From assembly GCA_052034685.1 (NCBI GenBank), contig JBPOIH010000008.1, forward strand, positions 3,502 to 67,501: a stretch of DNA of 64,000 bases. The letters run 5' to 3'. A program made the translations under genes and the position numbers. This document shows, piece by piece, positions 1 through 64,000 of the stretch (positions within the stretch are counted from its first letter, which is position 1; every line of letters starts with the position of its first letter). Source of the stretch: Patescibacteria group bacterium. GTDB lineage: Bacteria > Patescibacteriota > Saccharimonadia > Saccharimonadales > CAYUUR01. The notes beneath the pieces are model-generated. The model did not search any database. It was given only the letters and a program-made list of their open reading frames with translations, and was not told the DNA's origin.

Positions 1-12
1 TCGGGTATATAG

Positions 13-2817
13 ATGGGTATAAAGCTGAGTTTTTCGCACCTCAAGGACACCAGACGAGAAGTCTTGGCTGGCTTGCTGTTGATAGGACTGTTTAGCTTTG
101 GATTTGTGCTGACTCCTAAGCTTGCACAAGCCCATGTTCAGATTGAGAATGATGCATATAACGATTCAGTAGAGCATGCGTGGGGCGAACTAGGTCCAGG
201 GCAGAATCGGCGTAGTTGGGCTGACGTATTGTATTGTCGGACGAGTGTTGAGAGGATAACGTTACCGAATGGACCTGGCGGTAGACCGCGTGCAGTCTAT
301 AAGTTCAAGACGTGGGTTAACGCTAATGCGCGTGGACATGCCTTTGAAGCGGGTGCGTTTGCTGATTCTACCCAAGGACATTGTCAGGATGATAATAACA
401 GTGCTTGGAATGGCAGTAGAGTGAACCTTAATGACGACTTGTTCAAAGTCGGTGGTAGGAAACCAGTTAATGTTACGGTTGGTGCGACGGCGTCTGACGA
501 AGCCCAGCCTGGTGTTCGTGACGGGGTAGCCGCCTATTCATTTGATGCCGGCGTGCGGTTGGCGCACGGTATAGACTTCACGAGCCAAGGCGGAGCGTAT
601 GGTGTTACTGGCGATGCTGCCGGCTATAAAATAAACGGTCGTGTTATCTGGTGTGCCGGTATCGACATCGGCCCAATCAGTAATCCGTATGCACCAGGTG
701 TTGGCACGAATGTGCGTTGGCCCGGTTGGTACTGGGGCGATTGTAGTGGCGGTAGTTTCTTGTTCAGAGCAGGGACGACTGCAACAGGAAACTTTGACAC
801 GCACTGGGGATCATACACGATCGGTGCAATGAAAGACGGCCAGACGGATAGTGGCGTGCGATGTGGTTGTAATTTAGGTGACACGATCCCCGGCATTAGC
901 CGAGCGGCTGACGGAACGGTAAATAACTTTGATCTAGAAACAGCCGGCATATTAATGCATGACGGTGTTGGTACGTATAACGGCAGTAGTGGTGTACCTG
1001 CTGGGTATGGTGGTAGCGCAGATGCTGCGGCTGCGGCTCGAGGCAACCCATATCCAATTCCTGTATCTGAAGCATGGGTAACCATGGAATGGGATCCGGT
1101 AACACGCGGCGGTGTTCAGGTTACTAAGTACCCATCTACCAGTGGACCAGACGCTAACGGCCATGCGACCGGCCCAATTGCCAATCCAGCAACGAGTCCT
1201 GGTAACCGCAATATTTGTATTAACCCGAGCATCGGTTGTGGCAACGGCAACCCGTTCACTGCGTTTAATTCAATCACTGCTTTGCCGGGTGGTTGGTATG
1301 AGATTGACATGAGTGCACCGAGTGGATTTAACATTTCGGCTGTACGCTACATCTATGGCACCAATTTCTCACTGCCGTACGGTACGTTAACTGACCCAGA
1401 TGGTGATGGTAAATACCAGGTATACATAGGCGGCGGTTTTGGGGCGAACGCAACATTGTACTTGGATGTCTACTACGAACCAGAGGCGCCGTCTACATTA
1501 AGTTGTTCAATCGAGTTAGCGCCGGAGTCTCCTGAAGCAAATCAAGGCTTTCACGTATGGTTGCGGTACGGGTACACTGGCACTCGAGCAGTGCAAGCGC
1601 GAGGGAATGTTGTACTCAACGGCACAAGCCCAACTCTTAATCGGGCCTATGGTTCCCTGGCGCTGGCTCCAGGAGCGAGTGGACGAATTAGAATGACGTC
1701 AACACCAGTCTCAGGGCCGGTAGGGGATTACACGGTGAATGCCAACATACAGAAAACTGATGGCGGATTGAACTTTAACTGTCCGCGAACGTTCCAGATT
1801 GCCGCCAAACCGTACTTTAAGGTATGGGCGAATGACGTGCAGGTTGGTGGCACATATAAAGATAGTAGTGGTCAGTGCGATGCAAGCGAAGGCAATCCTC
1901 TGGCGACGGTGATTGCTTACGGCGGTAGTCAAGGTGATGATCCTCCCGGCAGCAATGATTTCCGTGGGGCGTCGGCCGAGTACGCTGTATTTGCGCTCGG
2001 TGAGGTCCGTAACTATATCTCTGCCGGCAGGCGAAGTCCTCGTACTGGCATCGCCTCCCAGTGGCCAACACCACCGCACGGACTGACTTTTGCAAACGCA
2101 AGGATAGATCCATCAATACCTGCTGGTGATCCAGGTGACCCAAACAAGGTTATAAACTACGGTGGTGGTGGGGCTATACGGCACTGTGCTGAGAATTGGG
2201 TTGATGCCAGCAAAATTCCTGGGGACGCAACGGTACTGCCGTCGAACTACAGCTTTATTAACTTTGACTTGAATAACTTTAATGATGCCGTCGAATTGCA
2301 GAGGAATTCAGGAATTGTCAAAGTTAAAGGCAGTACTAATCGGTCTCGCTCCGTGTTTGTTTTAAATGAGAATGTCGATGTCGTAATTGATGGCAATATT
2401 GCTGCGAGTGACGGGAAGACTGTCTATATCATTGCAGCAGGAAACATAAAGATAGCAAAAGGGGTCAACAATATCAACGCGGTTTTGATCAGTAAAAAAC
2501 GAATCATAACCTGTACTGAGGACGACGGGTCGCTGATACCCAAAAACCAGCTATATGATCAATGTGGTGGGAATGACTCTGATCGCAAACTTGTCATACG
2601 TGGCGCGGTGATTGCACAAGAACTCAAGCTCTTACGCACCTACGGCACCCGCCTGCTGAGCCAAGAAAACGAAGCATACAACGCGGGAGCAGCGAATGCC
2701 GCCGCGGAGGAGATCATATTTGACCCAACGCTCTATACGACCAACCCAGCAATCAAAACACCAGAAAAGGCCAAAACACAGATTGACTTCATTACTTCAC
2801 TGCCGCCGATACTTTAG
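13..2817 (+). CDS. Large exported/surface protein (934 aa), function unknown, directly upstream of the type IV pilus operon
   Basis: Uninterrupted 934-codon ORF. N-terminal hydrophobic signal-anchor (LAGLLLIGLFSFGFVLTPKLAQA). Gly/Asn/Thr-rich composition. Internal antisense ORFs are short. Confidence 0.6.
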   Translation: MGIKLSFSHLKDTRREVLAGLLLIGLFSFGFVLTPKLAQAHVQIENDAYNDSVEHAWGELGPGQNRRSWADVLYCRTSVERITLPNGPGGRPRAVYKFKTWVNANARGHAFEAGAFADSTQGHCQDDNNSAWNGSRVNLNDDLFKVGGRKPVNVTVGATASDEAQPGVRDGVAAYSFDAGVRLAHGIDFTSQGGAYGVTGDAAGYKINGRVIWCAGIDIGPISNPYAPGVGTNVRWPGWYWGDCSGGSFLFRAGTTATGNFDTHWGSYTIGAMKDGQTDSGVRCGCNLGDTIPGISRAADGTVNNFDLETAGILMHDGVGTYNGSSGVPAGYGGSADAAAAARGNPYPIPVSEAWVTMEWDPVTRGGVQVTKYPSTSGPDANGHATGPIANPATSPGNRNICINPSIGCGNGNPFTAFNSITALPGGWYEIDMSAPSGFNISAVRYIYGTNFSLPYGTLTDPDGDGKYQVYIGGGFGANATLYLDVYYEPEAPSTLSCSIELAPESPEANQGFHVWLRYGYTGTRAVQARGNVVLNGTSPTLNRAYGSLALAPGASGRIRMTSTPVSGPVGDYTVNANIQKTDGGLNFNCPRTFQIAAKPYFKVWANDVQVGGTYKDSSGQCDASEGNPLATVIAYGGSQGDDPPGSNDFRGASAEYAVFALGEVRNYISAGRRSPRTGIASQWPTPPHGLTFANARIDPSIPAGDPGDPNKVINYGGGGAIRHCAENWVDASKIPGDATVLPSNYSFINFDLNNFNDAVELQRNSGIVKVKGSTNRSRSVFVLNENVDVVIDGNIAASDGKTVYIIAAGNIKIAKGVNNINAVLISKKRIITCTEDDGSLIPKNQLYDQCGGNDSDRKLVIRGAVIAQELKLLRTYGTRLLSQENEAYNAGAANAAAEEIIFDPTLYTTNPAIKTPEKAKTQIDFITSLPPIL

Positions 2818-2948
2818 GGGTTGTAGGCCACAACGCTTATGCTATAATTTTGGTAAGACGAACTACGTATTGCTCTCGGGTGGGCATGACGAAGTTCAGA
2901 GAATCGCATGAAGACATACAAAATACTTAGAACGAGGAAGCAAAGTCG

Positions 2949-3989
2949 ATGAGCATTATTAGTGGTGTTTCAGATTTCTTTGGTCTCGATATTGGCACAT
3001 CGGCGATTCGTATGGTGCAATTGACAGGCAGCGGAGCAGTAAAGTCGCTGGTTAAGTATGCGTATGTGCCTGTTGATCCAAAGATTTCCATGAGCGATTC
3101 CAAGGCCGACCAGCAAAAGCTGGTACAAGTTGTGAAAGAACTGATTAGCGAAGCAAAAGTGTCGACCAAAAACGTTGCGGTGGGCTTGCCTTCTGCAAAG
3201 GTATTTACCACAGTCGTAGATATTGACCGTTTGTCGACGGATGAACTCGCCAAGACAATTCGCTTCCAAGCAGATTCACTCATACCGACACCACTGGCAG
3301 ATTCCAAGATAGATTGGGCATTATTAGGCGATTCGCCAAAGGACAAGACAAAAGTTGAAATATTGCTTTCGAGCGTAACCAACGAATTTGTAGAAAACCG
3401 TCTTGATATGCTTGAGTCAATTGGGCTTAATGTCATAGCATTTGAACCAGATAATCTTGCGCTGACGCGTGCACTAACACAGCCGGACGCGCCAGGGGCG
3501 CAGATGGTGCTTGATATCGGCTCCAAGAACACCGATCTTGTTATTACGATGAATGGATCACCGCGCCTGACGCGTTCAATCCCAACAGGTTCAGAAGCAA
3601 TCATTAGAGCTGCCATGCAGAACCTCAGCATTGACGAAAAGCAAGCCCAGCAATTTGTGTTCAAGTTTGGCCTCGGCAAAGATAAGCTCGAAGGACAGAT
3701 CTACAATGCCATTATCGGTACAGTAGAGATATTGACCGGCGAGATAGAGAAGTCAATCAAATTCTTCCAGACACGTTATACGGACGCCAAACTAGACAAA
3801 ATTGTCGTAACGGGCGGTGCTTCATCATTACCAGAATTCCCGCTCCACATAGCGAATAAGTTTGCTATGAGCGTAGAAATTGGTAATGCCTGGCGCAATG
3901 TATCGTTTGATCAATCGCAACAAAATGACCTACTCGCTGTGTCCAACAGCTTCGGCGTGGCGGTAGGGTTAGCGGAGAGAAACGAATGA
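2949..3989 (+). CDS. pilM: Type IV pilus assembly protein PilM (actin-like ATPase fold)
   Basis: N-terminus FFGLDIGTSAIRMVQL is typical of PilM/FtsA-like proteins. The stop overlaps the next start (ATGA). It lies upstream of pilN/O-like genes. Confidence 0.85.
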   Translation: MSIISGVSDFFGLDIGTSAIRMVQLTGSGAVKSLVKYAYVPVDPKISMSDSKADQQKLVQVVKELISEAKVSTKNVAVGLPSAKVFTTVVDIDRLSTDELAKTIRFQADSLIPTPLADSKIDWALLGDSPKDKTKVEILLSSVTNEFVENRLDMLESIGLNVIAFEPDNLALTRALTQPDAPGAQMVLDIGSKNTDLVITMNGSPRLTRSIPTGSEAIIRAAMQNLSIDEKQAQQFVFKFGLGKDKLEGQIYNAIIGTVEILTGEIEKSIKFFQTRYTDAKLDKIVVTGGASSLPEFPLHIANKFAMSVEIGNAWRNVSFDQSQQNDLLAVSNSFGVAVGLAERNE

Positions 3990-4651
3990 TCCAGTTAAAC
4001 TTACTACCAGACATTAAGCTCGACTACATAAAAACAAAGCGCACTAAGCGTACCCTGACGCTTGTCGCTAGTTTGGTTGCCGGCGTTAGCCTCAGTCTGC
4101 TTATTCTGCTGTTCGTCGTAGTGAATGTGCTTCAGAAGCAGCACATCAACAATTTAACAGCAGACATCGCCACTGATAGCCAGACGCTTGAGAGTACGCC
4201 TGACCTGAACAAGATTTTGACCATCCAGAATCAACTACGCGCCCTACCAGAGTTACACGGTGCCAAACCAGAAACAAGTCGGCTCTTTGGCTATCTCAAG
4301 CAACTTATACCAAACGATGTAAAGATATCGCAGCTCGACGTTGATTATTCTACGAGTACGATTTTGTTTACGGGTACCGCCAAAGACATCGAAAGCATCA
4401 ATACATTTGTTGATACGCTGAAGTTTACAACGTATCGGGTTGGTACCGAGGAACCGAAGAAGGCATTCCCAGAGGTTGTATTATCAAGCTTCTCACGGAG
4501 CGAAGACACATCAAACTATCAGATCACTGTGAAGTACGATCCAGTTATCTTTGATAACACCAAAGAAGTAGATTTCATTGTGCCAAAAACCGTAACGACA
4601 CGTTCACAGACTGAAAAGCCTGCAGCGTTGTTCGAACAGGGAGGGAATTAA
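3986..4651 (+). CDS. pilN: PilN-like pilus assembly protein
   Basis: Starts MIQLNLLPD followed by a basic stretch and one TM helix, the PilN N-terminal signature. Translationally coupled to pilM. Confidence 0.7.
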   Translation: MIQLNLLPDIKLDYIKTKRTKRTLTLVASLVAGVSLSLLILLFVVVNVLQKQHINNLTADIATDSQTLESTPDLNKILTIQNQLRALPELHGAKPETSRLFGYLKQLIPNDVKISQLDVDYSTSTILFTGTAKDIESINTFVDTLKFTTYRVGTEEPKKAFPEVVLSSFSRSEDTSNYQITVKYDPVIFDNTKEVDFIVPKTVTTRSQTEKPAALFEQGGN

Positions 4652-4652
4652 C

Positions 4653-5321
4653 ATGGCAATGCAACAGACTTCAGGCAAGCGTCTCCAGATCAATAAGGCA
4701 AACACAACTATGGTGGTTGTCGTGGCGGTTGCGTCATTCGTGACAATGTTTTCGCTCGTTGCGGCGAAGGCTCTCTGGGACCAACGCAGTTTCCAAGCGC
4801 GAGTCATTACAGAAAAAGAAGCAGCTAGAACACAGCTGCAAACTAATGTGGCAGCGGTTGATAGCCTCGTTAATTCCTACAAAGCTTTTGTGGGGACATC
4901 GGAGAACGTTATCGGCGGTAGTTCAAGTGGTAAGGGGGACAGAGATGGCGACAATGCCAAAATCGTGCTTGATGCACTGCCAAGCAAGTATGACTTCCCA
5001 GCACTAGCGACAAGCCTCGAGAAGATACTGAAGAGCGGTGACTACACCATTGGCAGCATCACAGGAACAGACGATGAGGTCAACCAGCAAGCTACACAAC
5101 TTACCTCAACAACAGTTGAAATTCCTTTCCAAATCAGCGCATCTGGTTCGTACGCTAGCATGCAGAAACTCGTAGGATCACTAGAGAGTTCAATCAGGCC
5201 GTTCAGCGTATCAAAGATCAGTTTTACCGGAAGTGATAAAGATCTGCAGGCCCAGATAGATGCCAAGACATACTACTTACCCGAAAAGACACTAAGGATT
5301 ACCACAAAGGAGGTGAAATGA
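4653..5321 (+). CDS. pilO: PilO-like pilus assembly protein
   Basis: Single N-terminal TM helix plus a coiled-coil segment. Its position after pilN fits PilO. No sequence motif was recognised beyond this architecture. Confidence 0.5.
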   Translation: MAMQQTSGKRLQINKANTTMVVVVAVASFVTMFSLVAAKALWDQRSFQARVITEKEAARTQLQTNVAAVDSLVNSYKAFVGTSENVIGGSSSGKGDRDGDNAKIVLDALPSKYDFPALATSLEKILKSGDYTIGSITGTDDEVNQQATQLTSTTVEIPFQISASGSYASMQKLVGSLESSIRPFSVSKISFTGSDKDLQAQIDAKTYYLPEKTLRITTKEVK

Positions 5322-5569
5322 AACAAAAAGACATCGCCTTAATCCTCGTAATTGTGTTTGTGAGCGGTCTTCTGTCGTTCTTTGTTTCGAGCTACCTACT
5401 TGTGCCTTCTTCTGAGAGAAAAGCGCAGGTTGAAGTCGTTGAGCCAATTGTTGCCGACTTCACTGAACCAGACAAAACATACTTCAACAGTAAGTCCGTC
5501 AATCCGACGCAGACCATCCAGATTGGCGGGAACGGCAATACTGCACCATTTGAATCTAACTCTAACTAG
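5318..5569 (+). CDS. Small single-pass membrane protein of the pilus operon (possible PilP analogue)
   Basis: 83 aa with an N-terminal TM helix (IALILVIVFVSGLLSFFVSSYLLV). The start overlaps the pilO stop (ATGA). Confidence 0.45.
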   Translation: MKQKDIALILVIVFVSGLLSFFVSSYLLVPSSERKAQVEVVEPIVADFTEPDKTYFNSKSVNPTQTIQIGGNGNTAPFESNSN

Positions 5570-5580
5570 CGGAGAAAAAC

Positions 5581-7389
5581 ATGAGTGTACTCTCCGCAGC
5601 AACCCAACAACAGGTTGAAGAGAGCCTCGTCAAAGAGGGCAAAATAACCAGCACGCAGATAGCTGCAATCAAAAAGAAGGCGGAGACTGATCATACGCCG
5701 TTTTTTAGTGCGCTGGTGAGTGATGGCAAAGTTAGCAATGAAGACTTGACCAAAACCATAGCTCAGGTTACAAACGTTCCGTACGTTAACCTGAGTACCG
5801 CTCGGATTGACCCAGAGGTTCTAAACCTCTTACCACGTGATACGGCGGAGCGCTATATGGCGGTACCGCTTGGTGAGATGCAACATCGTTTGGTGGTTGC
5901 CATGCTTGATGCCGACAATGTGCAGGCCGTCGACTTTTTGTCTAACAAAATTGGCCGACCACTCAAGGTGTATACCGCAAGTGAAGAGGGTATTCGCCAA
6001 GTGCTTGGCCAGTACGACAACGCCAATATCGACAAAGAAGTAGCCGGGGCTCTCGGCACGCATCTTGAAGAAGAAGAAGCCGAAGCTGAAGCTGGCAAGA
6101 AGCCAACCGGTAAAAAGGACGAACAGAGTATCGAGACAGTCGTCCAAGATTCACCGATCAGCAAAGCTTTATCAGCAATACTTGATTACGCCGCAACCAA
6201 CCGGGCTAGCGATATCCATATCGAACCCCTGGAGAAAGAACTCAAGATTCGCTGTCGTGTCGATGGTATCTTGCGCGAAATTATGAAGCTACCTAAGAGT
6301 ACTGAGCCGCCGTTGGTGTCTCGTATCAAGATTCTGGCGAGTCTGAAAATTGATGAGCACCGGATCCCGCAAGACGGTCAGTTCACCATTATGGTCAATA
6401 AGAGACCGATTGACTTGCGTATTGCGATATCGCCAGTCGTTTGGGGTGAACAAGTCGTTATTCGTTTGCTTGATAAAACAGGTACAAGTTTGAAACTCGA
6501 GGATATGGGGTATCGTGGTCGAGCGCTCCGGATGCTACGGAAGGGCGCTGGCAGGCCAAACGGCATGATTCTCACCTCTGGGCCAACCGGTTCTGGTAAG
6601 TCGACCTCTATGTATGCTTTGATCCAGGAGATCAAAAACGACGCCGTTAACATCGTTACGCTTGAAGACCCAGTTGAATACAAGATGTCCGGCATTAACC
6701 AGATACAGGTTAATCCTGACGTTGGCCTGACTTTTGCAACCGGTTTGCGTTCAATTTTGCGTCAAGATCCTGACGTGGTGATGGTCGGTGAGATTCGCGA
6801 TAAGGAGACGGCTACTCTGGCAATTCAAGCCGCATTGACGGGTCACTTGGTGTTCTCGACGCTGCACACTAACTCTGCCGCTGGTATTTTGCCGCGTCTC
6901 CTCGACATGGGGATCGAGCCGTTCTTGATTGCTAGTACCGTTCATACGGTGATTGGTCAGCGACTGGTTCGTCGGATTGCTACCGAACGTGAAGAGTACC
7001 AGTCATCTGCAGCAGAAACAGAGGCCATACACGCAACATTGGGCAAATTTTTGCCAGAAAAAGCTGAAGACGTCGAGAAAGCCAGCAAAGAATTCGGCTA
7101 TAAGAGCTTGCCACTGAAGGGTCAAAATGCTTATACTTTGTTTAAGGGCATAGAAGGTCCCGGTAGCTTGGGTGGCTACAAAGGCCGAATGGGGCTGTTT
7201 GAAGTATTTGAAGTCACCTCCGCCATACAAGATCTTATCTTGAAGCGAGCACCAAGCACTGAGATCCAAAAAGCAGCCCAAGCAGAAGGAATGGTCACAA
7301 TGCGCGAAGACGGCTATTTGAAAGCACTCGAAGGTGATACCAGCTTGGCTGAAGTGGACAGGGTAGCGGCCTCGGATAACAATACATAA
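5581..7389 (+). CDS. pilB: Type IV pilus extension ATPase PilB (GspE family)
   Basis: N-terminal T2SSE_N-like domain. Walker A GPTGSGKST. Asp box, His box and Walker B (VMVGEIRD) of the GspE/PilB family. Confidence 0.9.
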   Translation: MSVLSAATQQQVEESLVKEGKITSTQIAAIKKKAETDHTPFFSALVSDGKVSNEDLTKTIAQVTNVPYVNLSTARIDPEVLNLLPRDTAERYMAVPLGEMQHRLVVAMLDADNVQAVDFLSNKIGRPLKVYTASEEGIRQVLGQYDNANIDKEVAGALGTHLEEEEAEAEAGKKPTGKKDEQSIETVVQDSPISKALSAILDYAATNRASDIHIEPLEKELKIRCRVDGILREIMKLPKSTEPPLVSRIKILASLKIDEHRIPQDGQFTIMVNKRPIDLRIAISPVVWGEQVVIRLLDKTGTSLKLEDMGYRGRALRMLRKGAGRPNGMILTSGPTGSGKSTSMYALIQEIKNDAVNIVTLEDPVEYKMSGINQIQVNPDVGLTFATGLRSILRQDPDVVMVGEIRDKETATLAIQAALTGHLVFSTLHTNSAAGILPRLLDMGIEPFLIASTVHTVIGQRLVRRIATEREEYQSSAAETEAIHATLGKFLPEKAEDVEKASKEFGYKSLPLKGQNAYTLFKGIEGPGSLGGYKGRMGLFEVFEVTSAIQDLILKRAPSTEIQKAAQAEGMVTMREDGYLKALEGDTSLAEVDRVAASDNNT

Positions 7390-7400
7390 AGGTGGGTAGT

Positions 7401-8468
7401 ATGCAGGGACAACCAAAAATTGAAATTTTACTCGAAGAAGTCATCAAAAAGAAGGGCTCTGACCTTCATTTGCAGGTGAGTTTGCCGCCAATGTTGCGCG
7501 TAGATGGCGCACTAACGCCGGTACCAGGAACAGAGGCGCTGACCGAAGAAGCGGTCGAGGCACTTATCTTTGCTATTTTGGACGAAGATCAAAAGCAAAT
7601 ACTGCTCAAGGACAAAGAATTTGACTTCAGCTTTGCCTTTGGCGACCTTGGTCGATTCCGTGTAAACGCCTTCCACGAGCGTGGTAACTTAGCGGCTGCT
7701 CTTCGTCTTATTCCTAACGAAATCCTCACCATTGAACAGCTTGGTCTGCCGCCGATTGTCAGCAAATTTGCTGATTATCCACGTGGGCTTGTGCTTGTAA
7801 CTGGGCCGACCGGTTCTGGTAAATCTACGACGCTAGCATCTATGGTGCATAAGATTAACGCTGAGCGAGCTCAACACATTGTGACGATTGAAGACCCGAT
7901 TGAGTTTACACACAAGAGTAACAAATCGGTTATTGTGCAGCGTGAAGTTCACTATGACACCTACTCATTCTCTGCTGCATTGCGCTCTAGCTTGCGCCAG
8001 GATCCTGACGTCGTGCTTATCGGTGAAATGCGTGACCTTGAGACTATTGCCGCTGCGATTACCATTGCAGAAACAGGTCACTTGGTCTTTGCGACGCTGC
8101 ACACCAACAGTGCTTCACAGAGTATTGATCGTATGATTGACGTTTTCCCACCGCACCAGCAACCACAAATCCGCTCACAGCTGGCCAACATTCTGCAGGC
8201 AATTGTCTCACAGCGTCTAATACCAGCGATTGGCGGCGGACGTATCGCCTCTGCGGAAATCTTGGTAGCTACGCCAGCGGTACGCAATATCATCCGTGAG
8301 GGCAAGAGTCACCAGCTTGAGGCAGTCATCCAGACTGGCGCCGAGTTTGGTATGCAGTCGATGGACAAGACACTGGTTTCACTGATTCACAACGGTACGA
8401 TAACGTACGACGAAGCACGCAATTATGCGGTTGACCTCGACGAATTAGATAGGCTGATGAGGGGTTAA
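7401..8468 (+). CDS. pilT: Twitching-motility retraction ATPase PilT
   Basis: GPTGSGKSTT Walker A, IGEMRD, ATLHTNSA and AIRNLIREGK-like (AVRNIIREGK) PilT signatures. I prefer the ATG at 7401, preceded by AAAGGTGG, over the GTG at 7392. Confidence 0.9.
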   Translation: MQGQPKIEILLEEVIKKKGSDLHLQVSLPPMLRVDGALTPVPGTEALTEEAVEALIFAILDEDQKQILLKDKEFDFSFAFGDLGRFRVNAFHERGNLAAALRLIPNEILTIEQLGLPPIVSKFADYPRGLVLVTGPTGSGKSTTLASMVHKINAERAQHIVTIEDPIEFTHKSNKSVIVQREVHYDTYSFSAALRSSLRQDPDVVLIGEMRDLETIAAAITIAETGHLVFATLHTNSASQSIDRMIDVFPPHQQPQIRSQLANILQAIVSQRLIPAIGGGRIASAEILVATPAVRNIIREGKSHQLEAVIQTGAEFGMQSMDKTLVSLIHNGTITYDEARNYAVDLDELDRLMRG

Positions 8469-8477
8469 TACAACACG

Positions 8478-9704
8478 ATGCTGACATTTTCTTACACCGC
8501 TCGAGACCCTGCAACCGGCCAAAAAGTAAAGGCTGAAGTTCAGGCCGAGAACGAGCAAGCCGCCGCGCGTTTGGTGCAGCAACAGGGCTTGTCGATGTTA
8601 GAAATGAACCTCAAAGAAGGTGTTGGTGGTAATGCTGGCCTTGGTAAGTTTATCAAACGCATCAAAGCCAAGGACAAAATCCTCTTTTCACGGCAACTAT
8701 CAACCCTGATCAATGCAGGCTTACCGTTGGTACAATCACTTAGAAGCATAGCCAAGCAAACCAAGAACAAACACATGAAGGTCGTAGTTAATCAGGTTAT
8801 TACTGATGTTGAATCAGGCCAGGCATTTGCTGCCGCTCTCGCGAGTCATCCGACGGTGTTTGATAATGTATTTGTGAACCTCGTTGCCGCCGGTGAAGCG
8901 TCTGGTACTCTTGATAAATCACTAGAACGTTTGGCAAATCAGCAAGAAAAAGACGCCGAAATCATCAGTAAAGTGCGTGGCGCGATGGTATACCCGGCAA
9001 TCGTATTGCTCGTTATGGTGCTGGTGGTTGGTTTCATGGTGCTCAAGGTGTTGCCACAGGTTGAAGAGCTCTATACCTCAATCGGTGGCGGGGCGAGCTT
9101 GCCAATCCTAACGCGCGTATTGCTTGGCGTTTCGGCCTTTGTCCGTAACTACTGGTACTTTGCCATTGCGATATTTGTTGGCATGATTTTCTTTGGTAGT
9201 CGCTGGGCACGCAGCTTTGGTGGTAAACGAGTGATTGACCGGCTAAAGATGACCATGTGGCCTGTCGGTAATCTCTTTATGAAGATGTATATGGCTCGTT
9301 TTGCTCGCACCGGTACAACTTTGGTTGCGAGCGGTGTGCCACTCGTACAGACGCTGCAGATCACCGGTCGGTCAATCAATAACATTCATATTGAGGAAGC
9401 ACTCAAACAAGCTACTGAAAAGGTAAAGGCAGGTAAGTCGCTGTCAGAATCACTTGAAGGTAACCCAAACTTCCTTGACCTCGTGCCAAACATGCTCAAG
9501 ATTGGCGAACAATCTGGCGCTATGGAGCAGATGCTCGAGAAAACCGCTGACTATTATGAAAAAGAGGTCGACAACGAAATCAAGACGATATCCACGATAA
9601 TCGAGCCGATAATGATGATTTTGCTCGGTATTGTAGCGATTACCATAGTTGCAGCAGTCTTGTTACCAATTTATGGACTTGTCAACGAGGTTACGGTAGT
9701 ATAA
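8478..9704 (+). CDS. pilC: Type IV pilus platform protein PilC (T2SS F family)
   Basis: Two T2SSF-type repeats, three or more TM segments, and motifs FSRQLSTLINAGLPLVQSL and MLKIGEQSG. Confidence 0.9.
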   Translation: MLTFSYTARDPATGQKVKAEVQAENEQAAARLVQQQGLSMLEMNLKEGVGGNAGLGKFIKRIKAKDKILFSRQLSTLINAGLPLVQSLRSIAKQTKNKHMKVVVNQVITDVESGQAFAAALASHPTVFDNVFVNLVAAGEASGTLDKSLERLANQQEKDAEIISKVRGAMVYPAIVLLVMVLVVGFMVLKVLPQVEELYTSIGGGASLPILTRVLLGVSAFVRNYWYFAIAIFVGMIFFGSRWARSFGGKRVIDRLKMTMWPVGNLFMKMYMARFARTGTTLVASGVPLVQTLQITGRSINNIHIEEALKQATEKVKAGKSLSESLEGNPNFLDLVPNMLKIGEQSGAMEQMLEKTADYYEKEVDNEIKTISTIIEPIMMILLGIVAITIVAAVLLPIYGLVNEVTVV

Positions 9705-9735
9705 AGCTAACGCTAAAATAAGGATGGGCACCACA

Positions 9736-10260
9736 ATGAAACTGAATAGCAAGAATAATAACCAAGGCTTCACCATCATCGAAGTCCTTATCGTCCTGGT
9801 AATCGCCGGACTGATTATGCTGATCGTCTTCTTAGCCGTCCCGGCTTTACAGAGAAACAGTAGAAATAATCAGCGCAAGAGCGAAGCTGGTCGCGTTTTG
9901 ACAGCAGCAAGCGAATGGCGAGCAAATAATATGCCAAACTGGCCAGCATCGTGTGTACCGGCTATATTTGGACCATGCTCAGGCGCTCCAAACAATACGC
10001 GCAATGCGATACTCGGTAATGCCGGCACTCTATCCATTTATGGTGGCAATAATATGAATGTCATCACTGATACTACCGGAAACACGGGCGCCCTCGCGTC
10101 GAGCGCACTTGGAACAACGTTGCGCACTACTGGTACTGGTCTGGTGATATTGTTCGGACAAGCTTCATGTGTTGACAATACCATTAATACTGGCTCCAGC
10201 TTCATAGTTGCTTATGCACTTGAAACCGGTAATGGTAGCTGGCAAGCGGTGTGTAACTAA
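9736..10260 (+). CDS. Type IV major pilin paralogue 1 (prepilin)
   Basis: 11-aa leader ending in Gly, then FTIIEVLIVLVIAGLIMLIVF (class III signal, Glu+5). I prefer the ATG at 9736 (AAGGA upstream, same leader length as paralogue 2) over 9724. Confidence 0.85.
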   Translation: MKLNSKNNNQGFTIIEVLIVLVIAGLIMLIVFLAVPALQRNSRNNQRKSEAGRVLTAASEWRANNMPNWPASCVPAIFGPCSGAPNNTRNAILGNAGTLSIYGGNNMNVITDTTGNTGALASSALGTTLRTTGTGLVILFGQASCVDNTINTGSSFIVAYALETGNGSWQAVCN

Positions 10261-10345
10261 AATATAGTTGCAATTTGTACATACAACAGTTAGTATCCAT
10301 ACATAAGCACTATGCTTTTAGCACAAATAAGGGGGAATTAAAGCA

Positions 10346-10825
10346 ATGCAAACAAATCTAAAGAAAAAGACCGAAGGCTTCACCATCATCGAAGTCTTGA
10401 TCGTCCTGGTTATCGCCGGACTGATCATGCTAATCGTGTTCCTGGCTGTACCAGCCTTGCAACGCAATAGCCGTAACACGCAACGTAAGAACGATGTAGC
10501 AGGACTACTAGGCGCAGTATCTGAGTACGCGAACAATCGTAACGGGGCAATGCCAACAGCAATTGCAAATGTCACGGATAATGCAAAAGTTGGATACTAC
10601 GATAAGACAACCACCGGTGTTATCACACTTGATACTGATGGCACAGCAACAAACCCTAACGACGTTGAAAAGGTAGTCATTGTTGTTAAAGGCAAGTGTG
10701 CGACATCTGGAACACCAGCAGTTAACACTGGCGATGCAGTTCCTGGCGGAGCACGACAAGTAGCTGCACTGTACACAGTTGAAAACGGTAGCGGCACCCC
10801 AGACAAAATTTGTCAAGAAGGCTAG
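10346..10825 (+). CDS. Type IV major pilin paralogue 2 (prepilin)
   Basis: Leader MQTNLKKKTEG then FTIIEVLIVLVIAGLIMLIVFLAVPALQRNSRN, identical to paralogue 1. Strong SD (AAGGGGG). Followed by an intrinsic terminator. Confidence 0.9.
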   Translation: MQTNLKKKTEGFTIIEVLIVLVIAGLIMLIVFLAVPALQRNSRNTQRKNDVAGLLGAVSEYANNRNGAMPTAIANVTDNAKVGYYDKTTTGVITLDTDGTATNPNDVEKVVIVVKGKCATSGTPAVNTGDAVPGGARQVAALYTVENGSGTPDKICQEG

Positions 10826-10844
10826 TAGTCAACGAAGTGCAAAC

Positions 10845-10875
10845 AAAAAACAGCTCGGTAACGGGCTGTTTTTTG
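10845..10875 (+). terminator. Rho-independent terminator after the pilin genes
   Basis: Stem CAGCTCG/CGGGCTG (10851-10868) with a GTAA loop, followed by T6 and preceded by an A-run. Confidence 0.75.
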
Positions 10876-10889
10876 TTATGATAGGGTAA

Positions 10890-11732
10890 ATGATTATTCT
10901 TATCCTTCTCGTTCTTGGTCTGTGCTTTGGTAGTTTTGTGAACGCCTATGTCTGGCGCGTCTATAAAGCACAGAGTCCAGCAAAGCCAAGCAGAGGTAAA
11001 AACCATGCCAAAGATACAGACAAGTATTCGCTCTTGCATGGTCGCTCAATGTGCCCGGAGTGTGAGCACGAGCTTGCTGCGAAAGACCTCATACCAGTCA
11101 TTAGTTGGGCTAGTTTGCGTGGTAAATGCCGATACTGCCACAAGGTAATATCATGGCAGTATCCTTTGGTTGAGCTGTTAACAGCAGGGTTATTTGTATT
11201 ATCGTATCTCGTCTGGCCAGAGGTGATGAACACGGAGCAATGGGTGTATCTCGGCTTCTGGCTGGCTTATGTAGTTGGGTTCATGGCACTTTCTGTCTAT
11301 GACCTCCGCTGGATGATACTCCCTAATGCAATGCTATGGCCGCTGACCATCCTGGCGCTGTTGCAGGTGCTTGTCATGTGCGTTTGGCAGGGTAGCGCTG
11401 ATCCGCTACTAACGGCCTTCTGGGGCGTTCTGATTGGTGGCGGGCTGTTTTACGTGTTGTTTCAGCTTTCGGCCGGCAAATGGATTGGCGGCGGCGACGT
11501 TAAGCTAGGGGCGCTCCTGGGGTTGATTGTGGGCGGGCCAATGCCAGCCATACTACTACTCTTTACTTCTTCGTTGATAGGTACGCTCGTTGCGCTGCCG
11601 TTAATGGTGACAGGCAAGGCCAAGCGCACCAGCAAACTACCATTCGGGCCGTTTCTCATTGCGGGTGGCTACTTGGTGTTTTTGTTTGGGGCACGCGTGC
11701 TTGATTGGTATAACGGACTTATCGGTTTTTAG
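10890..11732 (+). CDS. pilD: Prepilin peptidase PilD (A24 family)
   Basis: N-terminal Cys-rich motif (CPECEHEL...CRYCHK), multiple TM helices, and GGGDVKL, the A24 aspartyl peptidase motif. Confidence 0.9.
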   Translation: MIILILLVLGLCFGSFVNAYVWRVYKAQSPAKPSRGKNHAKDTDKYSLLHGRSMCPECEHELAAKDLIPVISWASLRGKCRYCHKVISWQYPLVELLTAGLFVLSYLVWPEVMNTEQWVYLGFWLAYVVGFMALSVYDLRWMILPNAMLWPLTILALLQVLVMCVWQGSADPLLTAFWGVLIGGGLFYVLFQLSAGKWIGGGDVKLGALLGLIVGGPMPAILLLFTSSLIGTLVALPLMVTGKAKRTSKLPFGPFLIAGGYLVFLFGARVLDWYNGLIGF

Positions 11733-11791
11733 GCCCGTATAATCCGCTACAAACAGGGTAGAATCAAAGCGCTTATGCTATACTTGAAGCT

Positions 11792-12583
11792 ATGAACCGC
11801 CTCAAAAACCGAGGATTTACGATTATTGAAGCAATGATCGTGCTGGCTGTCACCAGCGCGATGTTTATTGTTGCTATGCTGGCATTTAATGGGCAGCAAG
11901 AAAGAACACGCTTTACGCAGGGTACGCGTGATTTTGAGTCAAAGTTACGTGATGTTGCGAACGACATCACAACTGGCTATTTTTCTGACACCAAAGCGTT
12001 TACTTGTAGCGGTACAGGTACGGAAGTCTCCTTTACTGTTAGCGGTAGTAATACACAGGGAACGAACGAAAGCTGTATATTCCTTGGTAAGGCTGTCCAG
12101 CTTACCGGCTGTAGTGGTGGCTGTACGACATTGTCGTTTGTGACTGTTGCAGGTAAGCGTCAGAGTGCAGGCAAAGAGGTAACTTCTCTGACGTTAGCTC
12201 AGCCAAAGGTCGCCCCAACGGCGTATAATGACGATTATATTATGCAGTCTGGCTTAAGGGTAACAGGGGTTTTTGATGACGAAGGCACTGAGATTAGCGG
12301 CATCGCCTTGTTGACGAGTCTGGCAAGTTACGACGCCAACGATGATCCAATAGGCGGCTCACAGTCTTCACGTCTGTTTGGGGTGCCAACGGGTGGCCTG
12401 GATTTTAACCAGAAAATCGCAGCTCTTAACGAAACAGATAATCCAATAAAGTCGGCGACAATCTGCCTCACAAACGGTACTTCATCCGGTGCGCGGCAGG
12501 CAGCGCTAGCGGTTGGCGACACAGCCTCCGGCATATCCACAGAACTTACTATTGATAACGTCCCAGAGGTCTGCGATGATTAA
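11792..12583 (+). CDS. Minor pilin / pseudopilin-like protein
   Basis: Leader MNRLKNRG then FTIIEAMIVLAV (prepilin cleavage motif with Glu+5). A -10 box lies 7 nt upstream of the ATG. Confidence 0.75.
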   Translation: MNRLKNRGFTIIEAMIVLAVTSAMFIVAMLAFNGQQERTRFTQGTRDFESKLRDVANDITTGYFSDTKAFTCSGTGTEVSFTVSGSNTQGTNESCIFLGKAVQLTGCSGGCTTLSFVTVAGKRQSAGKEVTSLTLAQPKVAPTAYNDDYIMQSGLRVTGVFDDEGTEISGIALLTSLASYDANDDPIGGSQSSRLFGVPTGGLDFNQKIAALNETDNPIKSATICLTNGTSSGARQAALAVGDTASGISTELTIDNVPEVCDD

Positions 12584-13004
12584 GCGTAATCAAGAGGGCG
12601 ACACTATCGTTGAGGTGCTGATTAGTCTCGCGGTGCTGGGCATGATTGTTGCTGGCGCCTACAGTATTGTGAATGCGGCGCTGCGCAATAGTCGTCAGGC
12701 TCAGGAACGATCCGAAGCCATAAAGATTGCCGAGTCACAGGTAGAAACCATTAAAGCCATACCAAACCAAACAGGGCGTTTTTGCTTTAATGGTTCGACC
12801 AAAGTAGCTTTTTCTGAGACGCCGCCAGCCGATTTTCGACAAGATGACTTCACGACATATCCCGAGCAATGTAAGGGGTTCAATAGCTTGTACAATGTTT
12901 TTGTAGACAAGACAGCCGAGACATATACGGTTACCGTGCGTTGGGATAGAATTGGTGGCGGTAAAGAGCAAGCTCAGCTGGTGTACCGGGGGTATCAGGA
13001 ATGA
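12576..13004 (+). CDS. Minor pilin-like protein
   Basis: The internal ATG at 12576 (ATGATTAA overlap with the upstream stop) gives MIKRNQEG-DTIVEVLISLAVLGMIV, a degenerate prepilin motif with Glu+5. Confidence 0.6.
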   Translation: MIKRNQEGDTIVEVLISLAVLGMIVAGAYSIVNAALRNSRQAQERSEAIKIAESQVETIKAIPNQTGRFCFNGSTKVAFSETPPADFRQDDFTTYPEQCKGFNSLYNVFVDKTAETYTVTVRWDRIGGGKEQAQLVYRGYQE

Positions 13005-13693
13005 TTCGTCTAAACAAATCACAAAGCGGCTTTACGATACTTGAGCTCATGATCGCTACGGTAGTCTTCTCAGTATTATTGCTTGGTGCTGCAACCATGT
13101 TAGTGCAGATTGGGCGTTTGTATTACAAGGGCGTGGTAACATCGCGCACCCAAGAGACAGTACGAGGAATCAGTGATGAGGTATCGCGCGCCATTCAATT
13201 CTCAAGTAATAATTTTGAAGTTAGTGGTACCACCTTACCAGTGCAAAACACTGACGGAGACACGGTTACAATCCAAGCCTTTTGTATAGGCAATAATCGC
13301 TATAGCTATATTATTAACGGGCAGGTGAACACTTCTGGAACGTACAGTACATACAAACCAGGGAAGAACCAGCAAAACTGGGTGCCACGTGTATTATGGC
13401 GTGATGCACGTCCAGAGACTTGTGCGCCTCTCGACATAACGCAAACCAACCTTGCCAGTGACGGCAAAGAGATGCTTGGCGAAGGGATGCGTTTGTTTAG
13501 GCTTGACCCTCCAGAAGAGATTGACGCTGACGCCGGGTTGGTTAGCTTCCGTGTAGGTGTGGCATATGGGGCGGACGATGAACTACTTGATTTGGACACC
13601 CCTAACACAGCGACCTGTGTTGGTTCAGGGCTTGGATCACAATGGTGCGCTACCTCAGAGCTGAACACGACGTTATTTAGGAGAATACGATAA
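13001..13693 (+). CDS. Minor pilin-like protein
   Basis: Leader MIRLNKSQSG then FTILELMIATVVF. ATGA overlap with the upstream gene. Confidence 0.75.
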   Translation: MIRLNKSQSGFTILELMIATVVFSVLLLGAATMLVQIGRLYYKGVVTSRTQETVRGISDEVSRAIQFSSNNFEVSGTTLPVQNTDGDTVTIQAFCIGNNRYSYIINGQVNTSGTYSTYKPGKNQQNWVPRVLWRDARPETCAPLDITQTNLASDGKEMLGEGMRLFRLDPPEEIDADAGLVSFRVGVAYGADDELLDLDTPNTATCVGSGLGSQWCATSELNTTLFRRIR

Positions 13694-14844
13694 TGAAGAA
13701 CAAACGCTTACAGTCAAATGAATCTGGCATGGCGGCCATCACTGTCACGTTGATTATCCTTGGTATCGTGACGCTTATCGCCGTTGGCTTTGCCAATCTG
13801 ATGCGCCGTGAGCAGCGCCAGGCATTTGACCAGCAGTTGAGTACACAAGCATTCTATGCGGCCGAGAGTGGCGTAAATATCGCTCGCGATGCAGTTGATG
13901 CAGCTATAGCCAGCAATGATGTGCTTGAGATAAACGATTGCGCAGCAAACAATTCACCGATTGCCAGCGGTGGTGGCGCCATCGGCGTCAATACAAACGT
14001 GAGCGTTAGCTGTCTCCTGATCGATACAACCCCAGACATTTTGTCTAAAAAGCTTGATACGACCGACACATCGTGGGTTACCAAAGTGCAGTCGGCTAAC
14101 GGCCAGCAAATCGATAGGATTGTTATCAGCTGGGGATCAACAGATAACAGTGCGCCATTCGTGACCGATGCAGCATCGATTAACGGCAACTTACTAGTGC
14201 CTAATGGATCTGGCCCTAACAAATGGGGTAATACCACCGGGGTTGTCAGGGCTATGCTTATACCAGACACAACCGATCGTGACGATTTAGTTGCTCAGTC
14301 ATTCCACGCGTTTTTGTACCCGAATGATGCTTCGGTCGTTTCTGGTGTTAACAGTACAGCGTACAATACCGATCGCACTGCACAGGGTAAGTTCTTAAAA
14401 GGCAATTGCGATACAAACGGCGCACCAAACCCTTGTAGCGTCGAGATCACAAATGTGAGCCGTGCGTCGGCTTTTCTGCGCCTTAAGGCCATCTACAATG
14501 GTGTAAATGTCACCGTACAGGCGTTTGCAGCAGGCAGTACTATTCCGCTAGAACTGGCAAATGCCCAAGCCGAGATTGATGCAACAGGCAAGGCTGCAGA
14601 TGTGCTTCGCAGGATAAAAGTAAGCGTGCCGTTGACCACAGGCAGTTCTGTGTATCCTGAGTTTGCGGTTGAAGCCTTTGAATCAATCTGTAAGCGGTTT
14701 AACACCTGGCCCGATGATAGTGAGGTCAGCTTGGTGGCACCAATCAGTGGGAGCACGAGTGGACCATACCAGCTTGATCAGCGTACGATAGAAAGCTGTA
14801 AGCTTGAAGGCTTCTCTGACCTCTCTAACTCACCACCGTACTAG
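13693..14844 (+). CDS. PilX-N-domain-like pilus-associated protein
   Basis: The N-terminus (SGMAAITVTLIILGIVTLIAVGFANLMRREQRQA...AFYAAESG) resembles the PilX N-terminal domain. It is the last gene of the pilin block. Confidence 0.55.
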   Translation: MKNKRLQSNESGMAAITVTLIILGIVTLIAVGFANLMRREQRQAFDQQLSTQAFYAAESGVNIARDAVDAAIASNDVLEINDCAANNSPIASGGGAIGVNTNVSVSCLLIDTTPDILSKKLDTTDTSWVTKVQSANGQQIDRIVISWGSTDNSAPFVTDAASINGNLLVPNGSGPNKWGNTTGVVRAMLIPDTTDRDDLVAQSFHAFLYPNDASVVSGVNSTAYNTDRTAQGKFLKGNCDTNGAPNPCSVEITNVSRASAFLRLKAIYNGVNVTVQAFAAGSTIPLELANAQAEIDATGKAADVLRRIKVSVPLTTGSSVYPEFAVEAFESICKRFNTWPDDSEVSLVAPISGSTSGPYQLDQRTIESCKLEGFSDLSNSPPY

Positions 14845-14847
14845 TAA

Positions 14848-15771
14848 CTAATCCTGTTGGTGTCGGTGGTATTTCTCGTGGACTGATTTGAGATGTGGGT
14901 CTGTTACGTGTGTATAGATCTGCGTTGTTGCGATGTTACTGTGGCCGAGCAAGGCTTGTACCGATCGCAGATCAGCGCCATTCATCAGGAGGTCTGTAGC
15001 AAAGCTGTGCCGCAGGGTATGAGGTGATACATGCTTGGTGATGCCAGCTAATAGGGCATAGCGTGCCACCATACGTTGGATGCTGCGAGCGGTGAGGCGA
15101 TTGTAGTTGCCAGAAGTATTCACTGCTTTAGCGCCACCACGACCGTGCCTAATGAAGAGCGCAGGTAGGGTGTCTTCTCGCTGTGCGATATATTGCTCTA
15201 CCCATGATGCGGCCTCCGGACTAATAAAGATAGGTCGGTCTTTCTGGCCCTTACCGCGCACCATAAATTCTCTTCGTTTGAGGTTAATATGGTCGCGATT
15301 CAGCCCTACCAGCTCTGACACACGTAACCCACTTGAAAACAGCAGTTCCAAAATTGCCCGGTCGCGTAAGCCTGGCAGCGTGGTGGTGTCTGGCTGTCTG
15401 AACAGTGTCAGCACCTCATCGGCATTTAAAAAGGTGACCTGTTTTCGCTTGGTGCGTGCCAACTCGATCTTATCTGGGGCGAGCGTAGGTATGTCGCGCT
15501 TGGCGCAATATTTGAGGAAGCTGCGTAAGGCTATGAGGTGGTAGTTTTGGGTTGATTTTTGCAGCTCGTCGCTGACATTAGTACCTAAGCGGTTGAGCCA
15601 GAGGCGCCATTTGCGGACAAGCTCGGGGTCAATGTCAGAGACTTTTATATCGCCAGCATAGTCACTCAGGCGGGTGAGATAGTGGTCGTAGTTGGCAATA
15701 GTCTTCTGTGAACGGTTCTGCTCAATCTCGAGATACTCCAGAAAATCAGTTTTGGCCTTCGTAAACAACAT
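14848..15771 (-). CDS. Tyrosine recombinase, XerC/XerD family
   Basis: N-terminal SAM-like core-binding domain (FLEYLEIEQNRSQKTIANYDHYL). Catalytic residues in LFSSGLRVSEL, HTLRHSFAT and LLGHSNIATTQIYTHV. The start is set at the ATG at 15771, which has TACAAT 8 nt upstream. Confidence 0.85.
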   Translation of the reverse strand: MLFTKAKTDFLEYLEIEQNRSQKTIANYDHYLTRLSDYAGDIKVSDIDPELVRKWRLWLNRLGTNVSDELQKSTQNYHLIALRSFLKYCAKRDIPTLAPDKIELARTKRKQVTFLNADEVLTLFRQPDTTTLPGLRDRAILELLFSSGLRVSELVGLNRDHINLKRREFMVRGKGQKDRPIFISPEAASWVEQYIAQREDTLPALFIRHGRGGAKAVNTSGNYNRLTARSIQRMVARYALLAGITKHVSPHTLRHSFATDLLMNGADLRSVQALLGHSNIATTQIYTHVTDPHLKSVHEKYHRHQQD

Positions 15772-15884
15772 ATGCTTATATTGTACGACACGTTTGCGCC
15801 GCTGTCGCGCGGGAGTGGTTTGTGATGCAGCTCCACATCTGTTAGAATGTGCTTTTAGAAGCAAGAATTAAGCGAAGGGAACCA

Positions 15885-16442
15885 ATGGAACGAACATTAG
15901 TAATACTCAAACCAGATGCTGTACAACGAGGACTTGCAGGAGAAATAATTGCGCGGTTTGAACGGGCAGGGCTGAAGATTGTTGGTATGAAGATGATGAT
16001 TCCTGGTATGGAGCTTCTTAAAAAGCATTACCCTGACGATCTAGTGCCAATTGTCGGTGGTAAAACAAAAACTGATTGGGATAGCTACGGCGTTGAATAC
16101 AGTGAAACGATTGAAGAAATTGGTGAGATGATCGTTACGGCTACTCGTCAATTTATGCATAGCGCTCCTGTTATTGCTTTAGTGCTAGAAGGCGGACACG
16201 CTGTAGAAGTAGTACGTAAAATGGTTGGCAGTACGGGGCCAAAAGATTCAGCACCGGGCACGATTCGTGGAGACTATGCGCATTTGAGTCTTGGACGAGC
16301 ATCACTAAAAAAGAAAGGTGCTGCTAACTTAGTTCATGCCTCAGGGGCGGTTGACGAAGCAAAGCAAGAGATTAGCATGTGGTTTGACGAGAGTGAACTG
16401 TTTGACTACACCACAGTCCATGAAGGCCTTACGCACGCTTAG
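15885..16442 (+). CDS. ndk: Nucleoside diphosphate kinase (long form)
   Basis: MERTLVILKPDAVQRGL...IIARFERAGLKIVGMKMM, and the active-site region NLVHASG. SD GAAGGGA lies before the ATG at 15885. Confidence 0.85.
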   Translation: MERTLVILKPDAVQRGLAGEIIARFERAGLKIVGMKMMIPGMELLKKHYPDDLVPIVGGKTKTDWDSYGVEYSETIEEIGEMIVTATRQFMHSAPVIALVLEGGHAVEVVRKMVGSTGPKDSAPGTIRGDYAHLSLGRASLKKKGAANLVHASGAVDEAKQEISMWFDESELFDYTTVHEGLTHA

Positions 16443-16495
16443 TTTGTCGAAGGTAGGTCGGATCGAACCCCCAGATAGAGTAGAATGATAGGCAT

Positions 16496-16571
16496 GGCCC
16501 GGTAGTTCAATGGATAGAACACCACCGTCCTAAGGTGGGTGTTGGGGGTTCGACTCCCTCCCGGGTCACCA
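16496..16571 (+). tRNA. tRNA-Arg (anticodon CCT)
   Basis: Folded by hand into a cloverleaf. Acceptor GGCCCGG/CCGGGTC, anticodon arm CCACC-GTCCTAA-GGTGG, T-arm GGGGG-TTCGACT-CCCTC, encoded CCA. TAGAAT box at 16481-16486. Confidence 0.85.
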
Positions 16572-16609
16572 AAGTAGACTATTTGCGCAAAAACAATTAC
16601 GCTTAAGCT

Positions 16610-17188
16610 ATGGCAAAAACAGCCAAGCAACCGAACGCAGTACCAGAAAAGCAAAAATACTTCGATGATCAGTTTGATGACGAAGAAGTACTTTTGGTGT
16701 TTCGGCGCCATCCAGTAGTTATGCGTAAGGGTTTGGTGCTGGGTATGATTGGGTTGCTTCTGGGAACGCTCCCAGCGCTGATAAAGCCTGAGTATAGCTA
16801 CTTCTTCGGTGGCTTAGCTGCCGGGTTCGTACTGATGATAATACTGTTCATGCCGGCGTGGATTAGTTGGTATTTCAGCGTATTTATAGTTACTGACCAG
16901 CGTTTTATTCAGGTAAGCCAAAAAGGTTTGTTCCATAAATCAGTTGTTGATATTAGCTTGCAGCAGATAAAATCGCTGAACTACGAAATTGCCGGATTGC
17001 AGGAAACTATGCTGGGATTTGGTACAATACTTATACAAACTTATATTGGAGATTTAGTAGTAAAAGACATCCATCATCCCGCAAAGATTCAGAAACAGAT
17101 AGCAGAGATTTTGCGAGAGCATGGGATTGAGCCGTATATGCAAAATGAATACGGTACTGACGACGAGGCTTATGAAGAAGAGAATTAA
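16610..17188 (+). CDS. Membrane protein, possibly with a bacterial PH-like (YdbS/YdbT-type) domain
   Basis: Two adjacent TM helices followed by a soluble domain, with an acidic C-terminus. The call is by architecture only. Confidence 0.4.
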   Translation: MAKTAKQPNAVPEKQKYFDDQFDDEEVLLVFRRHPVVMRKGLVLGMIGLLLGTLPALIKPEYSYFFGGLAAGFVLMIILFMPAWISWYFSVFIVTDQRFIQVSQKGLFHKSVVDISLQQIKSLNYEIAGLQETMLGFGTILIQTYIGDLVVKDIHHPAKIQKQIAEILREHGIEPYMQNEYGTDDEAYEEEN

Positions 17189-18224
17189 AAAGTTACTACG
17201 GCGCAAAAAACAGGCTCCAGCAGCTGAGTCTACGGCGGCGCCAAAGATTACCAACGAGACTGTCGCGGCTCATCGAGAGGAAGTGCTTGGCAGTGCCCGT
17301 AAGTATATCTACCCGCTGCAGCACTCAAAGCACCGTATTGTTTTGATATCCACGGGCATTATCATTAGTTTGGCGGTTGTGTTCTTTGCTTACTGTCTGG
17401 CGGCGCTCTACCGATTTGATACGACTTCAGGTTTTATTTATCGCGTTACACAAGTGGTACCTTTTCCGGTTGCCAAAACAGGGTCTCGCTTTGTGGCATA
17501 CGAAAATTATCTATTCGAGCTCCGTCATTACACGTTCTTTTACGAAAACCAGCAAAAACTAGACTTTAACTCTGAGGCCGGGCAACAGCAACTTGCTGAG
17601 TATAAAAAGCGCGCGCTCGACAAGGTCGTGAATGATGCTTACGTTAAGGAACTCGCCAAACAGAATAATGTTTCTGTCAGCAACGCAGAAGTCGATGATC
17701 AGATAACAATCTTGCGTCGTCAAAACAGATTAGGTGGTAGCGAGCAGGCCTACGAAGATGCACTAAAGCAGAACTTTGGCTGGACAGTGAATGACTTTCG
17801 GCGCGTGATCAAACAGCGATTATTGGAACAAAAAGTACTCGCCGCTATCGACACCGATACTAATCAACGCGCCGAGAAGGCTTTCACGCTGATTAAGTCT
17901 GGGCAAAAGTTTGAAGATGTAGCAAAGCAGTATTCTGAGGATGATGTTAGTAAGGCTCGGGGAGGGAAGTTCGGCTTCACTATCGATAAAGCCAATAGAG
18001 ATATCAGCGCACAAACTACCGACGCACTCTTTCGCTTAAACCCCGGTGAAGTCTCTGAAATTATCAACACTGGCTATAGTCTTGAGATTGTGAAAACCCT
18101 CAGCAAAAATGACGACAAAGTAGAAGGGGCGCACATCGTTTTCAATTTTAAAGATCTTTCCACGTATATTAATGACCTTAAGGATAAGCAGGCTGCCCAA
18201 GTCTACGTCTCAGTAGATAAATAG
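17172..18224 (+). CDS. Membrane-anchored peptidyl-prolyl isomerase (PpiC/parvulin, SurA/PrsA-like)
   Basis: N-terminal TM helix and a C-terminal parvulin motif (FEDVAKQYSEDDVSKARGGKFGF...GYSLEIVK). The start is uncertain (17121, 17145 or 17172). Confidence 0.7.
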   Translation: MKKRIKKLLRRKKQAPAAESTAAPKITNETVAAHREEVLGSARKYIYPLQHSKHRIVLISTGIIISLAVVFFAYCLAALYRFDTTSGFIYRVTQVVPFPVAKTGSRFVAYENYLFELRHYTFFYENQQKLDFNSEAGQQQLAEYKKRALDKVVNDAYVKELAKQNNVSVSNAEVDDQITILRRQNRLGGSEQAYEDALKQNFGWTVNDFRRVIKQRLLEQKVLAAIDTDTNQRAEKAFTLIKSGQKFEDVAKQYSEDDVSKARGGKFGFTIDKANRDISAQTTDALFRLNPGEVSEIINTGYSLEIVKTLSKNDDKVEGAHIVFNFKDLSTYINDLKDKQAAQVYVSVDK

Positions 18225-18276
18225 TCTGTCATAAGCGCTTTGCGCTGCTCTGGCACAATCCGTATAATAGACGCAG

Positions 18277-19011
18277 ATGAAGAGGGTATTGGTATATTTG
18301 GGGATAATTGTTGCAGTCGTCAATCTGTCTGTCGGTTTGGTTGCCGCACAAAGCTCTTCAAGTAATTTTCAGATCCAAGAGTCATTTGTTGGCCCGGGTG
18401 GTAGCCTAGAGAGCAATTCCACAAACTACGGTACTGCACCAGGGCAGCAGGCGGTTAATGGGGTGGGTGGCGGCCCGAGCGGTTCAACCAACTATCGTGC
18501 CGATAGTGGTCCGGTGACCACCAATGACCCTTCACTGAGTTGCACGGTCAATACGTCGAGTATTAACTTTGGAGCTTTGTCTACCTCTGTAGCGGCGACT
18601 GCGAACGCTACCTTTAGCGTACTTAATTACACGTCATATGGATATATTGTGCAGATTATTGGCGCGCCCCCAAACACTGGTGCTTATACGTTGGCAGGCA
18701 TGAGTTCGACCGGTCCATCAGTGCCCGGTACGGAGCAATTTGGAATGAATCTGGTCGCGAATACATCACCGACGACCTTCGGTGCAAACCCCGTACAAAC
18801 ACCCGACAGTTCTTTCTCATCCGGTGCAGCAGCGAGCAACTACAACACCGCAAATAACTATCGATACGTTGCAGGCGAAACGATCGCCTCGGCCTCAGCA
18901 AGCTCCGGTCTAACAGAGTACACCATGTCCTACATAATAAACGCTGCGAACACTACGGCTGGCGGATCGTACAGTGGTGCTCAGACGCTCGTTTGTGTTG
19001 GAACGTACTGA
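18277..19011 (+). CDS. Secreted fimbrial-subunit-like protein (244 aa)
   Basis: Signal peptide (LVYLGIIVAVVNLSVGLVAAQ). Ser/Thr/Gly/Ala/Asn-rich. Shares GTEQFGMNL and the C-terminal motif GSYSGAQTLVCVGTY-stop with the next gene. Confidence 0.55.
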   Translation: MKRVLVYLGIIVAVVNLSVGLVAAQSSSSNFQIQESFVGPGGSLESNSTNYGTAPGQQAVNGVGGGPSGSTNYRADSGPVTTNDPSLSCTVNTSSINFGALSTSVAATANATFSVLNYTSYGYIVQIIGAPPNTGAYTLAGMSSTGPSVPGTEQFGMNLVANTSPTTFGANPVQTPDSSFSSGAAASNYNTANNYRYVAGETIASASASSGLTEYTMSYIINAANTTAGGSYSGAQTLVCVGTY

Positions 19012-19072
19012 TTGTTGTTTATGCTTATAATATGTAGTACAATCTAGAAAAGACTTAAGGTAATAATCAAAC

Positions 19073-20149
19073 ATGTCAACACTTACCCCCACCCAGCAAA
19101 AATTGCAACGAATACCATATTTGTTACTAGCAGTGCTGTTGGCCTTTGTTGCTCTCCAGTCAGCGTTTAATGCTCAGGTGTCCGCTGCACAGATTACAGC
19201 ACGCAAAGTTACGCTTTCCAACTCGGCTGGTGCCGGCACCGCTGTTACATATACCTTCAACTTTACCGTACCAACAGCCACAGTCATACAATCAATGCAG
19301 GCACAGATCTGTACAACCGCTTCAGGTGCTTGTTCTACTCCATCCGGTTTCCTTAACAACACCTCCACACTTGTCTCGCAACCGACAAACCTCGGTGATG
19401 CCTCTGGTTGGACGGTGAACACCTCAACGGCCGGCAGCTTGCGTATAGCTAAGAGCGGTAACGTTGCCGCACCAACCGGTGCTCAAACCGTTGTCTTTGG
19501 TAACGTGACTAACCCAACTGCTCAAAACACCACCTTCTTTGCACGTATTAGCACGTTCTCTGACGCTGCCTGGACAACGAGCATTGACACGGGTACTGTT
19601 GCTGCAAGTACTGCCCAAGTAATCAACTTAAGTGCTACTGTCGACGAAACGCTTACGTTCTGCACCGGTACGAGTGGCATTACAACTAGTAGCTGTTCTG
19701 GCGCAACTGGTTCTGCCGTTGCACTCGGCACACTTACTGCAAGTACCACCGGCACTGGCTTGTCGCAGATGGGTGTGGGTACTAATGGTGGTAGTGGGTA
19801 CGCGATTACTGTTAACGGAGCGACCCTTACCTCTGGCGCTAATACGATCACCGCGCTTGCTGCTCAAACAGCGTCAACAACAGGCACTGAACAGTTTGGA
19901 CTTAACTTGAGGGACAACGCCACTCCAAACGTTGGTGCTGACCCTGACGGTGCGGGTTCTGGTACGCCAACTGCCAGCTACAACACAATTGATCAGTTCC
20001 GATTTGTTACGGCTGATAGTGTAGCCAGCAAGGGCACATCAGAGTCATTCCGTCGCTACCAGGTTGCCTACATTGCGAACATTGATACTGCAACAGAGGC
20101 GGGTACTTATACTGCGACCATGACCTATATTGCAACCGCAACATTCTAG
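19073..20149 (+). CDS. Secreted fimbrial-subunit-like protein (358 aa), paralogue of 18277-19011
   Basis: Signal peptide ending AQVSAAQ. Carries GTEQFGLNL, FRFVTADSVAS, and a C-terminus GTYTATMTYIATATF-stop. Confidence 0.55.
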   Translation: MSTLTPTQQKLQRIPYLLLAVLLAFVALQSAFNAQVSAAQITARKVTLSNSAGAGTAVTYTFNFTVPTATVIQSMQAQICTTASGACSTPSGFLNNTSTLVSQPTNLGDASGWTVNTSTAGSLRIAKSGNVAAPTGAQTVVFGNVTNPTAQNTTFFARISTFSDAAWTTSIDTGTVAASTAQVINLSATVDETLTFCTGTSGITTSSCSGATGSAVALGTLTASTTGTGLSQMGVGTNGGSGYAITVNGATLTSGANTITALAAQTASTTGTEQFGLNLRDNATPNVGADPDGAGSGTPTASYNTIDQFRFVTADSVASKGTSESFRRYQVAYIANIDTATEAGTYTATMTYIATATF

Positions 20150-20205
20150 GTATCTGGTATACTAATTAGTAATGAGAGCTTTTTGGAAGAGGGATATCTG
20201 CTGAT

Positions 20206-21183
20206 ATGAAGAGAATGCTGAGTGTACTCGCGAGTGTTTTTGTCTTGTTGCTTACGTTTGTATCGCCTCATGTTGTCCACGCTCAAGGCGGACAAGGCTT
20301 GGAGATTTCGCCTCCTTTGATTGAACTCAAGACCGACCCTGGCAAGACGGTGACCTCGACTATCCGCGTCCGAAATGTTACGCAAGACACACTGGTTATC
20401 AAGTCTCAAGTTAACGACTTTGTTGCCAACGGTGAAGATGGTAAGCCTAAGTTATTGCTAGATACAGACGAAGAGAGTCCGTATTCGATCAAATCATGGA
20501 TTGTGTCTGTTCCAGCTATAACTCTTAAGAAAGGCGAACAGAAGCCGATAAAAGTCACTTTGCGCGTGCCTGATAACGCGAGTCCTGGTGGCCATTTTGG
20601 CGTTATTCGTTTCACTGGTACACCGCCAGAACTAGAAGACACAGGTGTTTCACTTTCGGCAAGTGTTGGAACACTCATGCTCGTTAATGTTTCTGGGAAT
20701 ACTACCGAAAATGCTGAAGTGAGTGAACTATCAACTGCACAGAATGGCAAAAAACGCAGTTTGTTCGAGTACGGGCCTATCACAATAATCGAGCGAATCA
20801 ATAACACGGGCAACGTCTTCTTTAAGCCATCTGGTTCGGTACGGGTAAGTAACATGTTTGGACGGGAAGTAAAAACATACCCACTTAACGAGAATGGCGG
20901 CAATATCCTACCAGGAAGCACGAGAAGATTCGAGCAGGAGCTCAGTAACAAACTACTTTTTGGACGATATTCGGTTCAGGCTGACATTGTCTATGGAGAG
21001 AAGAATTCAATTATTACAGAGTCGACATCATTCTGGGTGATCCCTTACAAGCTCATTCTTATCATTCTGGGAGGGCTACTTGTGGCGATCGTGGCGATCA
21101 AGCGCTATAACAAATTCATCGTGAAAAAAGCACAAGGTAAAAGTGGGCGGAAGCACGATGGCAAAAAAGGCAACCAAGCGTAA
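20206..21183 (+). CDS. Membrane-anchored Ig-like (PapD-like / DUF916-like) surface protein, candidate assembly chaperone
   Basis: Signal peptide, then LEISPPLIELKTDPGKTVTSTIRVRNVTQDTLVIKSQV (a beta-sandwich chaperone-like pattern). C-terminal TM helix plus a Lys/Arg tail. Confidence 0.45.
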   Translation: MKRMLSVLASVFVLLLTFVSPHVVHAQGGQGLEISPPLIELKTDPGKTVTSTIRVRNVTQDTLVIKSQVNDFVANGEDGKPKLLLDTDEESPYSIKSWIVSVPAITLKKGEQKPIKVTLRVPDNASPGGHFGVIRFTGTPPELEDTGVSLSASVGTLMLVNVSGNTTENAEVSELSTAQNGKKRSLFEYGPITIIERINNTGNVFFKPSGSVRVSNMFGREVKTYPLNENGGNILPGSTRRFEQELSNKLLFGRYSVQADIVYGEKNSIITESTSFWVIPYKLILIILGGLLVAIVAIKRYNKFIVKKAQGKSGRKHDGKKGNQA

Positions 21184-22225
21184 TAGTCGCGCTGCAAAGT
21201 CGACAGTCTACCAAAAGCGTCGTCCGGTTCATATCAGTCATCATCGGCACACCGGTAGGCGACTTGCTTTTCACGAAACGTCTTACGCGCTACTTTTTTT
21301 TCTGATTGTGTTCTCTGCGGTGAGTGTGTTTATTATCAGGCATGTTATTGTGAGTGGCCTAACCATAGCTGATTCAGGAGACATTACGGTGAGTGGGGTT
21401 GTACAGGGGACGCCGCCATCGATCCCTGCAACTATTGATATACCCCTAAATAATTCGACGGTAAATAATGCTTTTGTACGCGTCTCGGGTACTTGCGAAC
21501 ATGACTATATCGTAGAAGTGTATCGTAACGCCGTGCTTGCCGGTTCGGTAACTTGTGACACTAATGGCGAATACGAGATCGAGATAAGTCTAGTCCCGGG
21601 CAGTAACACGTTAGTTGTTCGAACGACAGACATATTTGATCAATACGGTCCTGACTCTGGAACGATTACGTTATTTTACGACACGACAATTAGACCAACA
21701 CCTGAACCTGATGTCCCTACTGCGAATAATCCAAATGCGACAATAAACACCTCTAAAGTTTTTGTGAAAAGTAAAAGTTACTTTCGAGTAAGCCAATCAA
21801 CTAAGACAATAGTACTGAGATTTAGGATCAAGGATGGTAAAGCACCATACAAAGTGATGGTGGATTGGGGTGACGGGCAAAGCTCCCAGCAATCTTTCTC
21901 TCGGAGTGGCGATCAGGTCATGAAGCATATATATGCGACTTCCGGTCAGTACGAAGTTAAGATCACCGTGTTGGACGCAAGTGGCAGTAGTGCCTTCTTT
22001 CAAACAGTCGCGGTTGTGGACGGTAAGACTTCTGTAAACCTCTCGGCAACAGGAAATCTAACACAACGTTGCCAGCTCGATGCTATTTGTATCGTTCAGA
22101 ATCAAATAGTTGATGGCATAAATAAAGCCTGGCCGGCGTTTCTCTTAGTTAGTATCATGACAATCAGTTTTTGGATTGGCGAGAAGATTACTATCAACTA
22201 CATACTTAAAGATTCTACTCGTTAA
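21158..22225 (+). CDS. Bitopic/dual-anchored surface protein with a PKD-like domain
   Basis: Basic N-terminus plus a TM helix. PKD-type motif VDWGDGQSS...HIYATSGQYEVKITVLDASG. C-terminal TM helix. The start is ambiguous (21143 or 21158). Confidence 0.6.
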   Translation: MAKKATKRNSRAAKSTVYQKRRPVHISHHRHTGRRLAFHETSYALLFFLIVFSAVSVFIIRHVIVSGLTIADSGDITVSGVVQGTPPSIPATIDIPLNNSTVNNAFVRVSGTCEHDYIVEVYRNAVLAGSVTCDTNGEYEIEISLVPGSNTLVVRTTDIFDQYGPDSGTITLFYDTTIRPTPEPDVPTANNPNATINTSKVFVKSKSYFRVSQSTKTIVLRFRIKDGKAPYKVMVDWGDGQSSQQSFSRSGDQVMKHIYATSGQYEVKITVLDASGSSAFFQTVAVVDGKTSVNLSATGNLTQRCQLDAICIVQNQIVDGINKAWPAFLLVSIMTISFWIGEKITINYILKDSTR

Positions 22226-22374
22226 CACCATCAGAATTACTCAAAAATCTGATATCGAATACAAATAATACTCAGCAGGAACCTGTGGATAACCGATTGA
22301 ACTAACAGGGGTGTTTCGCTTGTGCTTAAGAAGTTAGCACGTTACAATGTGGTTACGTTTAATTGTAGACAAAC

Positions 22375-25300
22375 ATGTACAACATACTGCTCAAATATCA
22401 CTGGTGGAAATACAAGAAGGTTCAGCTATGCCTCTTTGTTTTACTGCTTATCTTTGCAGTTTTTTGGTTTCGATTGCACCAAACTCAGACTCTAAACTCC
22501 GCCGGTATTAACGAACAGTTGAACTTTCAGGCTCGATTGCTCGATGATACGGGGGCCGTTGTTCCAGACGGGTTTTATAATTTACGTTTTAAGGTGTATC
22601 AAGATGGAGATGGGTGTGTTGTATCAGGTACGTCACCTTGTAGTGGGACACTCGAGTGGACAGAAACTCGGGTAAGCACGGACAAGGTGCGGGTGAAGAA
22701 CGGCTACTTCTCCGTCTACCTTGGTTCTGTTAATCCTTTTGGTACGGATGTAGATTGGAACCAAGACACCTTATGGCTTTCAATTGACGTTGGCGGAACG
22801 GCAAGCCCATCATGGGATGGGGAAATGCTGCCATTTACCCGATTTAGCGCCACTCCGTACGCGAAGAATGCAAAAAAAGTTGGTGGCCTGTCTAAGGATG
22901 AGCTGTTACAGCTAGGCCAAGGCACTCTGCAGGTTGACTCCGGAGCTAATGATTCGATTGGGGTCAATAAGACTGGCGCCACTGGAGATATTCTTCAGTT
23001 ACAGCGTGCAGGCAGTGACGTTCTAGTGATTGATAATTCAGGAGTTCTCACTTTATCAAGAGACAACCCAGGCTCCGGAAACTCTAGTCGCATAAATATT
23101 TCGGCAAGCACGGGAACAATATATGGACAGATACAGCTGCGCGTGTCAGGTTCAGGATCCGGTGGATCAGGCGGTATGTCTTTCTATGGAAGAAAGACTG
23201 GATCCAACATTGAATTACTCAGGCTTAACTATGATTCAACTACAAGTGATCCATCGGCACTCTTGTTTTCGTCTGATGCCAGCAAGATAGCGTTTGGTAT
23301 TCGTGGTGCAGCCGCCCAAACCGCCAACCTCCAAGAATGGCAGAACAGCTCGGCAACAGTTCTTGCATCAGTCGGGGCAACGGGCAACGTGCTGTTTAAC
23401 CCATCAGCTGTGTCCGCAGATGCGTTTCGTGTGCAAGGTGCTGGAGCAAATGTTCTTCAGGTTGATACCACAGCGCGGGGTGTTAGCGGTGGTAATTTGG
23501 TTAAGGTTGGTAATTCGACAGGTACTGACGCTGATACCACGATCCTACAACTGGACGGTACGACAGCGGACCCGACCAGCAACTTGAGCGCCCTCAACGG
23601 AGGACTGTTCTATAACTCAACCAGTAACAAAGTATCAATTGTAGAAAACGGCGTTGTTAAGGTATTGTGTAACACGACAGACGCCGGTTGTGGCGCGGGT
23701 GGTAGCGGAGCACGGTTGGATCAAGTGACGGCTGCCACGAGTGGGGCAAGCATCAACAATGCTGCAAACAATATTGTTTGGAACTGGCAACTATCGGCTG
23801 CCGAGAGTGGCTTCACCTTTGCGGAGAATGTGGCCTCTACTGGTGGCGGCACACAAGATCAATTTATAACTGATATGGCGACACTGACTGGCTCGACGGC
23901 TTCACCTTTGCGGGTCACGTCCGCCTCAGTTGACGCTGCGGATGTGGTTTTCAACTTAGCGAGTGCTGGCGACATCGAGTTCCAAGACAATGGCACGGCA
24001 TTTATGACACTGAGTGATGCCGGTGCGTATACTTACACCCTTGATGCAACCGATAACCCAGCCTATACGATAACGAACAATGGGTCGGGTAATGTAGTGA
24101 CTAACCTTGCTGGAACGGGTGATCTCATTGTCCAGGACAACGGTACGGCGGTATTTACGATTGCTGATAGTGGCAAGATAGATACGGCCTTTACTAGCAC
24201 CAATACAACAGCGACAGATGATTATAGCCTCAAGGTTACAGTTTCGGATACAGGTATCGTCACGACCGGAACTGACAATACCTACGGGCAACAGCTATCT
24301 GTGTCTAGGAGTGGTGCCACTGGTGGCACGATCAACACCTTCGGTATCGATATAACAGCTAGTTCTGATAATGCCGGTGTTGGTGGCACCGCGACGGTAC
24401 GAGGATTGAATGCTATTGCAGGTGGCAATGCTTTCGGCAGCGCAGACTACATGTACGGTGTTGCTGGTGCTGCTCTTGCGGTCGCAGGTAATGATATTAC
24501 AAAGGCTGTGGGGGTTAGCGGTAGTGTAGGTAGCGTATTCTTTGCGGGAACCATAGTTGACGCGTATGCACTAGAAGGATCTATCAACGTGACAGGTGGC
24601 GGTACCATAACCACAGCCGCAGGCCTGCAGATCAATAGCGCCGCCATCTCCGCCGCCACCATAGCGAACAATTATGGTATTCGGGTTGCCGCTCAGACCG
24701 TAGGCACAACTGACTACGGCGTGGCAATTGAGGCGGCAGACACGCAGACGTTGTGGCTTAGTAGTAATGCGAATAATACGACAGCAAGCGCCGGTATAGC
24801 CTTTGGCTCGTCACGTGACACCAACCTATATCGTAGCGATGTAGCTACGCTCAAGACGGATGGCACTTTCCAGGTTGGCAGCGCCACGAGCCCGGGGCAG
24901 ATTGATCTGTATGGCGATCTTGTCAAAAAGGGCATTTCTAAGCAGACTGGCCTTACGGGCATATCAGATATCTTCATCTACGATACGACTAAGGATTCTG
25001 ATGTCGGCGCCTGGACAAACTCACCAACCTCTCAAGCTTTGAGCTGGTACACAGAGAGTAAGAATGATGGGTATGGTGATGCTTGTAACATCTCCAGTGA
25101 CACGCGTTGCGGCTCGTCGGCCTTCCCAAAGAAAGCGATTATCGTATCTACCACAAGTGCGGTGTATATATTTGATGCCAATGACTATAAAATGTTCATG
25201 AAGTTCGACCAAAATGCTTCAGGCTATGCTCTGGGCGTAGATACAAACAATGATCCTTCCAGTGTATTTGCGCTCAACGGTGTTGTATACGTCGGTGCTA

Positions 25301-28300
25301 ACGGTTCAGCAGCCGGCGGTTTATATGCTATCGACTTCACGAGTGACCGTTTATTTAACTACAATACGACTGATCGAGACCAGGGTAATAAGAATATCGC
25401 TAACCGCAACACGGCTGTGACTTATAACGTTGATAGTCGAACGGCTATGGCGATTCGTCATAACGCTGTAAATGCCGTGCACGGCTCGGTGTTATATGGA
25501 TCAAGCTCAATTGAAACTAACGGTGGTCCGCTCAACGGTGCAACATTTATTGCAGCCGCTACAGATGACTCGATGTCGGTGATCAATCTTTCAGCGCAAC
25601 AAACGCTTGATTATGGCGACAACCTAACAGATCAGTTTAGTTCTGTGTATGTGACAAAGAGGGGTCGTCTCTATGGGCTTAACGTGACCTTATCCCAAGT
25701 AGAGCGATATGGTACACAAGCCAACGGTACGGTTGGTATTGATGTAGCAAAGGCTGACCAGGCAACACCTACGGATGTGTTTGATGAGCAGGCTGCAAAC
25801 CTGCCGCACGTGGCAAACGGTGCGTCTGCACCAACGTTTGCGGTGGGTGCACCAGACGCTTTGAAGGTAATGGAACGCGCATCTATGGCTGATGACGCGG
25901 CAGATCTGATATATGTTGGCCATAGCGCTGGGCTAACAGAAGTTCACGATACTAACACGGCGTCTGGTACTTCTATTGGTTGGTCGAAGAACTACAATAT
26001 TAGCCGCGAGACTGGTTATATGTCAGGGACTCAACGAGGTATGTTTAGTTTTGATAACCTATCTGGAGATCTGACGGATGCAACTATTCGCAACAGTGTA
26101 CTTGAACCAGAAGTCGCGCCTACTTATGGGGTTAATGGTGTTCATGGCACAGGGCTGAGATTCAACGGCACGAGCCAATTCCTCTGTTCAGATGCTAATA
26201 ATGACGGTACTTGCGATACAGACGCTGACTTCAACGTTGCGGCCATCTCATTCCATGTAGAGGCGTGGTTTAAGCACTCTGCGACTGTTACAGGTACTGA
26301 CGTTCTAATTGATAAGCGATACAGTGCGTTTGCTGGTACGGAAGGTATCGGCTACACGGTTGAGATGAACTCAAGTGGTCAAATCGTTTTTGGTATTCAG
26401 GATACCGCTGCAACTGCTGGGTATGATGACTCTGTTACCTCAACTCAGACATATAACGATAACCAATGGCACCATGTCGTGGCTCTCAATACGGATACGG
26501 GTATATGTCTATACCTTGATGGTAAACTAGCCGTTGGCTGTGACACGACGCTTGGAGCAACCGGTACGTTAGATGCTTCACAAATTTTAACGATTGGTGC
26601 GGACGCTAGTGGTGCCGCAGGTGGAAACTTCTGGGATGGAGATATTGATGATGTCTACTTTGCCAGTGGTGGCGCTACTACATCTGATACTCTCAGTCAG
26701 GCACAAATCAGGAAACGATATCTTGAAGGACGCAGCGCGTTGGCTAAACCTTCGACAGTCGTATCGGCTGCGACTACAAGCAGTAGTACTACAATTGGTG
26801 ACTCTGGAGAGTCGTACGTCACTAACGCATTTGTGGGAAGTATGGTTGAGATTACTGGCGGAACAGGCGCTGGTCAGTCAAGACGAGTCATTGCCAACGA
26901 TGGCACGACCCTGACCGTTAGCCCGGCTTGGACGGTAACGCCAAGCACTGATTCAAACTATGAGGTTGTCCCGGAGAAATTGTACGGGGACACCAATACG
27001 GTCACGTCGATCGCACTCAATAACTCGAACTTCTTAGGCACAAACCCTGACTTATACGTTGGAACGAGTAATGGTAGTGATGGTGGGGCAGTCAGCGTCT
27101 TTGGTGGTTATGGAAATTCCTTCATATCAAATCTTTACCACTCAGATGCTGGTGTCACAGACACTACCAGCACAAGTTGGTCGGGTACGGACGCCGATGA
27201 CATTGACGCCTTCTCGGTAGAAAGCGGTGTGGTGGCAATGGGCTCTTCGGCGAATATGTGGTTTGAAAAGTTTGATAGAAATCTCGAGCAAGACGTCGAT
27301 AAGTTCTTCAGTAATGTATCCTCGATTCGAGGCGAGCTGATTGTTGACGGTATGGCAGGTGTGTCTTCAGAAGTTGGTGGCGTTGGTGGTGCTGACCTTG
27401 CCGAGCGCTTTACTTCGTTTGAATCACTAACCGCTGGCGAAATAGTTAGCTCAGAAGACAATAATGTTGGTGCAGTACGGCGAACTAGTCAAGCATATGA
27501 CGATAAGGCGCTTGGAATTGTGGCCACGCAGCCAGGCATCGTCATTGGTCCGCAAGAAGACAATTCATACCCGATTGCTCTCAGTGGTCGCGTTCCGGTT
27601 AAAATCGCACTTAAGCTGAACGAAAAGATAAAATCCGGTGACAGGATCACATCGAGCAGCGTTCCGGGGCATGGTATGAAGGCAGTAGCTGCCGGCCGAG
27701 TTATTGGTGTAGCCCTAGAAGATGTTAACCTAGACACATTGATTGATTGTCCAGAAGGAAGTCCAGATAATCTGCGCTGTACAACTATAACGGTATTTGT
27801 GAATTTGGTTGACTATAACGGCCAAAAAGTAGAGGTCGCTATGGAAGAGTTCCAAGACTCAGGCTTCACGCTACCAGATACGGTACTTGGACCGCTGGTT
27901 AATCTTCAAGAAGGCGTGCTGGACGAGAAACTCAAGAAGTCGGATGATATAATTCGCTATCTTCTGGGTCGCAAGCAGCAGCAAGCCGTCACAGACGAAC
28001 CGCAGTCGGAGATATTGGCCGACCGAGTCAGTGCGCTGGAGGTCAATGGCTTGAGTATCATCGCCAAAGACATTACCGCAGATAGCATCAAAGCTAATAA
28101 GATAGAAGGTCTTGAGTTGCTGGTAGGGAAGATAACCGGAAAGTCCACAAGATCTAGCAGTAGTGATGCTGCAGACGTTACTGCTACTTCTATCGACATG
28201 GATAACTTCATCGTCAAGACAGCGAAGGTCAGTAAGGATCTCACAATCGACGGAGCGTTATTTGCAAATGGAGCATTGGAAGTAGCAGGACCTGTTAAGT

Positions 28301-28665
28301 TCCTTAATACCTCCATCTTCTATAGACTTGCAACGTTCGTTGACTCGGTAATATTCAAGAATGACGTCGAGATCCAGGGGCGTTTGACGCAGAACAATGA
28401 CGCCGCTGGCTTCGCCACTATCTACAAGACACAGAAGAAGGTAGAAGTGAAGTTCGATAAGCCTTATGAGGACACGCCAGTGGTAACCGTTAACATCAAG
28501 AACGGTAAGTTCGCCCAGTTCGCCTATGACGACTTAAGCAAAAAAGGCTTCACGATTGTTCTGCCAGAAGACGCCACTGAGGATATAGAGTTTGCCTGGA
28601 CGGCGGTTAGTGTCAAAGGCGCTAAGACAGTCGAGTTACAACCTTCTACAAGCAAGACAGATTAG
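22375..28665 (+). CDS. Giant surface protein (2096 aa) with a LamG/concanavalin-like lectin domain
   Basis: Uninterrupted 2096-codon ORF with an N-terminal TM anchor. Long Gly/Thr/Ser/Ala/Asn-rich beta-type region. LamG-like block (LRFNGTSQFL...FHVEAWFK...NDNQWHHVVAL...LYLDGKL...WDGDIDDVYF) at about 26090-26670. Confidence 0.75.
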   Translation: MYNILLKYHWWKYKKVQLCLFVLLLIFAVFWFRLHQTQTLNSAGINEQLNFQARLLDDTGAVVPDGFYNLRFKVYQDGDGCVVSGTSPCSGTLEWTETRVSTDKVRVKNGYFSVYLGSVNPFGTDVDWNQDTLWLSIDVGGTASPSWDGEMLPFTRFSATPYAKNAKKVGGLSKDELLQLGQGTLQVDSGANDSIGVNKTGATGDILQLQRAGSDVLVIDNSGVLTLSRDNPGSGNSSRINISASTGTIYGQIQLRVSGSGSGGSGGMSFYGRKTGSNIELLRLNYDSTTSDPSALLFSSDASKIAFGIRGAAAQTANLQEWQNSSATVLASVGATGNVLFNPSAVSADAFRVQGAGANVLQVDTTARGVSGGNLVKVGNSTGTDADTTILQLDGTTADPTSNLSALNGGLFYNSTSNKVSIVENGVVKVLCNTTDAGCGAGGSGARLDQVTAATSGASINNAANNIVWNWQLSAAESGFTFAENVASTGGGTQDQFITDMATLTGSTASPLRVTSASVDAADVVFNLASAGDIEFQDNGTAFMTLSDAGAYTYTLDATDNPAYTITNNGSGNVVTNLAGTGDLIVQDNGTAVFTIADSGKIDTAFTSTNTTATDDYSLKVTVSDTGIVTTGTDNTYGQQLSVSRSGATGGTINTFGIDITASSDNAGVGGTATVRGLNAIAGGNAFGSADYMYGVAGAALAVAGNDITKAVGVSGSVGSVFFAGTIVDAYALEGSINVTGGGTITTAAGLQINSAAISAATIANNYGIRVAAQTVGTTDYGVAIEAADTQTLWLSSNANNTTASAGIAFGSSRDTNLYRSDVATLKTDGTFQVGSATSPGQIDLYGDLVKKGISKQTGLTGISDIFIYDTTKDSDVGAWTNSPTSQALSWYTESKNDGYGDACNISSDTRCGSSAFPKKAIIVSTTSAVYIFDANDYKMFMKFDQNASGYALGVDTNNDPSSVFALNGVVYVGANGSAAGGLYAIDFTSDRLFNYNTTDRDQGNKNIANRNTAVTYNVDSRTAMAIRHNAVNAVHGSVLYGSSSIETNGGPLNGATFIAAATDDSMSVINLSAQQTLDYGDNLTDQFSSVYVTKRGRLYGLNVTLSQVERYGTQANGTVGIDVAKADQATPTDVFDEQAANLPHVANGASAPTFAVGAPDALKVMERASMADDAADLIYVGHSAGLTEVHDTNTASGTSIGWSKNYNISRETGYMSGTQRGMFSFDNLSGDLTDATIRNSVLEPEVAPTYGVNGVHGTGLRFNGTSQFLCSDANNDGTCDTDADFNVAAISFHVEAWFKHSATVTGTDVLIDKRYSAFAGTEGIGYTVEMNSSGQIVFGIQDTAATAGYDDSVTSTQTYNDNQWHHVVALNTDTGICLYLDGKLAVGCDTTLGATGTLDASQILTIGADASGAAGGNFWDGDIDDVYFASGGATTSDTLSQAQIRKRYLEGRSALAKPSTVVSAATTSSSTTIGDSGESYVTNAFVGSMVEITGGTGAGQSRRVIANDGTTLTVSPAWTVTPSTDSNYEVVPEKLYGDTNTVTSIALNNSNFLGTNPDLYVGTSNGSDGGAVSVFGGYGNSFISNLYHSDAGVTDTTSTSWSGTDADDIDAFSVESGVVAMGSSANMWFEKFDRNLEQDVDKFFSNVSSIRGELIVDGMAGVSSEVGGVGGADLAERFTSFESLTAGEIVSSEDNNVGAVRRTSQAYDDKALGIVATQPGIVIGPQEDNSYPIALSGRVPVKIALKLNEKIKSGDRITSSSVPGHGMKAVAAGRVIGVALEDVNLDTLIDCPEGSPDNLRCTTITVFVNLVDYNGQKVEVAMEEFQDSGFTLPDTVLGPLVNLQEGVLDEKLKKSDDIIRYLLGRKQQQAVTDEPQSEILADRVSALEVNGLSIIAKDITADSIKANKIEGLELLVGKITGKSTRSSSSDAADVTATSIDMDNFIVKTAKVSKDLTIDGALFANGALEVAGPVKFLNTSIFYRLATFVDSVIFKNDVEIQGRLTQNNDAAGFATIYKTQKKVEVKFDKPYEDTPVVTVNIKNGKFAQFAYDDLSKKGFTIVLPEDATEDIEFAWTAVSVKGAKTVELQPSTSKTD

Positions 28666-29618
28666 TTAACACTAGTAACGTAGTCATAGGCCATTTTGGA
28701 TATGGCTTTGAAGTGCTGGTTTGTTTGATCGTCATCACTCTGCAGCATTAAACAGATGGCGTATTGGCGGTTAGGTACATAAACTATCCCACAGTCGCTT
28801 TGGGTTTGTTTGCTGAATGAACCGATCTTACGCGCAACTTTTATATTATCAGGGACTCCTGCTCGCAATCGGTCGTTGTCTCCTGATTCAGCTAGGTTGT
28901 TTAGTATTTCTTGTGAGTTATCTCGGTTAAGATGACATGAGAAATACAGGCACGATAAAAACGACGAATAGGCGCGAGAACTAATAAGCACGTAGCTGCC
29001 TGTTCCGGTACTGGCCTCATTTAACTCAACATCGAGGCTCTTGATAGCTAATTCTTCATCTTTCATTATATCCTTGGTGCTAGAGTAGACGACGTATGCT
29101 GCAGTGTTGTCTGATTCTGTTAGTGCGATTTTGGCCGCTTGTCTAAGAGTGATTGTGTCTCCGGGCTTGAGCCGGTTGGTGTTGCCGTAGACACCGTCGC
29201 TACTAACTGCTTCAGCGGTGACTGTAACTTGCTTATCAAGGTCTACTTTGCCTAGCTCTGCCGCCTTGTATAGATCCATAACAATCGGGATTTTCATGAG
29301 TGATGCACCGACCAATTCGTTAGTTTCACCGTCACGGATGTTGGTGCCAGTCGGGAGGTATTCAAAGTAAAAGCTGTGCGGAATACCTGTTTTAGCCAGA
29401 TAATCTTTGATTTTAGTCCGTAGAGGAGAGAAGTTGACGATGGTGTCATTGGGGTTCTCCAGGAATATTCGCTTTGCAAGCAAGGGGTATTTAGCCTGGG
29501 CCTCCGTTGGCATCTCGTTCTTCTTGGAGCAGAAAAGCTGGTAGGCCAAAAATATACTTACAAATAACAGAATAATAGTGGTGATGGCGAATAAGTTACG
29601 TTTCAAATAATTCCTCAT
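28662..29618 (-). CDS. Membrane-anchored class A beta-lactamase-like serine hydrolase
   Basis: N-terminal TM helix. SxxK (SLMK), SDN (ESDNTAA) and a KTG-like motif (RKIGSF), in the correct order and spacing. Confidence 0.65.
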   Translation of the reverse strand: MRNYLKRNLFAITTIILLFVSIFLAYQLFCSKKNEMPTEAQAKYPLLAKRIFLENPNDTIVNFSPLRTKIKDYLAKTGIPHSFYFEYLPTGTNIRDGETNELVGASLMKIPIVMDLYKAAELGKVDLDKQVTVTAEAVSSDGVYGNTNRLKPGDTITLRQAAKIALTESDNTAAYVVYSSTKDIMKDEELAIKSLDVELNEASTGTGSYVLISSRAYSSFLSCLYFSCHLNRDNSQEILNNLAESGDNDRLRAGVPDNIKVARKIGSFSKQTQSDCGIVYVPNRQYAICLMLQSDDDQTNQHFKAISKMAYDYVTSVN

Positions 29619-29724
29619 AGGTCCTCAATGGGTACTTATATTGTATCGAGAGTTTGCGTGGATTAACATAGCCAAATTAAGTTGCGCAAACAGGGGAGAC
29701 CCGATAAACTTAAGCTATAAAACC

Positions 29725-30171
29725 ATGGGGAAAATATCGATCAAAGAAGAGGGTGAGTCAACTGCTTCAGTAGCGTCTAAGCTAAAAGCTCGTATGACTA
29801 TGCGGAACATCAAACGAGGTTTAGCTGTATTTGCTGTATTTGCTGTAGGAGTTTTGGTCTGGCAGTACCTTGATGCACGGGCAGAACTGAAACGCTTCAA
29901 TGATCCGGCCGCAGCAGTTGCTCAAGAATCCGAGGATACCGTGAGTGAAGTCAGTAAGGTGATGGTTTTGCCGGCAGGTGAGCAGCCAATCCCTGCACTC
30001 GTTAAGGACGAAGCCAAGTTCGCCGACAACCCGGTTTTTGAAGGCGTAAAGAACGGTGACAAACTGCTGATTTACCAGGAAAAACGTAAGGTCATCATCT
30101 ACCGGCCATCTACCAAACAGATTGTAAACGTCATTACTATTGCTGCAAACCAAGAAGTGCCAGCGCAGTAA
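29725..30171 (+). CDS. Membrane-anchored hypothetical protein
   Basis: I prefer the ATG at 29725. One TM helix (LAVFAVFAVGVLVWQYL). No recognised motif. Confidence 0.45.
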   Translation: MGKISIKEEGESTASVASKLKARMTMRNIKRGLAVFAVFAVGVLVWQYLDARAELKRFNDPAAAVAQESEDTVSEVSKVMVLPAGEQPIPALVKDEAKFADNPVFEGVKNGDKLLIYQEKRKVIIYRPSTKQIVNVITIAANQEVPAQ

Positions 30172-30246
30172 TCGTTGCTTTTTATCTAGAATCTTGCTAT
30201 GATTGCCCCTGTTATTCGTTTGTTAACCAAGCGCAACAACAGATGC

Positions 30247-30323
30247 GGGCTCGTGGTGTAGAGGCCTAACATGCCTCCCTGTCACGGAGGAGATCGCCGG
30301 TTCGAATCCGGTCGGGCCCGCCA
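30247..30323 (+). tRNA. tRNA-Asp (anticodon GTC)
   Basis: Acceptor GGGCTCG/CGGGCCC, anticodon arm CCTCC-CTGTCAC-GGAGG, T-arm GCCGG-TTCGAAT-CCGGT, discriminator G, encoded CCA. Confidence 0.9.
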
Positions 30324-30324
30324 A
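30308..30324 (+). repeat. Direct repeat copy 1 (tRNA-Asp 3' end), CCGGTCGGGCCCGCCAA
   Basis: An identical 17-mer recurs at 31372-31388. Degenerate copies lie at 30491-30502, 31941-31947 and 33159-33170. Confidence 0.85.
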
Positions 30325-30363
30325 TGAAAATGAGTCATCCATGTGATGGCTCTTTTTCATTGG
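30321..30363 (+). terminator. Long hairpin immediately after tRNA-Asp (includes the CCA end)
   Basis: CCAATGAAAA (30321-30330) pairs with TTTTCATTGG (30354-30363). Inner GAG-CATC/GATG-CTC pairs. The U-tract is weak, so terminator function is uncertain. Confidence 0.45.
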
Positions 30364-30377
30364 CCGAGCTTTTCCCA

Positions 30378-30467
30378 GATTCGAACCGGCGATGCAGATT
30401 TGCCTTCAGGCAAAGATGCGAATCGCCAGTTCGGTCGGCAAGGGCTCTCGCAGGAGCTCGCTCCGAG
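30378..30467 (+). repeat. GC-rich composite repeat (X element) containing hairpin module A
   Basis: GATTCGAACCGGCGAT (30378-30393) is the reverse complement of tRNA-Asp 30293-30308. Hairpin GGCGAT...ATCGCC spans 30388-30427. The core CGCAGGAGCTCGCTCCGAG (30449-30467) recurs inverted at 46588-46606. Confidence 0.8.
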
Positions 30468-30550
30468 AAAGCCCGCAGCCGTGCGCAGAAGGTCGGGTCG
30501 CCTAAACGCCAGCCTGTCTGTCCGACAGAACGGACAAGGATCGCCAGCCA

Positions 30551-30579
30551 TTGATTAAATCAGGGTTTTATGGTATCAT
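30551..30579 (+). promoter_or_regulatory. Sigma70-type promoter of cassette gene 1
   Basis: TTGATT (30551-30556), a 17-nt spacer, then TGG-TATCAT (-10 at 30574-30579). Confidence 0.55.
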
Positions 30580-30645
30580 TTGTATTATTATGACGATACT
30601 TCTCAGGTACAACCAGAGTTATAACGTTTATGCACGGAGTTCAAC

Positions 30646-31200
30646 GTGCTGAAACTAATACCTCCCCAGGAACTCGGACCTGTAGATCCTGCAGGTATTC
30701 AAGAGTTCGGTACGATCTACGAAAGAGCAGGTTGGCCTTTTCATTCTGCCATGGACTCCACAGCTGAGGATATTCTACAACCGATTGTAACAACGGTTTT
30801 GGCTTATGACCCCAACGTAAAAGCTATGGCATTTGTAGCTGTCACAGGCGCAGTCCCAGTACATCGGTCACAGATAAATAAAGGCTGGCACTTTGATGGC
30901 CGTACCGTTGTAGCTGCGGACGTATTACCTACAGAATTTGCACTAGGCAGGTTACCGTCCAATCCGGCATTGAGTACATTTATGCGGATGGCAGGCAATA
31001 AAGTGTATGAGTCTCAAGCAGCACAGCGACACCTTTCTGATCTTAGTGATGATGAATTAGCGGTGAAGGGTATTGGGACGCACGCAGTACGCGCGAATAC
31101 TCTGAATTTTCTGAGCGAGCGCACTCTACATCGCTCCGGAATAAACAGAGGCGATGCACCAGTAAAACGTAATTTTCTGGGTGCGAGTTTATATTACTAG
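30646..31200 (+). CDS. Hypothetical protein (184 aa), cassette gene 1
   Basis: GTG start preceded by GGAG. No confident family match. The WHFDG ... TLHRSG spacing faintly resembles the HxD...H of 2OG/Fe(II) oxygenases (speculative). Confidence 0.5.
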   Translation: MLKLIPPQELGPVDPAGIQEFGTIYERAGWPFHSAMDSTAEDILQPIVTTVLAYDPNVKAMAFVAVTGAVPVHRSQINKGWHFDGRTVVAADVLPTEFALGRLPSNPALSTFMRMAGNKVYESQAAQRHLSDLSDDELAVKGIGTHAVRANTLNFLSERTLHRSGINRGDAPVKRNFLGASLYY

Positions 31201-31251
31201 ACGTTCGACAGGGCTTTTTACTTGGTCCGGTTTCGGTTGGTTTCAAAGCAA

Positions 31252-31288
31252 GGCGATGCAGCTTGCCCACGGCAAGATGCGAATCGCC
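31252..31288 (+). repeat. Hairpin module A' (second copy)
   Basis: GGCGAT-GCAG-CTTGCC cac GGCAAG-ATGCGA-ATCGCC. It has the same architecture as 30388-30427, with one compensatory pair change. Confidence 0.75.
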
Positions 31289-31371
31289 GGTACGTTCGTG
31301 ACGAGTGCGCACACCCGGCCTCCTGCAAGGAAGCCGGGGAGCACACGAGGAAACGGTTCTAAAAGAACCAC

Positions 31372-31388
31372 CCGGTCGGGCCCGCCAA
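31372..31388 (+). repeat. Direct repeat copy 2 of the tRNA-Asp 3' end (att-like)
   Basis: Exact 17-nt match to 30308-30324, immediately followed by a promoter. Confidence 0.85.
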
Positions 31389-31389
31389 G

Positions 31390-31418
31390 TTGACTTTACA
31401 TAGTGTTTATGCTATTAT
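31390..31418 (+). promoter_or_regulatory. Sigma70-type promoter of cassette gene 2 (leaderless transcript)
   Basis: TTGACT (31390-31395), a 17-nt spacer, TGC-TATTAT (-10 at 31413-31418), then the ATG at 31426, 7 nt after the -10. Confidence 0.65.
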
Positions 31419-31425
31419 AGTGAGT

Positions 31426-31866
31426 ATGAAAAGTTCCAGTGATTTAAGCACGGCTCAACGAGAAGTTCTTCATAGCAACCTGCTCGGTAGCATGGAGTCT
31501 GGTTTAGCTTCAAGATATTTCACTACCCAAAGAGAACACGCTAAACGCTTAGGTCGGCTTGCTAGTAATCCTAACGATCCTTTAGGCGACAAACTCCAAG
31601 AGCTTTCTACGGGCAGAGCGGTGGCAGCAGGGGCAGAGGCACCATTTATGTTTACGACACGACCAAGCAACATGGCCCAAGAACTAATCGCTCTAAAAGC
31701 TAATCCTCAAACAGGCGAGGTAATCCCTGGTTCGGATGTACAAATAGGTCTAATAGGTGGCCTAGCTGGCGAAGGTCGTCCAACTGGTTCATTTACCCCT
31801 GAAGATATTGCTTTGGCAACAGAGTCTATGGCTGCACAAGATGCCGTGGGCCTTCAAGTAAACTAA
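31426..31866 (+). CDS. Hypothetical protein (146 aa), cassette gene 2
   Basis: The ORF frame is open from 31390, but the TTG at 31390 is the -35 hexamer, so I prefer the ATG at 31426. No recognised motif. Confidence 0.5.
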   Translation: MKSSSDLSTAQREVLHSNLLGSMESGLASRYFTTQREHAKRLGRLASNPNDPLGDKLQELSTGRAVAAGAEAPFMFTTRPSNMAQELIALKANPQTGEVIPGSDVQIGLIGGLAGEGRPTGSFTPEDIALATESMAAQDAVGLQVN

Positions 31867-31988
31867 AGTAGCTCCAAACTTCCACGCGCACCCGGTCTCC
31901 TGCAAGGAAGCCGGGGAGCACGAGAGCAGATGTGCGTTACCCGGTCGTACAGCCTGTCTGCCCAACGAACAGACAAGGGTTCAAAAGA

Positions 31989-32017
31989 TTGACTTAATAT
32001 CATTTTTGTGGTAATAT
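31989..32017 (+). promoter_or_regulatory. Sigma70-type promoter of cassette gene 3 (fic)
   Basis: TTGACT (31989-31994), a 17-nt spacer, then TAATAT (32012-32017). Confidence 0.55.
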
Positions 32018-32053
32018 TACTGATGTAAATAACCAAAACAAAAAAGAACAACA

Positions 32054-33094
32054 ATGTCTGAAACAATCGCGCAAACACTCGAAACAAAGACAATCCCTAC
32101 CGTCGTCGCATTAATGGAGCGCCTTGGTGCAGCAGAGACATTTGCTACTCCTGAAGCAGCAAAACAGTTTATTGAAGCACACTCCTACGAAGACTTTTCG
32201 TCACTTCTTAATCGTCTCAACGGTCTTCAACGTAACATCCCGACTTCAGGTAGGCATATGGACGGTGGTGGCTTCGTACAACAAACAGGTGCGCTATCCG
32301 GTAGTAGCATTGAACATCAACCTCCGCTCAAAGAGGATCGCGAGCCACTCATGCGACACGCCTACGAAGCCGCTCAGCAAGCCCCGTCACCTGAAGACGC
32401 TGCTCTTATTCTGGGTCTATCCATTAACGCTATCCACCCTTACGAAGATGGAAACGGTAGAACAAGCAGATTTACTTACATGCTTCTTGAACACGGCTAT
32501 AATGGAACCGACGAAGACAATGGTATATACTCTTCTTTGCTAGAAAATACAAGAGGTCGTGAACTTGTCGATCTTGATCCTTCACGTTCTAATCTAGACT
32601 ATTGGTGTGCACTTCTAGCGACAGCAAAAAGCGCCGAAGAGGTTGGCTATAATGGCCCTATCCCTACTTTCATATGGGGTGCGTTTGGCGATGCATTTGC
32701 AGGTGAGTATAGTCCAGCATTTGAAGGTGAGTATAGTCCAGAAAACATTGCTGTCAATGAGACTATTTCGAATGAAAGCAGAAAGAAACTGTATCAATCA
32801 ATTACCGACAAGGCGGAGCTCTCTGCGCTACCTGCAATGCTTCGCCTTATTAAAGATAAGGGGCTCGACCCAAGTGATTTCATTGAGCATTACCCCGCAG
32901 ATCCAGACTTACCCAGAAGTCGTGATCGCACTTTTCTCAAAGGTGATGAACTTATACCCTTGCTTAGTGAAAGGGATATTGACTTCGTCTACGACGAGTC
33001 TTTCAAGGAGCGTCGCAATTATGTCCTCGCACTCACTACCCTACCGGAGAGCATCATGACTCAACTAAAAGACTTTTATCGCCCAAAGCTATGA
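32054..33094 (+). CDS. Fic/DOC family protein (putative AMPylase), cassette gene 3
   Basis: The core motif HPYEDGNGRTSR matches HxFx(D/E)GNGRxxR, with Tyr in place of Phe. A tandem duplication encodes GEYSPAFE-GEYSPEN (32701-32740). Confidence 0.8.
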   Translation: MSETIAQTLETKTIPTVVALMERLGAAETFATPEAAKQFIEAHSYEDFSSLLNRLNGLQRNIPTSGRHMDGGGFVQQTGALSGSSIEHQPPLKEDREPLMRHAYEAAQQAPSPEDAALILGLSINAIHPYEDGNGRTSRFTYMLLEHGYNGTDEDNGIYSSLLENTRGRELVDLDPSRSNLDYWCALLATAKSAEEVGYNGPIPTFIWGAFGDAFAGEYSPAFEGEYSPENIAVNETISNESRKKLYQSITDKAELSALPAMLRLIKDKGLDPSDFIEHYPADPDLPRSRDRTFLKGDELIPLLSERDIDFVYDESFKERRNYVLALTTLPESIMTQLKDFYRPKL

Positions 33095-33285
33095 GCAGAA
33101 AACGAACACGAAGCCGTGTAATTCTAACTTTCTTGAGCATAAAAGTTCCACATTCCCTCCGGTTCGGCCCATCAAATGTGTTTCTTTCTGCTCGTGTTTA
33201 CGCAATACATGCAGTAGTTTCAATGAATCTAGTTCGGACTATTGGGCACGGCGCGAGATGGTAGGATGTTTGCTATTATGAATAT

Positions 33286-34257
33286 ATGCATGACTTAAAC
33301 AAAGATCTGGAAGTAATCAGGTCTCAACAGCTTGCCAACGGCTTATGTCTGGCCGGTGATGGTCCGAACTACCAGCATGTCTGGATACGAGACAATGTCT
33401 ATGTTGCGCTGGCCTTGCAGGAATTCGGTCAGAACAAAGAGGCCGCTCGAGCTTACGAAGCGCTTTGCGTGATCATAGCCAAGTACCATTTACTGCTTGA
33501 GAGAAATACTTACCCAGTCGAAATCGATCAAATATTGCCGCCGCGCTTTACTGCTGATGGTTCAATAGTTGATGGCAAATGGAGCAATAAACAACACGAC
33601 GCTGTGGGAGTGCTTTTGTTTGGGCTTGGTCAGCTGCACCGCACTAACCAACCGCTACTGACGAGTGAAATGAAAAAAGTTTGCCAACAGCTAGTTCATT
33701 ACCTGGAGACATGCCAGTACTTTCGTGATGCCGACAATGGTATGTGGGAAGAAGTGTCTGCACTGCACGCATCGTCGTTGGCTGCCTGTATTAAGGGTAT
33801 TGAGAGCGTGGCCGGGTTTTGCGATCATGATGAGCACATGCTTGAACTAGCAAAACAGAATCTAGAGAATTTGTTGCCGAAAGAGAGCGTTCGGCATGAG
33901 GTTGACTTGGCGCAGTTGTCTCTGTTGTGGCCGTACGGCTATAAGCGCCCTGGCATTGTAGCGGCTATCGAAAGTGCGTTACTTCGCGAACACGGAGTGA
34001 TCCGTTACATTGGAGATACGTATGAAGCCAAGGACGGCGAAGAACCGCAGTGGGTTATGGGGTTGCCATGGCTCGGGATTGCTAACTTTGAACTAGGTAA
34101 TGTTGACAAGGCCAAAGAATATTTGCGTCGAACAGAAACGTTGTACACCAAGAACGGGTTGCCTGAGTCGTATCTAGCCAATAATAAACAGTGCTCACAT
34201 ACGCCTTTGGCTTGGTCGCATGCGATGGCTCTTGTGCTGCGCAGCAAGTTAGCATAA
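33286..34257 (+). CDS. Glycoside hydrolase family 15-like (glucoamylase-related)
   Basis: WIRDNVY, NKQHDAVG, NGMWEEV (catalytic Glu region) and GLPESY, in GH15 (alpha/alpha)6-barrel order. TATTAT box 6 nt upstream of the ATG. Confidence 0.65.
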   Translation: MHDLNKDLEVIRSQQLANGLCLAGDGPNYQHVWIRDNVYVALALQEFGQNKEAARAYEALCVIIAKYHLLLERNTYPVEIDQILPPRFTADGSIVDGKWSNKQHDAVGVLLFGLGQLHRTNQPLLTSEMKKVCQQLVHYLETCQYFRDADNGMWEEVSALHASSLAACIKGIESVAGFCDHDEHMLELAKQNLENLLPKESVRHEVDLAQLSLLWPYGYKRPGIVAAIESALLREHGVIRYIGDTYEAKDGEEPQWVMGLPWLGIANFELGNVDKAKEYLRRTETLYTKNGLPESYLANNKQCSHTPLAWSHAMALVLRSKLA

Positions 34258-34305
34258 AAGCCGCACGATACAAAATAGTCACTGGAGTAGTATACTAGGC
34301 ATATA

Positions 34306-35313
34306 ATGATTAATTTCATCTGGCCACCAGGAGAGCATATGCTAGCGGGTACGGGTGGTTCAGAGACGTACACAGCCGGACAGGTACGTGAACTATTACG
34401 TAGAGGTATTGACGCGCAGGTGGTTATTACCGAAGTGAAAGGAAAAAACTCTAGCAGCGATTTTGGTGATGTGCCGTTTACTTATTTACGGAATAAGAAA
34501 GACATCTCCCGGCTAGCGGGCACGCTAGTCCACGTCAATAACTACTTCAAGATACCTAAACGCAAAAATCAGCTCGTGGCCGTGATCGTGCACAATGTCC
34601 TGCCTAGTCGAAATAGACCTGATGCTTATGACTTCAAGGGTATGCAGGACAAGATGATTATTGCGACAAGTTTTTATAACGCGCAGCAGTGGGCGTTGTT
34701 TTTGGAGATCCCAGTCAGTCATATGCGCGTGGTTGCTCCGTTTGCTGCACCTGAGTATTTTGCGGTGAAACGTCCAAAGAAGTCGGGGCATCCTCGCCTA
34801 ATATTTGCCGGTCGGCTTCATCCAGAAAAAGGCATATACACTTTGATCGAGACATTGCACAGGTTAAGTTATGAAGGAGAGAAGCTAGATTGGCGTGTGA
34901 GTATTGTGACAGCAGGGCTGAATGTAGAGTCCGGCCGGACACTCGAACATATGCTGCAGGCCTATCCTTACGCTAAGCTTATCCCTGCCCAGAACAGCGT
35001 TAAGGATATGGCACGGGTGCTGGCGCGTCATGATGTTTTGTTGATGCCTTCAGTGTTTAACGAGCCATTCGGGATGCTTTCCGTTGAAGCGCAGCACGCT
35101 GGTTGTAGAGTGGTAGCGAGCAATATTGGCGGGATACCGCAGACTAACTGTGGGTTGTTGACGTTGGTAAAACCACGTAGCCCCAAGGCACTCGTTAAGG
35201 GAATAGAAGAGGCTATTGCTCTCGGTGAAGTAACCCAAAAGGAACGAGATACTGCATCGCAATTCTTCACACTCAAAGACTCAGTTGACACCTTTTTACG
35301 AGTGATTGAGTAG
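34306..35313 (+). CDS. Glycosyltransferase, GT4/GT-B family
   Basis: C-terminal GT-B signature LLMPSVFNEPFGMLSVEAQHAGCRVVASNIGGIPQ (EX7E-type). Confidence 0.8.
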   Translation: MINFIWPPGEHMLAGTGGSETYTAGQVRELLRRGIDAQVVITEVKGKNSSSDFGDVPFTYLRNKKDISRLAGTLVHVNNYFKIPKRKNQLVAVIVHNVLPSRNRPDAYDFKGMQDKMIIATSFYNAQQWALFLEIPVSHMRVVAPFAAPEYFAVKRPKKSGHPRLIFAGRLHPEKGIYTLIETLHRLSYEGEKLDWRVSIVTAGLNVESGRTLEHMLQAYPYAKLIPAQNSVKDMARVLARHDVLLMPSVFNEPFGMLSVEAQHAGCRVVASNIGGIPQTNCGLLTLVKPRSPKALVKGIEEAIALGEVTQKERDTASQFFTLKDSVDTFLRVIE

Positions 35314-35372
35314 TAGTAGCGACTGTTCATTAACGCTTGTGTTATGATTAGGTCAGTAAGCATTGTCAAACT

Positions 35373-36896
35373 ATGACCAAAAAAGTAAAAACTACAAAAC
35401 GCAAAACCAGAAAAACCCCTGTACGAGTGGGCGGCAAACGACATTTTGCAGATTTTGCAATGTGGCAAAAAATTCTCGTAGTTGTGTTGTTTGCAGGTGT
35501 TGTTTCAGCGGCTTCTATTGCAGTCTATGCTCAGATGAAAGAACGCCAACTGATCGCCAAGGCGTCATCATACAGTAAAGTAGATATTCACAGTAATCCA
35601 AAAAGCAGCGCCGGAGTTACTTTTAGCGCCTGTAAGTTATTGAGTGGCGACAATTACAAGATTACGATCCTGGCTGTTAAATCTCCAAAAGTGTCAAACG
35701 CTGCGGTGGCAATAAAAGTATACAGAAAATCTGGCAGTACACAGAGTTATGCAAGCCAGGTTACTTCGAAGAGTTGGTGGGGTGGTGAGGTCTCGGCACT
35801 GCAACTCGTGACCTCTAAAAGCAAAGGAGATGAGCTGGTGTTTACTGCGGTAAGTAAGTCTGGCACCTCAGCACCGCGCTATAGTACTCAACCGGTGCGG
35901 AAGTCATTCAAATCAACCAGTGCATACGAGGCTGCGCTGCGTGATTTCCAGGCGTCTACAGTAAGCCCAAGTGCTCTAACTGACTGCAACAAGCCAGCGC
36001 CAAACCCAGTGGCAACTTCTACATGCCTGTCTCGTTCAAGTAGTAATAAACTGTCGGTGAGTAGATTGCAAAAAACACGCTATGTTAACGGTACGATTCC
36101 AAAGAATACTGTCATAAACGCCTCACAAGCCTATTGGGACGGTACCGATGCAAGCGGTAATCCAATATCATGGGCTATCACTGTTGATGGCACTGGCCCG
36201 GCTTGCTGGTATGGAGGCAAATTCACTGGCGCTTGGGACGACAAATCACGATCCGTGACCTGGTCTAAGGACTACCATCATGCTGGGGCTGTGACGATCC
36301 GAATGGACAGGTTTCTCGTAGAGGGTCTACGTGCTCATAATCAGGGCGACGGTATACGTATGGAATCTGGCGGTAGCAATTTCCACGTCAAAGACGTCTA
36401 CCTTTCTGATATTCACGATGATTGTGTTGAGAACGATTTTTTGCACACGGGAACGGTCGAGAACTCTTTGTTCGACGGTTGTTACTCGGGTATTAGTGCT
36501 GCAACCTTTGAAGGAATTGACCGTAATGGAGTGAATGATACGTGGACATTCAAAAACAACTTGCTGAGAATGAAACCGTTTAACACAATGTTCAAGCCAG
36601 AAAAGTATGGGGCTTATGGCCATGCAATGCTGTTTAAGGGTTGGTATGAGCCAAATCGTGGGCCGAAGCTGGTCCTAGAGAACAATATCTTCCGGGCTGA
36701 TCAGAAAGCCAACATTGGCGATCTGCAAATCCCTAAGTATGCCGAACTAAAGAGTTGCAAAAACAACACTTTTGTCTGGCTCGGCAAGGGGCCTTTCCCA
36801 TACAATTTACCGAGTTGCTTTAAGATTACCACCGACAAAAAGGTGTGGGACAATGCAGTAGACAAATGGAAAGCCGCCCACCCGGCTGTCAAATAG
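35373..36896 (+). CDS. Membrane-anchored exported protein (507 aa), function unknown, possibly carbohydrate-active
   Basis: Basic N-terminus plus a TM helix. The C-terminal half has beta-helix-like patterns (DDCVENDF...FDGCYSGISA). Lies next to GH15/GT4 genes. Confidence 0.4.
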   Translation: MTKKVKTTKRKTRKTPVRVGGKRHFADFAMWQKILVVVLFAGVVSAASIAVYAQMKERQLIAKASSYSKVDIHSNPKSSAGVTFSACKLLSGDNYKITILAVKSPKVSNAAVAIKVYRKSGSTQSYASQVTSKSWWGGEVSALQLVTSKSKGDELVFTAVSKSGTSAPRYSTQPVRKSFKSTSAYEAALRDFQASTVSPSALTDCNKPAPNPVATSTCLSRSSSNKLSVSRLQKTRYVNGTIPKNTVINASQAYWDGTDASGNPISWAITVDGTGPACWYGGKFTGAWDDKSRSVTWSKDYHHAGAVTIRMDRFLVEGLRAHNQGDGIRMESGGSNFHVKDVYLSDIHDDCVENDFLHTGTVENSLFDGCYSGISAATFEGIDRNGVNDTWTFKNNLLRMKPFNTMFKPEKYGAYGHAMLFKGWYEPNRGPKLVLENNIFRADQKANIGDLQIPKYAELKSCKNNTFVWLGKGPFPYNLPSCFKITTDKKVWDNAVDKWKAAHPAVK

Positions 36897-36914
36897 TCAT
36901 GTATTCAAACAAAA

Positions 36915-36944
36915 AAGAACCCCTCGGATTAACGAGGGGTTCTT
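36915..36944. terminator. Bidirectional intrinsic terminator
   Basis: AAGAACCCCTCG gattaa CGAGGGGTTCTT, flanked by an A-run and a T/C-run, between convergent genes. Confidence 0.75.
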
Positions 36945-36952
36945 CCTAACAT

Positions 36953-37255
36953 TTAGTAACGGTTGTTTGAATAACCGCCACCGTTGTTGTCGCGTGGTGG
37001 ACGCTTTTCTTGTGGACGAGCTTCGTTCACAAGAATACGGCGACCGCCAAGCTCTGAGTCGTGAAGTGCCTTCATTGCAGCTTTAGCTTCGTCGTCATTT
37101 TCATACTCGACAAAACCAAAACCCTTTGAGCGACCGGTATCACGATCAGTGATAACTTTTGCAGAAAGTACTGTACCGTGTGCGGCAAATACTTCTTGCA
37201 GTTCGTCATCGGTAGTTGAGTAGGGGAGGCCCCCTACGAATAACTTACTAGCCAT
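36953..37255 (-). CDS. RRM-type RNA-binding protein
   Basis: RNP-2 (KLFVGGL) and RNP-1 (KGFGFVEY) motifs, with a Gly/Arg/Asn-rich tail. Confidence 0.9.
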   Translation of the reverse strand: MASKLFVGGLPYSTTDDELQEVFAAHGTVLSAKVITDRDTGRSKGFGFVEYENDDEAKAAMKALHDSELGGRRILVNEARPQEKRPPRDNNGGGYSNNRY

Positions 37256-37433
37256 TTGGTAGAACTCTTTTCTTTGTTAACTAACACAGGACGACCTTTT
37301 TATCTTAGAAGCACTCATTTTTCAATGTAACGGCTAGTAAGAACCTGTGACTTAAGCATACACGTTTTAACAGAGAAAGCAACAGGGATAACATATTCGT
37401 GAGCATTTGCTATAATAGGCAACTGATAGATAT

Positions 37434-37509
37434 GCCGAAGTAGCTCAGTTGGTAGAGCAGCTCATTCGTAACGAGCAGGTCGCAGGTTCAAGTCCCGTCT
37501 TCGGCTCCA
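37434..37509 (+). tRNA. tRNA-Thr (anticodon CGT)
   Basis: Acceptor GCCGAAG/CTTCGGC, anticodon loop TTCGTAA, T-arm GCAGG-TTCAAGT-CCCGT, discriminator T, encoded CCA. TGCTATAAT box at 37408-37416. Confidence 0.85.
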
Positions 37510-37631
37510 GCTTAGAATTGTATTGCAGCTTTTCGTTTCAAGAATTCTCTTGAAACTGTCAGCTTCCAACAATTCTTGCGCTTCACCCCAGCCAAAAGGG
37601 TTTGGCCGGGGACCCCAAAAAACTGACCCGT

Positions 37632-37705
37632 GCGGGTGTCGTATAACGGCCATTATGTGACCTTCCCAAGGTCGAGACCCGGGTTCGACTCCCGGCACCC
37701 GCACC
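37632..37705 (+). tRNA. tRNA-Gly (anticodon CCC)
   Basis: Acceptor GCGGGTG/CACCCGC, anticodon arm TGACC-TTCCCAA-GGTCG, T-loop GGTTCGACTCC, encoded CCA. Confidence 0.85.
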
Positions 37706-37728
37706 AACCGTATTCAAAGGACACTTCA

Positions 37729-38916
37729 GTGAAGCTGACGCAAATTCAGAAACTATATGTGAGTAACTTCCTGACAGGACTGGTGTTTTGGTACGGAATT
37801 GAGAAGCTGTTTATGCAGAGTATCGGCATCGATGCGGTCGGTGTTGGCACGGTCGCGGCTGTAGGCGCAGCGGCTAGTCTGTTGCTGGAAATTCCTGGGG
37901 GCATGCTTGCCGACAAGTGGAGTCGTAAGGGTACATTGCTGCTCTCAGTCTTTTCTCTAGCTGTTTCGTCGACTATATTAGGTCTAAGCCAGGGGCTTGC
38001 ACAATATGTTGCCGGCATGCTCGTGTATTGTGTCTTTCTTGCGACGAGCAACGGTATTTATCAGGCAGTTATTTACGACAGTTTGCGTGAAGAAAAGCGT
38101 AGCCAAGAGTATAGCAAGATCATGGGTCGCGCCTATGGATTATTTCTGGTCGGCGCAGGCGTAGCCAACATTGCCAGCGGTTTTATTGGCGATGCGTTTG
38201 GGTACGAGACAGCTTATTTGCTCACGCTTTTGTCGTGTGTTGTGAATGCGCTAGTGCTGGTGTCACTTCGAGAGCCAAAGTTACATCGCCCTGAACAGAA
38301 GGAACTTCTTATTAAACAGCTAGGTAAAAGCGTCCGTAATATTACCCATATTCGTGCGTTAAGGAGTCTGGTAGTAGTGTTTACAGCGCTCTCAATAGTT
38401 GAGCTCTTCAAGCTTGACTTTGGTCAGCTCTACATTCTGCATTACGTAACATCACCACAGATAGTAGGCATCCTCTGGGCATTCTTTGCATTTATGTGGG
38501 CAATCGGCAGCGTATTGGCGCACCGTTGGCGGACGCGGCTGACAACACTAGTGTTAGCCAGTACAGTACCGCTGATTATTATTGCTTTGGTCGACCATCC
38601 AGTTAGCCTAGCTCTTTTCATGGTGCAGATTATCGCGTCAGCAGCACTCGTCAACCAGATTGAAACACGGATTCAGGAAGAGACCCCGTCCTCTGTTCGG
38701 GCGTCAATTCTTTCGGTTTTGGCAACGATCGGCCGTGTTATTGCGATCCCTGTAAGCTTTGTCATCGGCTGGATCATCCGTGATTATGGTGCGTTTCATG
38801 CAGTACAGGTAATCGCGGTTGTTGCAGCGGCGACGCTGATCTATTGGTTGCTTGTGGAGCACCGTAGCCCCAAACTTGATGTCGCCATCCTTGCCGATCC
38901 TAACATCATCGTGTAA
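37729..38916 (+). CDS. MFS-type transporter
   Basis: About 12 predicted TM helices and an MFS-like loop motif (GGMLADKWSRKG). The ORF's first 33 codons overlap tRNA-Gly, so the GTG at 37729 is proposed as the start (uncertain). Confidence 0.65.
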   Translation: MKLTQIQKLYVSNFLTGLVFWYGIEKLFMQSIGIDAVGVGTVAAVGAAASLLLEIPGGMLADKWSRKGTLLLSVFSLAVSSTILGLSQGLAQYVAGMLVYCVFLATSNGIYQAVIYDSLREEKRSQEYSKIMGRAYGLFLVGAGVANIASGFIGDAFGYETAYLLTLLSCVVNALVLVSLREPKLHRPEQKELLIKQLGKSVRNITHIRALRSLVVVFTALSIVELFKLDFGQLYILHYVTSPQIVGILWAFFAFMWAIGSVLAHRWRTRLTTLVLASTVPLIIIALVDHPVSLALFMVQIIASAALVNQIETRIQEETPSSVRASILSVLATIGRVIAIPVSFVIGWIIRDYGAFHAVQVIAVVAAATLIYWLLVEHRSPKLDVAILADPNIIV

Positions 38917-38968
38917 ATACAAGCAACAGGACTAGGAACATCGGACAAAAAGTTCTAGAATAGTAGAA

Positions 38969-39325
38969 ATGGATATTCCAAAAAAGTACCTACATGACAA
39001 GTTTGTTTTGGCGATAATTAGCGCCAACGCATTCTTTACAGTGCTCATTATGCTTACCGTGCTTTTAAGGTTGAGTGGTAACACTGCCGGTAGGTTTATT
39101 GTGCAATATCGCGAGAACCTCGGGCTCAACCCGTTTCTGCCTGGTAATGTACTGTCAATTATTAGCTTTGTCATCTTTGCGGTGCTGATCCTCGTGATTA
39201 ATACAACCATAAGTAGTCGTGTCTATGAGCAGAAGCGAGAATTGTCACTGGTGGTATTAGTCCTCACGCTGTTGCTACTGATTTTGGCATTAATTGTAAG
39301 TAATGCACTGCTAGTCGTTCAATAA
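38969..39325 (+). CDS. Small integral membrane protein (118 aa)
   Basis: Three or four TM helices. TAGAAT box 7 nt upstream of the ATG. Immediately precedes the GT2 gene. Confidence 0.55.
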   Translation: MDIPKKYLHDKFVLAIISANAFFTVLIMLTVLLRLSGNTAGRFIVQYRENLGLNPFLPGNVLSIISFVIFAVLILVINTTISSRVYEQKRELSLVVLVLTLLLLILALIVSNALLVVQ

Positions 39326-39329
39326 CGTC

Positions 39330-40922
39330 ATGAAAGATATAGAAATACCGTATCAGTCTGAAAAGACCAAAAAATATAGACTATTCGAAATCATTCCTGG
39401 TGCAATTAGCTGGACAATCTTGGCGATGCCATTCATCCTGAGCTTGATCAATGCTGGTGTTGCAGCGTTCATAATTATTGCGTATCTGCTGCTGTGGTTT
39501 GTAAAGGCCGTCGGCTTAAATATTCGGTCCCTACAGGGCTATAACATGCTACAAAAACAGCAAAAATATGATTGGGCCGCCATGCTCAACGAGCTTGAAG
39601 TAGGTGAGGTCAGTGACGCTGAGGCCAAGCGCCCCAAGTGGCATTATGATAATTTGCTTCGTTTGCAGGTGAAGGCGGCGCGCGTTAAGCCAAGTGAGCT
39701 CACGCATGTGCTGATGATTGCGGCATACAACGAAACGCGCGATGTTTTGGAACCGACTATTCAAGCAGTGCTGAAAAGTAAGTTCGACATGAAAAAAGTC
39801 ATATTGGTGTTTGCATATGAAGAGCGCGGCGGCGAAGCTACAGATACGCTCATCAAGGATCTTACCAAAACATATGGCAAACACTTTAGGCACGCCATGT
39901 GCGTAAAACACCCTGCCGGCACACCGGGCGAGGTGATAGGTAAGGGGCCAAACATCACGTATGCAGGCCGAGCATTGTTGCGTTATATCGAACAAGACAC
40001 TGACCTTGATCCGTTGAACGTGATTGTTACGACGTTAGATTCTGACAATCGCCCGCACGTGCACTACCTAAATGCGCTTAGTTATCTATATGCCATGACG
40101 CCTGAACCACAACATGTCTCGTACCAGCCTATCCCGGTGTTTACGAATAATATTTGGGACGCACCGGCGGCGAGCCGTGTGATTGCCACCGGTAACACCT
40201 TTTGGAATGTCGTGTTGGCGCTACGGCCGCATATGATTCGCAACTTTTCGTCGCATGCCCAGAGCTTGCAGACCTTGATTGATACTGATTTTTGGAGCGT
40301 GCGCACGATAGTTGAAGACGGGCACCAGTTCTGGCGGACGTATTTCCGTTATGACGGAAAGCACGAGGTCTACCCGTTATATTTGCCAATCTATCAAGAC
40401 GCCGTTATCTCCTCTACATATTGGAAGACGCTGAAGGCGCAGTTTGTGCAACTGCGGCGCTGGGCGTACGGTGCATCAGATATTACCTATGTTGCCAACA
40501 AGGGTTTCTTTACCAAGAATAACGTGCCAAAAGGTGACCTGACTATGAAGTTTGGCCGCTTGATGGAAGGGCATATTTCATGGGCGACATCGCCGCTTAT
40601 TCTGGCCTTTGCTGCGTTTATCCCGATTCTCTTTAACCCAGATAATATCGCCGCTAACCAACTGCCGTTCATCGTCAGTCGTATCCAGACCTTGGCTATG
40701 CTCGGGTTGTTTGTTACGGTGTATTTAAGCTTGCGCTTACTGCCACCGCGACCAAAACGCTACAAGCCACATCGTACTTTGTTTATGTTGCTACAGTATA
40801 TTTTGTTCCCTGTTACGACAGTGCTCTATAACGGGTTATCTGGGCTGTATTCGCAGACACGTTTGATGTTGGGGCTCTATATGGATACTTTTGATGTGAC
40901 TGACAAGGTTGTGAAGAAGTAA
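39330..40922 (+). CDS. Membrane-embedded processive family-2 glycosyltransferase (cellulose/chitin-synthase-like)
   Basis: N- and C-terminal TM helices, a DxD-type motif (TLDSDN), and QLRRWAYG matching the Q(Q/R)xRW motif of processive GT2 enzymes. Confidence 0.75.
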   Translation: MKDIEIPYQSEKTKKYRLFEIIPGAISWTILAMPFILSLINAGVAAFIIIAYLLLWFVKAVGLNIRSLQGYNMLQKQQKYDWAAMLNELEVGEVSDAEAKRPKWHYDNLLRLQVKAARVKPSELTHVLMIAAYNETRDVLEPTIQAVLKSKFDMKKVILVFAYEERGGEATDTLIKDLTKTYGKHFRHAMCVKHPAGTPGEVIGKGPNITYAGRALLRYIEQDTDLDPLNVIVTTLDSDNRPHVHYLNALSYLYAMTPEPQHVSYQPIPVFTNNIWDAPAASRVIATGNTFWNVVLALRPHMIRNFSSHAQSLQTLIDTDFWSVRTIVEDGHQFWRTYFRYDGKHEVYPLYLPIYQDAVISSTYWKTLKAQFVQLRRWAYGASDITYVANKGFFTKNNVPKGDLTMKFGRLMEGHISWATSPLILAFAAFIPILFNPDNIAANQLPFIVSRIQTLAMLGLFVTVYLSLRLLPPRPKRYKPHRTLFMLLQYILFPVTTVLYNGLSGLYSQTRLMLGLYMDTFDVTDKVVKK

Positions 40923-40934
40923 ACGTTAGATCTT

Positions 40935-41165
40935 CTCTTGTCAGCTAAAGCTGACGTCTCTGTTACTTTTGTGCCGACAAAAGTAACCAAAAGCTCCCGG
41001 CAGCACAAGTCCTTAACTGAGCTGTTGATATTGTTCACAACGGCACGGCCAACTCACCGCAGCTTTGCTGCGGCTCAAACACGACCGTGCCATTTTGTTG
41101 TGAAGCAATACAACATCTCAATCAGGGCCTTGCACTTGGGTGCCGGCTTCCACGCCCGGACATCT
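40935..41165. ncRNA. Hairpin-dense convergent intergenic region (candidate structured RNA; strand undetermined)
   Basis: GTCAGC taaa GCTGAC; GTTACTTTTGT gccg ACAAAAGTAAC; a nested helix CACAAC-GGCACGG...(CCGCAGC ttt GCTGCGG)...CCGTGCC-atttt-GTTGTG. The 100-aa ORF here is rejected. Confidence 0.35.
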
Positions 41166-41195
41166 TGCCTTATAGGTCAGGTGTTCGGTTCAGGG

Positions 41196-41570
41196 TCACA
41201 CTTTGAAGGGTTCGATGGCGGCAATTATGGCTTCGAGTGACTCAAAGTGGCCATGTTCTAGAAGAACGGGCTTAAAAGTCTCAAGAATTTTTGCTTCTTC
41301 CTCAGGGGTTAGATTAATGCAAAATTTATGCTCGCTACCTCCCGGCACATCGGGGCGAGAGACGGTAAAAAACGCAAAAATATCGCCCGTGCCGACAAAC
41401 ACATCGAGCGGATGACTATCTTCACCGGTGTATCCTTCGATATCACCGTAGTCGGTTGGATAAATAACTCCTTTGAGCGGGTATGGGTCACCCTCGGCGA
41501 CATGAAAATCTTTGTACTCGCCAGTGCGTTTCTCGAGCCTGAAGGTGTCAAATGGTTTGGGTAAATGCAT
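41196..41570 (-). CDS. Inorganic pyrophosphatase-like protein (short, divergent)
   Basis: YPTDYGDIEGYTGEDSHPLDVFV resembles the family I PPase core (YP.NYG...DGDP.DVLV). Only about 124 aa, so it is a partial or divergent fold. Confidence 0.45.
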   Translation of the reverse strand: MHLPKPFDTFRLEKRTGEYKDFHVAEGDPYPLKGVIYPTDYGDIEGYTGEDSHPLDVFVGTGDIFAFFTVSRPDVPGGSEHKFCINLTPEEEAKILETFKPVLLEHGHFESLEAIIAAIEPFKV

Positions 41571-41596
41571 GAGAATAGTGTAGCAAACGGCCAAAT

Positions 41597-42001
41597 TTAT
41601 TGCTGCGGATGGAAGGCGAGGTAATGGGTGTGGGCGGCTTTATCGAAGTTCTTTAGGGTTTTTGCAGTGGTAGCCACGATATTTTGACGTGTAAGCGTTG
41701 CAGAGGTCGCCAGGGGCAATAACTGGGCCAGAATGGTGTCAGTGAGTGCCTTTGCTTCTTTGGCTGCCTGGGGGCGGTGTCTGAGGCTCTCATAGATACT
41801 TACAAACAGTAGTTCTCGCTGAAATGGCAGTTGTTTTTTACCGTGCTGTACTATTAATGACGTTTCAGGGTCGAATGACTCGATAGTCGTAAAGACCGCT
41901 TGGCAGTCAGTACAGGTGTGGCGTCGCCACTTCTGATTGAGGCGTTTTTGGTGCCGTGAGTTAGTGATCTTTGTTTTTCCAGAGCAATATAGACAAACCA
42001 T
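41597..42001 (-). CDS. nrdR: NrdR-like transcriptional repressor
   Basis: N-terminal zinc ribbon CLYCSGKTKITNSR...CTDCQAVFTTIE, as in NrdR. The C-terminal ATP-cone region is short and divergent. Confidence 0.55.
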   Translation of the reverse strand: MVCLYCSGKTKITNSRHQKRLNQKWRRHTCTDCQAVFTTIESFDPETSLIVQHGKKQLPFQRELLFVSIYESLRHRPQAAKEAKALTDTILAQLLPLATSATLTRQNIVATTAKTLKNFDKAAHTHYLAFHPQQ

Positions 42002-42064
42002 GTCTATATGTTGACATTACGCTAGTGCTTTTGCAAGTGGAAAACTTGGGCAAATCTGTGGGAA

Positions 42065-42092
42065 ACAAAAAACCAGCTCCCACCAGCTGGTT
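42065..42092 (-). terminator. Minus-strand intrinsic terminator
   Basis: AACCAGCT cccacc AGCTGGTT. On the minus strand it is followed by a T-run (A-run 42065-42072 on plus). There is no T-run on the plus side. Confidence 0.7.
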
Positions 42093-42298
42093 GTATCGGT
42101 GGTAGCTACTTGGTAGCTACACTTGATTGTCTATTGCGACGTACACGATTTTGCGTGGTTCGAACTGTTAACTCTTCGTAAAACAGTTTGAACGACTCGA
42201 GCGAACTCGAATTGTTACTCACACACATTCCTCGATTAACGTGCTTAACCTTAACATAACAGTAGAATAATGTCAATGGTTGTGCTAGAATAAGCGGA

Positions 42299-43381
42299 AT
42301 GTCCACCTCTGTTTTTAACGTAAAAAATACAAACGGCTTTCAGCGAGTTGGTGTTTTGCATACTCGTGCTGGTGATGTGCCGACGCCGACTTTTATGCCG
42401 GACGGTACCAGGGGTGCGGTGAAGAGCCTGACGCCGGAGATGGTCGAATCTACTGGGGTTGGGGTGGTATTGGCGAATACATACCATCTACACCTGGCCC
42501 CGGGCGAGGATACTATTGCTGAACTTGGCGGACTACACGCCTTTACTAACCGCAAAGGTCCTATGCTGACTGACTCCGGTGGCTTTCAGGTGTTTTCACT
42601 AGCAAAGATCAACAAGATTACCGAAGATGGTGTGACTTTTAAAGACCCCAAGACGGGCGATACAGTGTTCTTGAGCCCAGAGATCTCCATTCAGATACAG
42701 ATGAAACTAGGTGCCGATATGATTGTTGCGTTTGATGACGTGACTGCGCTTGATGCCAAGGGGCGTGACCGCACGCTTGAGGCTTTTGAGCGCACACATC
42801 GTTGGCTGGAGCGTTCTTTGGCCGAGTTTCAGCGTCTCACCAAAGGCATGAAAGATAGTGAGCGACCACTGTTGTTTGGTGTGGTACAGGGTGGGCTCGA
42901 CAAAGAGCTGCGCCGCCGCAGCCTAGAAATCGTACAGTCCTTACCAGTAGACGGCATCGCTATAGGTGGCCTGTCAGTAGGCGAGAGCACCGAAGAAATG
43001 CACGGTATGCTTAAGTTTTTGGCCGATCATTACGATGATTCGCCGCGTCCACGCTTCTTGCTGGGTGTTGGCGACCCGCGTGACTTGCGGTTTGCAATCG
43101 AGCACGGCATCGACATGCTCGATTGCGTGCTGCCAACAAGGAATGCCAGGCATGGAACGGTATGGATCGAAGGCGACAAGCGCGTCCACCTGACGAACGA
43201 ACGTTTTGCTAAAAGCATCGAAGTTATTGACCCTGGCTGCGACTGCTACGCCTGTGCCAAAGGTTTCTCCAAAGGCTTCTTGCGTCACCAGTTCAAAGTG
43301 GGCGAACCTCTTGCCGGCACTTTGGCCAGCATTCACAACATCCGGTATCTGCAACGCATCTGCGAAGAGTATCGGGCTTAA
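42299..43381 (+). CDS. tgt: tRNA-guanine transglycosylase (queuine tRNA-ribosyltransferase)
   Basis: TPTFMPDGT, LTDSGGFQV, GLSVGE, and the zinc site CDCYAC...H. TGCTAGAAT box 7 nt upstream of the ATG. Confidence 0.9.
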   Translation: MSTSVFNVKNTNGFQRVGVLHTRAGDVPTPTFMPDGTRGAVKSLTPEMVESTGVGVVLANTYHLHLAPGEDTIAELGGLHAFTNRKGPMLTDSGGFQVFSLAKINKITEDGVTFKDPKTGDTVFLSPEISIQIQMKLGADMIVAFDDVTALDAKGRDRTLEAFERTHRWLERSLAEFQRLTKGMKDSERPLLFGVVQGGLDKELRRRSLEIVQSLPVDGIAIGGLSVGESTEEMHGMLKFLADHYDDSPRPRFLLGVGDPRDLRFAIEHGIDMLDCVLPTRNARHGTVWIEGDKRVHLTNERFAKSIEVIDPGCDCYACAKGFSKGFLRHQFKVGEPLAGTLASIHNIRYLQRICEEYRA

Positions 43382-44157
43382 GCTTTCTCCGTAACGTAAC
43401 GCATTAAGTCCACAGCGTTCTGGGTGACAAAGCGTAAGTTATCGATGACTACTCCCAGTGAGAATTCGTACCCACCTGCGGCCTCTCGTGTTTCGAGTCG
43501 GTGCTTTAGCGCTGCTGTCTCTGAGACGTCTTGTACGCCAAGCTCGGCAACTCCCTTGTTTGCTCCAACTATACTTTCGACCTTTCCCGTCACGCCTACC
43601 AGCAAGCCTCTTTCGACGCCGCCGGAGACAGCTGGCATGAAACTCCTCACCCTTGTAATGCCACCGAGCGCCGTCTCAATCTCGGTGACATGCGGATGCT
43701 CGATCAGTCGCTTAGCCAGCCTGATTTCAGATGGGCTGATTTCATGAGCGTAGGAGCTGCCACCAACTGCAAAGACACTGATTTCACGGGGGTTCTGGTC
43801 TTTGATTCCACTGACATGGAGCCCCTTAATAACAGCCGATGCAATACAACCTGGGTTGCCAAATACGCGCTCGTTGCAGTTCAGGTTTGGATCCCATGGT
43901 TCAGAGCTACTTAGCATAAGCCCGTATTGGCCTATACGACTGCGTTTTGCCGCGCCAGAAAAGTCGATGACGACGCGGTCTCTATGCGTTTTGGCGTCAA
44001 GGATGTCCTGTGCGGCGTGGGCGGGGACACAGAGTGCTACGAATTCTGCGTCTTGTGGATCATCGCATAGTTCGATGTCTGAGTTTGTGGCCAGCTCAGC
44101 TAGGTCTCGGCCGATACTGCCACGTTTGCCCTGAATATACACACCAAAGTTAGCCAT
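43378..44157 (-). CDS. ArgC-like semialdehyde dehydrogenase family reductase (short form)
   Basis: Active-site FGNPGCIASA (NPGC) and HPHVTEIETAL (compare HRHxPEIEQ of ArgC). 8-nt overlap with upstream coaB. Confidence 0.55.
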   Translation of the reverse strand: MANFGVYIQGKRGSIGRDLAELATNSDIELCDDPQDAEFVALCVPAHAAQDILDAKTHRDRVVIDFSGAAKRSRIGQYGLMLSSSEPWDPNLNCNERVFGNPGCIASAVIKGLHVSGIKDQNPREISVFAVGGSSYAHEISPSEIRLAKRLIEHPHVTEIETALGGITRVRSFMPAVSGGVERGLLVGVTGKVESIVGANKGVAELGVQDVSETAALKHRLETREAAGGYEFSLGVVIDNLRFVTQNAVDLMRYVTEKA

Positions 44158-44848
44158 GGTTCACTCCTTCACGCGCGGCGCTCATCAGTAGCACATGCGA
44201 TGTTAGGTGTCGCGCAACGTCGCGTGTGGTTCCGTTTATGCGCATAGATGGGTATTGACCTCTTGGCACAGCGTAGACGGTGCGTGTTCGAGGGTGAATG
44301 CTTTTCAGGTCGTTTGCGACGCACATGTCAGTGCGGTTAGCGGCAATTTGGGTTCGTGCTGTTTCTAGTAGTTCACCAGAACTGACCCCGCTCAGAAGTT
44401 TGAAACCGACTATATAGGTATGTTTACCAAAATGCTCACGGAGACTCGCCAGAATCTTTGGGTTGCGTCGCATCCTGATGACAAGCTCGTCCTCGTTTGA
44501 GCTTATTTTGCCTTCACTGACGACAGGCGAGTAGTCTGCGACAGCCGCTGCCTGCATGACTACGCGGGCTGATTTGATTGATTTGAGTTTCTCGTCTAAA
44601 TCCGCACAGCTTGAAAACGTGCGGTGTTCCACGCCTTCAATTTCGCCGTATCTATCAGTGACAGCCCGGGGTGCCAGTAGCAGTACGTTTCTGTCATAAG
44701 ACGCACATTCTTCTGCAAGCGCGTGGCCGAGTGCACCACCAGAAAAGTTACTAACGAATCGCACGTCATCAATCTGTTCTCGTGTACCGCCAGCGGTTAT
44801 CACGATATCGCGCTGCTCTATTTGTGTTGTGTTGCCTGGGTATTCCAT
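44150..44848 (-). CDS. coaB: Phosphopantothenate-cysteine ligase (CoaB domain only)
   Basis: ITAGGTREQIDDVRFVSNFSGGALGHALAEE matches the CoaB nucleotide-binding signature. SD AAGGAG lies 8 nt upstream. Confidence 0.75.
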   Translation of the reverse strand: MEYPGNTTQIEQRDIVITAGGTREQIDDVRFVSNFSGGALGHALAEECASYDRNVLLLAPRAVTDRYGEIEGVEHRTFSSCADLDEKLKSIKSARVVMQAAAVADYSPVVSEGKISSNEDELVIRMRRNPKILASLREHFGKHTYIVGFKLLSGVSSGELLETARTQIAANRTDMCVANDLKSIHPRTRTVYAVPRGQYPSMRINGTTRDVARHLTSHVLLMSAAREGVNHG

Positions 44849-44987
44849 GGTCCTGCTCTCCTTATTTAGTGGCTACAGCATGAAATACTTCTAAAATCTA
44901 GAATAGGTGAGAATATAATACAAAGTTATAATTTGTAAAATTTAAGGTGTTATTTGATGAGAATCTATTATAATATTGATTCATAAT

Positions 44988-45752
44988 ATGAATAGTATCG
45001 AACCATACCTACAACAAATCGGCCTAAGCCCAAGTGAGGCTACCCTCTATCTTGCCGGTTTAAAGGCAGGAGAAACAGGGGTTAATGAGCTCGTTTCTCT
45101 TACGGGTATTAAGCGTCCAACCGCGTATCACGCCCTTAATGCACTCGTAGTTAAGGGTTTAGCAAATGAGACAAAAACTGGCCGCGAACTCGTCTATGTT
45201 ATGCGGCCACCAACTGACATTACGGGCTACTTACACGCTAAGATCGGTGACTTGTCGGAACAAGAACGCCAGCTTGCAGCGTTTTTGCCGCTGTTTCCAA
45301 AGCAATCTGTTCAGACGGACGCGAAGCTTTCGGTGCATCAATATCGTGGCGAAGCAGAGGTGAGACGGCTTATCGACATGGCGTTGTATTGTCGGACTAA
45401 GCGTTGGGATATCATTGCACCAAAGGATAACTTTATTGCCAGTAGCGAGGCCGCGTATATTCAGTACTTCAAAAAGACCAGAGAGATGCAGGGAATTGTC
45501 AGTCGTAGCTTGTGGGAGCAAAAACTCGGGCGGGGTGAGCTCAATCTACATGACATCATCAGCCGAAAACCACGCTATTTGCCGCAAGAATACATTGGTA
45601 GGTTTAAGTCGATGATGATTCTGTTTGATGACTCAATTGCCATGATTAGTTCTTATGACCAACAAGAAGGTCTGCTAGTAGAATCGTCGGAGTACTATGA
45701 CTTGCTAAAGATACTCTTTGAAGGTTTATGGATTAAGGCAGACAAGCCCTAG
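44988..45752 (+). CDS. TrmB-family transcriptional regulator
   Basis: N-terminal wHTH LGLSPSEATLYLAGLKAGETGVNELVSLTGIKRPTAYHALNALVVKGL. I prefer the ATG at 44988 over the TTG at 44976. Confidence 0.7.
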   Translation: MNSIEPYLQQIGLSPSEATLYLAGLKAGETGVNELVSLTGIKRPTAYHALNALVVKGLANETKTGRELVYVMRPPTDITGYLHAKIGDLSEQERQLAAFLPLFPKQSVQTDAKLSVHQYRGEAEVRRLIDMALYCRTKRWDIIAPKDNFIASSEAAYIQYFKKTREMQGIVSRSLWEQKLGRGELNLHDIISRKPRYLPQEYIGRFKSMMILFDDSIAMISSYDQQEGLLVESSEYYDLLKILFEGLWIKADKP

Positions 45753-45820
45753 AACGTGAGATAGTGAAGTGAATGCTATACTTCAACCATGTCAAGATGT
45801 CTGGGTGAGTAAGGGGTAGT

Positions 45821-46276
45821 ATGGCGAGTCAATATGAGAAGTATGATCTAGTAACAGGAGCCTTTGCGGCGTGGCCCGAGCTGCGTGTTTTTGGTTTCGA
45901 TGAGTTGATGGCAGGCACCGTCACTATTGACGAAGCAGAGACAAATATGTGCGATGTTGGCATTTATGATATTCCGCCCACAATGCTGCGTTCACTGCGG
46001 CAGATCGGTCAGCGGTATCCGGGAAGTTACGCACGCGTGTTTCATGATAGCCCACGTGTGATTGCTGAGCTTGTTGCCGCCCAGCTTGATGTTGAACTGC
46101 TGGTAGATACATCATTGCACCCACTGTACTCTGAGCCAGAACTGCCTGATGCATTCTGTGGAGCGGTTCTGGATACTGGTGTTGCTGGGTTGATTGTAAA
46201 AGAGAAGCCAGAAGAAAACATCACGAGGGATTACCCGGGTGCGGCTATTCTCAAGCGAGTAGAACTGCCGGTCTAA
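45821..46276 (+). CDS. Hypothetical acidic protein (151 aa)
   Basis: ORF with an SD-like GGGG upstream. No recognised motif. Preceded by a 7-codon leaderless mini-ORF. Confidence 0.45.
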   Translation: MASQYEKYDLVTGAFAAWPELRVFGFDELMAGTVTIDEAETNMCDVGIYDIPPTMLRSLRQIGQRYPGSYARVFHDSPRVIAELVAAQLDVELLVDTSLHPLYSEPELPDAFCGAVLDTGVAGLIVKEKPEENITRDYPGAAILKRVELPV

Positions 46277-46476
46277 CGGCGGTTGTTTAGGAGTTGAATC
46301 AGCTGCTGATACCGCTGGGTGAGGTTTTGCATCTCGTCGCGAGATTCGTTGGCGTTACGCAAGGCGTTGCCATAATCACCCTTGCGAGTATAGTCCTCGG
46401 TCTCTCGGGTCTCGCGTTCCATATGCGCGATGAGCTGTTGTATATCGTTCAATAATTGCGCTATCTGATTGTCCAT
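46273..46476 (-). CDS. Small coiled-coil hypothetical protein (67 aa)
   Basis: Heptad-like Gln/Leu/Glu-rich sequence. SD GGAGGA lies before the ATG at 46476. Confidence 0.45.
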   Translation of the reverse strand: MDNQIAQLLNDIQQLIAHMERETRETEDYTRKGDYGNALRNANESRDEMQNLTQRYQQLIQLLNNRR

Positions 46477-46537
46477 GCGTCCTCCTTATGTACCATAACT
46501 ATAACAAAAAGCCAGCAGTAATGCCGGCTTCTTATAG

Positions 46538-46552
46538 TGGTAGGCGATAGAG
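46538..46552 (-). repeat. Fragment copy of the tRNA-Val 3' end
   Basis: TGGTAGGCGATAGAG versus TGGTGGGCGATAGAG at 46703-46717 (14 of 15 identical). Confidence 0.7.
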
Positions 46553-46587
46553 CGTAGCGGACTTTGTCCTTTTTCGCCGCAACCATG

Positions 46588-46653
46588 CTCGGAGCGAGCT
46601 CCTGCGCGTGGCCTTGCTTCACCGAACCTCGGCTACGCCGTACGGTTCGAATC
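46588..46653 (-). repeat. Inverted copy of the X element found downstream of tRNA-Asp
   Basis: Reverse complement matches 30378-30467: GATTCGAACCG, GTTCGGT, GCAAGG and the 19-nt core CGCAGGAGCTCGCTCCGAG. The variable hairpin is replaced by CGGC gta GCCG. Confidence 0.8.
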
Positions 46654-46671
46654 GATCGTATGTAAACCAAG

Positions 46672-46700
46672 TAAAAACCCGGCCATAAGCCGGGCCTTTA
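46672..46700 (-). terminator. Intrinsic terminator of tRNA-Val
   Basis: On the minus strand: CCCGGC ttatg GCCGGG followed by TTTTT. Confidence 0.8.
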
Positions 46701-46702
46701 CT

Positions 46703-46779
46703 TGGTGGGCGATAGAGGATTCGAACCTCTCACCTCGTCAACGTCAATGACGCGCTCTAGCCAAATGAGCTAATCGCCC
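46703..46779 (-). tRNA. tRNA-Val (anticodon GAC)
   Basis: Reverse complement GGGCGAT-TA-GCTC...GAGC-G-CGTCA-TTGACGT-TGACG-AGGTG-AGAGG-TTCGAAT-CCTCT-ATCGCCC-A-CCA. Confidence 0.9.
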
Positions 46780-46854
46780 GGATTATAAAAGAACTGCTAT
46801 CTTATTTGGCGGAGCACGTCAGACGCGTCATCTCTCTTTGCAACGGTGTTGCGG

Positions 46855-46875
46855 GCCAAATGAGCTAATCGCCCG
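46855..46875 (-). repeat. Fragment copy of the tRNA-Val 5' end
   Basis: GCCAAATGAGCTAATCGCCCG is identical to 46760-46780 (21 nt). The fragment lacks the rest of the D-arm. Confidence 0.8.
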
Positions 46876-47163
46876 AGCTATATATGGCGCAGAGTTGAAT
46901 TCTGACGCCCTCAGACAGCGATTAGCATACCAGAACAGGGGAGAAAAAGGAAGTATACCTTTTATGAGATAATTTCTATCCCCAGGCAAAATGTAGAAAT
47001 GACAATACTAAAGTACTAGCCATATCATGCTAGTACTGTATACTCATTGATGTGTGAGAGTTTTGATCGGTGTTTTATGCAGGCGCTTTCGAAGATAATT
47101 GCGAGAATCTTTGAACGGCGCTTGTTTCTTTTCCAGGGTATATTGCAGCTCAAAACAGGGGTG

Positions 47164-47340
47164 TGATATACTTTATATCAAGCATTGATGTGGCCTCACC
47201 AACCACTGAGCTTCGCTTAAACGGTTGCGGTGTGCGATAACACGAGCATCATAAGTAAAAGTCCGGTGGAACCGTCTAGAAGCTATTCTGGACCCGAGAC
47301 GCGCTTGGTAGTACATGTCGTACAATCAGCGCGCTTTTTA
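47164..47340 (+). promoter_or_regulatory. T-box-like riboswitch leader of thrS (promoter, antiterminator/terminator)
   Basis: Extended -10 TG-a-TATACT (47164-47172). Helix A1 GUCCGG/CCGAGAC. 7-nt bulge UGGAACC (47267-47273). Helix A2 GUCUAG/CUGGAC. Terminator 47297-47339 with a U-run. Confidence 0.6.
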
Positions 47341-47375
47341 TTTCTAAACAAATGTAAAACCACAAGGAGAGCAGC

Positions 47376-49256
47376 ATGGCTGACAAACAGTCAAAAGAGG
47401 ATCAATTACACGCAATGCGACATAGTTTGGCGCATATTATGGCAACCGCTGTGACCACCTTGTGGCCAGAGGCCAAACTGGGCGTGGGGCCAGTCGTAGA
47501 AAACGGCTTTTATTACGATATTGACCTTGGTCAGACCAAGATTTCTGAAGAGGATTTCTCTAAGATCGAGAAAGAAATGCAAAAGGTCATCAAGGCTGAT
47601 CAGAAATTCGAAAAATCGATGATGAAAATCGACGAAGCAATTAAGTGGGCCAAGAGTGCCAAGCAGCCATATAAAGAAGAGCTACTGAACGACCTTAAAC
47701 GTGCCGGTACTACTGTTGCTAAAGACTTAGATGCAGATGAGCTGGGCACAATCACTGAGGGCGATAGCAAAATGGACGAGGTTTCGTTCTATCAGAATGG
47801 TGACTTCAAAGACCTCTGTCGTGGTCCACACGTTGAATCTACCGGCAAGGTCGGCGCCTTCAAACTAATGCGCATCGCTGGTGCCTACTGGCGTGGCAAA
47901 GAAGGTAATCCGCAAATGCAGCGCCTATACGGCGTAGCCTTTGCGACAGAAAAAGAACTCCGCCAACATCTGAATATGCTCGAAGAAGCCAAGAAGCGCG
48001 ACCACCGCAAACTCGGTCAAGAACTTGACTTGTTTATCTTCTCTGATTTAGTCGGCAGTGGGCTACCTCTCTATACTCCGCGAGGTACGTACATACGTAA
48101 CGGTCTGATCAACTTCTCTGAAGAGGTCCGCGAACAGCTCGGTTTTGAGCGTGTCTGGTCTCCGCACATTACAAAGAAAGATCTGTATGAGAAGTCAGGG
48201 CATTGGGATAAGTTTGGCGATGAGCTGTTTTTGGTAAAAAGCCAAGAAACAACCGATGAGCTGGTAATGAAGCCGATGAACTGTCCGCATCATGCTCAGA
48301 TTTATGCTGCGAAACCACGTAGCTACCGTGATTTACCGGTGAAGTTAATGGAGACAACTACAAACTACCGAGATGAAAAAACCGGTGAACTGCATGGCCT
48401 TTCACGGGTTCGCTCTTTAACGCAAGACGATAGTCATACGTATTGCCGCCCAGATCAGGTGGACGAGATTTTTGACCAGCTGATAGAGAAGATTCAAGAG
48501 TTCTATGCAGCGATTGATATGGAGCTTCATTTGCGCTTGTCTCTGAGAGATGACAGCGAATCATACCTTGGCCCGCAAAAACTTTGGGATTTTGGCCAGA
48601 AGAAACTTGCTGAGATTGCCGGTCGCAACAAACTCGAATACTACGCAGAAGAAGGTGAGGCCGCATTCTATGGTCCAAAGCTCGATTTCATGGCCAAAGA
48701 CGCCATTGGTCGCGTTTGGCAGGTGGCAACGGTGCAGTTTGACTTTGTCCAGCCTGAGCGCTTTGAACTCGCCTACATTGACGAAAAGGGCGAAAAACAG
48801 CGGCCAATCATGATTCATTGCGCAATTATGGGCAGTTTTGACCGCTTCTTCTCGGTGTACATTGAGCATACGGCTGGCAAGTTCCCAGTTTGGTTGGCCC
48901 CAGAACAGGTCAGACTCATTACAGTGAACCAAGAAGAGCCAACCGTAAAATGTGCTGAAGAATTCTTTGATAAGGCCAAAGCTAAAGGACTTCGAGTAAC
49001 TATCGACAATTCCAACGAATCTGTTGGCAAGAAGATTCGTGCATCAGAGATGATGAAAGTGCCATACACATTGGTGATTGGGGAGAAAGAAGTTGCTTCT
49101 GGCGAAGTAGTGCCACGTGTCCGCAAAGACATCGAAGTCCAAACTCAGCAAACACCGGTAACTATCGATGAATTTCTCGGTACAGTAGCCAATGAAACCA
49201 AAGCTCGCACCAGTCATACCTCGCTACAAGGGGTCAAAACCAAGCATGAAGCCTGA
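47376..49256 (+). CDS. thrS: Threonyl-tRNA synthetase (lacks N-terminal TGS domain)
   Basis: MRHSLAHIMA editing-domain motif, class II core (FYQNGDFKDLCRGPH, HRKLG, RDEKTGELHGLSRVR) and an anticodon-binding domain. SD AAGGAGA. Confidence 0.9.
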   Translation: MADKQSKEDQLHAMRHSLAHIMATAVTTLWPEAKLGVGPVVENGFYYDIDLGQTKISEEDFSKIEKEMQKVIKADQKFEKSMMKIDEAIKWAKSAKQPYKEELLNDLKRAGTTVAKDLDADELGTITEGDSKMDEVSFYQNGDFKDLCRGPHVESTGKVGAFKLMRIAGAYWRGKEGNPQMQRLYGVAFATEKELRQHLNMLEEAKKRDHRKLGQELDLFIFSDLVGSGLPLYTPRGTYIRNGLINFSEEVREQLGFERVWSPHITKKDLYEKSGHWDKFGDELFLVKSQETTDELVMKPMNCPHHAQIYAAKPRSYRDLPVKLMETTTNYRDEKTGELHGLSRVRSLTQDDSHTYCRPDQVDEIFDQLIEKIQEFYAAIDMELHLRLSLRDDSESYLGPQKLWDFGQKKLAEIAGRNKLEYYAEEGEAAFYGPKLDFMAKDAIGRVWQVATVQFDFVQPERFELAYIDEKGEKQRPIMIHCAIMGSFDRFFSVYIEHTAGKFPVWLAPEQVRLITVNQEEPTVKCAEEFFDKAKAKGLRVTIDNSNESVGKKIRASEMMKVPYTLVIGEKEVASGEVVPRVRKDIEVQTQQTPVTIDEFLGTVANETKARTSHTSLQGVKTKHEA

Positions 49257-49563
49257 AAACACCTTTCGGGATAGAGTGTATGCGATTGTGTCGCAGATTC
49301 CGAAGGGCCGTGTCATGACCTATGGCCAGATCGCAGCGCTGTGCGGCAATCCACGAGCTGCCCGGATTGTTGGTGGTGTAGCGCACTGGGGCGACCAGAG
49401 CTTGCCGTGGCAGCGCGTTGTCAAGAAAGATGGCTCTCTGGCCGAAGGTTTCCCAGGTGGCACGGAAGGCCATGCGCAAGTACTGCGTCAAGAGGGGGTT
49501 GCCGTAGACACTAACTACCGAATTAACATACGGGAGCTCTTATGGCAGCCGGACCACTTGTAG
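49246..49563 (+). CDS. MGMT-family DNA-binding protein (alkyltransferase-like, YbaZ-type)
   Basis: IPKGRVMTYGQIAAL...PRAARIVGG and PWQRVV. No PCHR active-site Cys motif was seen. The ATG at 49246 overlaps the thrS end. Confidence 0.7.
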   Translation: MKPENTFRDRVYAIVSQIPKGRVMTYGQIAALCGNPRAARIVGGVAHWGDQSLPWQRVVKKDGSLAEGFPGGTEGHAQVLRQEGVAVDTNYRINIRELLWQPDHL

Positions 49564-50411
49564 CGATTGTTGGCGAAACTGCGAGCGGCAAGTCGGCCAT
49601 GGCTATGGAGCTGGCTCGGGAGTTCGATGGTGAGATTATCTGTGCTGATTCACGCACGGTATATGTTGGTATGGATATTGGCACTGCCAAACCGTCAACA
49701 GCAGATCGATCATTAATACCGCATCACATTTTGGACGTCATAACGCCCGACCAGCGATTCAGTGCAGCCGACTTCAAGGCTCAGGCTGAGGCGGCAATTG
49801 CTGATATTCTGGCGCGCGGCAAGCTACCAATTATGGTCGGTGGGACGGGCTTGTATGTCGATGCCGTACTGTATGATTTTGCCTTTCGCGCACCAGCTAA
49901 TCCAGCCGAAAGACAAAAACTCGAAAAGTTATCTGTAGAGGAATTACAACAAGCATTAGCGGCAAATGGTATACCGCTGCCAAATAACCCGCAAAATCCC
50001 CGTCACCTGATTAGGGCACTCGAGACAGGTGGTCAGCAGCCAGAACGCCGAACCCTTAGGGGTAATACTTTGGTGCTGGGGCTCAAAATCGACAGAGAAT
50101 TGCTAGAAAAACGGATTGAAAAAAGAATCGATGACATGGTTACAACAGGTTTACTGGAAGAAATTGAATTGTTGGCACAAAAGTATGGTTGGGATGCGCC
50201 CGGTTTGCAGGCGCCAGGCTATCGCGCATTTCGTCCATATTTTGCTGGTGAGATAGATATTGAAACCGCCAAGAAGCAGTTTGCCCAGAACGACAAGCAG
50301 CTCGCCAAAAGGCAACGAACTTGGTTCAAACGTAACGCTGACATTCAGTGGGTTTCTTCGGTTGAACAAGCAAGAGTACAGGTTAAAAATTTACTACAAG
50401 ACAATGCGTAA
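49542..50411 (+). CDS. miaA: tRNA dimethylallyltransferase
   Basis: P-loop GETASGKSA, IICADSRTVYVGMDIGTAKPS, GGTGLY. Confidence 0.9.
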   Translation: MAAGPLVAIVGETASGKSAMAMELAREFDGEIICADSRTVYVGMDIGTAKPSTADRSLIPHHILDVITPDQRFSAADFKAQAEAAIADILARGKLPIMVGGTGLYVDAVLYDFAFRAPANPAERQKLEKLSVEELQQALAANGIPLPNNPQNPRHLIRALETGGQQPERRTLRGNTLVLGLKIDRELLEKRIEKRIDDMVTTGLLEEIELLAQKYGWDAPGLQAPGYRAFRPYFAGEIDIETAKKQFAQNDKQLAKRQRTWFKRNADIQWVSSVEQARVQVKNLLQDNA

Positions 50412-50431
50412 CAATTTGTTACAATAGGTAC

Positions 50432-51049
50432 GTGATAGAACAACTTTTTGGGAGCAAAACGAGGGTAAAGTTACTGCAGCTCTTCTGTAGTAACCCTAAC
50501 AGGTCTTTTTATGTGCGTGAAATTACGCGCAAGATTGATGAGCAGATCAATTCTGTTCGGCGTGAGCTCGCCAATCTGTTGAGTATTGGCATTATTTCAT
50601 CTGATGACAACAAAAACCGCCTGTATTACGAGGTTAATCAAGAGTATGAGCATTATAAGGCGCTTGCAGCGATGTTCGGCGGACAGACACTGACAGTGCC
50701 AACCGCAACCGGTGAAGAGAAGGAAGACGGCCTCAAAGAACTTAAATCGATCGGCAATATCGACATTGCGTTGCTAACAGGGGTGTTTACCCGAGACACA
50801 ACGGCGAGTGTTGATTTCTTGGTTGTCGGGGATATCAACCAAACCAAGCTTGATAAGTACGTCGCTGCCTTTGAGAAAAAGGAAGGCAAGGAGATTCGCT
50901 ATGCATCAATGAGCGTCAGCGACTTTCAATACCGTAAACAGATTAACGACCGTTTTCTCGCAGGGGTCATGAGTGCCAAAAAGCAGGTTCTCATAGACAA
51001 GCATGGTGAATTTACAGAAAAAAAGACTAAAGAGGAGAAAAAGAAATAA
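50432..51049 (+). CDS. Winged-helix (ArsR-like) transcriptional regulator with a C-terminal domain
   Basis: FGSKTRVKLLQLF...FYVREITRKIDEQINSVRRELANLLSIGII. GTG start 6 nt after a TACAAT box. Confidence 0.55.
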   Translation: MIEQLFGSKTRVKLLQLFCSNPNRSFYVREITRKIDEQINSVRRELANLLSIGIISSDDNKNRLYYEVNQEYEHYKALAAMFGGQTLTVPTATGEEKEDGLKELKSIGNIDIALLTGVFTRDTTASVDFLVVGDINQTKLDKYVAAFEKKEGKEIRYASMSVSDFQYRKQINDRFLAGVMSAKKQVLIDKHGEFTEKKTKEEKKK

Positions 51050-51678
51050 TGGATATTCAGTTTTTTGGAGCTAATTGTGTGCGTATCGCTAACAAAAAGG
51101 CTACTTTGGTTTTTGACGACAATCTCAGCGAACTCGGCGCCAAATCAGTTACAAAAAATGGTGACGTGGCTTTGTTTACTGGTGTGCATGATTCACCAAA
51201 AGCGGAAGTACGCCTGTCGATAGACTTTCCTGGTGAGTATGAGGTTGCTGATATCTCGGTGCGAGGCGTACAAGCACGCGCTCACATTGATGAAGAAGGT
51301 AAGCGGACGGCTGTGATGTACCGGCTGATGATGGACGACATCCGTGTTGCTGTTGTCGGGCACGTGCACCCTGATATTACAGAGGCTCAGCTGGAACTCC
51401 TCGGCGTTATTGATGTGCTGGTTATCCCTGTTGGCGGCAACGGTTATACGCTTGACAGCATTGGCGCACTCAAACTCATCAAGAAAATCGAGCCAAAGAT
51501 TGTTATCCCGACACATTACGATGACAAAGACCTCAAATTTCAGGTGCCTCAGCAAACATTAACCGACGCACTTACTGGGTTGTCTATGGAGGCTGCAGAG
51601 ACGGTTGAACGGCTCAAGCTTAAGGCTTCTGACCTCGACGAGACAACTAAGTTGATCGTTGTTGAACGTTCTAAATAA
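51049..51678 (+). CDS. MBL-fold metallo-hydrolase-like protein
   Basis: Beta-lactamase-fold pattern (FFGANCVRI..., VVGHVHPD, VIPTHYDD). The start overlaps the upstream stop. Confidence 0.55.
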   Translation: MDIQFFGANCVRIANKKATLVFDDNLSELGAKSVTKNGDVALFTGVHDSPKAEVRLSIDFPGEYEVADISVRGVQARAHIDEEGKRTAVMYRLMMDDIRVAVVGHVHPDITEAQLELLGVIDVLVIPVGGNGYTLDSIGALKLIKKIEPKIVIPTHYDDKDLKFQVPQQTLTDALTGLSMEAAETVERLKLKASDLDETTKLIVVERSK

Positions 51679-51695
51679 GCACATAGTTCTGGTAA

Positions 51696-51726
51696 CAAAA
51701 AAGCTCTTCGTTGGAAGAGCTTTTTA
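51696..51726. terminator. Bidirectional intrinsic terminator
   Basis: AGCTCTTC gttg GAAGAGCT, flanked by an A-run and a T-run, between convergent genes. Confidence 0.8.
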
Positions 51727-51755
51727 AAGCCAGTTACGATTTACGATGAGGGCGG

Positions 51756-51950
51756 TTATTTAGCAATAACACCTTGTTTTTTGAGTGTGCGGATACCTTG
51801 AGCACTGATCTTCATCTTGACCTTTTTGCCATCGACAATAATGGTTTTGGTCTGAAGATTTGGCTTCCAAACTTTCTTGGTATGACGCTGTGAGAAGCTC
51901 ACATTGTGACCAAATTGCTTGCCTTTACCGGTGATTTCACATTTCTGCAT
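51756..51950 (-). CDS. rpmB: 50S ribosomal protein L28
   Basis: MQKCEITGKGKQFGHNVSFSQRHTKKVWKPNLQ. Start set at the ATG at 51950. Confidence 0.9.
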   Translation of the reverse strand: MQKCEITGKGKQFGHNVSFSQRHTKKVWKPNLQTKTIIVDGKKVKMKISAQGIRTLKKQGVIAK

Positions 51951-52044
51951 GATTTTATCCTTAAGATTCAAAGCCGTATTGTAGCGGTTTTACCTCTGTA
52001 GGTCAAGCCTTAAATACGCGCAATGTTTGCTATACTAGAATGAC

Positions 52045-52671
52045 ATGAATATTGACCTGACCGGCATTAACATTCTGTTTTACCTTGTTTCGCTGATTTT
52101 TGCCATTGGTATACACGAGGCGATGCACGGGTATGCGGCGTTTTGGCTTGGTGACGACACGGCGCGGCAAGAGGGTCGGTTAACGCTCAACCCGCTCAAA
52201 CATATTGACCCCGTCCTGACGGTACTTATGCCGATGATGCTTCTGTTGCTTGGTCTACCTCCGTTTTTGGCTGCCAAACCAGTGCCGTTTAACCCGATGC
52301 GGGTTAAATATGAGGAATTTGGTGCAGCGCTGATTGCCCTAGCAGGTCCGCTGACTAACTTTGCCTTAGCCGCGTTCACTGCTGTTCTACTCAGGCTATT
52401 TGTAGGTATCGATTCATTGTATCTACTGCAGGCTTTGTCGATCTTCTTAGTAGTTAACGTAGCTATCTTTGTCTTTAATATGATACCGTTTCCGCCGCTC
52501 GATGGTTCGCGCGTGCTCTATGCAGTGGCACCAGCCCCAGTGCAACGCGTTATGGAGCAGATTGAACAGATGGGTCTCATCATCATCTTGATATCTTTTG
52601 CGTTGCTCTACAGTGTGATCGGTCCATTCCTACGAGATATGAACCAAGCAGTCCTACAATTTTTGCTTTAA
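52045..52671 (+). CDS. Site-2 protease family (M50) membrane metalloprotease
   Basis: HEAMHG (HExxH) within a TM helix, LNPLKHIDP, and a downstream PPLDGS (NPDG-like) motif. TGCTATACT box 8 nt upstream of the ATG. Confidence 0.8.
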   Translation: MNIDLTGINILFYLVSLIFAIGIHEAMHGYAAFWLGDDTARQEGRLTLNPLKHIDPVLTVLMPMMLLLLGLPPFLAAKPVPFNPMRVKYEEFGAALIALAGPLTNFALAAFTAVLLRLFVGIDSLYLLQALSIFLVVNVAIFVFNMIPFPPLDGSRVLYAVAPAPVQRVMEQIEQMGLIIILISFALLYSVIGPFLRDMNQAVLQFLL

Positions 52672-52699
52672 GAATTTGTAGCGAAGGCGTAGAATAAAA

Positions 52700-52828
52700 G
52701 TGGCTGATGCCAAAAAATGATAATCTGAATATTTATCATTAGGGAGCTCAATATTCGTGTCGGCCGGGGGTCGACATATGAGAGCACCCACCTGGGTTCA
52801 TTCCAGGTTGTCATACGGTATCAGCCAC
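52700..52828 (+). ncRNA. Candidate 129-nt structured RNA with a four-way-junction (cloverleaf-like) fold
   Basis: 12-bp closing helix GUGGCUGAUGCC/GGUAUCAGCCAC. Arms AAUGAUAA/UUAUCAUU, GGGAGCUC...GAGAGCACCC enclosing UGUCGGCC/GGUCGACA, and CCUGG-GUUCAUU-CCAGG. G-U pairs form only on the plus strand. TAGAAT at 52690-52695. Confidence 0.5.
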
Positions 52829-52833
52829 AAAAA

Positions 52834-52857
52834 AGCTCGAGAAAATCCTCGAGCTTC
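52834..52857. terminator. Bidirectional terminator hairpin
   Basis: AGCTCGAG aaaatc CTCGAGCT. A6 upstream gives a U-run for the minus-strand tRNA operon, and CTTCTGTTT lies downstream. Confidence 0.7.
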
Positions 52858-52870
52858 TTCTGTTTATAAA

Positions 52871-52935
52871 GGTCGGGATGACAAGACTTGAACCTGCGAC
52901 CTCACGGCCCCCAGCCGTACAAGGGGTCCCCACAA
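52871..52935 (-). pseudogene. Truncated tRNA-Pro(GGG)-like 3' fragment (no acceptor 5' strand or D-arm)
   Basis: Reverse complement gives TACGG-CTGGGGG-CCGTG-AGGTC-GCAGG-TTCAAGT-CTTGT-CATCCCG-A-CC. No complementary 5' acceptor strand lies upstream. Confidence 0.65.
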
Positions 52936-52943
52936 AATCTTTA

Positions 52944-53019
52944 TGGTCAGGGTGAGAGGACTTGAACCTCCGGTCTCCGGACCCCCAGCCCGGCGCTTTA
53001 CCAACTAAGCTACACCCTG
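52944..53019 (-). tRNA. tRNA-Pro (anticodon GGG)
   Basis: Reverse complement CAGGGTG-TA-GCTT...AAGC-G-CCGGG-CTGGGGG-TCCGG-AGACC-GGAGG-TTCAAGT-CCTCT-CACCCTG-A-CCA. Confidence 0.85.
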
Positions 53020-53043
53020 TTAACAGAGGTATTTTAGCGTATT

Positions 53044-54072
53044 CTAACGTATCAGCATAGAGTCGCCGTAGGAGAGGAAGTGATACTTTTCTTCAACGGC
53101 CTTCTCGTAGGCTAATTTGAGGTTGTCCCAACCGGCGAAAGCAGCTGTGAGCATCAGTACCGTGCTGCGTGGCGCGTGGAAGTTGGTGAGTAATTGGTCA
53201 ACTATCTTAAACTCATAGCCTGGATAGATGAAGATGTTGGCCTCGCCAGATAGGTTTTGTGGCTTGGCGTCTAGGATGTCAGCTGCACAATACTCAAGTG
53301 TGCGTGTGACGGTGGTACCGATGGCGCAGACTTTATTACGGGACTTTTTGGCTTGCCGAATTGCGGCAACGGTTTCTTCAGGTACCTCATAATACTCACT
53401 GTGCATCTGGTGTTCTTCTACGTTGTCAGTGCGGATGGGCAGGAAGGTGCCAAGACCGACATGCAGAGTGAGGTAGGCAATGTGTACGCCTTTGTTGCGT
53501 AGTCTGGCCTCTAGCTCCTCAGTAAAGTTGAGTGAGGCAGTTGGAGCGGCCACAGAACCGGCGTCACGCGCAAAAACGGTCTGATACCGCTCAGTATCAG
53601 TTTGGTCGGCGTGACGCTTCATGTAGGGCGGTAAAGGAACTTCACCGTAACGTTCGGCGAGGTCAAGTAAGTTTTCCTCTGTTTGGACAATCGCCAGTCC
53701 ACCGTCTAGTACCTCCTTGACGATAATAGTGTGCATATGAACGGTTAGCACTTCACCTGTTCGGATACGGCCACGATACAGTACTTTGTGTTGATGGACG
53801 CCAAATACTTTACCATGCTTTTCGATAAGCAATAACTCACGTTCCTTGCCGTCGTTGTTTTTTGCGATCAAACGCGCCTTAATAACCTTCGTGTTATTGA
53901 GAACCAATAGATCTCCAGTGTCCAGGTAGTCAGCAAGATCAGCGTAGTAATGATGGCTGATGTCACCAGATTTTTTGTCCAAGACTAATAATCGCGTACT
54001 GCCGCGTTGTTCAGGTGGTCGGTCGGCAATCAGTTCGTCAGGGAGTTGGTAATCATAGTCGCTAATTTTCAT
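53044..54072 (-). CDS. queA: S-adenosylmethionine:tRNA ribosyltransferase-isomerase
   Basis: MKISDYDYQLPDELIADRPPEQRGSTRLLVL, PLPPYM, VGLGTF. I prefer the ATG at 54072 (TACAAT 7 nt upstream). The upstream 124 codons of the ORF look non-genic. Confidence 0.9.
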   Translation of the reverse strand: MKISDYDYQLPDELIADRPPEQRGSTRLLVLDKKSGDISHHYYADLADYLDTGDLLVLNNTKVIKARLIAKNNDGKERELLLIEKHGKVFGVHQHKVLYRGRIRTGEVLTVHMHTIIVKEVLDGGLAIVQTEENLLDLAERYGEVPLPPYMKRHADQTDTERYQTVFARDAGSVAAPTASLNFTEELEARLRNKGVHIAYLTLHVGLGTFLPIRTDNVEEHQMHSEYYEVPEETVAAIRQAKKSRNKVCAIGTTVTRTLEYCAADILDAKPQNLSGEANIFIYPGYEFKIVDQLLTNFHAPRSTVLMLTAAFAGWDNLKLAYEKAVEEKYHFLSYGDSMLIR

Positions 54073-54112
54073 CTGTGCTATTGTACGGGAAAATAGGGTA
54101 GAATAGAAACAG

Positions 54113-54868
54113 ATGCAATCGATCCAAGTAACACAAAAAGCGATCCAAGAAATTAGCCGCGGCGAACGCCATGCATTGTTGCTGGTTGGGGCTGCCGCGC
54201 CTTTTTTGGTCGGCGAGGCTGTAGAGCTTGTCAGCCAAGACGCTTCCGAATCTGTCGGCACGATCACTGTCCGCGAGGTTTTGAGTCGGCGATTGCGTGA
54301 TTTTCCTAACCACGAAGACTTGTTAGTTGAAGCCATTGCACCGCATGACTTTGACCCAGACCTCATAGCTACAAAGATAACCTTTTCGTTCCAGCCACAT
54401 GAAAAAAAGCATGAAGTGGAAGGAAATGTTGTAAAAAAATACACAAATATAACAGAGGTAAGTTTGTATGGTGACGGTGGTTCACGTGGTAACCCGGGTC
54501 CGTCTGCTGCCGGTTGGGTTATTTACGACATGGACGGGAATATACTTAAAAGTGACGGCCACTACATGGGCATTACAACCAATAATCAAGCTGAGTACAC
54601 GGCGCTTAAGCTCGGTCTTCTTGATGCTGAACGACTCGGCGCACAACGCGTCAATGTATTCATGGATAGTTTGTTGGTTATTAACCAGCTCAAGGGAGTC
54701 TACAAGGTTAAGAATAAGGAGCTTTGGCCGATTTATGCGGCGATTGTGCAGCAGTGTGAGCAGGCCTTTGACAGTGTGACCTTCACGCACGTGCCGCGAG
54801 AAAAGAATAAAGAGGCTGATGCTATGGTCAACAAAGTTCTGGACGAAGTAGCAGAATCAAATAATTAA
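54113..54868 (+). CDS. RNase H (type 1) with an N-terminal ASCH/PUA-like extension
   Basis: The C-terminal half (LYGDGGSRGNPGPSAAG...NNQAEYTALKLGL...MDSLLVINQ...REKNKEAD) carries the DEDD RNase HI residues. The N-terminal domain of about 110 aa is unassigned. Confidence 0.75.
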   Translation: MQSIQVTQKAIQEISRGERHALLLVGAAAPFLVGEAVELVSQDASESVGTITVREVLSRRLRDFPNHEDLLVEAIAPHDFDPDLIATKITFSFQPHEKKHEVEGNVVKKYTNITEVSLYGDGGSRGNPGPSAAGWVIYDMDGNILKSDGHYMGITTNNQAEYTALKLGLLDAERLGAQRVNVFMDSLLVINQLKGVYKVKNKELWPIYAAIVQQCEQAFDSVTFTHVPREKNKEADAMVNKVLDEVAESNN

Positions 54869-54882
54869 GGTATAATAACAGA

Positions 54883-55233
54883 GCTAGATTATTGGCTAGT
54901 CGCCGCGTATTTTATACGGGGAGGAAAGTCCGGGCAGCATAGGGAATGACAGTTGCTAACGGCAACCGAGGGAAACCTTAGGGAAAGTGCCACAGAAACG
55001 ATACCGCCCAGCCTCGGTTGGGAACGGGTGAAACGAGTGAGGTAAAAGCTCACAGCTGCCTACGGTGACGTAGGGAGGAGGTAAACCCTGTCTGCTGCAA
55101 GGAGATAGACCTACTAGGGTTCCCGCCACGGTTTATCGCTTATCCGCTCGACCTTGTTGGTGACAACAAGGCTAGATAGATGATTAGCCCTCAGTTTACT
55201 GGGGACAGAACCCGGCTTATAGATAATCTAGCT
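54883..55233 (+). ncRNA. rnpB: RNase P RNA (bacterial type A)
   Basis: P1 pairing AGCTAGATTAT/ATAATCTAGCT. Conserved GAGGAAAGTCCGGGC (P4 5' strand) and ACAGAACCCGGCTTA (P4 3' strand). Confidence 0.9.
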
Positions 55234-55259
55234 TTATAACAAGCGCTGTACCGCGCGAG

Positions 55260-55293
55260 GTAAAACCACCCCAGATATTAGGGGTGGTTTTAC
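55260..55293. terminator. Bidirectional terminator between rnpB and the HIT gene
   Basis: GTAAAACCACCCC agatatta GGGGTGGTTTTAC (13-bp stem). Confidence 0.75.
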
Positions 55294-55721
55294 TATTTCG
55301 CTAACAGCAGACGAGGTTTTTCTACATATATCAGGCTTCGTACTTTTGGCCCGAGTTTGATGAGATGGGTGTGCTGATGGATGACGGATTTCATTTTATT
55401 GGTTGGTGCGCGGGCGTAAACTGAGTAACCTGCAGCTTCATATTTAGCGAGCATACGCATGAACTCTGTTTGCTCGGACCCATTAAAGTGAGAGACGGAG
55501 TCGATGTGACGCTTTGGTACGATCATTAGATGATCCTTTACGGTGGAGATATCCCAAACATCGTAAGGGAAAAGATTGCGTACGACCCACATTGTTTTTG
55601 TTTGCTCAAGTATCTCGTCCTTGGCTGGACTAAAGTGGCAGAATTGACACGGCGCGTCGGTAGCGCGACGGGTGTGATTGGCATAATAGAAGTGGTTTTT
55701 TCTGTTTCGAGTAGTCACCAC
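55293..55721 (-). CDS. HIT (histidine triad) family protein
   Basis: C-terminal histidine triad HQHTHLI, and an N-terminal CxxC (CQFCHF). Confidence 0.8.
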   Translation of the reverse strand: MVTTRNRKNHFYYANHTRRATDAPCQFCHFSPAKDEILEQTKTMWVVRNLFPYDVWDISTVKDHLMIVPKRHIDSVSHFNGSEQTEFMRMLAKYEAAGYSVYARAPTNKMKSVIHQHTHLIKLGPKVRSLIYVEKPRLLLAK

Positions 55722-55791
55722 AGTAGTATATCGAAAAATGCCACCTTAGAGAATAAGATGGCATTTCGTAGTAAGGTTTTTTATCTAGGCG

Positions 55792-56136
55792 TTAAACTTT
55801 AGCCGCTTTTACGACAGCTTCAAACGCTTTTGGTTCGTTTACAGCAAGCTCAGCCATTACCTTGCGGTCAAGGGTGATGTTGGCTTTCTTGAGTCCAGCG
55901 ATCAGGCGTGAGTAGGTTGTGCCATTAATGCGGGCAGCCGCATTAATGCGAGTGTTCCATAGCTGTCGGAATGTACGCTTACGATTCTTGCGGTCACGTG
56001 TAGCATAGACTAATGACTTAGTCAGTGCTTGCTTGCCACGGCGAACGCTTGAGCGGTTACCACGAGTAAAGCCTTTGGTTGCTTTACGAATTTTCTGATG
56101 TCGGGCATGGGCGGTGACGCCTCTTTTTACGCGCAT
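55792..56136 (-). CDS. rplT: 50S ribosomal protein L20
   Basis: [26 protein letters not shown]... is a canonical L20 N-terminus. Confidence 0.95.
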
Positions 56137-56139
56137 TCT

Positions 56140-56334
56140 CTATACTCCTAGATTCTTTTTAATGGTTCGGGCTTCTTTGCCGACCATTGTAGTTAGACCT
56201 GCAAAGCGTCGCTTGCGGGCAGCTGATTTCTTTTGCAACAGGTGGTTGCCGGTAGATTGTCGGCGACGAATCTTGCCGTTCTTGGTGACACGTATGCGGT
56301 CTTTAGTTCCGCTATGAGTCTTTAACTTTGGCAT
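56140..56334 (-). CDS. rpmI: 50S ribosomal protein L35
   Basis: MPKLKTHSGTKDRIRVTKNGKI. Lies between infC and rplT. Confidence 0.95.
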   Translation of the reverse strand: MPKLKTHSGTKDRIRVTKNGKIRRRQSTGNHLLQKKSAARKRRFAGLTTMVGKEARTIKKNLGV

Positions 56335-56842
56335 GTGGGTTACTCCTTACTACGAAGTTTAGTTGTTTTCCTGCAAATTGAGGTTTCGAGTCGACGATAA
56401 TGGTCTCTCCGAAGCTTTCTATCACCTTGGCGGCGAGCGTAAAGCCAATTTCTTTATGAGCGAGCTCACGGCCTCGGTACACGATGGTTAATTTTACCTT
56501 ATGTCCTGCTTGAAGGAAATCAGTAACTTTCTTCATCTTGACGCCCAGGTCGTGATCGCTAATCTTTAATCCAAATCTGATCTGTTTGAGAGCGGTGGCT
56601 TTAGCGCTGCGTTTACTTTTTTGGAGCTGCTTGGTTCGTTCATAGTTGAACTTACCCCAGTTCACAATCTTGGCCACGGGCGGATCGGCGTTTGGCGATA
56701 TTTCTACCAAGTCCAGATCTTGTTCGCGAGCAAGTTGCAAAGCTTCACTTTTGGAAAGGACGCCGAGCTGTTGACCTTCCTCATCAATCACGCGTAAACG
56801 TGGTGCCCGAATCTGTTCATTCAGGCGGGTAAACTTATTGAT
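56312..56842 (-). CDS. infC: Translation initiation factor IF-3, with a proposed non-canonical ATC start
   Basis: The conserved N-terminus INKFTRLNEQIRAPRLRVIDEEGQQLGV extends 17 codons upstream of the GTG at 56791 with no ATG/GTG/TTG. The ATC at 56842 lies 9 nt after AAAGGAG. Confidence 0.8.
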   Translation of the reverse strand: MNKFTRLNEQIRAPRLRVIDEEGQQLGVLSKSEALQLAREQDLDLVEISPNADPPVAKIVNWGKFNYERTKQLQKSKRSAKATALKQIRFGLKISDHDLGVKMKKVTDFLQAGHKVKLTIVYRGRELAHKEIGFTLAAKVIESFGETIIVDSKPQFAGKQLNFVVRSNPHAKVKDS

Positions 56843-56969
56843 GCCGTTATTCTCCTTTAATGATTTGGATTTACTGCATTGTAACAGATGGCATAACAGA
56901 GGTCAACTATCTTATGTTAGATCAAGGTTATTTTTTGGCTTTATAAGGTGTTTTTTGAAATTTCTCGTC

Positions 56970-58490
56970 TTAAGTTATGCTTGAGCTTTGACGACGATAT
57001 TGCAAAGCCTCGCTGACATGTGCAGGTGTGGTGTCAGCGCTTTGCTCCAGGTCGGCGATAGTGCGCGCTACCTTAATGCAGCGCATGTAGCCTCGAGCAG
57101 AAAGCCCGAGTTTGCTCGCAGCTCTGTTTAGTAGCTGTTCCGCAGCAGGGCTGAGTTGGCTGTAACGTTTGATGTCGGTATTGTTCATGGTGCGGTTCAG
57201 TCGGGCTGGCTCATAGCGTTGCGCTTGTAGTTGCCGAGCTCTCTCAACCCGTTCGAGAATCGCGCTGCTTGGCTCTTCGTTGGTATCGGTGTTGAGAAGC
57301 CGTTCGTGAGCGACTTCCTCTACCTCAACGTATAGATCAATACGGTCAAGGATGGGCCCCGAAAGCTTCTTTTCGTAGTTAATAATTTGCTGCGGAAGGC
57401 AGGTGCAGGCACGCCGACTTCCGTAATAACCACACGGGCAGGGGTTTGCTGTGGCGACCATAATAAACCGAGCTGGATATGTGACACTCTGTTTTGCTCG
57501 AGCAACGTGGATGACTCCGTCTTCGAGCGGTTGCCGCAGTGCTTCTATGACAGAGCGATTGAACTCAGGAAACTCATCAAAAAACAAAACACCGTGGTGA
57601 CTTAGGCTAATCTCGCCCGGCAGCGGACGAGAGCCGCCACCGAGTATCGCAGTATTGCTGGAACTATGATGCGGCGAGCGGAAGGGCCGAGTGTTTACGA
57701 TCTCCTCAAAAGTATTACTGGCAAGACTATGAAGATGTGTTACCTCAAGCATCTCTTCTCTGGTGAGAGCTGGCATTATGGTCGGTAGAGCTTGCGCCAA
57801 CATACTCTTACCTGTTCCGGGCGGCCCGTTTAAAATTACGTTATGTCCGCCAGCTGCAGCTATCTCAAGCGCACGTTTGGCTCGTTTCTGACCAATGACA
57901 TGTGCAAAGTTATGGTCCGCTTGGTTGCTGTATTGAGGGGGTAGATACGAGTCTTCGTTTGTTTGGTGTTCTGTAATCTGCTTGTGCTCGGCTAAGTGCT
58001 CGTACAACTGTTTAAGACTTGTGATTGGGAACAGGGAAATACCCGGTATAAGACTTGCTTGTGCAAGGTTAGCTTGTGGAATGACAAAATGCGAATAGCC
58101 TTTCTTGCGGCCCGCCATCAGTTTGCCAATAATGCCACGAACCGGTCGGGTACTTCCGTCTAAACCCAATTCGCCTATGTAGAGTGTTTCTTTGGGAAAG
58201 ACAGGTTTCCCCATGCTTGCGTTTATCAGAATCGCCGCTGCAATTGATATGTCAAAGCCAGCGCCGTCTTTTGGAATATCTGCAGGCGCCAGGTTAATGG
58301 TAATCCGTTTGCGAGGCAAGGGGATGAGTGAATTGGCAAAGGCAGCGCGCAATCGTTCCTTTGCTTCATCAACGGCTTTGCTAGCGGCGCCAACGATTAC
58401 CATACCAGGCAAGCTGTTACTTATGTGGCATTCAACCTCGATGATTGTGCCATCGGTCCCACTCTCAATTATACATTTGGTTGCACCCAT
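56970..58490 (-). CDS. comM: YifB/ComM family Mg-chelatase-like AAA+ ATPase
   Basis: N-terminal Lon-like domain (MVIVGAASKAVDEAKERL), Walker A GPPGTGKS, Walker B VLFFDEF, C-terminal Mg_chelatase_C. Start set at the ATG at 58490. Confidence 0.9.
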   Translation of the reverse strand: MGATKCIIESGTDGTIIEVECHISNSLPGMVIVGAASKAVDEAKERLRAAFANSLIPLPRKRITINLAPADIPKDGAGFDISIAAAILINASMGKPVFPKETLYIGELGLDGSTRPVRGIIGKLMAGRKKGYSHFVIPQANLAQASLIPGISLFPITSLKQLYEHLAEHKQITEHQTNEDSYLPPQYSNQADHNFAHVIGQKRAKRALEIAAAGGHNVILNGPPGTGKSMLAQALPTIMPALTREEMLEVTHLHSLASNTFEEIVNTRPFRSPHHSSSNTAILGGGSRPLPGEISLSHHGVLFFDEFPEFNRSVIEALRQPLEDGVIHVARAKQSVTYPARFIMVATANPCPCGYYGSRRACTCLPQQIINYEKKLSGPILDRIDLYVEVEEVAHERLLNTDTNEEPSSAILERVERARQLQAQRYEPARLNRTMNNTDIKRYSQLSPAAEQLLNRAASKLGLSARGYMRCIKVARTIADLEQSADTTPAHVSEALQYRRQSSSIT

Positions 58491-58529
58491 ATTGCTTACG
58501 CTATTATAACGTATGGTTTGTGCGATATC

Positions 58530-58561
58530 AAAAAAACCTGCCGTTATGAGGCAGGTTTTTT
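58530..58561. terminator. Bidirectional terminator hairpin
   Basis: A7-CCTGCC gttatga GGCAGG-T6. Confidence 0.7.
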
Positions 58562-58879
58562 GGAGGTTTTTGTGTGTGGTGTGAACTTTGGTTTTAAAGT
58601 TTTGGCTTTTCTTTTTTATGGAACAACGGCTTGCGAGAAGCCGTTGTTTTTGAGTCTTTTTGTTTTTGAGCACTTTTTTTATTCAAGTGCTGTCCCTATC
58701 TTATAAACAAGCCATTTCTATGTCAACACGTTTATGTTTGTTTTCTTCACAAACCTGTGTATAACTTTTCTTATCTGCAGTACGTCTTGTGGCAAAAAAC
58801 GGCCAATCAGCATCAAAATTCGGCTCACAGACGGTAAAATCCAAAGCTCTTGTATATATAAATACAAAAGCTAGCATAT

Positions 58880-59425
58880 ATGGGCATGAGAGAACTTAAC
58901 TATCGACAGCGGAGTGGGCAAGGATGCCTGAGTGTGTGTTTGGCCTATCTTTGCGGCCTAGAGCCCGATGAGACTTATGAACGATTCATGATGCAGCAAG
59001 GTTTTTTTGGTTTCCGGGATAATTTCGCACTGAGTATGCTTATGGCGTTTGTTCGCTACGGCGCCCGGAATCGTGCCTTAGTTATAAGTTTTGGCAATAA
59101 AGGGTATGCAAACCAGCTGCAGCGTCAGCTTTCTAACCAGTACGTTTCAATTGATTACACCTCGATCCCCGAGCTACTTGAACATCCCGTTAGCCGTCCG
59201 TACATACTATATGTCGATAATCACGCGTTGGGATCTCATTATCATTATCCACATTTCGTATTAGTACTGGCTTCGAGTGCCAAAACGATGACAATATTTG
59301 ACCCATGGGATGGCGCACAAAAGCGCGTATCGCGCACTAAGATTATACGTGCTGTTGATATGTTGCAAAACCATTTACGTATCAGCCCAGCTGCAATATT
59401 TGCCGCAGAAACAATACATAACTAA
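58880..59425 (+). CDS. Putative papain-like (C39-like) cysteine peptidase domain protein
   Basis: N-terminal Q..GCLSVCLAYL (candidate nucleophile Cys) and a downstream HFVLV...DPWDG (candidate His/Asp). Low-confidence pattern match. Confidence 0.35.
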   Translation: MGMRELNYRQRSGQGCLSVCLAYLCGLEPDETYERFMMQQGFFGFRDNFALSMLMAFVRYGARNRALVISFGNKGYANQLQRQLSNQYVSIDYTSIPELLEHPVSRPYILYVDNHALGSHYHYPHFVLVLASSAKTMTIFDPWDGAQKRVSRTKIIRAVDMLQNHLRISPAAIFAAETIHN

Positions 59426-59538
59426 TAGATCAGTGTAAAAATCACAATAAATAATTGTTCAATTTTACATCTGTAACGTTGTGCTATACGGTACAGAACA
59501 CTATTGACAAAGTGCTTATGCTGTAGTAGATTAATAAG

Positions 59539-59742
59539 CGTAAGTTACGAACACAAAAACTTACAAATCTCTTCAAAAGGTTCTAAGGTCTTCGTCGCTC
59601 TGCTACGCCTAAAGCGCAGTATGAGCGGTCAGTCAAGCCATCGGACGGCAAGCGCTCATTAGTCTATTTAAAGCAGCGGTTTTGTCGTCCTGGCTACCAT
59701 TTTGAACCGCATAAAACATCACAGAGTACGTGATGTTTTTTT
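59539..59742 (+). ncRNA. Candidate small RNA (about 200 nt) with its own promoter and terminator
   Basis: TTGACA (59504-59509), a 17-nt spacer, TAGATT (59527-59532). Terminator AACATCAC agagtac GTGATGTT plus a T-run (59715-59742). Internal hairpins. Longest internal ATG ORF is 13 codons. Confidence 0.45.
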
Positions 59743-59764
59743 AATGAACTGCTACAGTGTAGGC

Positions 59765-60115
59765 ATGGTAAAAAAACATAAGCAAATTCTACTGATTGTA
59801 GCTTTTTGGCTGGCGTTGGCGGCCATGATCTTTTTATTGAACCCCCAAGACGCTCCATTACCTTTGCTTATAGTGCCGTTTGTGCTTTTTTTTGCTGCTT
59901 TGTACCATTCTGCTAAGTATTTTTTACATCAGGTTACTCCAAATATGTCTGTTACACGGGTGAGTTTGCTTGCCGTTTCAGCGTCGGCGGTACCGACATT
60001 TCTGTTAGTGCTGAGCTCTGTTGAACAGTTAACTATTCGCGATATTTTGCTACTAGCCACTCTGTTAATAATGACAGTTTTTTATGTTCGGAAAAGTCAT
60101 ATTTTTAACCAATAA
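59765..60115 (+). CDS. Small integral membrane protein
   Basis: Three TM helices. The ATGs at 59765 or 59744 lie downstream of the terminator and are preferred over 59702. Confidence 0.5.
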   Translation: MVKKHKQILLIVAFWLALAAMIFLLNPQDAPLPLLIVPFVLFFAALYHSAKYFLHQVTPNMSVTRVSLLAVSASAVPTFLLVLSSVEQLTIRDILLLATLLIMTVFYVRKSHIFNQ

Positions 60116-60162
60116 ACGCCTCTGTTAAGCTAAAGGTTTATTTGCTATAATTCATACCAACG

Positions 60163-60567
60163 ATGAACCCAAATAGTAACGACCACTCACAAAACTATAA
60201 TTTGCCCAAGCCGCAGCCTGAGGTGAGTGCAGTTGATCCTCTCGCAGAACGTCTGGCAAGCGAAGGTTCTGCCATAGGTCCAGAGGCAGCACCGCAAGCG
60301 CCGTCTATTTCTGTGCCGAGCGTTGCTATACCTGCGGTGCCCAATCCTGCTACCACCGCCACAACAGGCACGACAACGCCACTCAGTGACGATCAACTGA
60401 TGGCCGATGACGCGGATTTAATTGAAAAAGAGTGGGTTAACAAAGCTAAAGCTATCGTTGACAACACTCGAAACGACCCACATCTTCAGAACAAACAGAT
60501 TAATCTGGTAAAAGCCGACTACATAAAGAAGCGATACAACAAAGATATTAAGGTAAGCAAGGACTAA
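60163..60567 (+). CDS. Hypothetical protein (134 aa) with a disordered Pro/Ala-rich N-terminus
   Basis: TGCTATAAT box 11 nt upstream. Its stop lies directly before the start of the VirD4-like gene. Confidence 0.5.
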   Translation: MNPNSNDHSQNYNLPKPQPEVSAVDPLAERLASEGSAIGPEAAPQAPSISVPSVAIPAVPNPATTATTGTTTPLSDDQLMADDADLIEKEWVNKAKAIVDNTRNDPHLQNKQINLVKADYIKKRYNKDIKVSKD

Positions 60568-60568
60568 C

Positions 60569-63500
60569 GTGGGCGTATTCTTAATCATTCTTTGCGTACT
60601 GTTACTACTGGCTGCTGGGGTAGGTTTTGCTATTTATCTTCACTCGAGGAAGGTATTGCGTGAGCAGAAGAACTACGAACGTGGCCTCAAGATGGTGCCG
60701 CTCCTAATCCATTTACCGCCAATAAGTGAAGACACCCAAGTGGGTGGACGTGATGCTCGCGAAGTAAACGATGAAAACGTTTCCAAAGCACAAGTTGTTT
60801 ACAATATTATATCGAGCACCGTACAAAAAGGCTTCAAAACGAAGTTTTATGGCCAGAGGCATTTTGCTTTTGAAATTATCGGCTCGAGAGGTTTTGTACA
60901 GTTCTATGCTGCTGTGCCAATTGTACTTGTAGATGTAGTGAAGCAGGCGGTTGTGAGTGCCTACCCGACCGCACGCCTTGAGGAGGTTGCTGAACATAAC
61001 ATATTCAGTCCGGTGGGCAAGATCAGCGGTACGGTTGGCGGTGAGCTGACTTTGAAGGAGCCATATGCCTACCCGATCGCGACATTCCGAGATCTCAAGC
61101 GTGATGCTCTACAGTCGATTCTGAATGCGCTATCAACGCTTGATAAAGAAGATGGAGCTGGTATCCAGATCTTAATGCGACCCGCAAACAATGATTGGCG
61201 CAAAACTGCACAGGCAGTAGCAAGTAAGAAACGAAAAGGTGATAAGAGCAAGAAAGGCACTGCGCAAGTCGGCGAGTGGGGTAAACAGCTTGCAACTGCG
61301 CTGGTTAAACCGCCAGAAGACAAGAGTGGTGGAGGTAGCGACAAGCCTGATCTTTCATCTCATGAGCAGTCGGTCGTTGACGCGATAGATGACAAGACTA
61401 ACCACCCAGGCTATGAAGTTTTGATACGCGTTGTAGCTTCGTCAAACGTTGTGCAGCGCTCACAGACGATATTGAGTAATATCGTTGCTTCATTCTCGTT
61501 GTTTGATGCGCCAGGGCGCAACGGGTTCAAGTTTACGCCATCGAAGGACATCGATAGCTTCGTAACAGCATATATTTTGCGCTTTTTCCCGCAGGAGTGT
61601 AACCAGAATATTCTCAACTCTGTTGAGCTTGCAACAATCTTCCACTTCCCAGACCAGAAGAACATTCCAACGTCCCAGCTTGAGCGTCAAAGTTCTAAAC
61701 AAGCTGATGGGCCACGCAGTATGAGCGAGACAGGGACGTTCCTTGGCTACAACGTCTTCCGCGGTGTCAAAAAGCCAATACGACTGGCTGACGAAGATCG
61801 CCGTCGTCACATGTATCTTGTTGGACAAACAGGTACTGGTAAGTCGACCATGATGGAAAATCTGGCACTCCAGGACATGTTAAACGGTAAAGGCTTTGCG
61901 TATATCGACCCGCATGGCGACGGTGCCGAACGATTACTGTCTATGGTGCCAAAAGAGCGTACCGAAGACGTCATATACTTCTGTCCGTCAGATATGGACT
62001 ATCCGCTCGGGCTTAACTTGTTTGAGTTCGATAACCCGGACCAGAAAGACTTCTTGATTCAGGAAGCTATCAACATTCTATATAAGCTGTATGATCCAAA
62101 CAGACAGGGCATGATGGGGCCACGGTTTGAACATATCTTCCGCAACTGTGCACTCCTACTGATGGCTGACCCTGCAGGTGGAACGTTCGTTGATATACCG
62201 AAGTTACTGGTTGACCCAGCATTTATGAAAGCAAAACTTAAGCACGTTACTGATCAGAACGTCCTGGATTTCTGGACAAAGGAATGGCCAAACTCACAGC
62301 GCTCCAATGAATCAGGAGAAGTCACGAGCTGGGTGGCCAGTAAGTTTGGCGCCTTTCTCTCTAATGAGATGATGCGCAATATTATTGGACAGACAGAGAG
62401 CGCCTTTCAGATCAGACAAATTATGGATGAAGGCAAGATACTGCTTGTTAATCTCAGCAAGGGAAAAACAGGGGAGTTAAACTCCAAGCTTCTCGGTATG
62501 ATCTTTGTAATGAAATTCCAGGCTGCAGCTATGAGTCGGTCGGATATCCCAGAAGATGACCGCAAAGATTTCTCTTTGTACGTTGATGAGTTCCAGAACT
62601 TCTCGACTGATTCTTTTGCTACGATTTTGTCAGAGGCTCGGAAGTATCGATTGAACTTAACAGTGGCAAACCAGTTTACTACGCAGCTAACAGAAGAGAT
62701 TCGCGATGCGGTATTTGGTAACATTGGTTCAATAATTGCGTTTCGTGTTGGCACTAATGACGCAGAATTCTTGGCCAAACAATTTGCGCCTGTTTTTGAC
62801 GTCGATGACCTGCAGCGCGTGCCAAATCATAACGCGATCGTTCGAATGCTTATCGGCGGTGTTCCAACGCAGTCCTTTAGTATGTCTACGGTGCCACTTT
62901 TGGGTGAACCTAATACACAACTCGGTCAGGCATTGAAACAGCTCTCAGCGGCTAAGCATGGCCGTCCAAGAGCAAAAGTGAGCGGTGAGATAATGGAAAG
63001 ATTGCGGTCACAACCTGCACCATTGGCGCCAGCTGGCGCAAGACCAGGCGCTCGACCTGGTATGCCGGCCGCTGGTCAGTATCCTCCAGCAGGGTATCCT
63101 GCCGGGCGCGCCGTGCCACCGCGACCTGCAGCCGGATCTTCATTCTTAGATGACTGGCTTGCCAAGCGTGGAACGAAGCCAATTGCTCCGCCGCCGACTA
63201 CAGGCTTTCCTCCGGCTAGACAAGTACCACCGCAACCAGCACCGGCATTTGGCCAGCGACCTGTCGCGTCACCAGTGCCAGCAGGTGTCCCGTCGGCTGT
63301 CCAGCATGCACCTGCACCGATGCCTCCTGCGTATCCACAGCCGTTGCACCACAGTCAGATGCCGCCAGCACCAGCTGCTACAGCTCACCATACATACTTG
63401 AATACACCTCCAGTCGCCGCGCCTACACCTGCGACTCAGCCACAGCAACCACTTCAACCGCCAAGTCACGTTGATACGCCGCCTGCCCAAGCTGAGCCAG

Positions 63501-63751
63501 CCGAAATAAAGCCATCGCTGCAGCCATTGCATGTAACGCCGCCACCTCCTAAGCCGCATATTCCAGTTAAAACAGGTCATGAAGGTGAGATAAAGTTGCG
63601 TCGGAGCCCTACGCCAGTTGTACACGAAGAAAGCAACGACACTATATATATTGATCAAGAAGGCATGCTTCATCCCAAACAAGAAGCCGATACATCGGCA
63701 ACGCCAAAAACGGATACTCCACCGACTTCATCAGACTCGAGCGTGAAGTAA
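60569..63751 (+). CDS. VirD4/TraG/TraD-like coupling-protein-family ATPase with a long Pro-rich tail
   Basis: N-terminal TM helix, Walker A GQTGTGKST (about 61823-61849), Walker B-like LYVDEFQNF, RKYRLNLTVANQ. The last 250 aa or so are Pro/Ala/Gln-rich and low-complexity. Confidence 0.7.
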   Translation: MGVFLIILCVLLLLAAGVGFAIYLHSRKVLREQKNYERGLKMVPLLIHLPPISEDTQVGGRDAREVNDENVSKAQVVYNIISSTVQKGFKTKFYGQRHFAFEIIGSRGFVQFYAAVPIVLVDVVKQAVVSAYPTARLEEVAEHNIFSPVGKISGTVGGELTLKEPYAYPIATFRDLKRDALQSILNALSTLDKEDGAGIQILMRPANNDWRKTAQAVASKKRKGDKSKKGTAQVGEWGKQLATALVKPPEDKSGGGSDKPDLSSHEQSVVDAIDDKTNHPGYEVLIRVVASSNVVQRSQTILSNIVASFSLFDAPGRNGFKFTPSKDIDSFVTAYILRFFPQECNQNILNSVELATIFHFPDQKNIPTSQLERQSSKQADGPRSMSETGTFLGYNVFRGVKKPIRLADEDRRRHMYLVGQTGTGKSTMMENLALQDMLNGKGFAYIDPHGDGAERLLSMVPKERTEDVIYFCPSDMDYPLGLNLFEFDNPDQKDFLIQEAINILYKLYDPNRQGMMGPRFEHIFRNCALLLMADPAGGTFVDIPKLLVDPAFMKAKLKHVTDQNVLDFWTKEWPNSQRSNESGEVTSWVASKFGAFLSNEMMRNIIGQTESAFQIRQIMDEGKILLVNLSKGKTGELNSKLLGMIFVMKFQAAAMSRSDIPEDDRKDFSLYVDEFQNFSTDSFATILSEARKYRLNLTVANQFTTQLTEEIRDAVFGNIGSIIAFRVGTNDAEFLAKQFAPVFDVDDLQRVPNHNAIVRMLIGGVPTQSFSMSTVPLLGEPNTQLGQALKQLSAAKHGRPRAKVSGEIMERLRSQPAPLAPAGARPGARPGMPAAGQYPPAGYPAGRAVPPRPAAGSSFLDDWLAKRGTKPIAPPPTTGFPPARQVPPQPAPAFGQRPVASPVPAGVPSAVQHAPAPMPPAYPQPLHHSQMPPAPAATAHHTYLNTPPVAAPTPATQPQQPLQPPSHVDTPPAQAEPAEIKPSLQPLHVTPPPPKPHIPVKTGHEGEIKLRRSPTPVVHEESNDTIYIDQEGMLHPKQEADTSATPKTDTPPTSSDSSVK

Positions 63752-63753
63752 GG

Positions 63754-63999
63754 TTACTTCTTGCGAAGGCTTTTTACGAGTAGCTCAATCGTCATCCCAA
63801 GGAAAAAGCCACCAACGAATAGTGCAATGAACAAGAAATAATTGTACGAATAGCCGTAATGACGGGCGATCCATAAATATGCAGTGCTACCGACGAATGC
63901 AACTAGGCCGCCACCGAAAAGTCCTGATGGACGGGCAATGGTTTTCTCGGCAGCACGACTGACAGCGTCTACAACGGGTTGATGGGTGACTTTGCTCAA
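63754..63999 (-). CDS. Small membrane protein (possibly truncated by the window edge)
   Basis: Two TM helices. The ORF is open to the window edge, so the true start may lie beyond 64000. Confidence 0.4.
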   Translation of the reverse strand: MSKVTHQPVVDAVSRAAEKTIARPSGLFGGGLVAFVGSTAYLWIARHYGYSYNYFLFIALFVGGFFLGMTIELLVKSLRKK

Positions 64000-64000
64000 C

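Follow-up and report, generated by a model that had tools for sequence, protein, structure and literature searches.

The window analysed here, a stretch of 64,000 nucleotides from a Saccharibacteria contig, contains a giant gene directly downstream of a group of fimbria-like genes, and the question is what its product is and whether it belongs with these neighbours. The gene (22375..28665; this and all other features described below are on the + strand) is a real, single ORF of 2096 aa, as listed in a first-pass annotation made from the sequence alone. Read from stop to stop, the frame opens at 22369, and the ATG at 22375 is therefore the only start possible upstream of the hydrophobic segment. 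An identical copy of the protein (P0001) is recorded in NCBI and Logan assemblies. The parts are, in order, a Sec signal or signal-anchor, an N-module, a stalk, a propeller head with a LamG insert, and a C-terminal module. The last has three parts: a G2-type (phi29-gp12-like) autochaperone-like domain comes first, then a helical segment and finally a domain resembling H-type lectins. The product is probably an exported Saccharibacteria surface fibre whose build resembles that of phage tail spikes or tail fibres; judged from the kinds of domain only, it is probably trimeric. In the literature searched, no earlier description of the anatomy of this protein was found; a tail fibre-like protein is noted, in one sentence, as consistently co-localising with the Pam operon (Troman et al., bioRxiv 2026, 10.64898/2026.03.03.709456).

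The upstream genes are those of the CPR Pam pilus operon. The tip pilin gene, pamT (18277..19011), was identified using NCBIfam model NF058579 (279.6 bits, cut-off 240) and synteny, and a Pam pilin of the PamA/B/E type is encoded at 19073..20149 (NF058581, 170 bits, cut-off 55). A PamC/PamD-like chaperone candidate (20206..21183) has a signal peptide, a C-terminal membrane helix and a match to Pfam WxLIP_PGBD (28.8 bits). None of the Pam models matched it, and the assignment therefore stands on architecture and position. The gene directly upstream of the giant gene (21143..22225) encodes a PamR-like protein with Ig-like domains and membrane helices, which matches NF058578 with an E value of 1.7e-61 and a score (207.7 bits) below the cut-off of 300. 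No curated model matched the giant protein, which is not a pilin and is outside the published assembly model for the Pam system (NF058578, NF058579, NF058581).

Among 62 related loci from species-representative genomes, 58 have a PamR homologue immediately upstream of the giant gene; a chaperone-like gene is present in 49, and PamT/pilin-family genes, totalling 2–4 per locus, are present in 48. The gene order seen in the query also holds in loci L001, L002, L004, L005 and L006, despite their differing giant proteins. The giant gene closes the Pam pilus operon, in an order kept in most of the 62 Saccharibacteria loci, and the link to the fimbria-like genes that had been suspected earlier is strongly supported.

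The protein has a single hydrophobic segment, at aa 12-37 by hydropathy (Kyte-Doolittle >1.6) and mapped to 22414..22482 (about aa 14-36), which is either a signal peptide for Sec or a signal-anchor that stays uncleaved. The first-pass annotation called it a transmembrane anchor; the hydrophobic segment is there, but in the query it may be a cleaved signal instead. Of 88 homologues, 62 have an A/V-x-A site immediately before the conserved N-module. In the query clade, LNSA replaces A/V-x-A and the canonical signal-peptidase site is missing, so that a membrane anchor is possible.

The N-module (aa 42-230, 22498..23064, first letters GINEQLNFQARLL), defined by homologue comparison, is about 190 aa long and is the signature of the family. 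Its identity is ~45–64 % in most of the giant proteins listed (lowest ~31 %); the middles of those proteins differ. It is encoded in 281 stretches of species-representative genomes, and many of the proteins that carry it end in other C-termini. It has no match in Pfam or PDB and no known relatives. We propose that it is the docking module of the fibre. No profile similarity was found between the N-module and the Pam pilins, PamR or the chaperone-like protein, and the case for attachment to the pilus is thus one of gene order alone.

These observations bear on a different and rather doubtful reading, in which the protein is a separate surface fibre that is merely co-transcribed with the Pam genes and is held by an uncleaved signal-anchor or by the cell wall. 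The missing signal-peptidase site in the query clade would suit such a fibre, as would the lack of detectable homology between the N-module and the Pam proteins, and the preprint model for Pam pilus assembly is complete without a giant protein (10.64898/2026.03.03.709456). However, the A/V-x-A site in the majority of family members means that, with the signal cleaved, another means of retention would be needed. It is also the N-module that is best conserved while everything distal to it is swapped, and the position directly after pamR is kept in 58 of 62 loci.

The swapping begins close to the N-module. A Gly/Ser/Thr/Asn/Ala-rich stalk (aa 231-845, 23065..24909), delimited by composition and homologue comparison, is the least conserved part of the protein, with 24–27 % identity over 38–56 % coverage in distant relatives. 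Its cassettes recur in other giant proteins and its length varies. Nucleotide comparison with relatives revealed an insertion/deletion hot spot just after the N-module (23036..23485), where relatives at 73–83 % nucleotide identity carry ~1.1–4.3 kb extra. The N-module is kept in relatives, but the stalk, the head and even the type of chaperone (Peptidase_S74 versus G2) are exchanged. A composition scan gave Gly/Ser/Thr/Asn/Ala fractions of 0.41–0.62 over aa 101-1700, which agrees with the Gly/Thr/Ser/Asn-rich region described previously; this region is, however, not uniform, and includes the N-module, the stalk and the folded propeller/LamG head.

In the model of the head (pTM 0.76), a LamG domain interrupts a beta-propeller. 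The first part of the propeller (aa 846-1242, 24910..26100), with many invariant Asp, Trp, Tyr, Cys and Arg residues, is followed by a LamG/concanavalin-like jelly-roll (aa 1243-1431, 26101..26667). Next, placed by alignment and model at 26668..26979, are a helix that acts as linker (aa 1442-1457) and a beta domain of small size with the motif VEITGGTGAGQSRRV (aa 1461-1531). The closing propeller blades (aa 1536-1660, 26980..27354) come last, together with a helix (aa 1637-1657). The jelly-roll agrees with the LamG block placed earlier at about 26090-26670, and both motifs quoted for it are found there (NDNQWHHVVAL at 26455-26487 and WDGDIDDVYF at 26632-26661). That it is a lectin-type domain is confirmed by a match to Pfam Laminin_G_3 over aa 1286-1429 (56.9 bits, E 3.6e-15, cut-off 27.6 bits) and by matches of a family profile to neurexin and laminin LG domains in PDB (E 6.6e-5).

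The folds closest to the head are trypanosomal sialidase propeller-plus-lectin proteins, followed by GH43 arabinanases. Trypanosomal sialidases and trans-sialidases combine a propeller with a ConA-like lectin domain, and both types are present in the giant head. However, the lectin domain is appended in those enzymes and lies inside the propeller here, and global superposition is poor (TM 0.23–0.32, rmsd 13–16 Å). We consider it improbable that the head is an enzyme, namely a tailspike-like depolymerase that cuts the host-surface polysaccharide and does not only bind it. The top folds and the many invariant residues of the propeller in the family alignment (Asp, Glu, Arg, Tyr and Trp) are what such an enzyme would lead one to expect, and depolymerases are common among phage spikes that have a C-terminal chaperone, the K1F endosialidase being an example (PMC3357383). 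Set against this are the superposition values, the absence of any sialidase, BNR or glycoside hydrolase family match in a Pfam search of the giant protein, and the lack of a sialidase sequence signature, with no canonical Asp-box repeats visible in the sequence. The fold match reflects the types of domain present, not an active site.

The C-terminal module begins at a GADLAE motif (aa 1672-1677, 27388..27405) that was aligned with residue 1 (DFAE) of PDB chain 3gqh_A. D1674 and E1677 are invariant in the family alignment, and autocleavage is predicted between A1673 and D1674. The Peptidase_G2/phi29 gp12-type autochaperone-like domain follows (aa 1674-1820, 27394..27834). The strings previously singled out at about 27390-27720 were located at 27391 (start of ADLAERF) to 27684 (end of IALSGRVPVK), and the domain they belong to extends to about 27834. 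Comparison of the C-terminal profile with PDB gave the phi29 gp12 autochaperone fragment as top match, from chain residue 1 and with a marginal E value (0.0085), and chaperone domain D4 of tailspike Dpo31 as second (E 0.019). Pfam Peptidase_G2 was matched by 4 of 24 family members (best E 8.1e-5); the query sequence itself is below every Pfam threshold for this family. The model is confident for most of aa 1682-1811 (pLDDT ~84–95), and Foldseek found viral 'preneck appendage' protein models at E 1e-10 to 1e-8, although gp12 was not among the best 50 matches in PDB. The query C-terminus also matches the C-terminal end of a phage family in PHROG, and three family members match a tail-fibre PHROG. 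The likeness to phage neck-appendage ends, pointed out in the first-pass annotation, is thereby verified.

Both gp12, the pre-neck appendage protein and tail spike of Bacillus phage phi29 (MEROPS/Pfam Peptidase_G2, PDB 3gqh/3gqk), and the giant protein have an autochaperone-type domain, starting with D-[FLY]-A-E-x-[FY], that is C-terminal to a carbohydrate-recognising body. The differences are that gp12 is part of a virion and has a single beta-helix as its body, whereas the giant protein is cellular and Sec-exported, has a propeller/LamG head on a long stalk, and continues for ~270 conserved residues after the G2-like domain. Peptidase_S74 chaperones (K1F endosialidase, T5 pb1, GA-1 appendage and eukaryotic MYRF) occupy the same architectural slot. 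The K1F endosialidase has a propeller with a lectin-like barrel inserted in it, and a chaperone at the C-terminus. An S74 domain is absent from the query, which resembles these proteins in function and position but not in sequence. Five homologous giant proteins of Saccharibacteria do have Peptidase_S74 (E 1e-10 to 1e-14), followed in each case by the same terminal region; in P0045 and P0066, ~20 aa separate its end from the start of the helical and lectin-like tail that the proteins share. MYRF, as presented in PMC8326128, shows that cells can adopt S74-type modules.

A phage-like C-terminal module, together with a tyrosine recombinase gene 6.5 kb upstream, might suggest that a prophage or tailocin, present in the chromosome by chance, has the protein as its tail fibre. 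This is very improbable. The protein has an N-terminal Sec signal, phage structural genes were not found nearby and the whole protein matches no PHROG. The genes for the recombinase, NDK and PpiC are conserved as neighbours in the chromosome, also in a genome that has no such cluster, and at least 58 of 62 related loci from species-representative genomes have pam genes beside the giant gene.

The G2-like domain gives way to a helical segment of coiled-coil-like character (aa 1821-1949, 27835..28221), identified by alignment and model, with a conserved ANQIEGLE motif that reads ANKIEGLE in the query. The coiled-coil-like stretch noted earlier corresponds to one confident helix (aa 1849-1873); the conserved sequence after it is poorly predicted in the monomer model. 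The small terminal beta domain also noted is confidently modelled (strands aa 2011-2078, pLDDT ~91–97) and ends a terminal beta region (28222..28629). The H-type lectin Pfam model was matched weakly by most family members (19 of 24); the query scored 13.7–16.2 bits, below the cut-off of 24. The closest structures are SLL-2, Helix pomatia agglutinin and discoidin II, H-type lectins whose fold is shared by the last 70–100 residues of the giant protein. H-type lectins are trimers, and the domain may serve as a trimerisation nucleus only.

Most likely the C-terminal module serves assembly; it may be cut off and does not have to belong to the working adhesin. The 423 aa downstream of the putative cut are nevertheless strongly conserved, and could be retained and functional. 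The G2-like domain would then be a structural knob, the H-type-lectin-like trimer at the far end the working tip that binds sugar, and LamG an additional lectin; we regard this as possible but unlikely. It would account for the conservation, across thousands of proteins, of the ~270 aa that follow the G2-like domain, and for an end domain that, on the model, shares the fold of true lectins. Self-cleavage of gp12 involves bound ATP, which counts against the same reaction in an exported protein without ATP. P22 is among the phage spikes that retain their C-terminal domain (PMC3357383). What argues for release is the invariant D-x-x-E exactly at the start of the cleaved gp12 fragment, and the relatives that place Peptidase_S74, a domain known to cleave itself, before the same tail instead of the G2-like domain.

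We slightly favour a phage-spike-like fibre of the Pam operon that is assembled from its C-terminus, docked by its N-module and relieved of its C-terminal module, and whose head binds a host glycan. After Sec export, the C-terminal modules of three chains would associate, with the coiled coil and H-lectin-like trimer setting the register. Guided by the G2-like domain, the homotrimer would then fold as phage spikes do, starting at the C-terminus and proceeding to the N-terminus. Self-cleavage between Ala1673 and Asp1674 would probably free the module afterwards. The N-module would tie the fibre to a conserved partner, in the simplest case the Pam pilus or a Pam protein encoded with it; an uncleaved signal-anchor may take this part in the query clade. 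The propeller/LamG head would bind a surface glycan of the host bacterium, and swaps of stalk and head cassettes would change reach and specificity. On this reading the giant protein acts as an exchangeable binding protein, and its role as a host-contact adhesin is likewise inferred.

Cultivated Southlakia epibionticum does not have the cluster at the matching site, and the cluster is thus no general requirement of the epibiotic lifestyle. Where it is present, the tail-spike-like build and the position as last gene of a pilus operon make the giant protein a good candidate for the component responsible for host-cell recognition. The chaperone-usher tip adhesins FimH and PapG are likewise lectin-bearing proteins encoded in operons for donor-strand-exchange pili. 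These adhesins have their lectin domain at the N-terminus and their pilin domain at the C-terminus. The order of domains is reversed in the giant protein, which is ~7 times larger, is probably trimeric and has no detected pilin-like domain. As tip adhesins do for their pili, the giant protein could give the Pam pilus its specificity.

The giant gene lies on the + strand of the window at 22375..28665 and encodes an uninterrupted protein of 2096 aa. Its frame opens at 22369 (stop to stop), leaving the ATG at 22375 as the sole start 5′ of a hydrophobic segment (aa 12–37), the only such segment in the protein. Gly, Ser, Thr, Asn and Ala together make up 41–62 % of the residues between aa 101 and 1700. 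A first-pass annotation, made from the sequence alone, had called the same ORF and quoted four strings from it, and all of these were found in place. The identical protein (P0001) is present in NCBI and Logan assemblies, and no paralogue of the gene was found in the window. Searched as a whole, the protein had no match in NCBIfam or PHROGs and gave only noise against PDB sequences. BLAST comparison with its 120 best database relatives showed that it is modular. Giant relatives share an N-terminal domain (N-module, aa about 5–230), at about 45–64 % identity in most of those listed and about 31 % in the lowest, but have mutually unrelated middles. Pieces of the following stalk reappear in other giant proteins, often several times; the region of aa about 830–1670, which includes the head, is common only to a closer set of relatives; and aa 1672–2096 have a counterpart at the extreme C-terminus of many relatives (26–48 % identity). 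Taken by themselves, the domain assignments described below are very probably correct.

Upstream of the giant gene, PamT (18277–19011; 279.6 bits against an NCBIfam cut-off of 240), a Pam pilin (19073–20149; C-domain 170 bits against 55) and a PamR-like protein (21143–22225; E 1.7e-61, 207.7 bits, under the cut-off of 300) are encoded together (NF058578/79/81). The product of the gene at 20206–21183 is chaperone-like: it has a signal peptide, a C-terminal membrane helix and an Ig-like domain, the last being a borderline match to WxLIP_PGBD (28.8 bits against 27.3). PamC and PamD are PapD/FimC-like chaperones (Troman et al., bioRxiv 2026), and this product is a candidate for that type; the assignment is made on architecture and position because no Pam model matched it. 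A WxL/Csc locus of the Firmicutes type, in which WxL-domain proteins neighbour a DUF916 (WxLIP) protein, was considered, but none of 23 pilin-family members matched a WxL domain and WxLIP_PGBD was only borderline, and the Pam assignment is preferred. Profiles of the Pam pilin and the chaperone-like protein searched against PDB, and pilin-family members searched against Pfam, returned nothing useful, and a promoter and terminator scan around the operon gave signals no better than chance.

The Pam pili of Ca. Mycosynbacter amalyticus have been solved, and the accompanying model proposes assembly by donor-strand exchange, placing PamT at the tip and assigning the membrane tether to PamR (Troman et al., bioRxiv 2026). 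One sentence of the same paper states that a tail fibre-like protein is consistently co-localised with the pam operon; the protein is not described there. In our survey of 62 N-module loci for which 5 kb or more of sequence was available upstream, a PamR homologue was present in 58, in most of these about 1.1 kb upstream, a chaperone-like gene was found about 2.1 kb upstream in 49, and two to four PamT/pilin-family genes lay farther upstream in 48. We note that the operon in the window (18277–22225) is minimal: besides PamT and PamR it has one full pilin and one chaperone-like gene. Related loci have two to four PamT/pilin-family genes in total.

Immediately upstream of the pam operon is a complete type IV pilus gene set (2949–14844) with PilM, ATPases of the PilB and PilT types, PilC, a prepilin peptidase, a PilX-like protein and several prepilins, so that two different filament systems are neighbours. 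On the other side, a class A beta-lactamase-like or penicillin-binding-type gene (28662–29618, − strand) is convergent with the giant gene, their coding ends overlapping by 4 nt. Its product reaches 68.5 bits where the cut-off is 200, and is hence not a curated beta-lactamase, and it occupies this position in just 3 of the 62 loci. Homologues of the small membrane protein encoded at 29641–30171 are commoner just past the giant gene (14 of 62). Elsewhere in the window are a Fic-domain gene (32054–33094), three large ORFs with no Pfam match (13–2817, 35373–36896 and 39330–40922; 934, 507 and 530 aa) and a 1060-aa ORF (60569–63751) with weak DUF87/HerA-type ATPase matches, all below the Pfam cut-offs and none passing alone. 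The cultivated Southlakia epibionticum (strain ML1, SEML1_0104–0125; Table S1, PMC10633639) shares this flanking gene order, from type IV pilus genes through a recombinase, NDK and a PH-domain protein to PpiC. It lacks the pam and fibre cluster at the matching site, where tRNA genes and a GT2 gene follow instead. None of the relevant Pfam accessions appears in the annotation tables searched. The locus is thus accessory within the group.

The conserved N-module starts at GINEQLNFQARLL, immediately past the hydrophobic segment. An A/V-x-A motif, typical of signal peptidase I sites, directly precedes it in 62 of 88 homologues, so that secretion with a cleaved signal is probable for the family as a whole. 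This motif is replaced by LNSA, YNST or VNSA in the giant protein and its closest relatives, and in these the segment may be a permanent signal-anchor. Of the transmembrane anchor proposed in the first-pass annotation, the hydrophobic segment stands, and it may be a cleaved signal instead. One genome per species was scanned, which gave 281 stretches that encode an N-module, and the best 80 are almost exclusively from Saccharibacteria/Saccharimonadales. Four short contigs with a Saccharibacteria-type N-module (L021, L022, L033 and L059) belong to MAGs labelled Magnetospirillaceae, Acidoferrum, Gammaproteobacteria and Dongiaceae, and these are probably binning errors.

The N-module has no relatives in NCBIfam or PDB, profile search included, and its members found nothing in Pfam. 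Aligned using hhalign, it matched the Pam pilin profile with 35.6 % probability, over the signal-peptide region only, and the PamR and chaperone-like profiles with 2.4 % and 1.9 %. At the level of sequence, neither NCBIfam nor hhalign identified the giant protein as a Pam pilin-type subunit, that is, one with a truncated Ig-like domain and a donor strand. In one alternative reading, which we judge rather unlikely, the protein would be a fibre of its own that shares only its expression with the pilus.

The stalk (aa 231–845) is of low-complexity composition, with short recurring motifs, but a search for tandem DNA repeats and internal protein repeats found none that were significant. It is the least conserved part of the protein, and distant relatives share only 24–27 % identity over 38–56 % coverage. 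Synteny with three relatives (73–83 % nucleotide identity) is interrupted at one site only, a hot spot at 23036–23485 just after the N-module, where the relatives have about 1.1, 2.2 and 4.3 kb more. This surplus accounts for their protein lengths of 2451, 2829 and 3515 aa. The extra stalk cassettes are at 6516–11285 in locus L087, 5787–7273 in L088 and 10659–13147 in L001. Two Pfam domains, Lipase_GDSL_2 and CBM_4_9, were found in longer proteins only and may sit in hot-spot cassettes. The database relatives P0002 and P0003 had appeared to be mosaics (BLASTP identities of 92 % at the C-terminal and 44–59 % at the N-terminal end), but this is an alignment artefact of the insertion/deletion at a single site, and the N-module is not recombinant.

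An AlphaFold2 model of the head (aa about 846–1660; 13 sequences, mean pLDDT 71.7, pTM 0.76) comprises beta-propeller blades (aa about 920–1225), a LamG jelly-roll (aa 1243–1431), a helix (aa 1442–1457), a small beta domain (aa 1461–1531) and further blades (aa 1543–1633) followed by a closing helix. The LamG lectin domain named in the first-pass annotation is borne out by a match to Laminin_G_3, the concanavalin A-like lectin family (PF13385; aa 1286–1429, 56.9 bits against a cut-off of 27.6, E 3.6e-15), and the family profile matches neurexin and laminin LG domains in PDB. The best Foldseek matches of the head are trypanosomal sialidases and trans-sialidases (E 1e-11 to 1e-9), with a TM of just 0.23–0.32 and an rmsd of 13–16 Å. 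These enzymes combine a propeller with a ConA-like lectin domain, both of which are domain types of the modelled head, and we read the match as shared domain kinds and not as evidence of sialidase activity. A GH33-type sialidase propeller was dropped as a candidate, as the fold match is low-TM only and the sequence signatures are missing: the protein has no sialidase or BNR match in Pfam, and no canonical SxDxGxxW (Asp-box) repeats were seen. A depolymerase head, which would be compatible with the model set out below, is improbable. Heads vary among the N-module relatives; that of P0052, for example, is a Kelch propeller with CBM_4_9.

In an alignment of 24 diverse copies of the C-terminal module (aa 1662–2096; 27358–28662), D1674 and E1677 of a G-A-D-L-A-E motif are invariant, and a strongly conserved block extends to about aa 1815. 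The best PDB match of the profile is the C-terminal fragment of the phi29 pre-neck appendage protein gp12 (3gqh_A, chain residues 1–53; E 0.0085, which is marginal), in keeping with the resemblance to phage neck appendages noted in the first-pass annotation, and the second is chaperone domain D4 of the tailspike Dpo31 (E 0.019). The 3gqh_A alignment begins at chain residue 1, where DFAEYFES faces DLAERYTS, and the likeness thus runs from the new N-terminus (D-F-A-E) of the solved fragment. Cleavage of gp12 and an involvement of ATP were reportedly described by Xiang and colleagues. The giant protein itself has no match to Peptidase_G2 (PF11962) at E≤1, but four of the 24 aligned members do (best E 8.1e-5). 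In the AlphaFold2 model, pLDDT is about 84–95 for most of aa 1682–1811 and about 88–97 for aa 1952–2071. Foldseek searches with the G2-like domain against BFVD found viral models over stretches of ~150 residues (E 1.2e-10 to 1e-8), two of them named preneck appendage protein. Against PDB, phage capsid proteins were on top, several of them cement or decoration proteins according to the literature, and gp12 was outside the top 50, so that the fold support for a G2-like domain is good but not unanimous. The C-terminus also matches the C-terminal end of phrog_6427 (E 5.7e-6), and three members of the module match a tail-fibre PHROG. A prophage or tailocin fibre is nevertheless a highly improbable explanation, since the protein has a Sec signal and both the gene content and the conserved chromosomal surroundings speak against it; a prophage origin of the giant gene was rejected on gene context.

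After the G2-like domain come a helix of 25 residues and then a conserved stretch, poorly predicted in the monomer model, whose consensus in the family is ANQIEGLE (here ANKIEGLE). The last 70–100 residues have the fold of the H-type lectins SLL-2, Helix pomatia agglutinin and discoidin II (probability 1.00, E 4e-3 to 5e-2; target TM 0.48–0.58 for single-domain lectins). The giant protein is below threshold for H_lectin (PF09458; 13.7–16.2 bits against a cut-off of 24), but the model does find 19 of the 24 members at E≤1, the best of them at 2.4e-5. Rather than being cut off, the large conserved tail may stay on the fibre as a lectin tip, a reading to which we give about one chance in four.

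Five homologues that share both the N-module and the tail (P0045, P0063, P0066, P0033 and P0088) have Peptidase_S74 in the G2-like slot, upstream of the shared terminal region. In P0045, S74 occupies residues 1024–1086 and the shared tail begins at residue 1105; locus L005 (8001–12056) is an example of a gene of this type. In this slot, then, one self-chaperoning domain known from phage fibres can stand in for another that is unrelated to it. Giant ORFs in the 62 related loci range from 255 to 3536 aa, and about a dozen end in the G2-like domain and tail, about ten in the tail alone and the rest otherwise. A profile search of cluster representatives, performed without a word index, found the C-terminal module in 30,492 at E≤1e-3, 24,452 at E≤1e-10 and 4,483 at E≤1e-30. 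Among the best 150 matches, the module is complete and always C-terminal, in proteins of up to 4,899 aa. This three-part module is abundant in metagenomes, and no single Pfam or NCBIfam model spans all of it.

What the domains are, how the genes are ordered and which parts are conserved or swapped is observed. The mechanism proposed from this draws on phage spikes with such modules, as reviewed in PMC3357383 and as reportedly described by Xiang et al. 2009. Three exported chains would associate via the C-terminal module, which would set their register, and folding of the fibre would proceed toward the N-terminus. The module would then probably be cut off at a predicted site between Ala1673 and Asp1674. 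The constant N-module would keep the fibre on a constant partner, most obviously one of the co-encoded Pam proteins, and the propeller/LamG head would bind a glycan of the host bacterium. ATP is absent outside the cell, and this is a weak point of the mechanism, as are the marginal sequence statistics of the giant protein itself and an N-module with no detectable similarity to Pam proteins. Overall, we consider the chain from exported trimeric fibre through C-terminal chaperoning, cleavage and N-module docking to a glycan-binding head slightly more probable than its negation. More tentatively, and with the odds against it, the protein could be a domesticated phage receptor-binding protein that serves the CPR Pam pilus as an exchangeable element for recognizing the host: exported via Sec, trimerized outside the cell by ATP-free G2/S74 chaperoning, docked to PamR, PamT or the pilus by its unique N-module, and setting the attachable host bacterium through cassette swapping like that of tail fibres.

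LamG, the G2-type autochaperone, the H-type lectin fold and the Pam operon are all of known kinds, and co-location with pam genes has been noted once before. Our literature searches found no description of the architecture, the N-module, the G2/S74 interchange, the hot spot or the position right after pamR. Searches on giant surface proteins of Saccharibacteria found no description of this protein, and those on tail fibre and chaperone themes found no paper mentioning Patescibacteria. With ~24,000 distinct cluster representatives at E≤1e-10 for the C-terminal module alone, phage-type self-chaperoning modules (G2, S74) are in cellular use on a large scale. Among the filaments with which ultrasmall CPR epibionts might choose and hold their hosts, type IV pili are known, joined in 2026 by Pam pili. 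The giant family shows the hallmarks of a determinant of host specificity, namely a constant, proposed docking end, lectin/propeller heads that differ between species and a hot spot that changes length between close relatives, and the predicted cleavage site and named partner proteins are concrete, testable predictions.

Follow-up and report, generated by a model that had tools for sequence, protein, structure and literature searches.

Genes and repeats at the tRNA-Asp locus

The window, i.e., the whole stretch of DNA analysed, comprises 64,000 nt of a Saccharibacteria genome, and the array described here sits 3' of its tRNA-Asp gene. tRNA-Asp heads a small, additive array, the content of which varies among strains. 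The layout is tRNA, terminator, a conserved element (here named E) ending in a copy (D) of the last 18-19 nt of the tRNA, and finally modules that bring a promoter and one or two genes each. More D copies, some intact and some decayed but all in direct orientation, form the limits of the modules, and some modules are accompanied by extra copies of E. The following features were annotated:

30247-30323 (+): tRNA-Asp(gtc) with encoded CCA, anchor of the array (ARAGORN; Rfam tRNA, 59.7 bits)
30308-30324 (+): D0, the native tRNA 3' end, consisting of T-stem 3' strand, acceptor 3' strand, G73, CCA, and position +1 (from the sequence)
30320-30364 (+): intrinsic terminator, its 3' arm pairing back onto GCCAA plus A-run (inverted repeat I2; terminator scan)
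30365-30505 (+): E1 (covariance model R1, 54.6 bits, E 6e-16; orthologues in related loci L002, L003, and L133)
30375-30393 (+): E1, inverted T-arm copy
30394-30419 (+): E1, inner hairpin
30420-30437 (+): E1, direct copy of the T-stem 5' side
30442-30474 (+): E1, rod X, with a 19-mer at 30449-30467
30491-30505 (+): E1, decayed tail copy D'
30510-30545 (+): hairpin module C1, between tail copy and promoter (direct repeat D9; paralogue at 31950-31982)
30551-30579 (+): promoter P1, TTGATT-17-TATCAT with TG (promoter scan)
30646-31200 (+): gene1, 184 aa, no domain, rare family (best distant relative 35% identical, E 5e-14)
31211-31388 (+): E2 (covariance model R1, 19.8 bits, E 4e-4)
31211-31226 (+): E2, 3' half of terminator
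31227-31249 (+): E2, decayed inverted tail
31252-31295 (+): E2, hairpin
31314-31338 (+): E2, rod with the apical hairpin replaced by a 25-nt B hairpin
31372-31388 (+): E2, exact tail copy D
31390-31418 (+): promoter P2, TTGACT-17-TATTAT with TG, starting 2 nt after D (promoter scan)
31426-31866 (+): gene2, 146 aa, no domain (three relatives in 5.8 billion proteins)
31880-31946 (+): E3, partial (direct repeat D1, 90%; 31-nt identity to the E tail of L133)
31884-31926 (+): E3, B-type rod, followed by the tail with a truncated copy at 31939-31946
31950-31982 (+): hairpin module C3 (repeat comparison with C1)
31989-32017 (+): promoter P3, TTGACT-17-TAATAT with TG (promoter scan)
32054-33094 (+): Fic-domain gene, 346 aa (Pfam PF02661, 3.9e-8)
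33159-33175 (+): decayed copy resembling the tail, at the distal limit of the variable region, not significant alone
33286-34257 (+): GH15-like gene, conserved distal flank (Pfam PF00723; synteny in L002, L003, and L133)

The three ORFs reported in an earlier note on this sequence were all confirmed. The translated Fic gene carries HPYEDGNGRTSR, which satisfies the active-site motif HxFx(D/E)GNGRxxR; the protein has weak similarity to SoFic in PADLOC and 33 homologues. One promoter per gene with a 17-nt spacer, as previously described, was found again (consensus TTGAyT-17-TAnnAT, with extended -10 TG in all three). A promoter starting within 2 nt of the repeat had been given for two cases, but only the distance from 31388 to 31390 is so short, the other gaps being 42-49 nt.

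The exact recurrence of the final 17 nt of tRNA-Asp, CCGGTCGGGCCCGCCAA, was borne out: the 64 kb contain two exact copies of this 17-mer (30308-30324 and 31372-31388), where 0.09 occurrences are expected by chance, and the scan of the 64-kb window revealed no further site with three or fewer mismatches. Degenerate copies had also been listed at 30491, 31941, and 33159, and the first two proved real by homology. The copy at 30491-30505 matches in 11 of 15 bases, while the orthologous position matches in 14 of 15 in L133 and is also close in L003. The second copy reads CCCGGTCG and lies at 31939-31946, one base off the position given before; taken alone it is not significant, but it belongs to the 31-nt stretch identical to the E tail of L133, which there runs on into a near-full tail copy. 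The third (33159-33175) has four mismatches in 15-16 nt, which is background level alone, and coincides with strain breakpoints at 33150-33156. The window contains four tail copies (0.31 expected), and L133 contains five on the plus strand in 3.5 kb (0.29 expected). Nearly every module boundary in the window and its relatives carries such a copy.

Element E behind many tRNAs

The reading of the repeats as copies of the tRNA 3' end is correct, but they are parts of something larger that was overlooked: the tail copies are the 3' ends of E, a conserved element of about 130-190 nt. The spacers likewise have far more in common than the tail copy, namely the modules A, B, and C, which also escaped the earlier note. 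E2 has an orthologue in L127 lying directly 3' of tRNA-Asp, with intact terminator, canonical rod, and a score of 48 bits. Another full copy in the window, likewise missed before, belongs to a different tRNA and has a Val-specific tail with two mismatches in 16:

46538-46779 (-): tRNA-Val(gac) at 46703-46779, terminator, and full E at 46538-46672 (covariance model R1, 75 bits)

More than 100 metagenome loci from Saccharibacteria-like genomes have E 3' of a tRNA, at least 25 tRNA types being represented. A same-strand tRNA ends 80-130 nt upstream in 65 of the 128 matches to the 19-mer, these tRNAs representing 25 isoacceptors, and the orientation relative to the tRNA is fixed (65 same, 0 inverted). 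The tRNA tail is repeated exactly in 31 of the 65 loci and with at most two mismatches in 39, compared with a mean of about 7.5 mismatches in shuffles, and the right edge of the repeat is CCA. In every E, three segments repeat the local tRNA. The first is its 3' third, inverted and imperfect; the second is the variable loop with the 5' strand of the T-stem, copied directly; and the third is the exact tail from T-loop A58/59 to CCA. Both of the first two segments match the cognate tRNA better than non-cognate ones (inverted segment, 11.3 vs. 7.6, p 2e-19; direct segment, 9.1 vs. 6.5, p 4e-16). Inserted at the equivalent of T-loop position 57/58 is a universal covarying rod with the invariant 19-mer. 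Its pairing reaches 92% vs. 71% in shuffles (101 distinct sequences), and its covariation score is 0.498 vs. 0.126 in shuffles, a value reached by 0 of 500 shuffles, with slid controls at 0.08 or less. A comparison of 30100-33400, both strands, with Rfam 15 gave tRNA as the only match at E ≤ 1; the 19-mer had 0 matches in IMG/VR, and E was unmatched in phage and plasmid collections. E is a widely conserved DNA/RNA module assembled from tRNA pieces and, as far as the literature searched shows, previously undescribed.

Variable gene content and its explanation

Close relatives retain tRNA-Asp and the GH15 gene with differing modules between them, at least seven modules and five arrangements being recognized. 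Shared modules keep the same order throughout:

Window: E1, gene1, E2, gene2, E3, Fic
L126-L132: E2, gene2, E3, Fic; without gene1 and E1
L125: Fic, 127 aa + glyoxalase, GH15
L133: E, 180-aa gene, Fic, E tail, 131 aa + glyoxalase, 127 aa
L002: E, Fic
L003: E, 131 aa + glyoxalase, 264 aa + 162 aa

Cassettes are thus present or absent among relatives, as the earlier note had proposed to look for. Gene1 and E1 are missing in seven samples (L126-L132) with identical gene2, the module of 127 aa + glyoxalase is found in L125/L126 and not in the window, and the gene content of L002 is Fic only, that of L003 four other genes. A gene2 homologue (59%) was found in L135 behind an E with a tRNA-Glu-type tail. 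Genes met in such modules include Fic, glyoxalase, HAD, PadR, and many orphans. Invariant synteny, with cassettes never absent or located elsewhere, had been named in the note as the finding that would speak against it; the variability seen here favours the note.

Several junctions between strains could be located. L004 and L101 do not differ across tRNA-fMet, E, and D; they split exactly after ...CAACCA and rejoin after another ...CCA. The window and L127 diverge right after the GCCAA of the tRNA, and the L002 junction reads as D' of the window joined to D''. The right junction of the gene1 unit falls within the terminator and not at a clean tail copy. In the tRNA-Met array of L137, the Fic module is preceded by an Asp-type remnant, GGCCCGCCA.

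The locus looks like a miniature gene-capture site without its own recombinase. Judged from the junction positions, it probably arose through serial recombination at att-like copies of the tRNA tail by a recombinase acting in trans (probability about 0.55). Modules would be gained and lost through recombination at D, which would behave as an att core, as when elements without an integrase accrete in tandem at tRNA genes. The tRNA-E-D unit, held in orthologous position with compensatory changes, would serve as a stable platform with newcomers placed behind it, so that the essential single-copy tRNA remains intact, and the sigma-70-type promoter of each module would allow its independent expression. 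E may act as DNA, either double-stranded or folded as a single strand, or as RNA. The serial site-specific accretion at a tRNA att site suggested in the note is partly supported in this way, by the variable genes, the boundary tail copies, and gene2 elsewhere, whereas the recombination itself we infer. Counting against recombination at D are the gene1 junction inside the terminator and several boundary copies that are too decayed to be significant singly, and the L137 remnant does not fit integration strictly dependent on tail identity. Further points against it are that neither an excised or circular form nor an autonomous parent element was seen, that the array has no linked recombinase, and that the repeated E-D-promoter modules could just as well provide homology for ordinary recombination following natural transformation. 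One family with 25 tRNA-specific tails would need many specificities or a structure- or homology-guided mechanism.

The statement that no integrase lies in or beside the array holds for the array, but a candidate for the trans-acting enzyme is encoded 14 kb away in the window:

14848-15864 (-): Xer-like tyrosine recombinase (motif scan; Pfam PF00589, 4e-43; NCBIfam XerC/XerD/XerA, about 250 bits)

It is the only tyrosine recombinase detected in the window and scores 136.7 bits on the integron-integrase model (cutoff 265). The recombinase in trans could be this enzyme or that of an element absent here. Besides the Xer-like gene, no integrase or hallmark mobility/replication gene was revealed when the window and related loci totalling about 700 kb were scanned for motifs, and recurrent neighbours in the related loci are ordinary genes. 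An autonomous parent element carrying E or the 19-mer was not found in IMG/VR, phage, and plasmid collections.

An extension of this reading to Saccharibacteria and related Patescibacteria as a whole, as integron-like gene capture with tRNA and E as the platform, is speculative and rather unlikely. E, perhaps as folded single-stranded DNA, would recreate the T-arm/acceptor duplex of the tRNA, with the rod as an asymmetric core marker. Promoter-bearing one-gene cassettes would then be inserted and deleted behind many tRNAs by a recombinase of the host, such as its one Xer-like enzyme, with recognition of structure and not of a fixed sequence.

Similarly unlikely is a flexible islet formed by homologous recombination and local duplication only, with no site-specific step. 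The E-D-promoter unit would have been duplicated in tandem and genes swapped between strains, e.g., after natural transformation, the homology being supplied by the tRNA and GH15 flanks and the repeated modules, with E-D-promoter as portable homology. The ordered spacer modules A-B-D-C-promoter fit unit duplication, the cassette promoters are similar across about 35 nt, and the apical hairpin of E2 in the window is a copy of that of E3 (33 nt, 97%), which indicates gene conversion; the constant module order and the array's having no linked recombinase also agree with this. However, direct tail copies multiply only 3' of the tRNA (52 in 58 non-redundant loci, vs. 4 inverted there, and 11 upstream on either strand in equal length) and bound unrelated modules as well. 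Strain divergence starts exactly at CCA, the gene2 family occurs behind both Asp-type and Glu-type tails, and new att-like copies do not arise by homologous replacement alone.

Still less probable is that E is primarily a structured non-coding RNA, a tRNA-minihelix mimic with its 3' end matured at CCA, near which gene modules merely accumulate; it might then be a decoy or an element for processing or regulation in the cognate tRNA pathway. Strong covariation of the rod, its invariant internal loop and CUUG-type cap, and the compensatory changes that preserve the helix in orthologous E copies would suit such an RNA, as would the fixed polarity relative to the tRNA and the tail that stops exactly at CCA, often with one more terminator after it. 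In many MFE folds, the 5' inverted copy pairs with the tail to give an acceptor/T-stem-like closing helix. On the other hand, a strong intrinsic terminator stands directly 5' of E with no space for a promoter, and strand asymmetry is lacking (folding -50.0 vs. -49.6 kcal/mol; 147 vs. 139 G-U pairs); read on the minus strand, a conserved C.A mismatch of the plus strand would become a G.U pair. Rfam contains no match to E, and tail copies at module boundaries devoid of E are left unexplained. Finally, it is hardly credible that the row of genes is fixed and syntenic and the repeats are just chance matches or decayed scars with no meaning. Some copies (33159-33175, and 31939-31946 alone) are individually not significant, but the exact 17-mer, the covarying element in more than 100 loci, the gene content varying among close relatives, and the boundary tail copies contradict this reading.

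Comparison with known systems

The genomes of Patescibacteria are tiny, with few recognisable mobile elements and with tRNA genes that are mostly single-copy, and to our knowledge the acquisition of accessory genes by these bacteria is poorly understood. The locus represents a recurrent compact architecture that would add and remove small self-expressed genes behind intact tRNA genes, and it reveals a widespread structured element without an Rfam entry or a description in the literature searched. If E is a recombination site, this would be a new cassette system and a potential gene-insertion tool for these hard-to-manipulate bacteria; if E is an RNA, it would define a new tRNA-mimic family linked one-to-one with the cognate tRNAs.

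Similarly to REP/BIME and MITEs, E is short, GC-rich, hairpin-forming, and non-coding, and recurs intergenically after genes. Unlike them, it is not dispersed, as it occurs only behind tRNA-like 3' ends in one orientation, and it carries target-specific sequence. MITEs differ further by transposase-type terminal inverted repeats and a short target duplication, whereas the duplication here is 18-19 nt or more.

IMEX such as CTXphi use the Xer of the host for integration, their attP being a folded single strand (PMC3442271). They resemble the array in having no recombinase of their own, and an Xer-type enzyme is the sole tyrosine recombinase in the window. Their att region of inverted imperfect target copies, hairpin-capable and with an asymmetric bulge at the core centre, may have a counterpart in E, which contains the inverted copy of the cognate tRNA third but has modest fold z-scores (-2 to -3.7 for the Asp copies, about 0 for Val). 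The target here is a tRNA 3' end and not a dif-like 28-mer, phage and replication genes are absent, the folding is predicted, and Xer is a candidate.

Integron arrays are built on attI and attC, the latter recombining as folded single strands (PMC4792948, PMC2727003). Shared with them are rows of single, often orphan genes in one orientation, an imperfect palindromic element with each gene, conserved in structure more than in sequence, cassettes present or absent among strains, and a platform at one end. That platform is here a tRNA gene and not attI with Pc, no intI adjoins the array, and the cassettes have their own promoters. The palindromic element derives from the neighbouring tRNA and, inspected by eye, appears to have GGTTCGR from the T-loop in place of R/L boxes (GTTRRRY).

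Other close parallels are tRNA-seeded islands (tycheposons; bioRxiv 10.1101/2020.12.28.424599) and CIME-type accretion, in which anchoring at the tRNA 3' end, units flanked by partial-tRNA direct repeats, strain heterogeneity peaking beside the tRNA, and cargo without mobility genes are the same as here. Presence/absence polymorphism among close relatives, typical for tycheposons, was found, but their element-encoded integrase and hallmark mobility/replication genes were not found in the window and about 700 kb of related loci. The units agree with CIMEs in being att-flanked and without recombination or transfer genes, although no related autonomous element from which they could derive was found in IMG/VR, phage, and plasmid collections. 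In contrast to tRNA-seeded islands, the units hold one or two genes in only 0.5-1.2 kb, every unit carries a consensus promoter of its own at or near the repeat, and a structured, tRNA-mimicking E heads the array and recurs within it.

The tRNA-Asp array and its variants among strains

The array behind tRNA-Asp was described in the earlier note as three one-gene units delimited by copies of the tRNA 3' end. The 17-nt end of this tRNA, which includes the encoded CCA plus one extra base, indeed has an exact second copy at 31372–31388, and no further copy with three or fewer mismatches is present in the 64-kb window, where 0.09 would be expected by chance. All three ORFs were found, as were their TTGAyT-17-TAnnAT promoters (P1 to P3), each with an extended -10 TG, and a Fic domain with the motif HPYEDGNGRTSR was detected in the product of the third gene. 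A promoter abutting the repeat, noted for two units, is real for one only (31388 to 31390). The short tail copy exists, but one base away from its reported place (31939–31946). The supposed fourth copy, 33159–33175, has four mismatches, which taken alone is background level; the breakpoints of the window against the related loci L125 and L133 are just before it, at 33150–33156.

The spacers share modules in a fixed order: hairpin A, hairpin B, tail copy (D), hairpin C, and then the promoter. Because of the scores of R1, a covariance model of a conserved module of about 130–190 nt (E), across the window, the array was re-read as a series of tRNA, E, and D modules. Its order is tRNA, terminator-E1-D', C-P1-gene1, E2-D, P2-gene2, E3-D'', C-P3-Fic, decayed D, and the GH15 gene, with D' and D'' denoting decayed or truncated tail copies.

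Features of the tRNA-Asp array
30247–30323, plus strand: tRNA-Asp(gtc), anchor of the array
30375–30393: inverted copy of the tRNA-Asp T arm, in the spacer behind tRNA-Asp
30388–30437 and 31252–31298: hairpin A, spacer repeat
31308–31349 and 31885–31926: hairpin B, spacer repeat, 90% identity
30510–30526 and 31950–31966: hairpin C, spacer repeat
30419–30511, plus strand: E1, 54.6 bits with R1
31280–31387, plus strand: E2, 19.8 bits with R1, E-value 4e-4
31857–31964, plus strand: E3, partial copy, 7 bits with R1

In two Saccharibacteria MAGs (L002 and L003), tRNA-Asp and GH15 are kept and the contents between them differ. Only Fic is present in L002, while L003 has a 131-aa gene and a glyoxalase followed by a 264-aa HAD-like gene and a 162-aa gene. 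Strain-level variants were retrieved by exact-protein look-ups. An identical gene2 occurs in seven samples (L126–L132, including NCBI CAZRVR010000138), in which an intact terminator and E2 are directly behind tRNA-Asp, gene1 and E1 are absent, and the remainder is 96–97% identical to the window. An additional module of a 127-aa gene and a glyoxalase is located behind Fic in L125/L126, and L133/L134 carry a different first gene, Fic (88–89% identical), an E tail, a 131-aa gene with a glyoxalase, and a 127-aa gene. Gene content is thus not invariant in relatives, as gene1 with E1 is missing from L126–L132 and other modules are present elsewhere, and the order of shared modules is constant across the arrangements. 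Copies of the tRNA-Asp tail were recognized at nearly every module boundary; L133 has five on the plus strand within 3.5 kb against an expectation of 0.29, and one of the five is exact over 14 nt. The tRNA-Asp array is modular and strain-variable, with modules delimited by directly oriented tRNA-tail copies.

In the Logan contig SRR34217542_154376 (L001/L124), which has the arrangement of the window, the short-read contig ends within either E2 or the B hairpin. Assemblies are fragmented here by repeated modules, so short-read metagenomes probably contain fewer such arrays than exist.

Distribution and anatomy of element E

A 19-nt stretch in the spacer behind tRNA-Asp (30449–30467) is identical to 46588–46606 on the other strand, just downstream of tRNA-Val(gac).

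Second platform in the window
46538–46779, minus strand: tRNA-Val(gac), terminator, and full E; 75 bits with R1 (46538–46636)

The layout is that found at tRNA-Asp, and the tail copies the 3' end of tRNA-Val itself with two mismatches in 16. This locus is a second platform of the array's kind within the window. Behind its E, a promoter is followed by a small ORF of 67 aa.

At least 120 metagenome stretches were matched by CRCAGGAGCTYGCTCCGAG in a metagenome scan. Among the matches listed, which come from the window and the fetched loci, a same-strand tRNA ends 80–130 nt upstream of the 19-mer in 65 of 128, and the tRNAs ahead of E represent 25 isoacceptors. The last 16 nt of the tRNA recur exactly in 31 of these 65 loci and with at most two mismatches in 39, while shuffled controls have a mean of about 7.5 mismatches. 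The tail copy is 20–45 nt beyond the 19-mer, and the repeat spans from T-loop A58/59 to CCA. The polarity of E is that of the tRNA in 65 of 65 loci among the matches listed and opposite in none; this single orientation rules out E as an invertible switch.

Parts of E, in order from the tRNA
1: terminator, the 3' arm of which pairs back onto ACCA and the A-run
2: imperfect inverted copy of the 3' third of the cognate tRNA (cognate 11.3, non-cognate 7.6, p 2e-19)
3: inner hairpin
4: direct copy of the variable loop, the T-stem 5' strand, and TTCG (cognate 9.1, non-cognate 6.5, p 4e-16)
5: rod, inserted at the would-be T-loop 57/58
6: further small hairpin, in some copies
7: exact tail

In 101 distinct sequences, 92% of rod cells are paired (71% in shuffles). 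The covariation score of the rod, 0.498 (0.126 in shuffles), was attained in none of 500 shuffles, and slid controls gave 0.08 at most. The rod contains the invariant 19-mer; its internal loop (C-R-C-A opposite G-A-G) likewise does not vary, and a C.A mismatch is conserved along with a GGAG-CUYG-CUCC cap. In the orthologous E2 of L127 (170–195), the canonical cap is found together with a compensatory GAAG/CUUC change. E is a conserved structured element under selection, with compensatory changes in orthologous copies. Each of the rough E subtypes is found at several tRNA types, and a single tRNA type can carry differing subtypes, so the family has been retargeted among tRNAs.

The CCA end is encoded by 113 of the 114 tRNA genes found in the window and the fetched loci. 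Behind most of these genes is a terminator, its 3' arm pairing with ACCA and the A-run.

E is apparently a conserved element not described before. An Rfam E-value search of 30100–33400 matched the tRNA alone, and no match to the 19-mer (window variant and degenerate) or to the B hairpin was found in IMG/VR. By blastn, tRNA with E matched just tRNA-Asp in a phage collection, and E had no match in a plasmid collection. E was also not described in the literature searched (the 19-mer string, Patescibacteria structured RNAs, CPR integrons, tRNA hotspots of Saccharibacteria, and repeats downstream of tRNAs). The group I intron of Patescibacteria tRNAs (PMC13011429) is located at position 35/36 and is unrelated.

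Cargo, promoters, and arrays at other tRNAs

Neither gene1 nor gene2 was recognized in Pfam, NCBIfam, PADLOC, or PHROGs. Gene1 has no domain, its relatives are rare and distant (the best with 35% identity, E-value 5e-14), and its predicted structure is unusable (pLDDT 33); neither E nor a tail copy was found around the best of these relatives (L139). Gene2 has three relatives among 5.8 billion proteins, while 33 homologues are known for Fic, which weakly resembles SoFic. Cargo of other arrays includes glyoxalase, HAD, PadR, and PNPOx-like proteins and orphans.

Across unrelated cassettes, the promoters resemble one another over about 35 nt, spacer included (TTGAyTTAAT..CAcTTTTGTGGTAtTAT), at window 31989–32020, L133 188–225, L137 603–645, and L002 8718–8750; the proteins encoded downstream show no homology. 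The promoter may belong to the repeated platform and not to the cargo. The 180-aa protein of L133 and the 223-aa protein of L137 are not one shared cassette, as they are not homologous despite similar promoters.

Arrays occur at other tRNAs too. The pattern of the earlier note is real and more general than could be seen from the window alone, with E behind many tRNA types. L004 and L101 share an identical tRNA-fMet, E, and tail, diverge exactly after CAACCA, and have differing modules that end in further ...CCA copies, beyond which the sequences rejoin. Three E copies with single genes between them are present in L034. In 58 non-redundant loci, 52 direct tail copies were counted downstream of the tRNA versus four inverted; an upstream control of equal length gave 11, both strands pooled. 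A 59%-identical gene2 homologue is located behind an E with a tRNA-Glu-type tail in L135, and a Fic homologue (54% identical) is part of a tRNA-Met array in L137, with the Asp-type remnant GGCCCGCCA ahead of it (2020–2035). The remnant in L137 suggests that transfer of modules from the array of one tRNA to that of another is possible, with the left tail copy taken along.

About 25 nt beyond the intact tRNA-Pro(ggg) (52944–53019), a truncated tRNA-Pro-like piece on the minus strand (about 52860–52943) consists of the anticodon arm, T arm, and acceptor 3' strand. E is absent there, and the piece has the appearance of a tRNA fragment out of place or of an att scar.

Proposed recombination and related systems

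The array is a variant of tRNA-anchored accretion that includes the conserved element E. As to mechanism, we infer that the tRNA-tail sequence would serve as the att core, where modules would be gained and lost by recombination, and that the enzyme would be supplied in trans. The absence of an integrase, as noted earlier, holds in and near the array, but not for the whole window. Scanning the window together with about 700 kb of related loci for tyrosine and serine recombinase motifs revealed a single Xer-like gene.

Recombinase gene in the window
14848–15864, minus strand: Xer-like tyrosine recombinase (Pfam Phage_integrase, 4e-43; XerC/XerD/XerA models, about 250 bits)

This gene is 630 nt from tRNA-Arg(cct). 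No recombinase is recurrent beside E, and according to Pfam, ten representatives of the ORF families that recur there are ordinary genes.

Modules could also be moved with no site-specific step, by homologous recombination among the repeated E-D-promoter units. There are signs of gene conversion between E copies: the apical hairpin of E2 in the window (31314–31338) is swapped for a copy of the 25-nt B hairpin of E3 (31891–31915). The inverted tail copy of E2 has four changes in 14 nt compared to L127. The favoured site-specific model is weakened by the gene1 unit, which has its right junction inside a terminator, and by the Asp-type remnant in the tRNA-Met array, and it gives no account of the 25 different tRNA-specific tails of one family among the matches listed. 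E could alternatively be an RNA mimicking a tRNA minihelix, but a strong terminator is directly ahead of it and no strand bias exists in its folding (-50.0 versus -49.6 kcal/mol; 147 versus 139 G-U pairs).

Such site-specific accretion at the tRNA tail would follow the principle of tRNA-seeded additive islands and of tandem accretion (bioRxiv 10.1101/2020.12.28.424599), here shrunk to promoter-bearing one-gene units. E itself, although its fold z-scores are modest, may be likened to folded single-stranded att sites, both CTXphi attP (PMC3442271) and integron attC (PMC4792948), because it contains copies of the target in inverted as well as direct orientation and an asymmetric branch in the middle of the T-arm core.

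Follow-up and report, generated by a model that had tools for sequence, protein, structure and literature searches.

Organization of the tRNA-Asp locus

The window, which is the whole 64-kb stretch of DNA analysed, contained tRNA-Asp(GTC) at positions 30247-30323 (ARAGORN; Rfam tRNA model, 59.7 bits), the anchor of the locus. All features described here are on the plus strand unless stated otherwise. Downstream of the tRNA lay three GC-rich blocks, and the promoter scan revealed a sigma-70-like promoter directly at the end of each block. Block 1 began with a terminator hairpin ("term1", 30320-30364), an inverted repeat with symmetric flanks (AATGAAAA...TTTTCATT) and 20-nt arms that were 90% complementary, in which the terminator scan detected a terminator-like site with a downstream T run (30332-30352). 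The inverted-repeat search found the tRNA-Asp T-arm in inverted form at 30375-30393 ("invT"), and this sequence made up the 5' arm of module A copy 1 (30388-30427), in which GGCGAU/AUCGCC closed the inner stem UUUGCC/GGCAAA (MFE of -20.5 kcal/mol, z = -5.25). The direct-repeat search located "dirT" (ATCGCCAGTTCGGTCG, 30422-30437), a partial direct copy of the tRNA with the variable loop, the 5' half of the T-stem, and TTCG. The core stem GGGCU...AGCCC (30442-30474) was defined by the fold and by the pair counts of alignment A2, and its 12-nt tip hairpin GGAGCUCGCUCC ("module D", 30453-30464) occupied the position of module B in block 2. A degenerate copy of the tRNA-Asp 3' end (AGGTCGGGTCGCCTAAA, 30490-30506) was found by the repeat search as a match that was weak by itself, and module C copy 1 (30510-30539, z = -1.74) lay between this copy and the promoter of gene 1 (30551-30579, promoter scan). 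Gene 1 (30646-31200) encoded an orphan protein of 184 aa that matched only itself among 5.8 billion proteins.

Block 2 began at 31211-31251 with the 3' half of the resident terminator (GGGCTTTTTACTTGG), which was complete in the sister strains, followed by an inverted tRNA-end copy that had decayed (GGTCCGGTTTCGG...). In the MFE fold, this decayed copy paired with the tRNA-end repeat at 31366-31383 to form a long-range helix. The block continued with module A copy 2 (31252-31288; inner stem CUUGCC/GGCAAG, MFE of -20 kcal/mol, z = -3.77), module B copy 1 with its basal stem (31308-31349), containing the invariant 23-mer CCGGCCTCCTGCAAGGAAGCCGG at 31315-31337, and a second core hairpin, GGUUC-UAAAA-GAACC (31355-31369), which had a counterpart at the equal position in related copies. 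It ended with the tRNA-Asp 3' end, repeated exactly over 17 nt (31372-31388) and consisting of the 3' half of the T-stem, the acceptor strand, the discriminator, and CCA, plus A. The gene 2 promoter (31390-31418, promoter scan) was located immediately 3' of this repeat. Gene 2 (31426-31866) encoded 146 aa, and its 59%-identical homologue in L098 and L099 was found at the equal position, but after a different tRNA; genes 1 and 2 had no Pfam or NCBIfam match. In block 3, module B copy 2 (31885-31926; 23-mer at 31892-31914) was part of a truncated core without module A. It was followed by a degenerate copy of the tRNA-Asp 3' end (CCCGGTCGTACAGCC, 31940-31954), which was a weak match alone and was assigned by positional homology to the tRNA-end repeat of L027 copy a, and by module C copy 2 (31950-31978; repeat search and fold), immediately 5' of the promoter (31989-32017) from which the Fic-domain gene starts (32054-33094, domain search). 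A candidate tRNA-end remnant after Fic at 33159 was rejected, with four mismatches and about three such matches expected by chance.

The window also contained a second complete element on the minus strand (46538-46670), downstream of tRNA-Val (46703-46779, minus strand), where nhmmer with a profile of copies lacking module B matched 46552-46628 (E = 2.7e-4). This element consisted of GATTCGAACCG, GGTTCGG, a core with the tip GGAGCTCGCTCC, and the hairpin GGAC-AAA-GUCC, and ended with a 14/15 repeat of the tRNA-Val 3' end (46538-46552). A 19-mer of the block 1 core was shared with this trailer. None of the modules A, B, and C carried a T run, and only the separate hairpin at 30332-30352 qualified as an intrinsic terminator.

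The initial annotation had described the blocks as a mosaic of the hairpin modules A, B, and C. All three were present where it had placed them, and none was found elsewhere in the window. The two copies of module B (31312-31344 and 31889-31921) differed by a single C/T, with no further copy and a chance expectation of 0, and their similarity extended over 42 nt (31308-31349 and 31885-31926). Both copies of module A had GGCGATGCAG...GATGCGAATCGCC and folded as drawn (z = -5.3 and -3.8), and the change from UUUGCC/GGCAAA to CUUGCC/GGCAAG was indeed one compensatory pair. The origin of the module A arms from the tRNA was also borne out, since 30375-30393 was a 19-nt inverted copy with 95% complementarity to tRNA-Asp 30293-30311, and the degenerate direct tRNA copy after module A was present (ATCGCCAGTTCGG). 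Module C had a repeated 5' part of 17 nt and a repeated 3' part of 12 nt, but its hairpin was only weakly better than shuffles (z = -1.7/-1.8). The pattern of the 17-mer was not rare (at least two matches in 7/100 shuffles with three mismatches allowed), and the best fold of module C differed in the sister strains. Two features had been overlooked. The 3' end of tRNA-Asp (CCGGTCGGGCCCGCCAA), its last 17 nt plus A, was repeated exactly over 17 nt, at 30308 and at the end of block 2 (31372-31388), with degenerate copies at 30490-30506 and 31940-31954. A fourth common module, CGCAGGAGCTCGCTCCGAG, was shared by block 1 and the tRNA-Val trailer at about 46.6 kb on the minus strand.

Architecture of the element

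The three GC-rich blocks are copies or fragments of one hairpin-rich element that trails tRNA genes in Saccharibacteria. In the element, the tRNA gene was followed by a bidirectional terminator, an inverted copy of the 3' third of the tRNA, a short loop, and a direct copy that ran from the variable loop through the 5' half of the T-stem to TTCG. Then came a core of about 85 nt, a second hairpin, and a 15-19 nt repeat from the T-loop to CCA, so that the core sat inside the T-loop of the direct tRNA copy. On its conserved basal stem, the core carried a swappable tip. This was module B (25 nt) in some copies and a 12-nt hairpin in others, of which at least five distinct versions were found. Module A, the hairpin of the inverted and direct T-arm copies, is part of this larger unit and varies in sequence with the adjoining tRNA because it is built from these copies. 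Module B is the swappable tip of the conserved core stem, and module C lies at the head of the next gene unit, after the tRNA-end repeat.

The element did not correspond to a catalogued RNA in the searches made. Rfam 15 gave no family match in the blocks, either at gathering thresholds or with E values up to 10, and the complete element L048 matched only the tRNA itself and, below threshold, generic long hairpins. ARAGORN called true tRNAs only, with no extra tRNA-like call in the elements, and no description of such a tRNA-trailing element was found in the literature. A possible likeness of module B to helix 8 of SRP RNA was dropped, as no Rfam match stood behind it.

Distribution and match to the neighbouring tRNA

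The 23-mer of module B was found exactly in 7 genome loci of Saccharimonadales/Patescibacteria and in 70 metagenome loci, and about 20 of the module B copies had the trailer architecture. In genomes and metagenomes of Saccharimonadales, tRNA genes of at least nine kinds had the element behind them, and elements trailed tRNA-Glu, Val, Arg, Ser, Asn, Phe, Leu, and Asp by 96-126 nt. Copies without module B, detected with the corresponding profile, were L013 after tRNA-Phe, L054, and the tRNA-Val trailer of the window. The tRNA-end repeat matched its own tRNA with scores of 13-19, compared with 5-9 for unrelated tRNAs, and reached 17-19 nt in L009, L041, L048, and L026; it was not found in L078 and was degenerate in block 1. 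The inverted copy matched its own tRNA with scores of 13-20 in 5 of 11 loci, and "invT" of block 1 was likewise best against its own tRNA (score of 17, compared with 6-15 for other tRNAs).

Module B itself, with 10 pairs, one or two fixed C-A mismatches, and a GCA loop, was identical in more than 80 copies. It occurred twice in the window and three times in one MAG. It was invariant across several unrelated contexts. Sense-oriented copies were located within an expansion of 23S rRNA, in the spacer between 16S and 23S rRNA, upstream of tRNA-Gly, and downstream of rpsJ. Three loci of a further context had identical flanks around a module B in flipped orientation. Modules B and D were not found in viral contigs, and an 18-mer of the conserved core matched viral contigs 8 times, each time by chance within GC-rich coding sequence. 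These results give no support to a phage-borne origin.

Conservation of structure

The initial annotation had proposed from the copies in the window that hairpin structure is kept over sequence, and this now rests on dozens of related copies. Judging from the alignments, the structure is conserved while the sequence changes, with formal support in two of them. In alignment A2 (copies without module B), 91.7% of cells were paired and both-side changes occurred in 4 of 8 pairs. The basal stem under module B covaried in the trailers, and alignment A3, which covered this stem in a second, unrelated context, had 98.6% of cells paired. The covariation score was reached by 0/500 shuffles in both A2 and A3, a control that overstates significance because many copies stem from related organisms. 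Six different tip hairpin sequences were found at one core position, and the second hairpin was about 65% paired in an unguided alignment. Between the orthologues L048 and L074, the closing helix had changed on both strands, from UUUGGG/CCCGGG (L048) to CCCUGG/CCAGGG (L074), and both were predicted to fold into a four-way junction with an NCCA tail. The decayed copy L074b had uncompensated changes in module B.

Pairs of G-U type on the sense strand were present in the closing helix, the second hairpin, module C, and module B copy 2. In the last of these, the G-U pair resulted from a C-to-T change, which was derived since the sister strains have C. The opposite strand was more stable in 15 of 17 elements, by a mean of 4.3 kcal/mol, mainly because the two conserved C-A mismatches of module B become G-U pairs there.

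Sister strains and variable genes

In the sister strains, the order was tRNA-Asp, terminator, block 2, repeat, gene 2, block 3, and Fic. Block 1 and gene 1 were missing together and block 2 directly followed tRNA-Asp, with a 12-nt hairpin (GAAGCTCGCTTC) in place of module B copy 1. Relative to these strains, the window had block 1 and gene 1 inserted right after the CCA of tRNA-Asp, and the hairpin of block 2 was replaced. The right junction of the insertion was inside a terminator and not at a tRNA-end repeat. Since the sister strains lack block 1 and gene 1 and carry the 12-nt hairpin instead of module B, recombination between copies, as the initial annotation had suggested, is supported, but A, B, and C are not equivalent independent modules. 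The pattern of A with C, A with B, and B with C in the three blocks arises from complete, acquired, and truncated units rather than from pairwise module exchange.

The DNA 3' of the tRNA-end repeat was wholly different between related strains. L048 and L074 had the tRNA and the element in common (93% identical) and nothing alike beyond the repeat, the same was found for L024 and L045, and L017 departed from L032 at or within the repeat. The genes after Fic also differed between the sister strains and the window. Tandem elements were present in L074, L054, L027, and the window, with genes in between except in L027, where the elements were 176 nt apart. As at a tRNA att site, a direct repeat of the tRNA 3' segment bounded the strain-variable DNA; an integrase gene was not found inside the repeat-bounded DNA. 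The motif scan, which was not a profile search, showed no tyrosine recombinase or integrase adjoining any of about 25 elements, and the sole tyrosine recombinase it detected in the window was Xer-like and about 15 kb away.

Proposed role and alternative explanations

We consider it evenly balanced whether the full explanation holds, namely that the three blocks are copies of a conserved "tRNA-trailer element" of Saccharimonadales with a proposed role as sense-strand RNA and with recombination at tRNA ends. As part of this explanation, and with the same even chance, block 2 would be a complete copy, block 1 an acquired copy, and block 3 a truncated copy. The hairpins would function in the tRNA-sense strand, most likely at the RNA level, where they might, as structures of a trailer or 3' UTR, bind a protein or define or protect the ends of transcripts. 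In favour of the sense strand are its G-U pairs and the sense orientation of module B in the rRNA expansion and the other contexts listed above. The repeated tRNA ends and the conserved cores would be the sites where accessory genes with their own promoters are inserted or exchanged, either by site-specific recombination at the tRNA-end repeat or by tRNA-gene-anchored recombination after DNA uptake, and the mosaic of the window may have been produced by such events. Each tRNA was separated from its element by a strong terminator, with no promoter visible ahead of the element, so that its transcription would need read-through. The more stable opposite strand, the flipped module B in three loci, the lack of an adjoining integrase in the motif scan, the right junction of the block 1 insertion inside a terminator, and the limited pairing of the second hairpin also speak against the explanation. 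An additional reading, to which we give a rather low probability, is that a cloverleaf-like RNA of about 150 nt is expressed from each element. In this RNA, the closing helix and the 3'-NCCA tail would copy the adjoining tRNA's acceptor/T-arm strand. Such a minihelix mimic of the cognate tRNA could be a decoy or substrate for tRNA 3'-end enzymes or toxins; if so, tRNA minihelix mimics would be paired one-to-one with many tRNA genes and would make up a new tRNA-like RNA class of bacteria with reduced genomes.

The same hairpins could instead serve recombination and not RNA, as a folded single-stranded DNA site of the attC or CTX phage attP type, at which a recombinase acting in trans inserts cassettes beside the tRNA. 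The inverted and direct tRNA copies would then form a duplex replica of the 3' third of the tRNA gene. The palindromic arrangement of this third, the conserved structure with variable sequence, the start of variable DNA exactly at the tRNA-end repeat, the arrays that separate single genes (in the window, L054, and L074), and the newest insertion of the window adjoining the tRNA are all consistent with such a site. We nevertheless consider it unlikely, at about one chance in a handful: neither an integron-type nor another integrase was adjacent, core sites of the GTTRRRY type were absent, every gene had its own promoter, and most copies were "empty", with no gene attached. Such a recombinase would also need to recognize at least nine different tRNA ends, and module B occurs within rRNA and spacer RNA, where a role in DNA recombination is unlikely.

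Spread as selfish extragenic palindromes of the REP/BIME type, with the hairpins kept only for an IS200-like (Y1, RAYT-type) transposase, appears improbable. Module B, short and imperfectly palindromic with a fixed mismatch, is dispersed over many intergenic contexts, occurs in both orientations relative to one common context, and breaks assemblies, and Y1_Tnp-type ORFs were present in two loci bearing it, L003 and L066. These Y1 genes, however, were 3-6.5 kb from module B and not flanked by it, and the window had none. Module B was sampled at 1-3 copies per locus or genome, its flanks varied with no conserved GTAG-type guide beside it, and such spread leaves the tRNA-matched arms and the tRNA-end repeat unexplained. 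The blocks would be inert scars if they were decaying attL/attR remnants of integrative elements formerly at tRNA-Asp, with no present function. The exact 17-nt repeat with its degenerate copies, the other sites in the window where part of a tRNA is duplicated (at tRNA-Pro and tRNA-Val), and the uncompensated changes of module B in the decayed L074b agree with this, but scars would not retain one internal architecture after nine tRNAs in many species. Neither compensatory changes nor 93% identity where the flanking terminators and genes are unrelated would be expected from them, and we disfavour this explanation as very improbable.

Few mobile elements have been recognised in the tiny genomes of Saccharibacteria, and how accessory and defence genes reach them is poorly understood. 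A conserved, structured element beside many tRNA genes, marking the start of the variable genes, would be a concrete, searchable landmark of genomic islands, and would add a candidate new structured RNA or recombination site. These repeats also break short-read assemblies at exactly such loci. The invariant hairpin B in rRNA expansions, spacers, and trailers points to a putative binding partner.

Comparison with known systems

Like the REP/BIME sequences of enterobacteria and the REPINs of Pseudomonas, which can stabilise upstream transcripts and promote rearrangements, the modules are short, GC-rich, imperfect extragenic palindromes with a fixed asymmetry that form mosaics with other motifs. 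In contrast to them, the modules of the window occur in very few copies per locus or genome sampled, lack both a linked RAYT gene and a GTAG-type motif, and belong to a larger unit built on the 3' end of the adjoining tRNA. The neisserial dRS3/RS and pneumococcal BOX sequences, whose hosts are naturally transformable bacteria, are also modular, stably folding intergenic mosaics beside variable genes, but they have no sequence relation to the element and are not tied to tRNA ends. Integron attC sites and cassette arrays, including CALINs, resemble the element in keeping hairpin structure over sequence, in placing sites between single genes, and in having the newest insertion beside the anchor. 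No IntI integrase was found beside the element in the motif scan, and R/L boxes with GTTRRRY were not seen in the sequence; instead, its boundaries are tRNA 3' ends (...GCCA), its anchor is the end of a tRNA gene, and its cassettes have their own promoters. In the E. coli tyrT operon, the distal repeats (rtT RNA) are units downstream of a tRNA gene that each contain its last ~19 nt. The element is similar in that repeats containing the tRNA end follow the tRNA, but it has no sequence or Rfam match to rtT, another architecture, and a distribution over many tRNAs in another phylum. The tRNA att sites of tyrosine-integrase islands, together with the CIME-type tandem accretion of elements devoid of an integrase of their own, share with the element the direct repeat of the tRNA 3' end from the T-loop, the strain-variable DNA bounded by this repeat, and the tandem arrays at one tRNA. 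The element differs from them in that no integrase was found in any of its loci, and in that its inter-repeat unit, often about 150-200 nt, is itself conserved and structured, with an added inverted tRNA copy and a core within the T-loop copy.

The tRNA-Asp locus and its trailers

The tRNA-Asp(GTC) gene (30247-30323, plus strand) was followed by three small genes, all on the plus strand: gene 1 (30646-31200, 184 aa), gene 2 (31426-31866, 146 aa) and a Fic-domain gene (32054-33094). Each had one promoter of the form TTGAYT-17-TAnnAT (at 30551, 31390 and 31989, respectively), preceded by a GC-rich block (block 1, 30324-30550; block 2, 31201-31389; block 3, 31867-31988). The GC content of the blocks was about 58%, compared with about 47% in the surroundings. 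An exact repeat of the last 17 nt of tRNA-Asp closed block 2 (31372-31388), and degenerate copies of the tRNA-Asp 3' end were located at 30490-30506 and 31940-31954. A similar sequence at 33159-33174 was weak (4 mismatches, not above chance). Elsewhere in the window, a Laminin_G_3-domain protein of 2096 aa was encoded at 22375-28665, with a Beta-lactamase2-family gene (28662-29618, minus strand) among its neighbours.

The 23-mer at the centre of hairpin module B was found exactly in seven Saccharimonadales/Patescibacteria genome loci, one gammaproteobacterial MAG and 70 metagenome loci, and not in the viral contigs searched. About 20 copies had the same flanks as in the window. In this tRNA-trailer element, the tRNA gene was followed first by a terminator whose A and T runs were symmetric. 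Next came an inverted copy of the last third of the tRNA and, after a short loop in which GCGTAG was frequent, a direct copy comprising the variable loop, the 5' half of the T-stem and TTCG. The conserved core, GTGGAGCGAGGACGCGCGCAC-[B]-GGAGCACGCCGCAG, then preceded a second hairpin, and an end repeat of 15-19 nt, spanning the tRNA from T-loop to CCA, closed the element. The preceding tRNAs were Glu, Val, Arg, Ser, Asn, Phe, Leu and Asp, and the distance from tRNA to B was 96-126 nt. A profile without B detected extra copies with short hairpins in its place: L013 (after tRNA-Phe), L054 and the tRNA-Val trailer of the window. This trailer, near 46.6 kb, contained a 19-mer of block 1, had the same general layout and, at its end, repeated the tRNA-Val 3' end with 14 of 15 nt matching.

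Two other partial tRNA copies were observed in the window. A 28-nt, 89% copy of the tRNA-Val 5' end and upstream bases was located 95 nt upstream of the gene (46855-46882 versus 46760-46787). The 3' half of a tRNA-Pro had a 46-nt copy (78% identity; 52871-52916, minus strand) right downstream of tRNA-Pro(GGG) (52944-53019). The copy carried matching changes in the stem regions, preceded a terminator and resembles the footprint of an old integration at the anticodon-loop position.

Structure of the modules and the core

Modules A and B each occurred twice in the window, as the initial annotation had claimed. The B copies differed in one base (no such repeat was expected by chance, and no further window copy was found) and were alike over 42 nt. 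The A copies shared the closing arms and differed in the inner stem by one compensatory pair; both were much more stable than shuffled sequences (z = -5.3 and -3.8). The proposed tRNA origin of a module A arm held, with 30375-30393 being a 19-nt inverted copy of the tRNA-Asp T-arm. The inverted copy and the end repeat each matched their own tRNA better than other tRNAs; module A is therefore, by sequence comparison, a hairpin built from inverted and direct T-arm copies. Module C was repeated as described, but its hairpin was weak (z about -1.8).

The claim that structure is kept while sequence changes was borne out. The tip of the core stem was B (25 nt), GGAGCUCGCUCC, GAAGCUCGCUUC, GAUGCUAGCAUC, GGAAUUUAUUUC or GGAGCCUGCUCC. 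In the B-less copies, 91.7% of cells were paired, both sides had changed in 4 of 8 pairs, and sliding the partners abolished pairing. The soil repeat GGAGGGGCGC[B]GCGCCCC, whose context was unrelated to the trailers, covaried in a 7-bp extension with 98.6% pairing and double changes in four pairs. No shuffle reached the covariation score of the B-less copies and 0 of 500 matched that of the soil-repeat extension; the copies are mutually related, so these controls are indicative and not probabilities. The stem under B in the trailers was Y-R, G-Y, C-A, G-C and C-G, and between the two window copies U-A in one was C-G in the other. In the orthologous tRNA-Asn trailers L048 and L074, the closing helix had changed on both strands, which were about 130 nt apart. 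The whole element was predicted to fold into a four-way junction closed by this helix, with a single-stranded NCCA. The second hairpin varied in sequence (GGAC/GUCC, GGCC/GGCC, GGCU/GGCC, GGGU/GCCC and GGUUC/GAACC) and its pairing in an unguided alignment was only about 65%.

Module B outside the trailers

An identical B was present in a variable-region insertion of 23S rRNA (same sense as the rRNA), 20 nt past a 16S 3' end, 14 nt upstream of a tRNA-Gly, immediately downstream of rpsJ and in two further conserved intergenic contexts. The 23S insertion (L052, B at 917-939) was AT-rich, about 190 nt long and, judged from the conserved sequence around it, in the area of helix 63; a second insertion was seen in the same gene at about 210-318. 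The second context, CATGAGGGAAGGTGACCCCTCCCCTCATCGCGC[B]GGCTGCTCCTCTCCC followed by a terminator, was intergenic in Patescibacteria-like contigs (L012, L018, L025, L033-L035, L043, L046, L053, L060, L064, L066 and L075). Three loci (L020, L069 and L079) had B flipped within identical flanks, and the spacer carrying B also contained a copy of this context with a different hairpin at the position of B. The third, a repeat of about 150 nt (…CCCGCGCCAAAGCGGGGGTGGAGAGAACAATGATCGGAGGGGCGC[B]GCGCCCCGAGTTCGCAGCTCGCAGC…), was multi-copy and had a covarying stem extension; it occurred in soil and rhizosphere contigs of 53-57% GC, frequently at their ends (L014, L015, L019, L021, L022, L031, L038-L040, L044, L047, L049, L050, L055, L057-L059, L061-L063, L067, L068, L071, L073, L076, L077 and L080). 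Because the identical sequence occurs in all these contexts, B behaves as a portable stem tip, and its invariance suggests a specific partner. In a MAG labelled Granulosicoccaceae (Gammaproteobacteria), the 23-mer formed the stem-loop of a terminator-like hairpin (L008, 5791-5813), which could reflect chance, convergence or a mis-binned contig.

Boundaries and origin of the mosaic

The tRNA and element of L048 and L074 were common (93% identity) and nothing was common downstream: one had TerB_N, MazG-like and DUF7149 genes, the other a 914-aa NPPY-motif protein and then a second, partly decayed element. L024 and L045 diverged at the end repeat, L017 and L032 at or within it, and L030, without an end repeat, split from L024/L045 slightly earlier, right after the second hairpin. 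Three elements were arrayed in L054, separated by single genes. A 59% homologue of gene 2 followed a different tRNA; the element between them had an end repeat matching that tRNA.

In the sister strains (six separate samples, with a gene 2 protein identical to that of the window), the order was tRNA-Asp, terminator, block 2, end repeat, gene 2, block 3 and Fic. Judged from this order, block 1 and gene 1, whose product is an orphan, are a window-specific insertion, starting directly after the tRNA CCA and ending inside the resident terminator. In sister-strain block 2, GAAGCTCGCTTC stood at the position of B, with otherwise near-identical flanks, and by the same comparison the C-to-T change in the B of block 3 is derived. 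Divergence from L091-L093 was total downstream of Fic (window 33095-33300), with GH15 and GT4 genes in the window and a 127-aa gene and a glyoxalase in the sister strains. The Logan assembly of the window organism was interrupted within module B and close to the T-arm repeats of tRNA-Asp.

The insertion and the tip replacement agree with the recombination-type exchange proposed initially, whereas pairwise shuffling of the three modules did not stand. As far as sequence comparison goes, the mosaic is instead explained as follows: block 2 is the resident element, block 1 a second tRNA-Asp element that was acquired together with the orphan gene, and block 3 a truncated element; in addition, a tip was replaced. 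We propose that accessory genes are inserted and exchanged at the repeated tRNA ends and cores.

Nature of the hairpins

Our reading is that the hairpins are probably structural modules of the sense strand. The tRNA-sense strand is favoured by the orientation of B in the rRNA, spacer and tRNA contexts and by G-U pairs, which were seen in the second hairpin, module C, B copy 2 and the closing helix (three of them in L048). Against it, the opposite strand folded better in 15 of 17 elements, since both C-A mismatches of B become G-U there, and a terminator lay upstream of every element; no promoter was seen directly in front of the elements. The hairpins might alternatively be a folded single-strand recombination site, to which the divergence of loci at the end repeats is relevant. 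In a motif scan, no integrase adjoined the elements in the window or related loci, and the sole tyrosine recombinase signature in the window belonged to a 339-aa ORF (about 14.1-15.1 kb, minus strand) with a C-terminus typical of the XerC/XerD type (HTLRHSFATDLL...LGHSNIATTQIYTHV). They might also be REP-like selfish repeats, given the many contexts of B. IS200-like Y1 transposase ORFs (YHxYNRG...PNHxH) were found in only two related loci, L003 (106-729, plus strand; Pfam Y1_Tnp) and L066 (near 9060, minus strand), kilobases from B and unlinked to it. That the blocks are inert scars is improbable in view of the paired changes in the core tips and closing helix.

Comparison with known systems

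The element matched no Rfam family, and no description was found in the literature searched, either of it or of its combination of features: the tRNA 3' third copied as a palindrome, the core placed within the T-loop copy, the swappable tip and the NCCA end. Similarities exist to known intergenic mosaics and to tRNA att sites.
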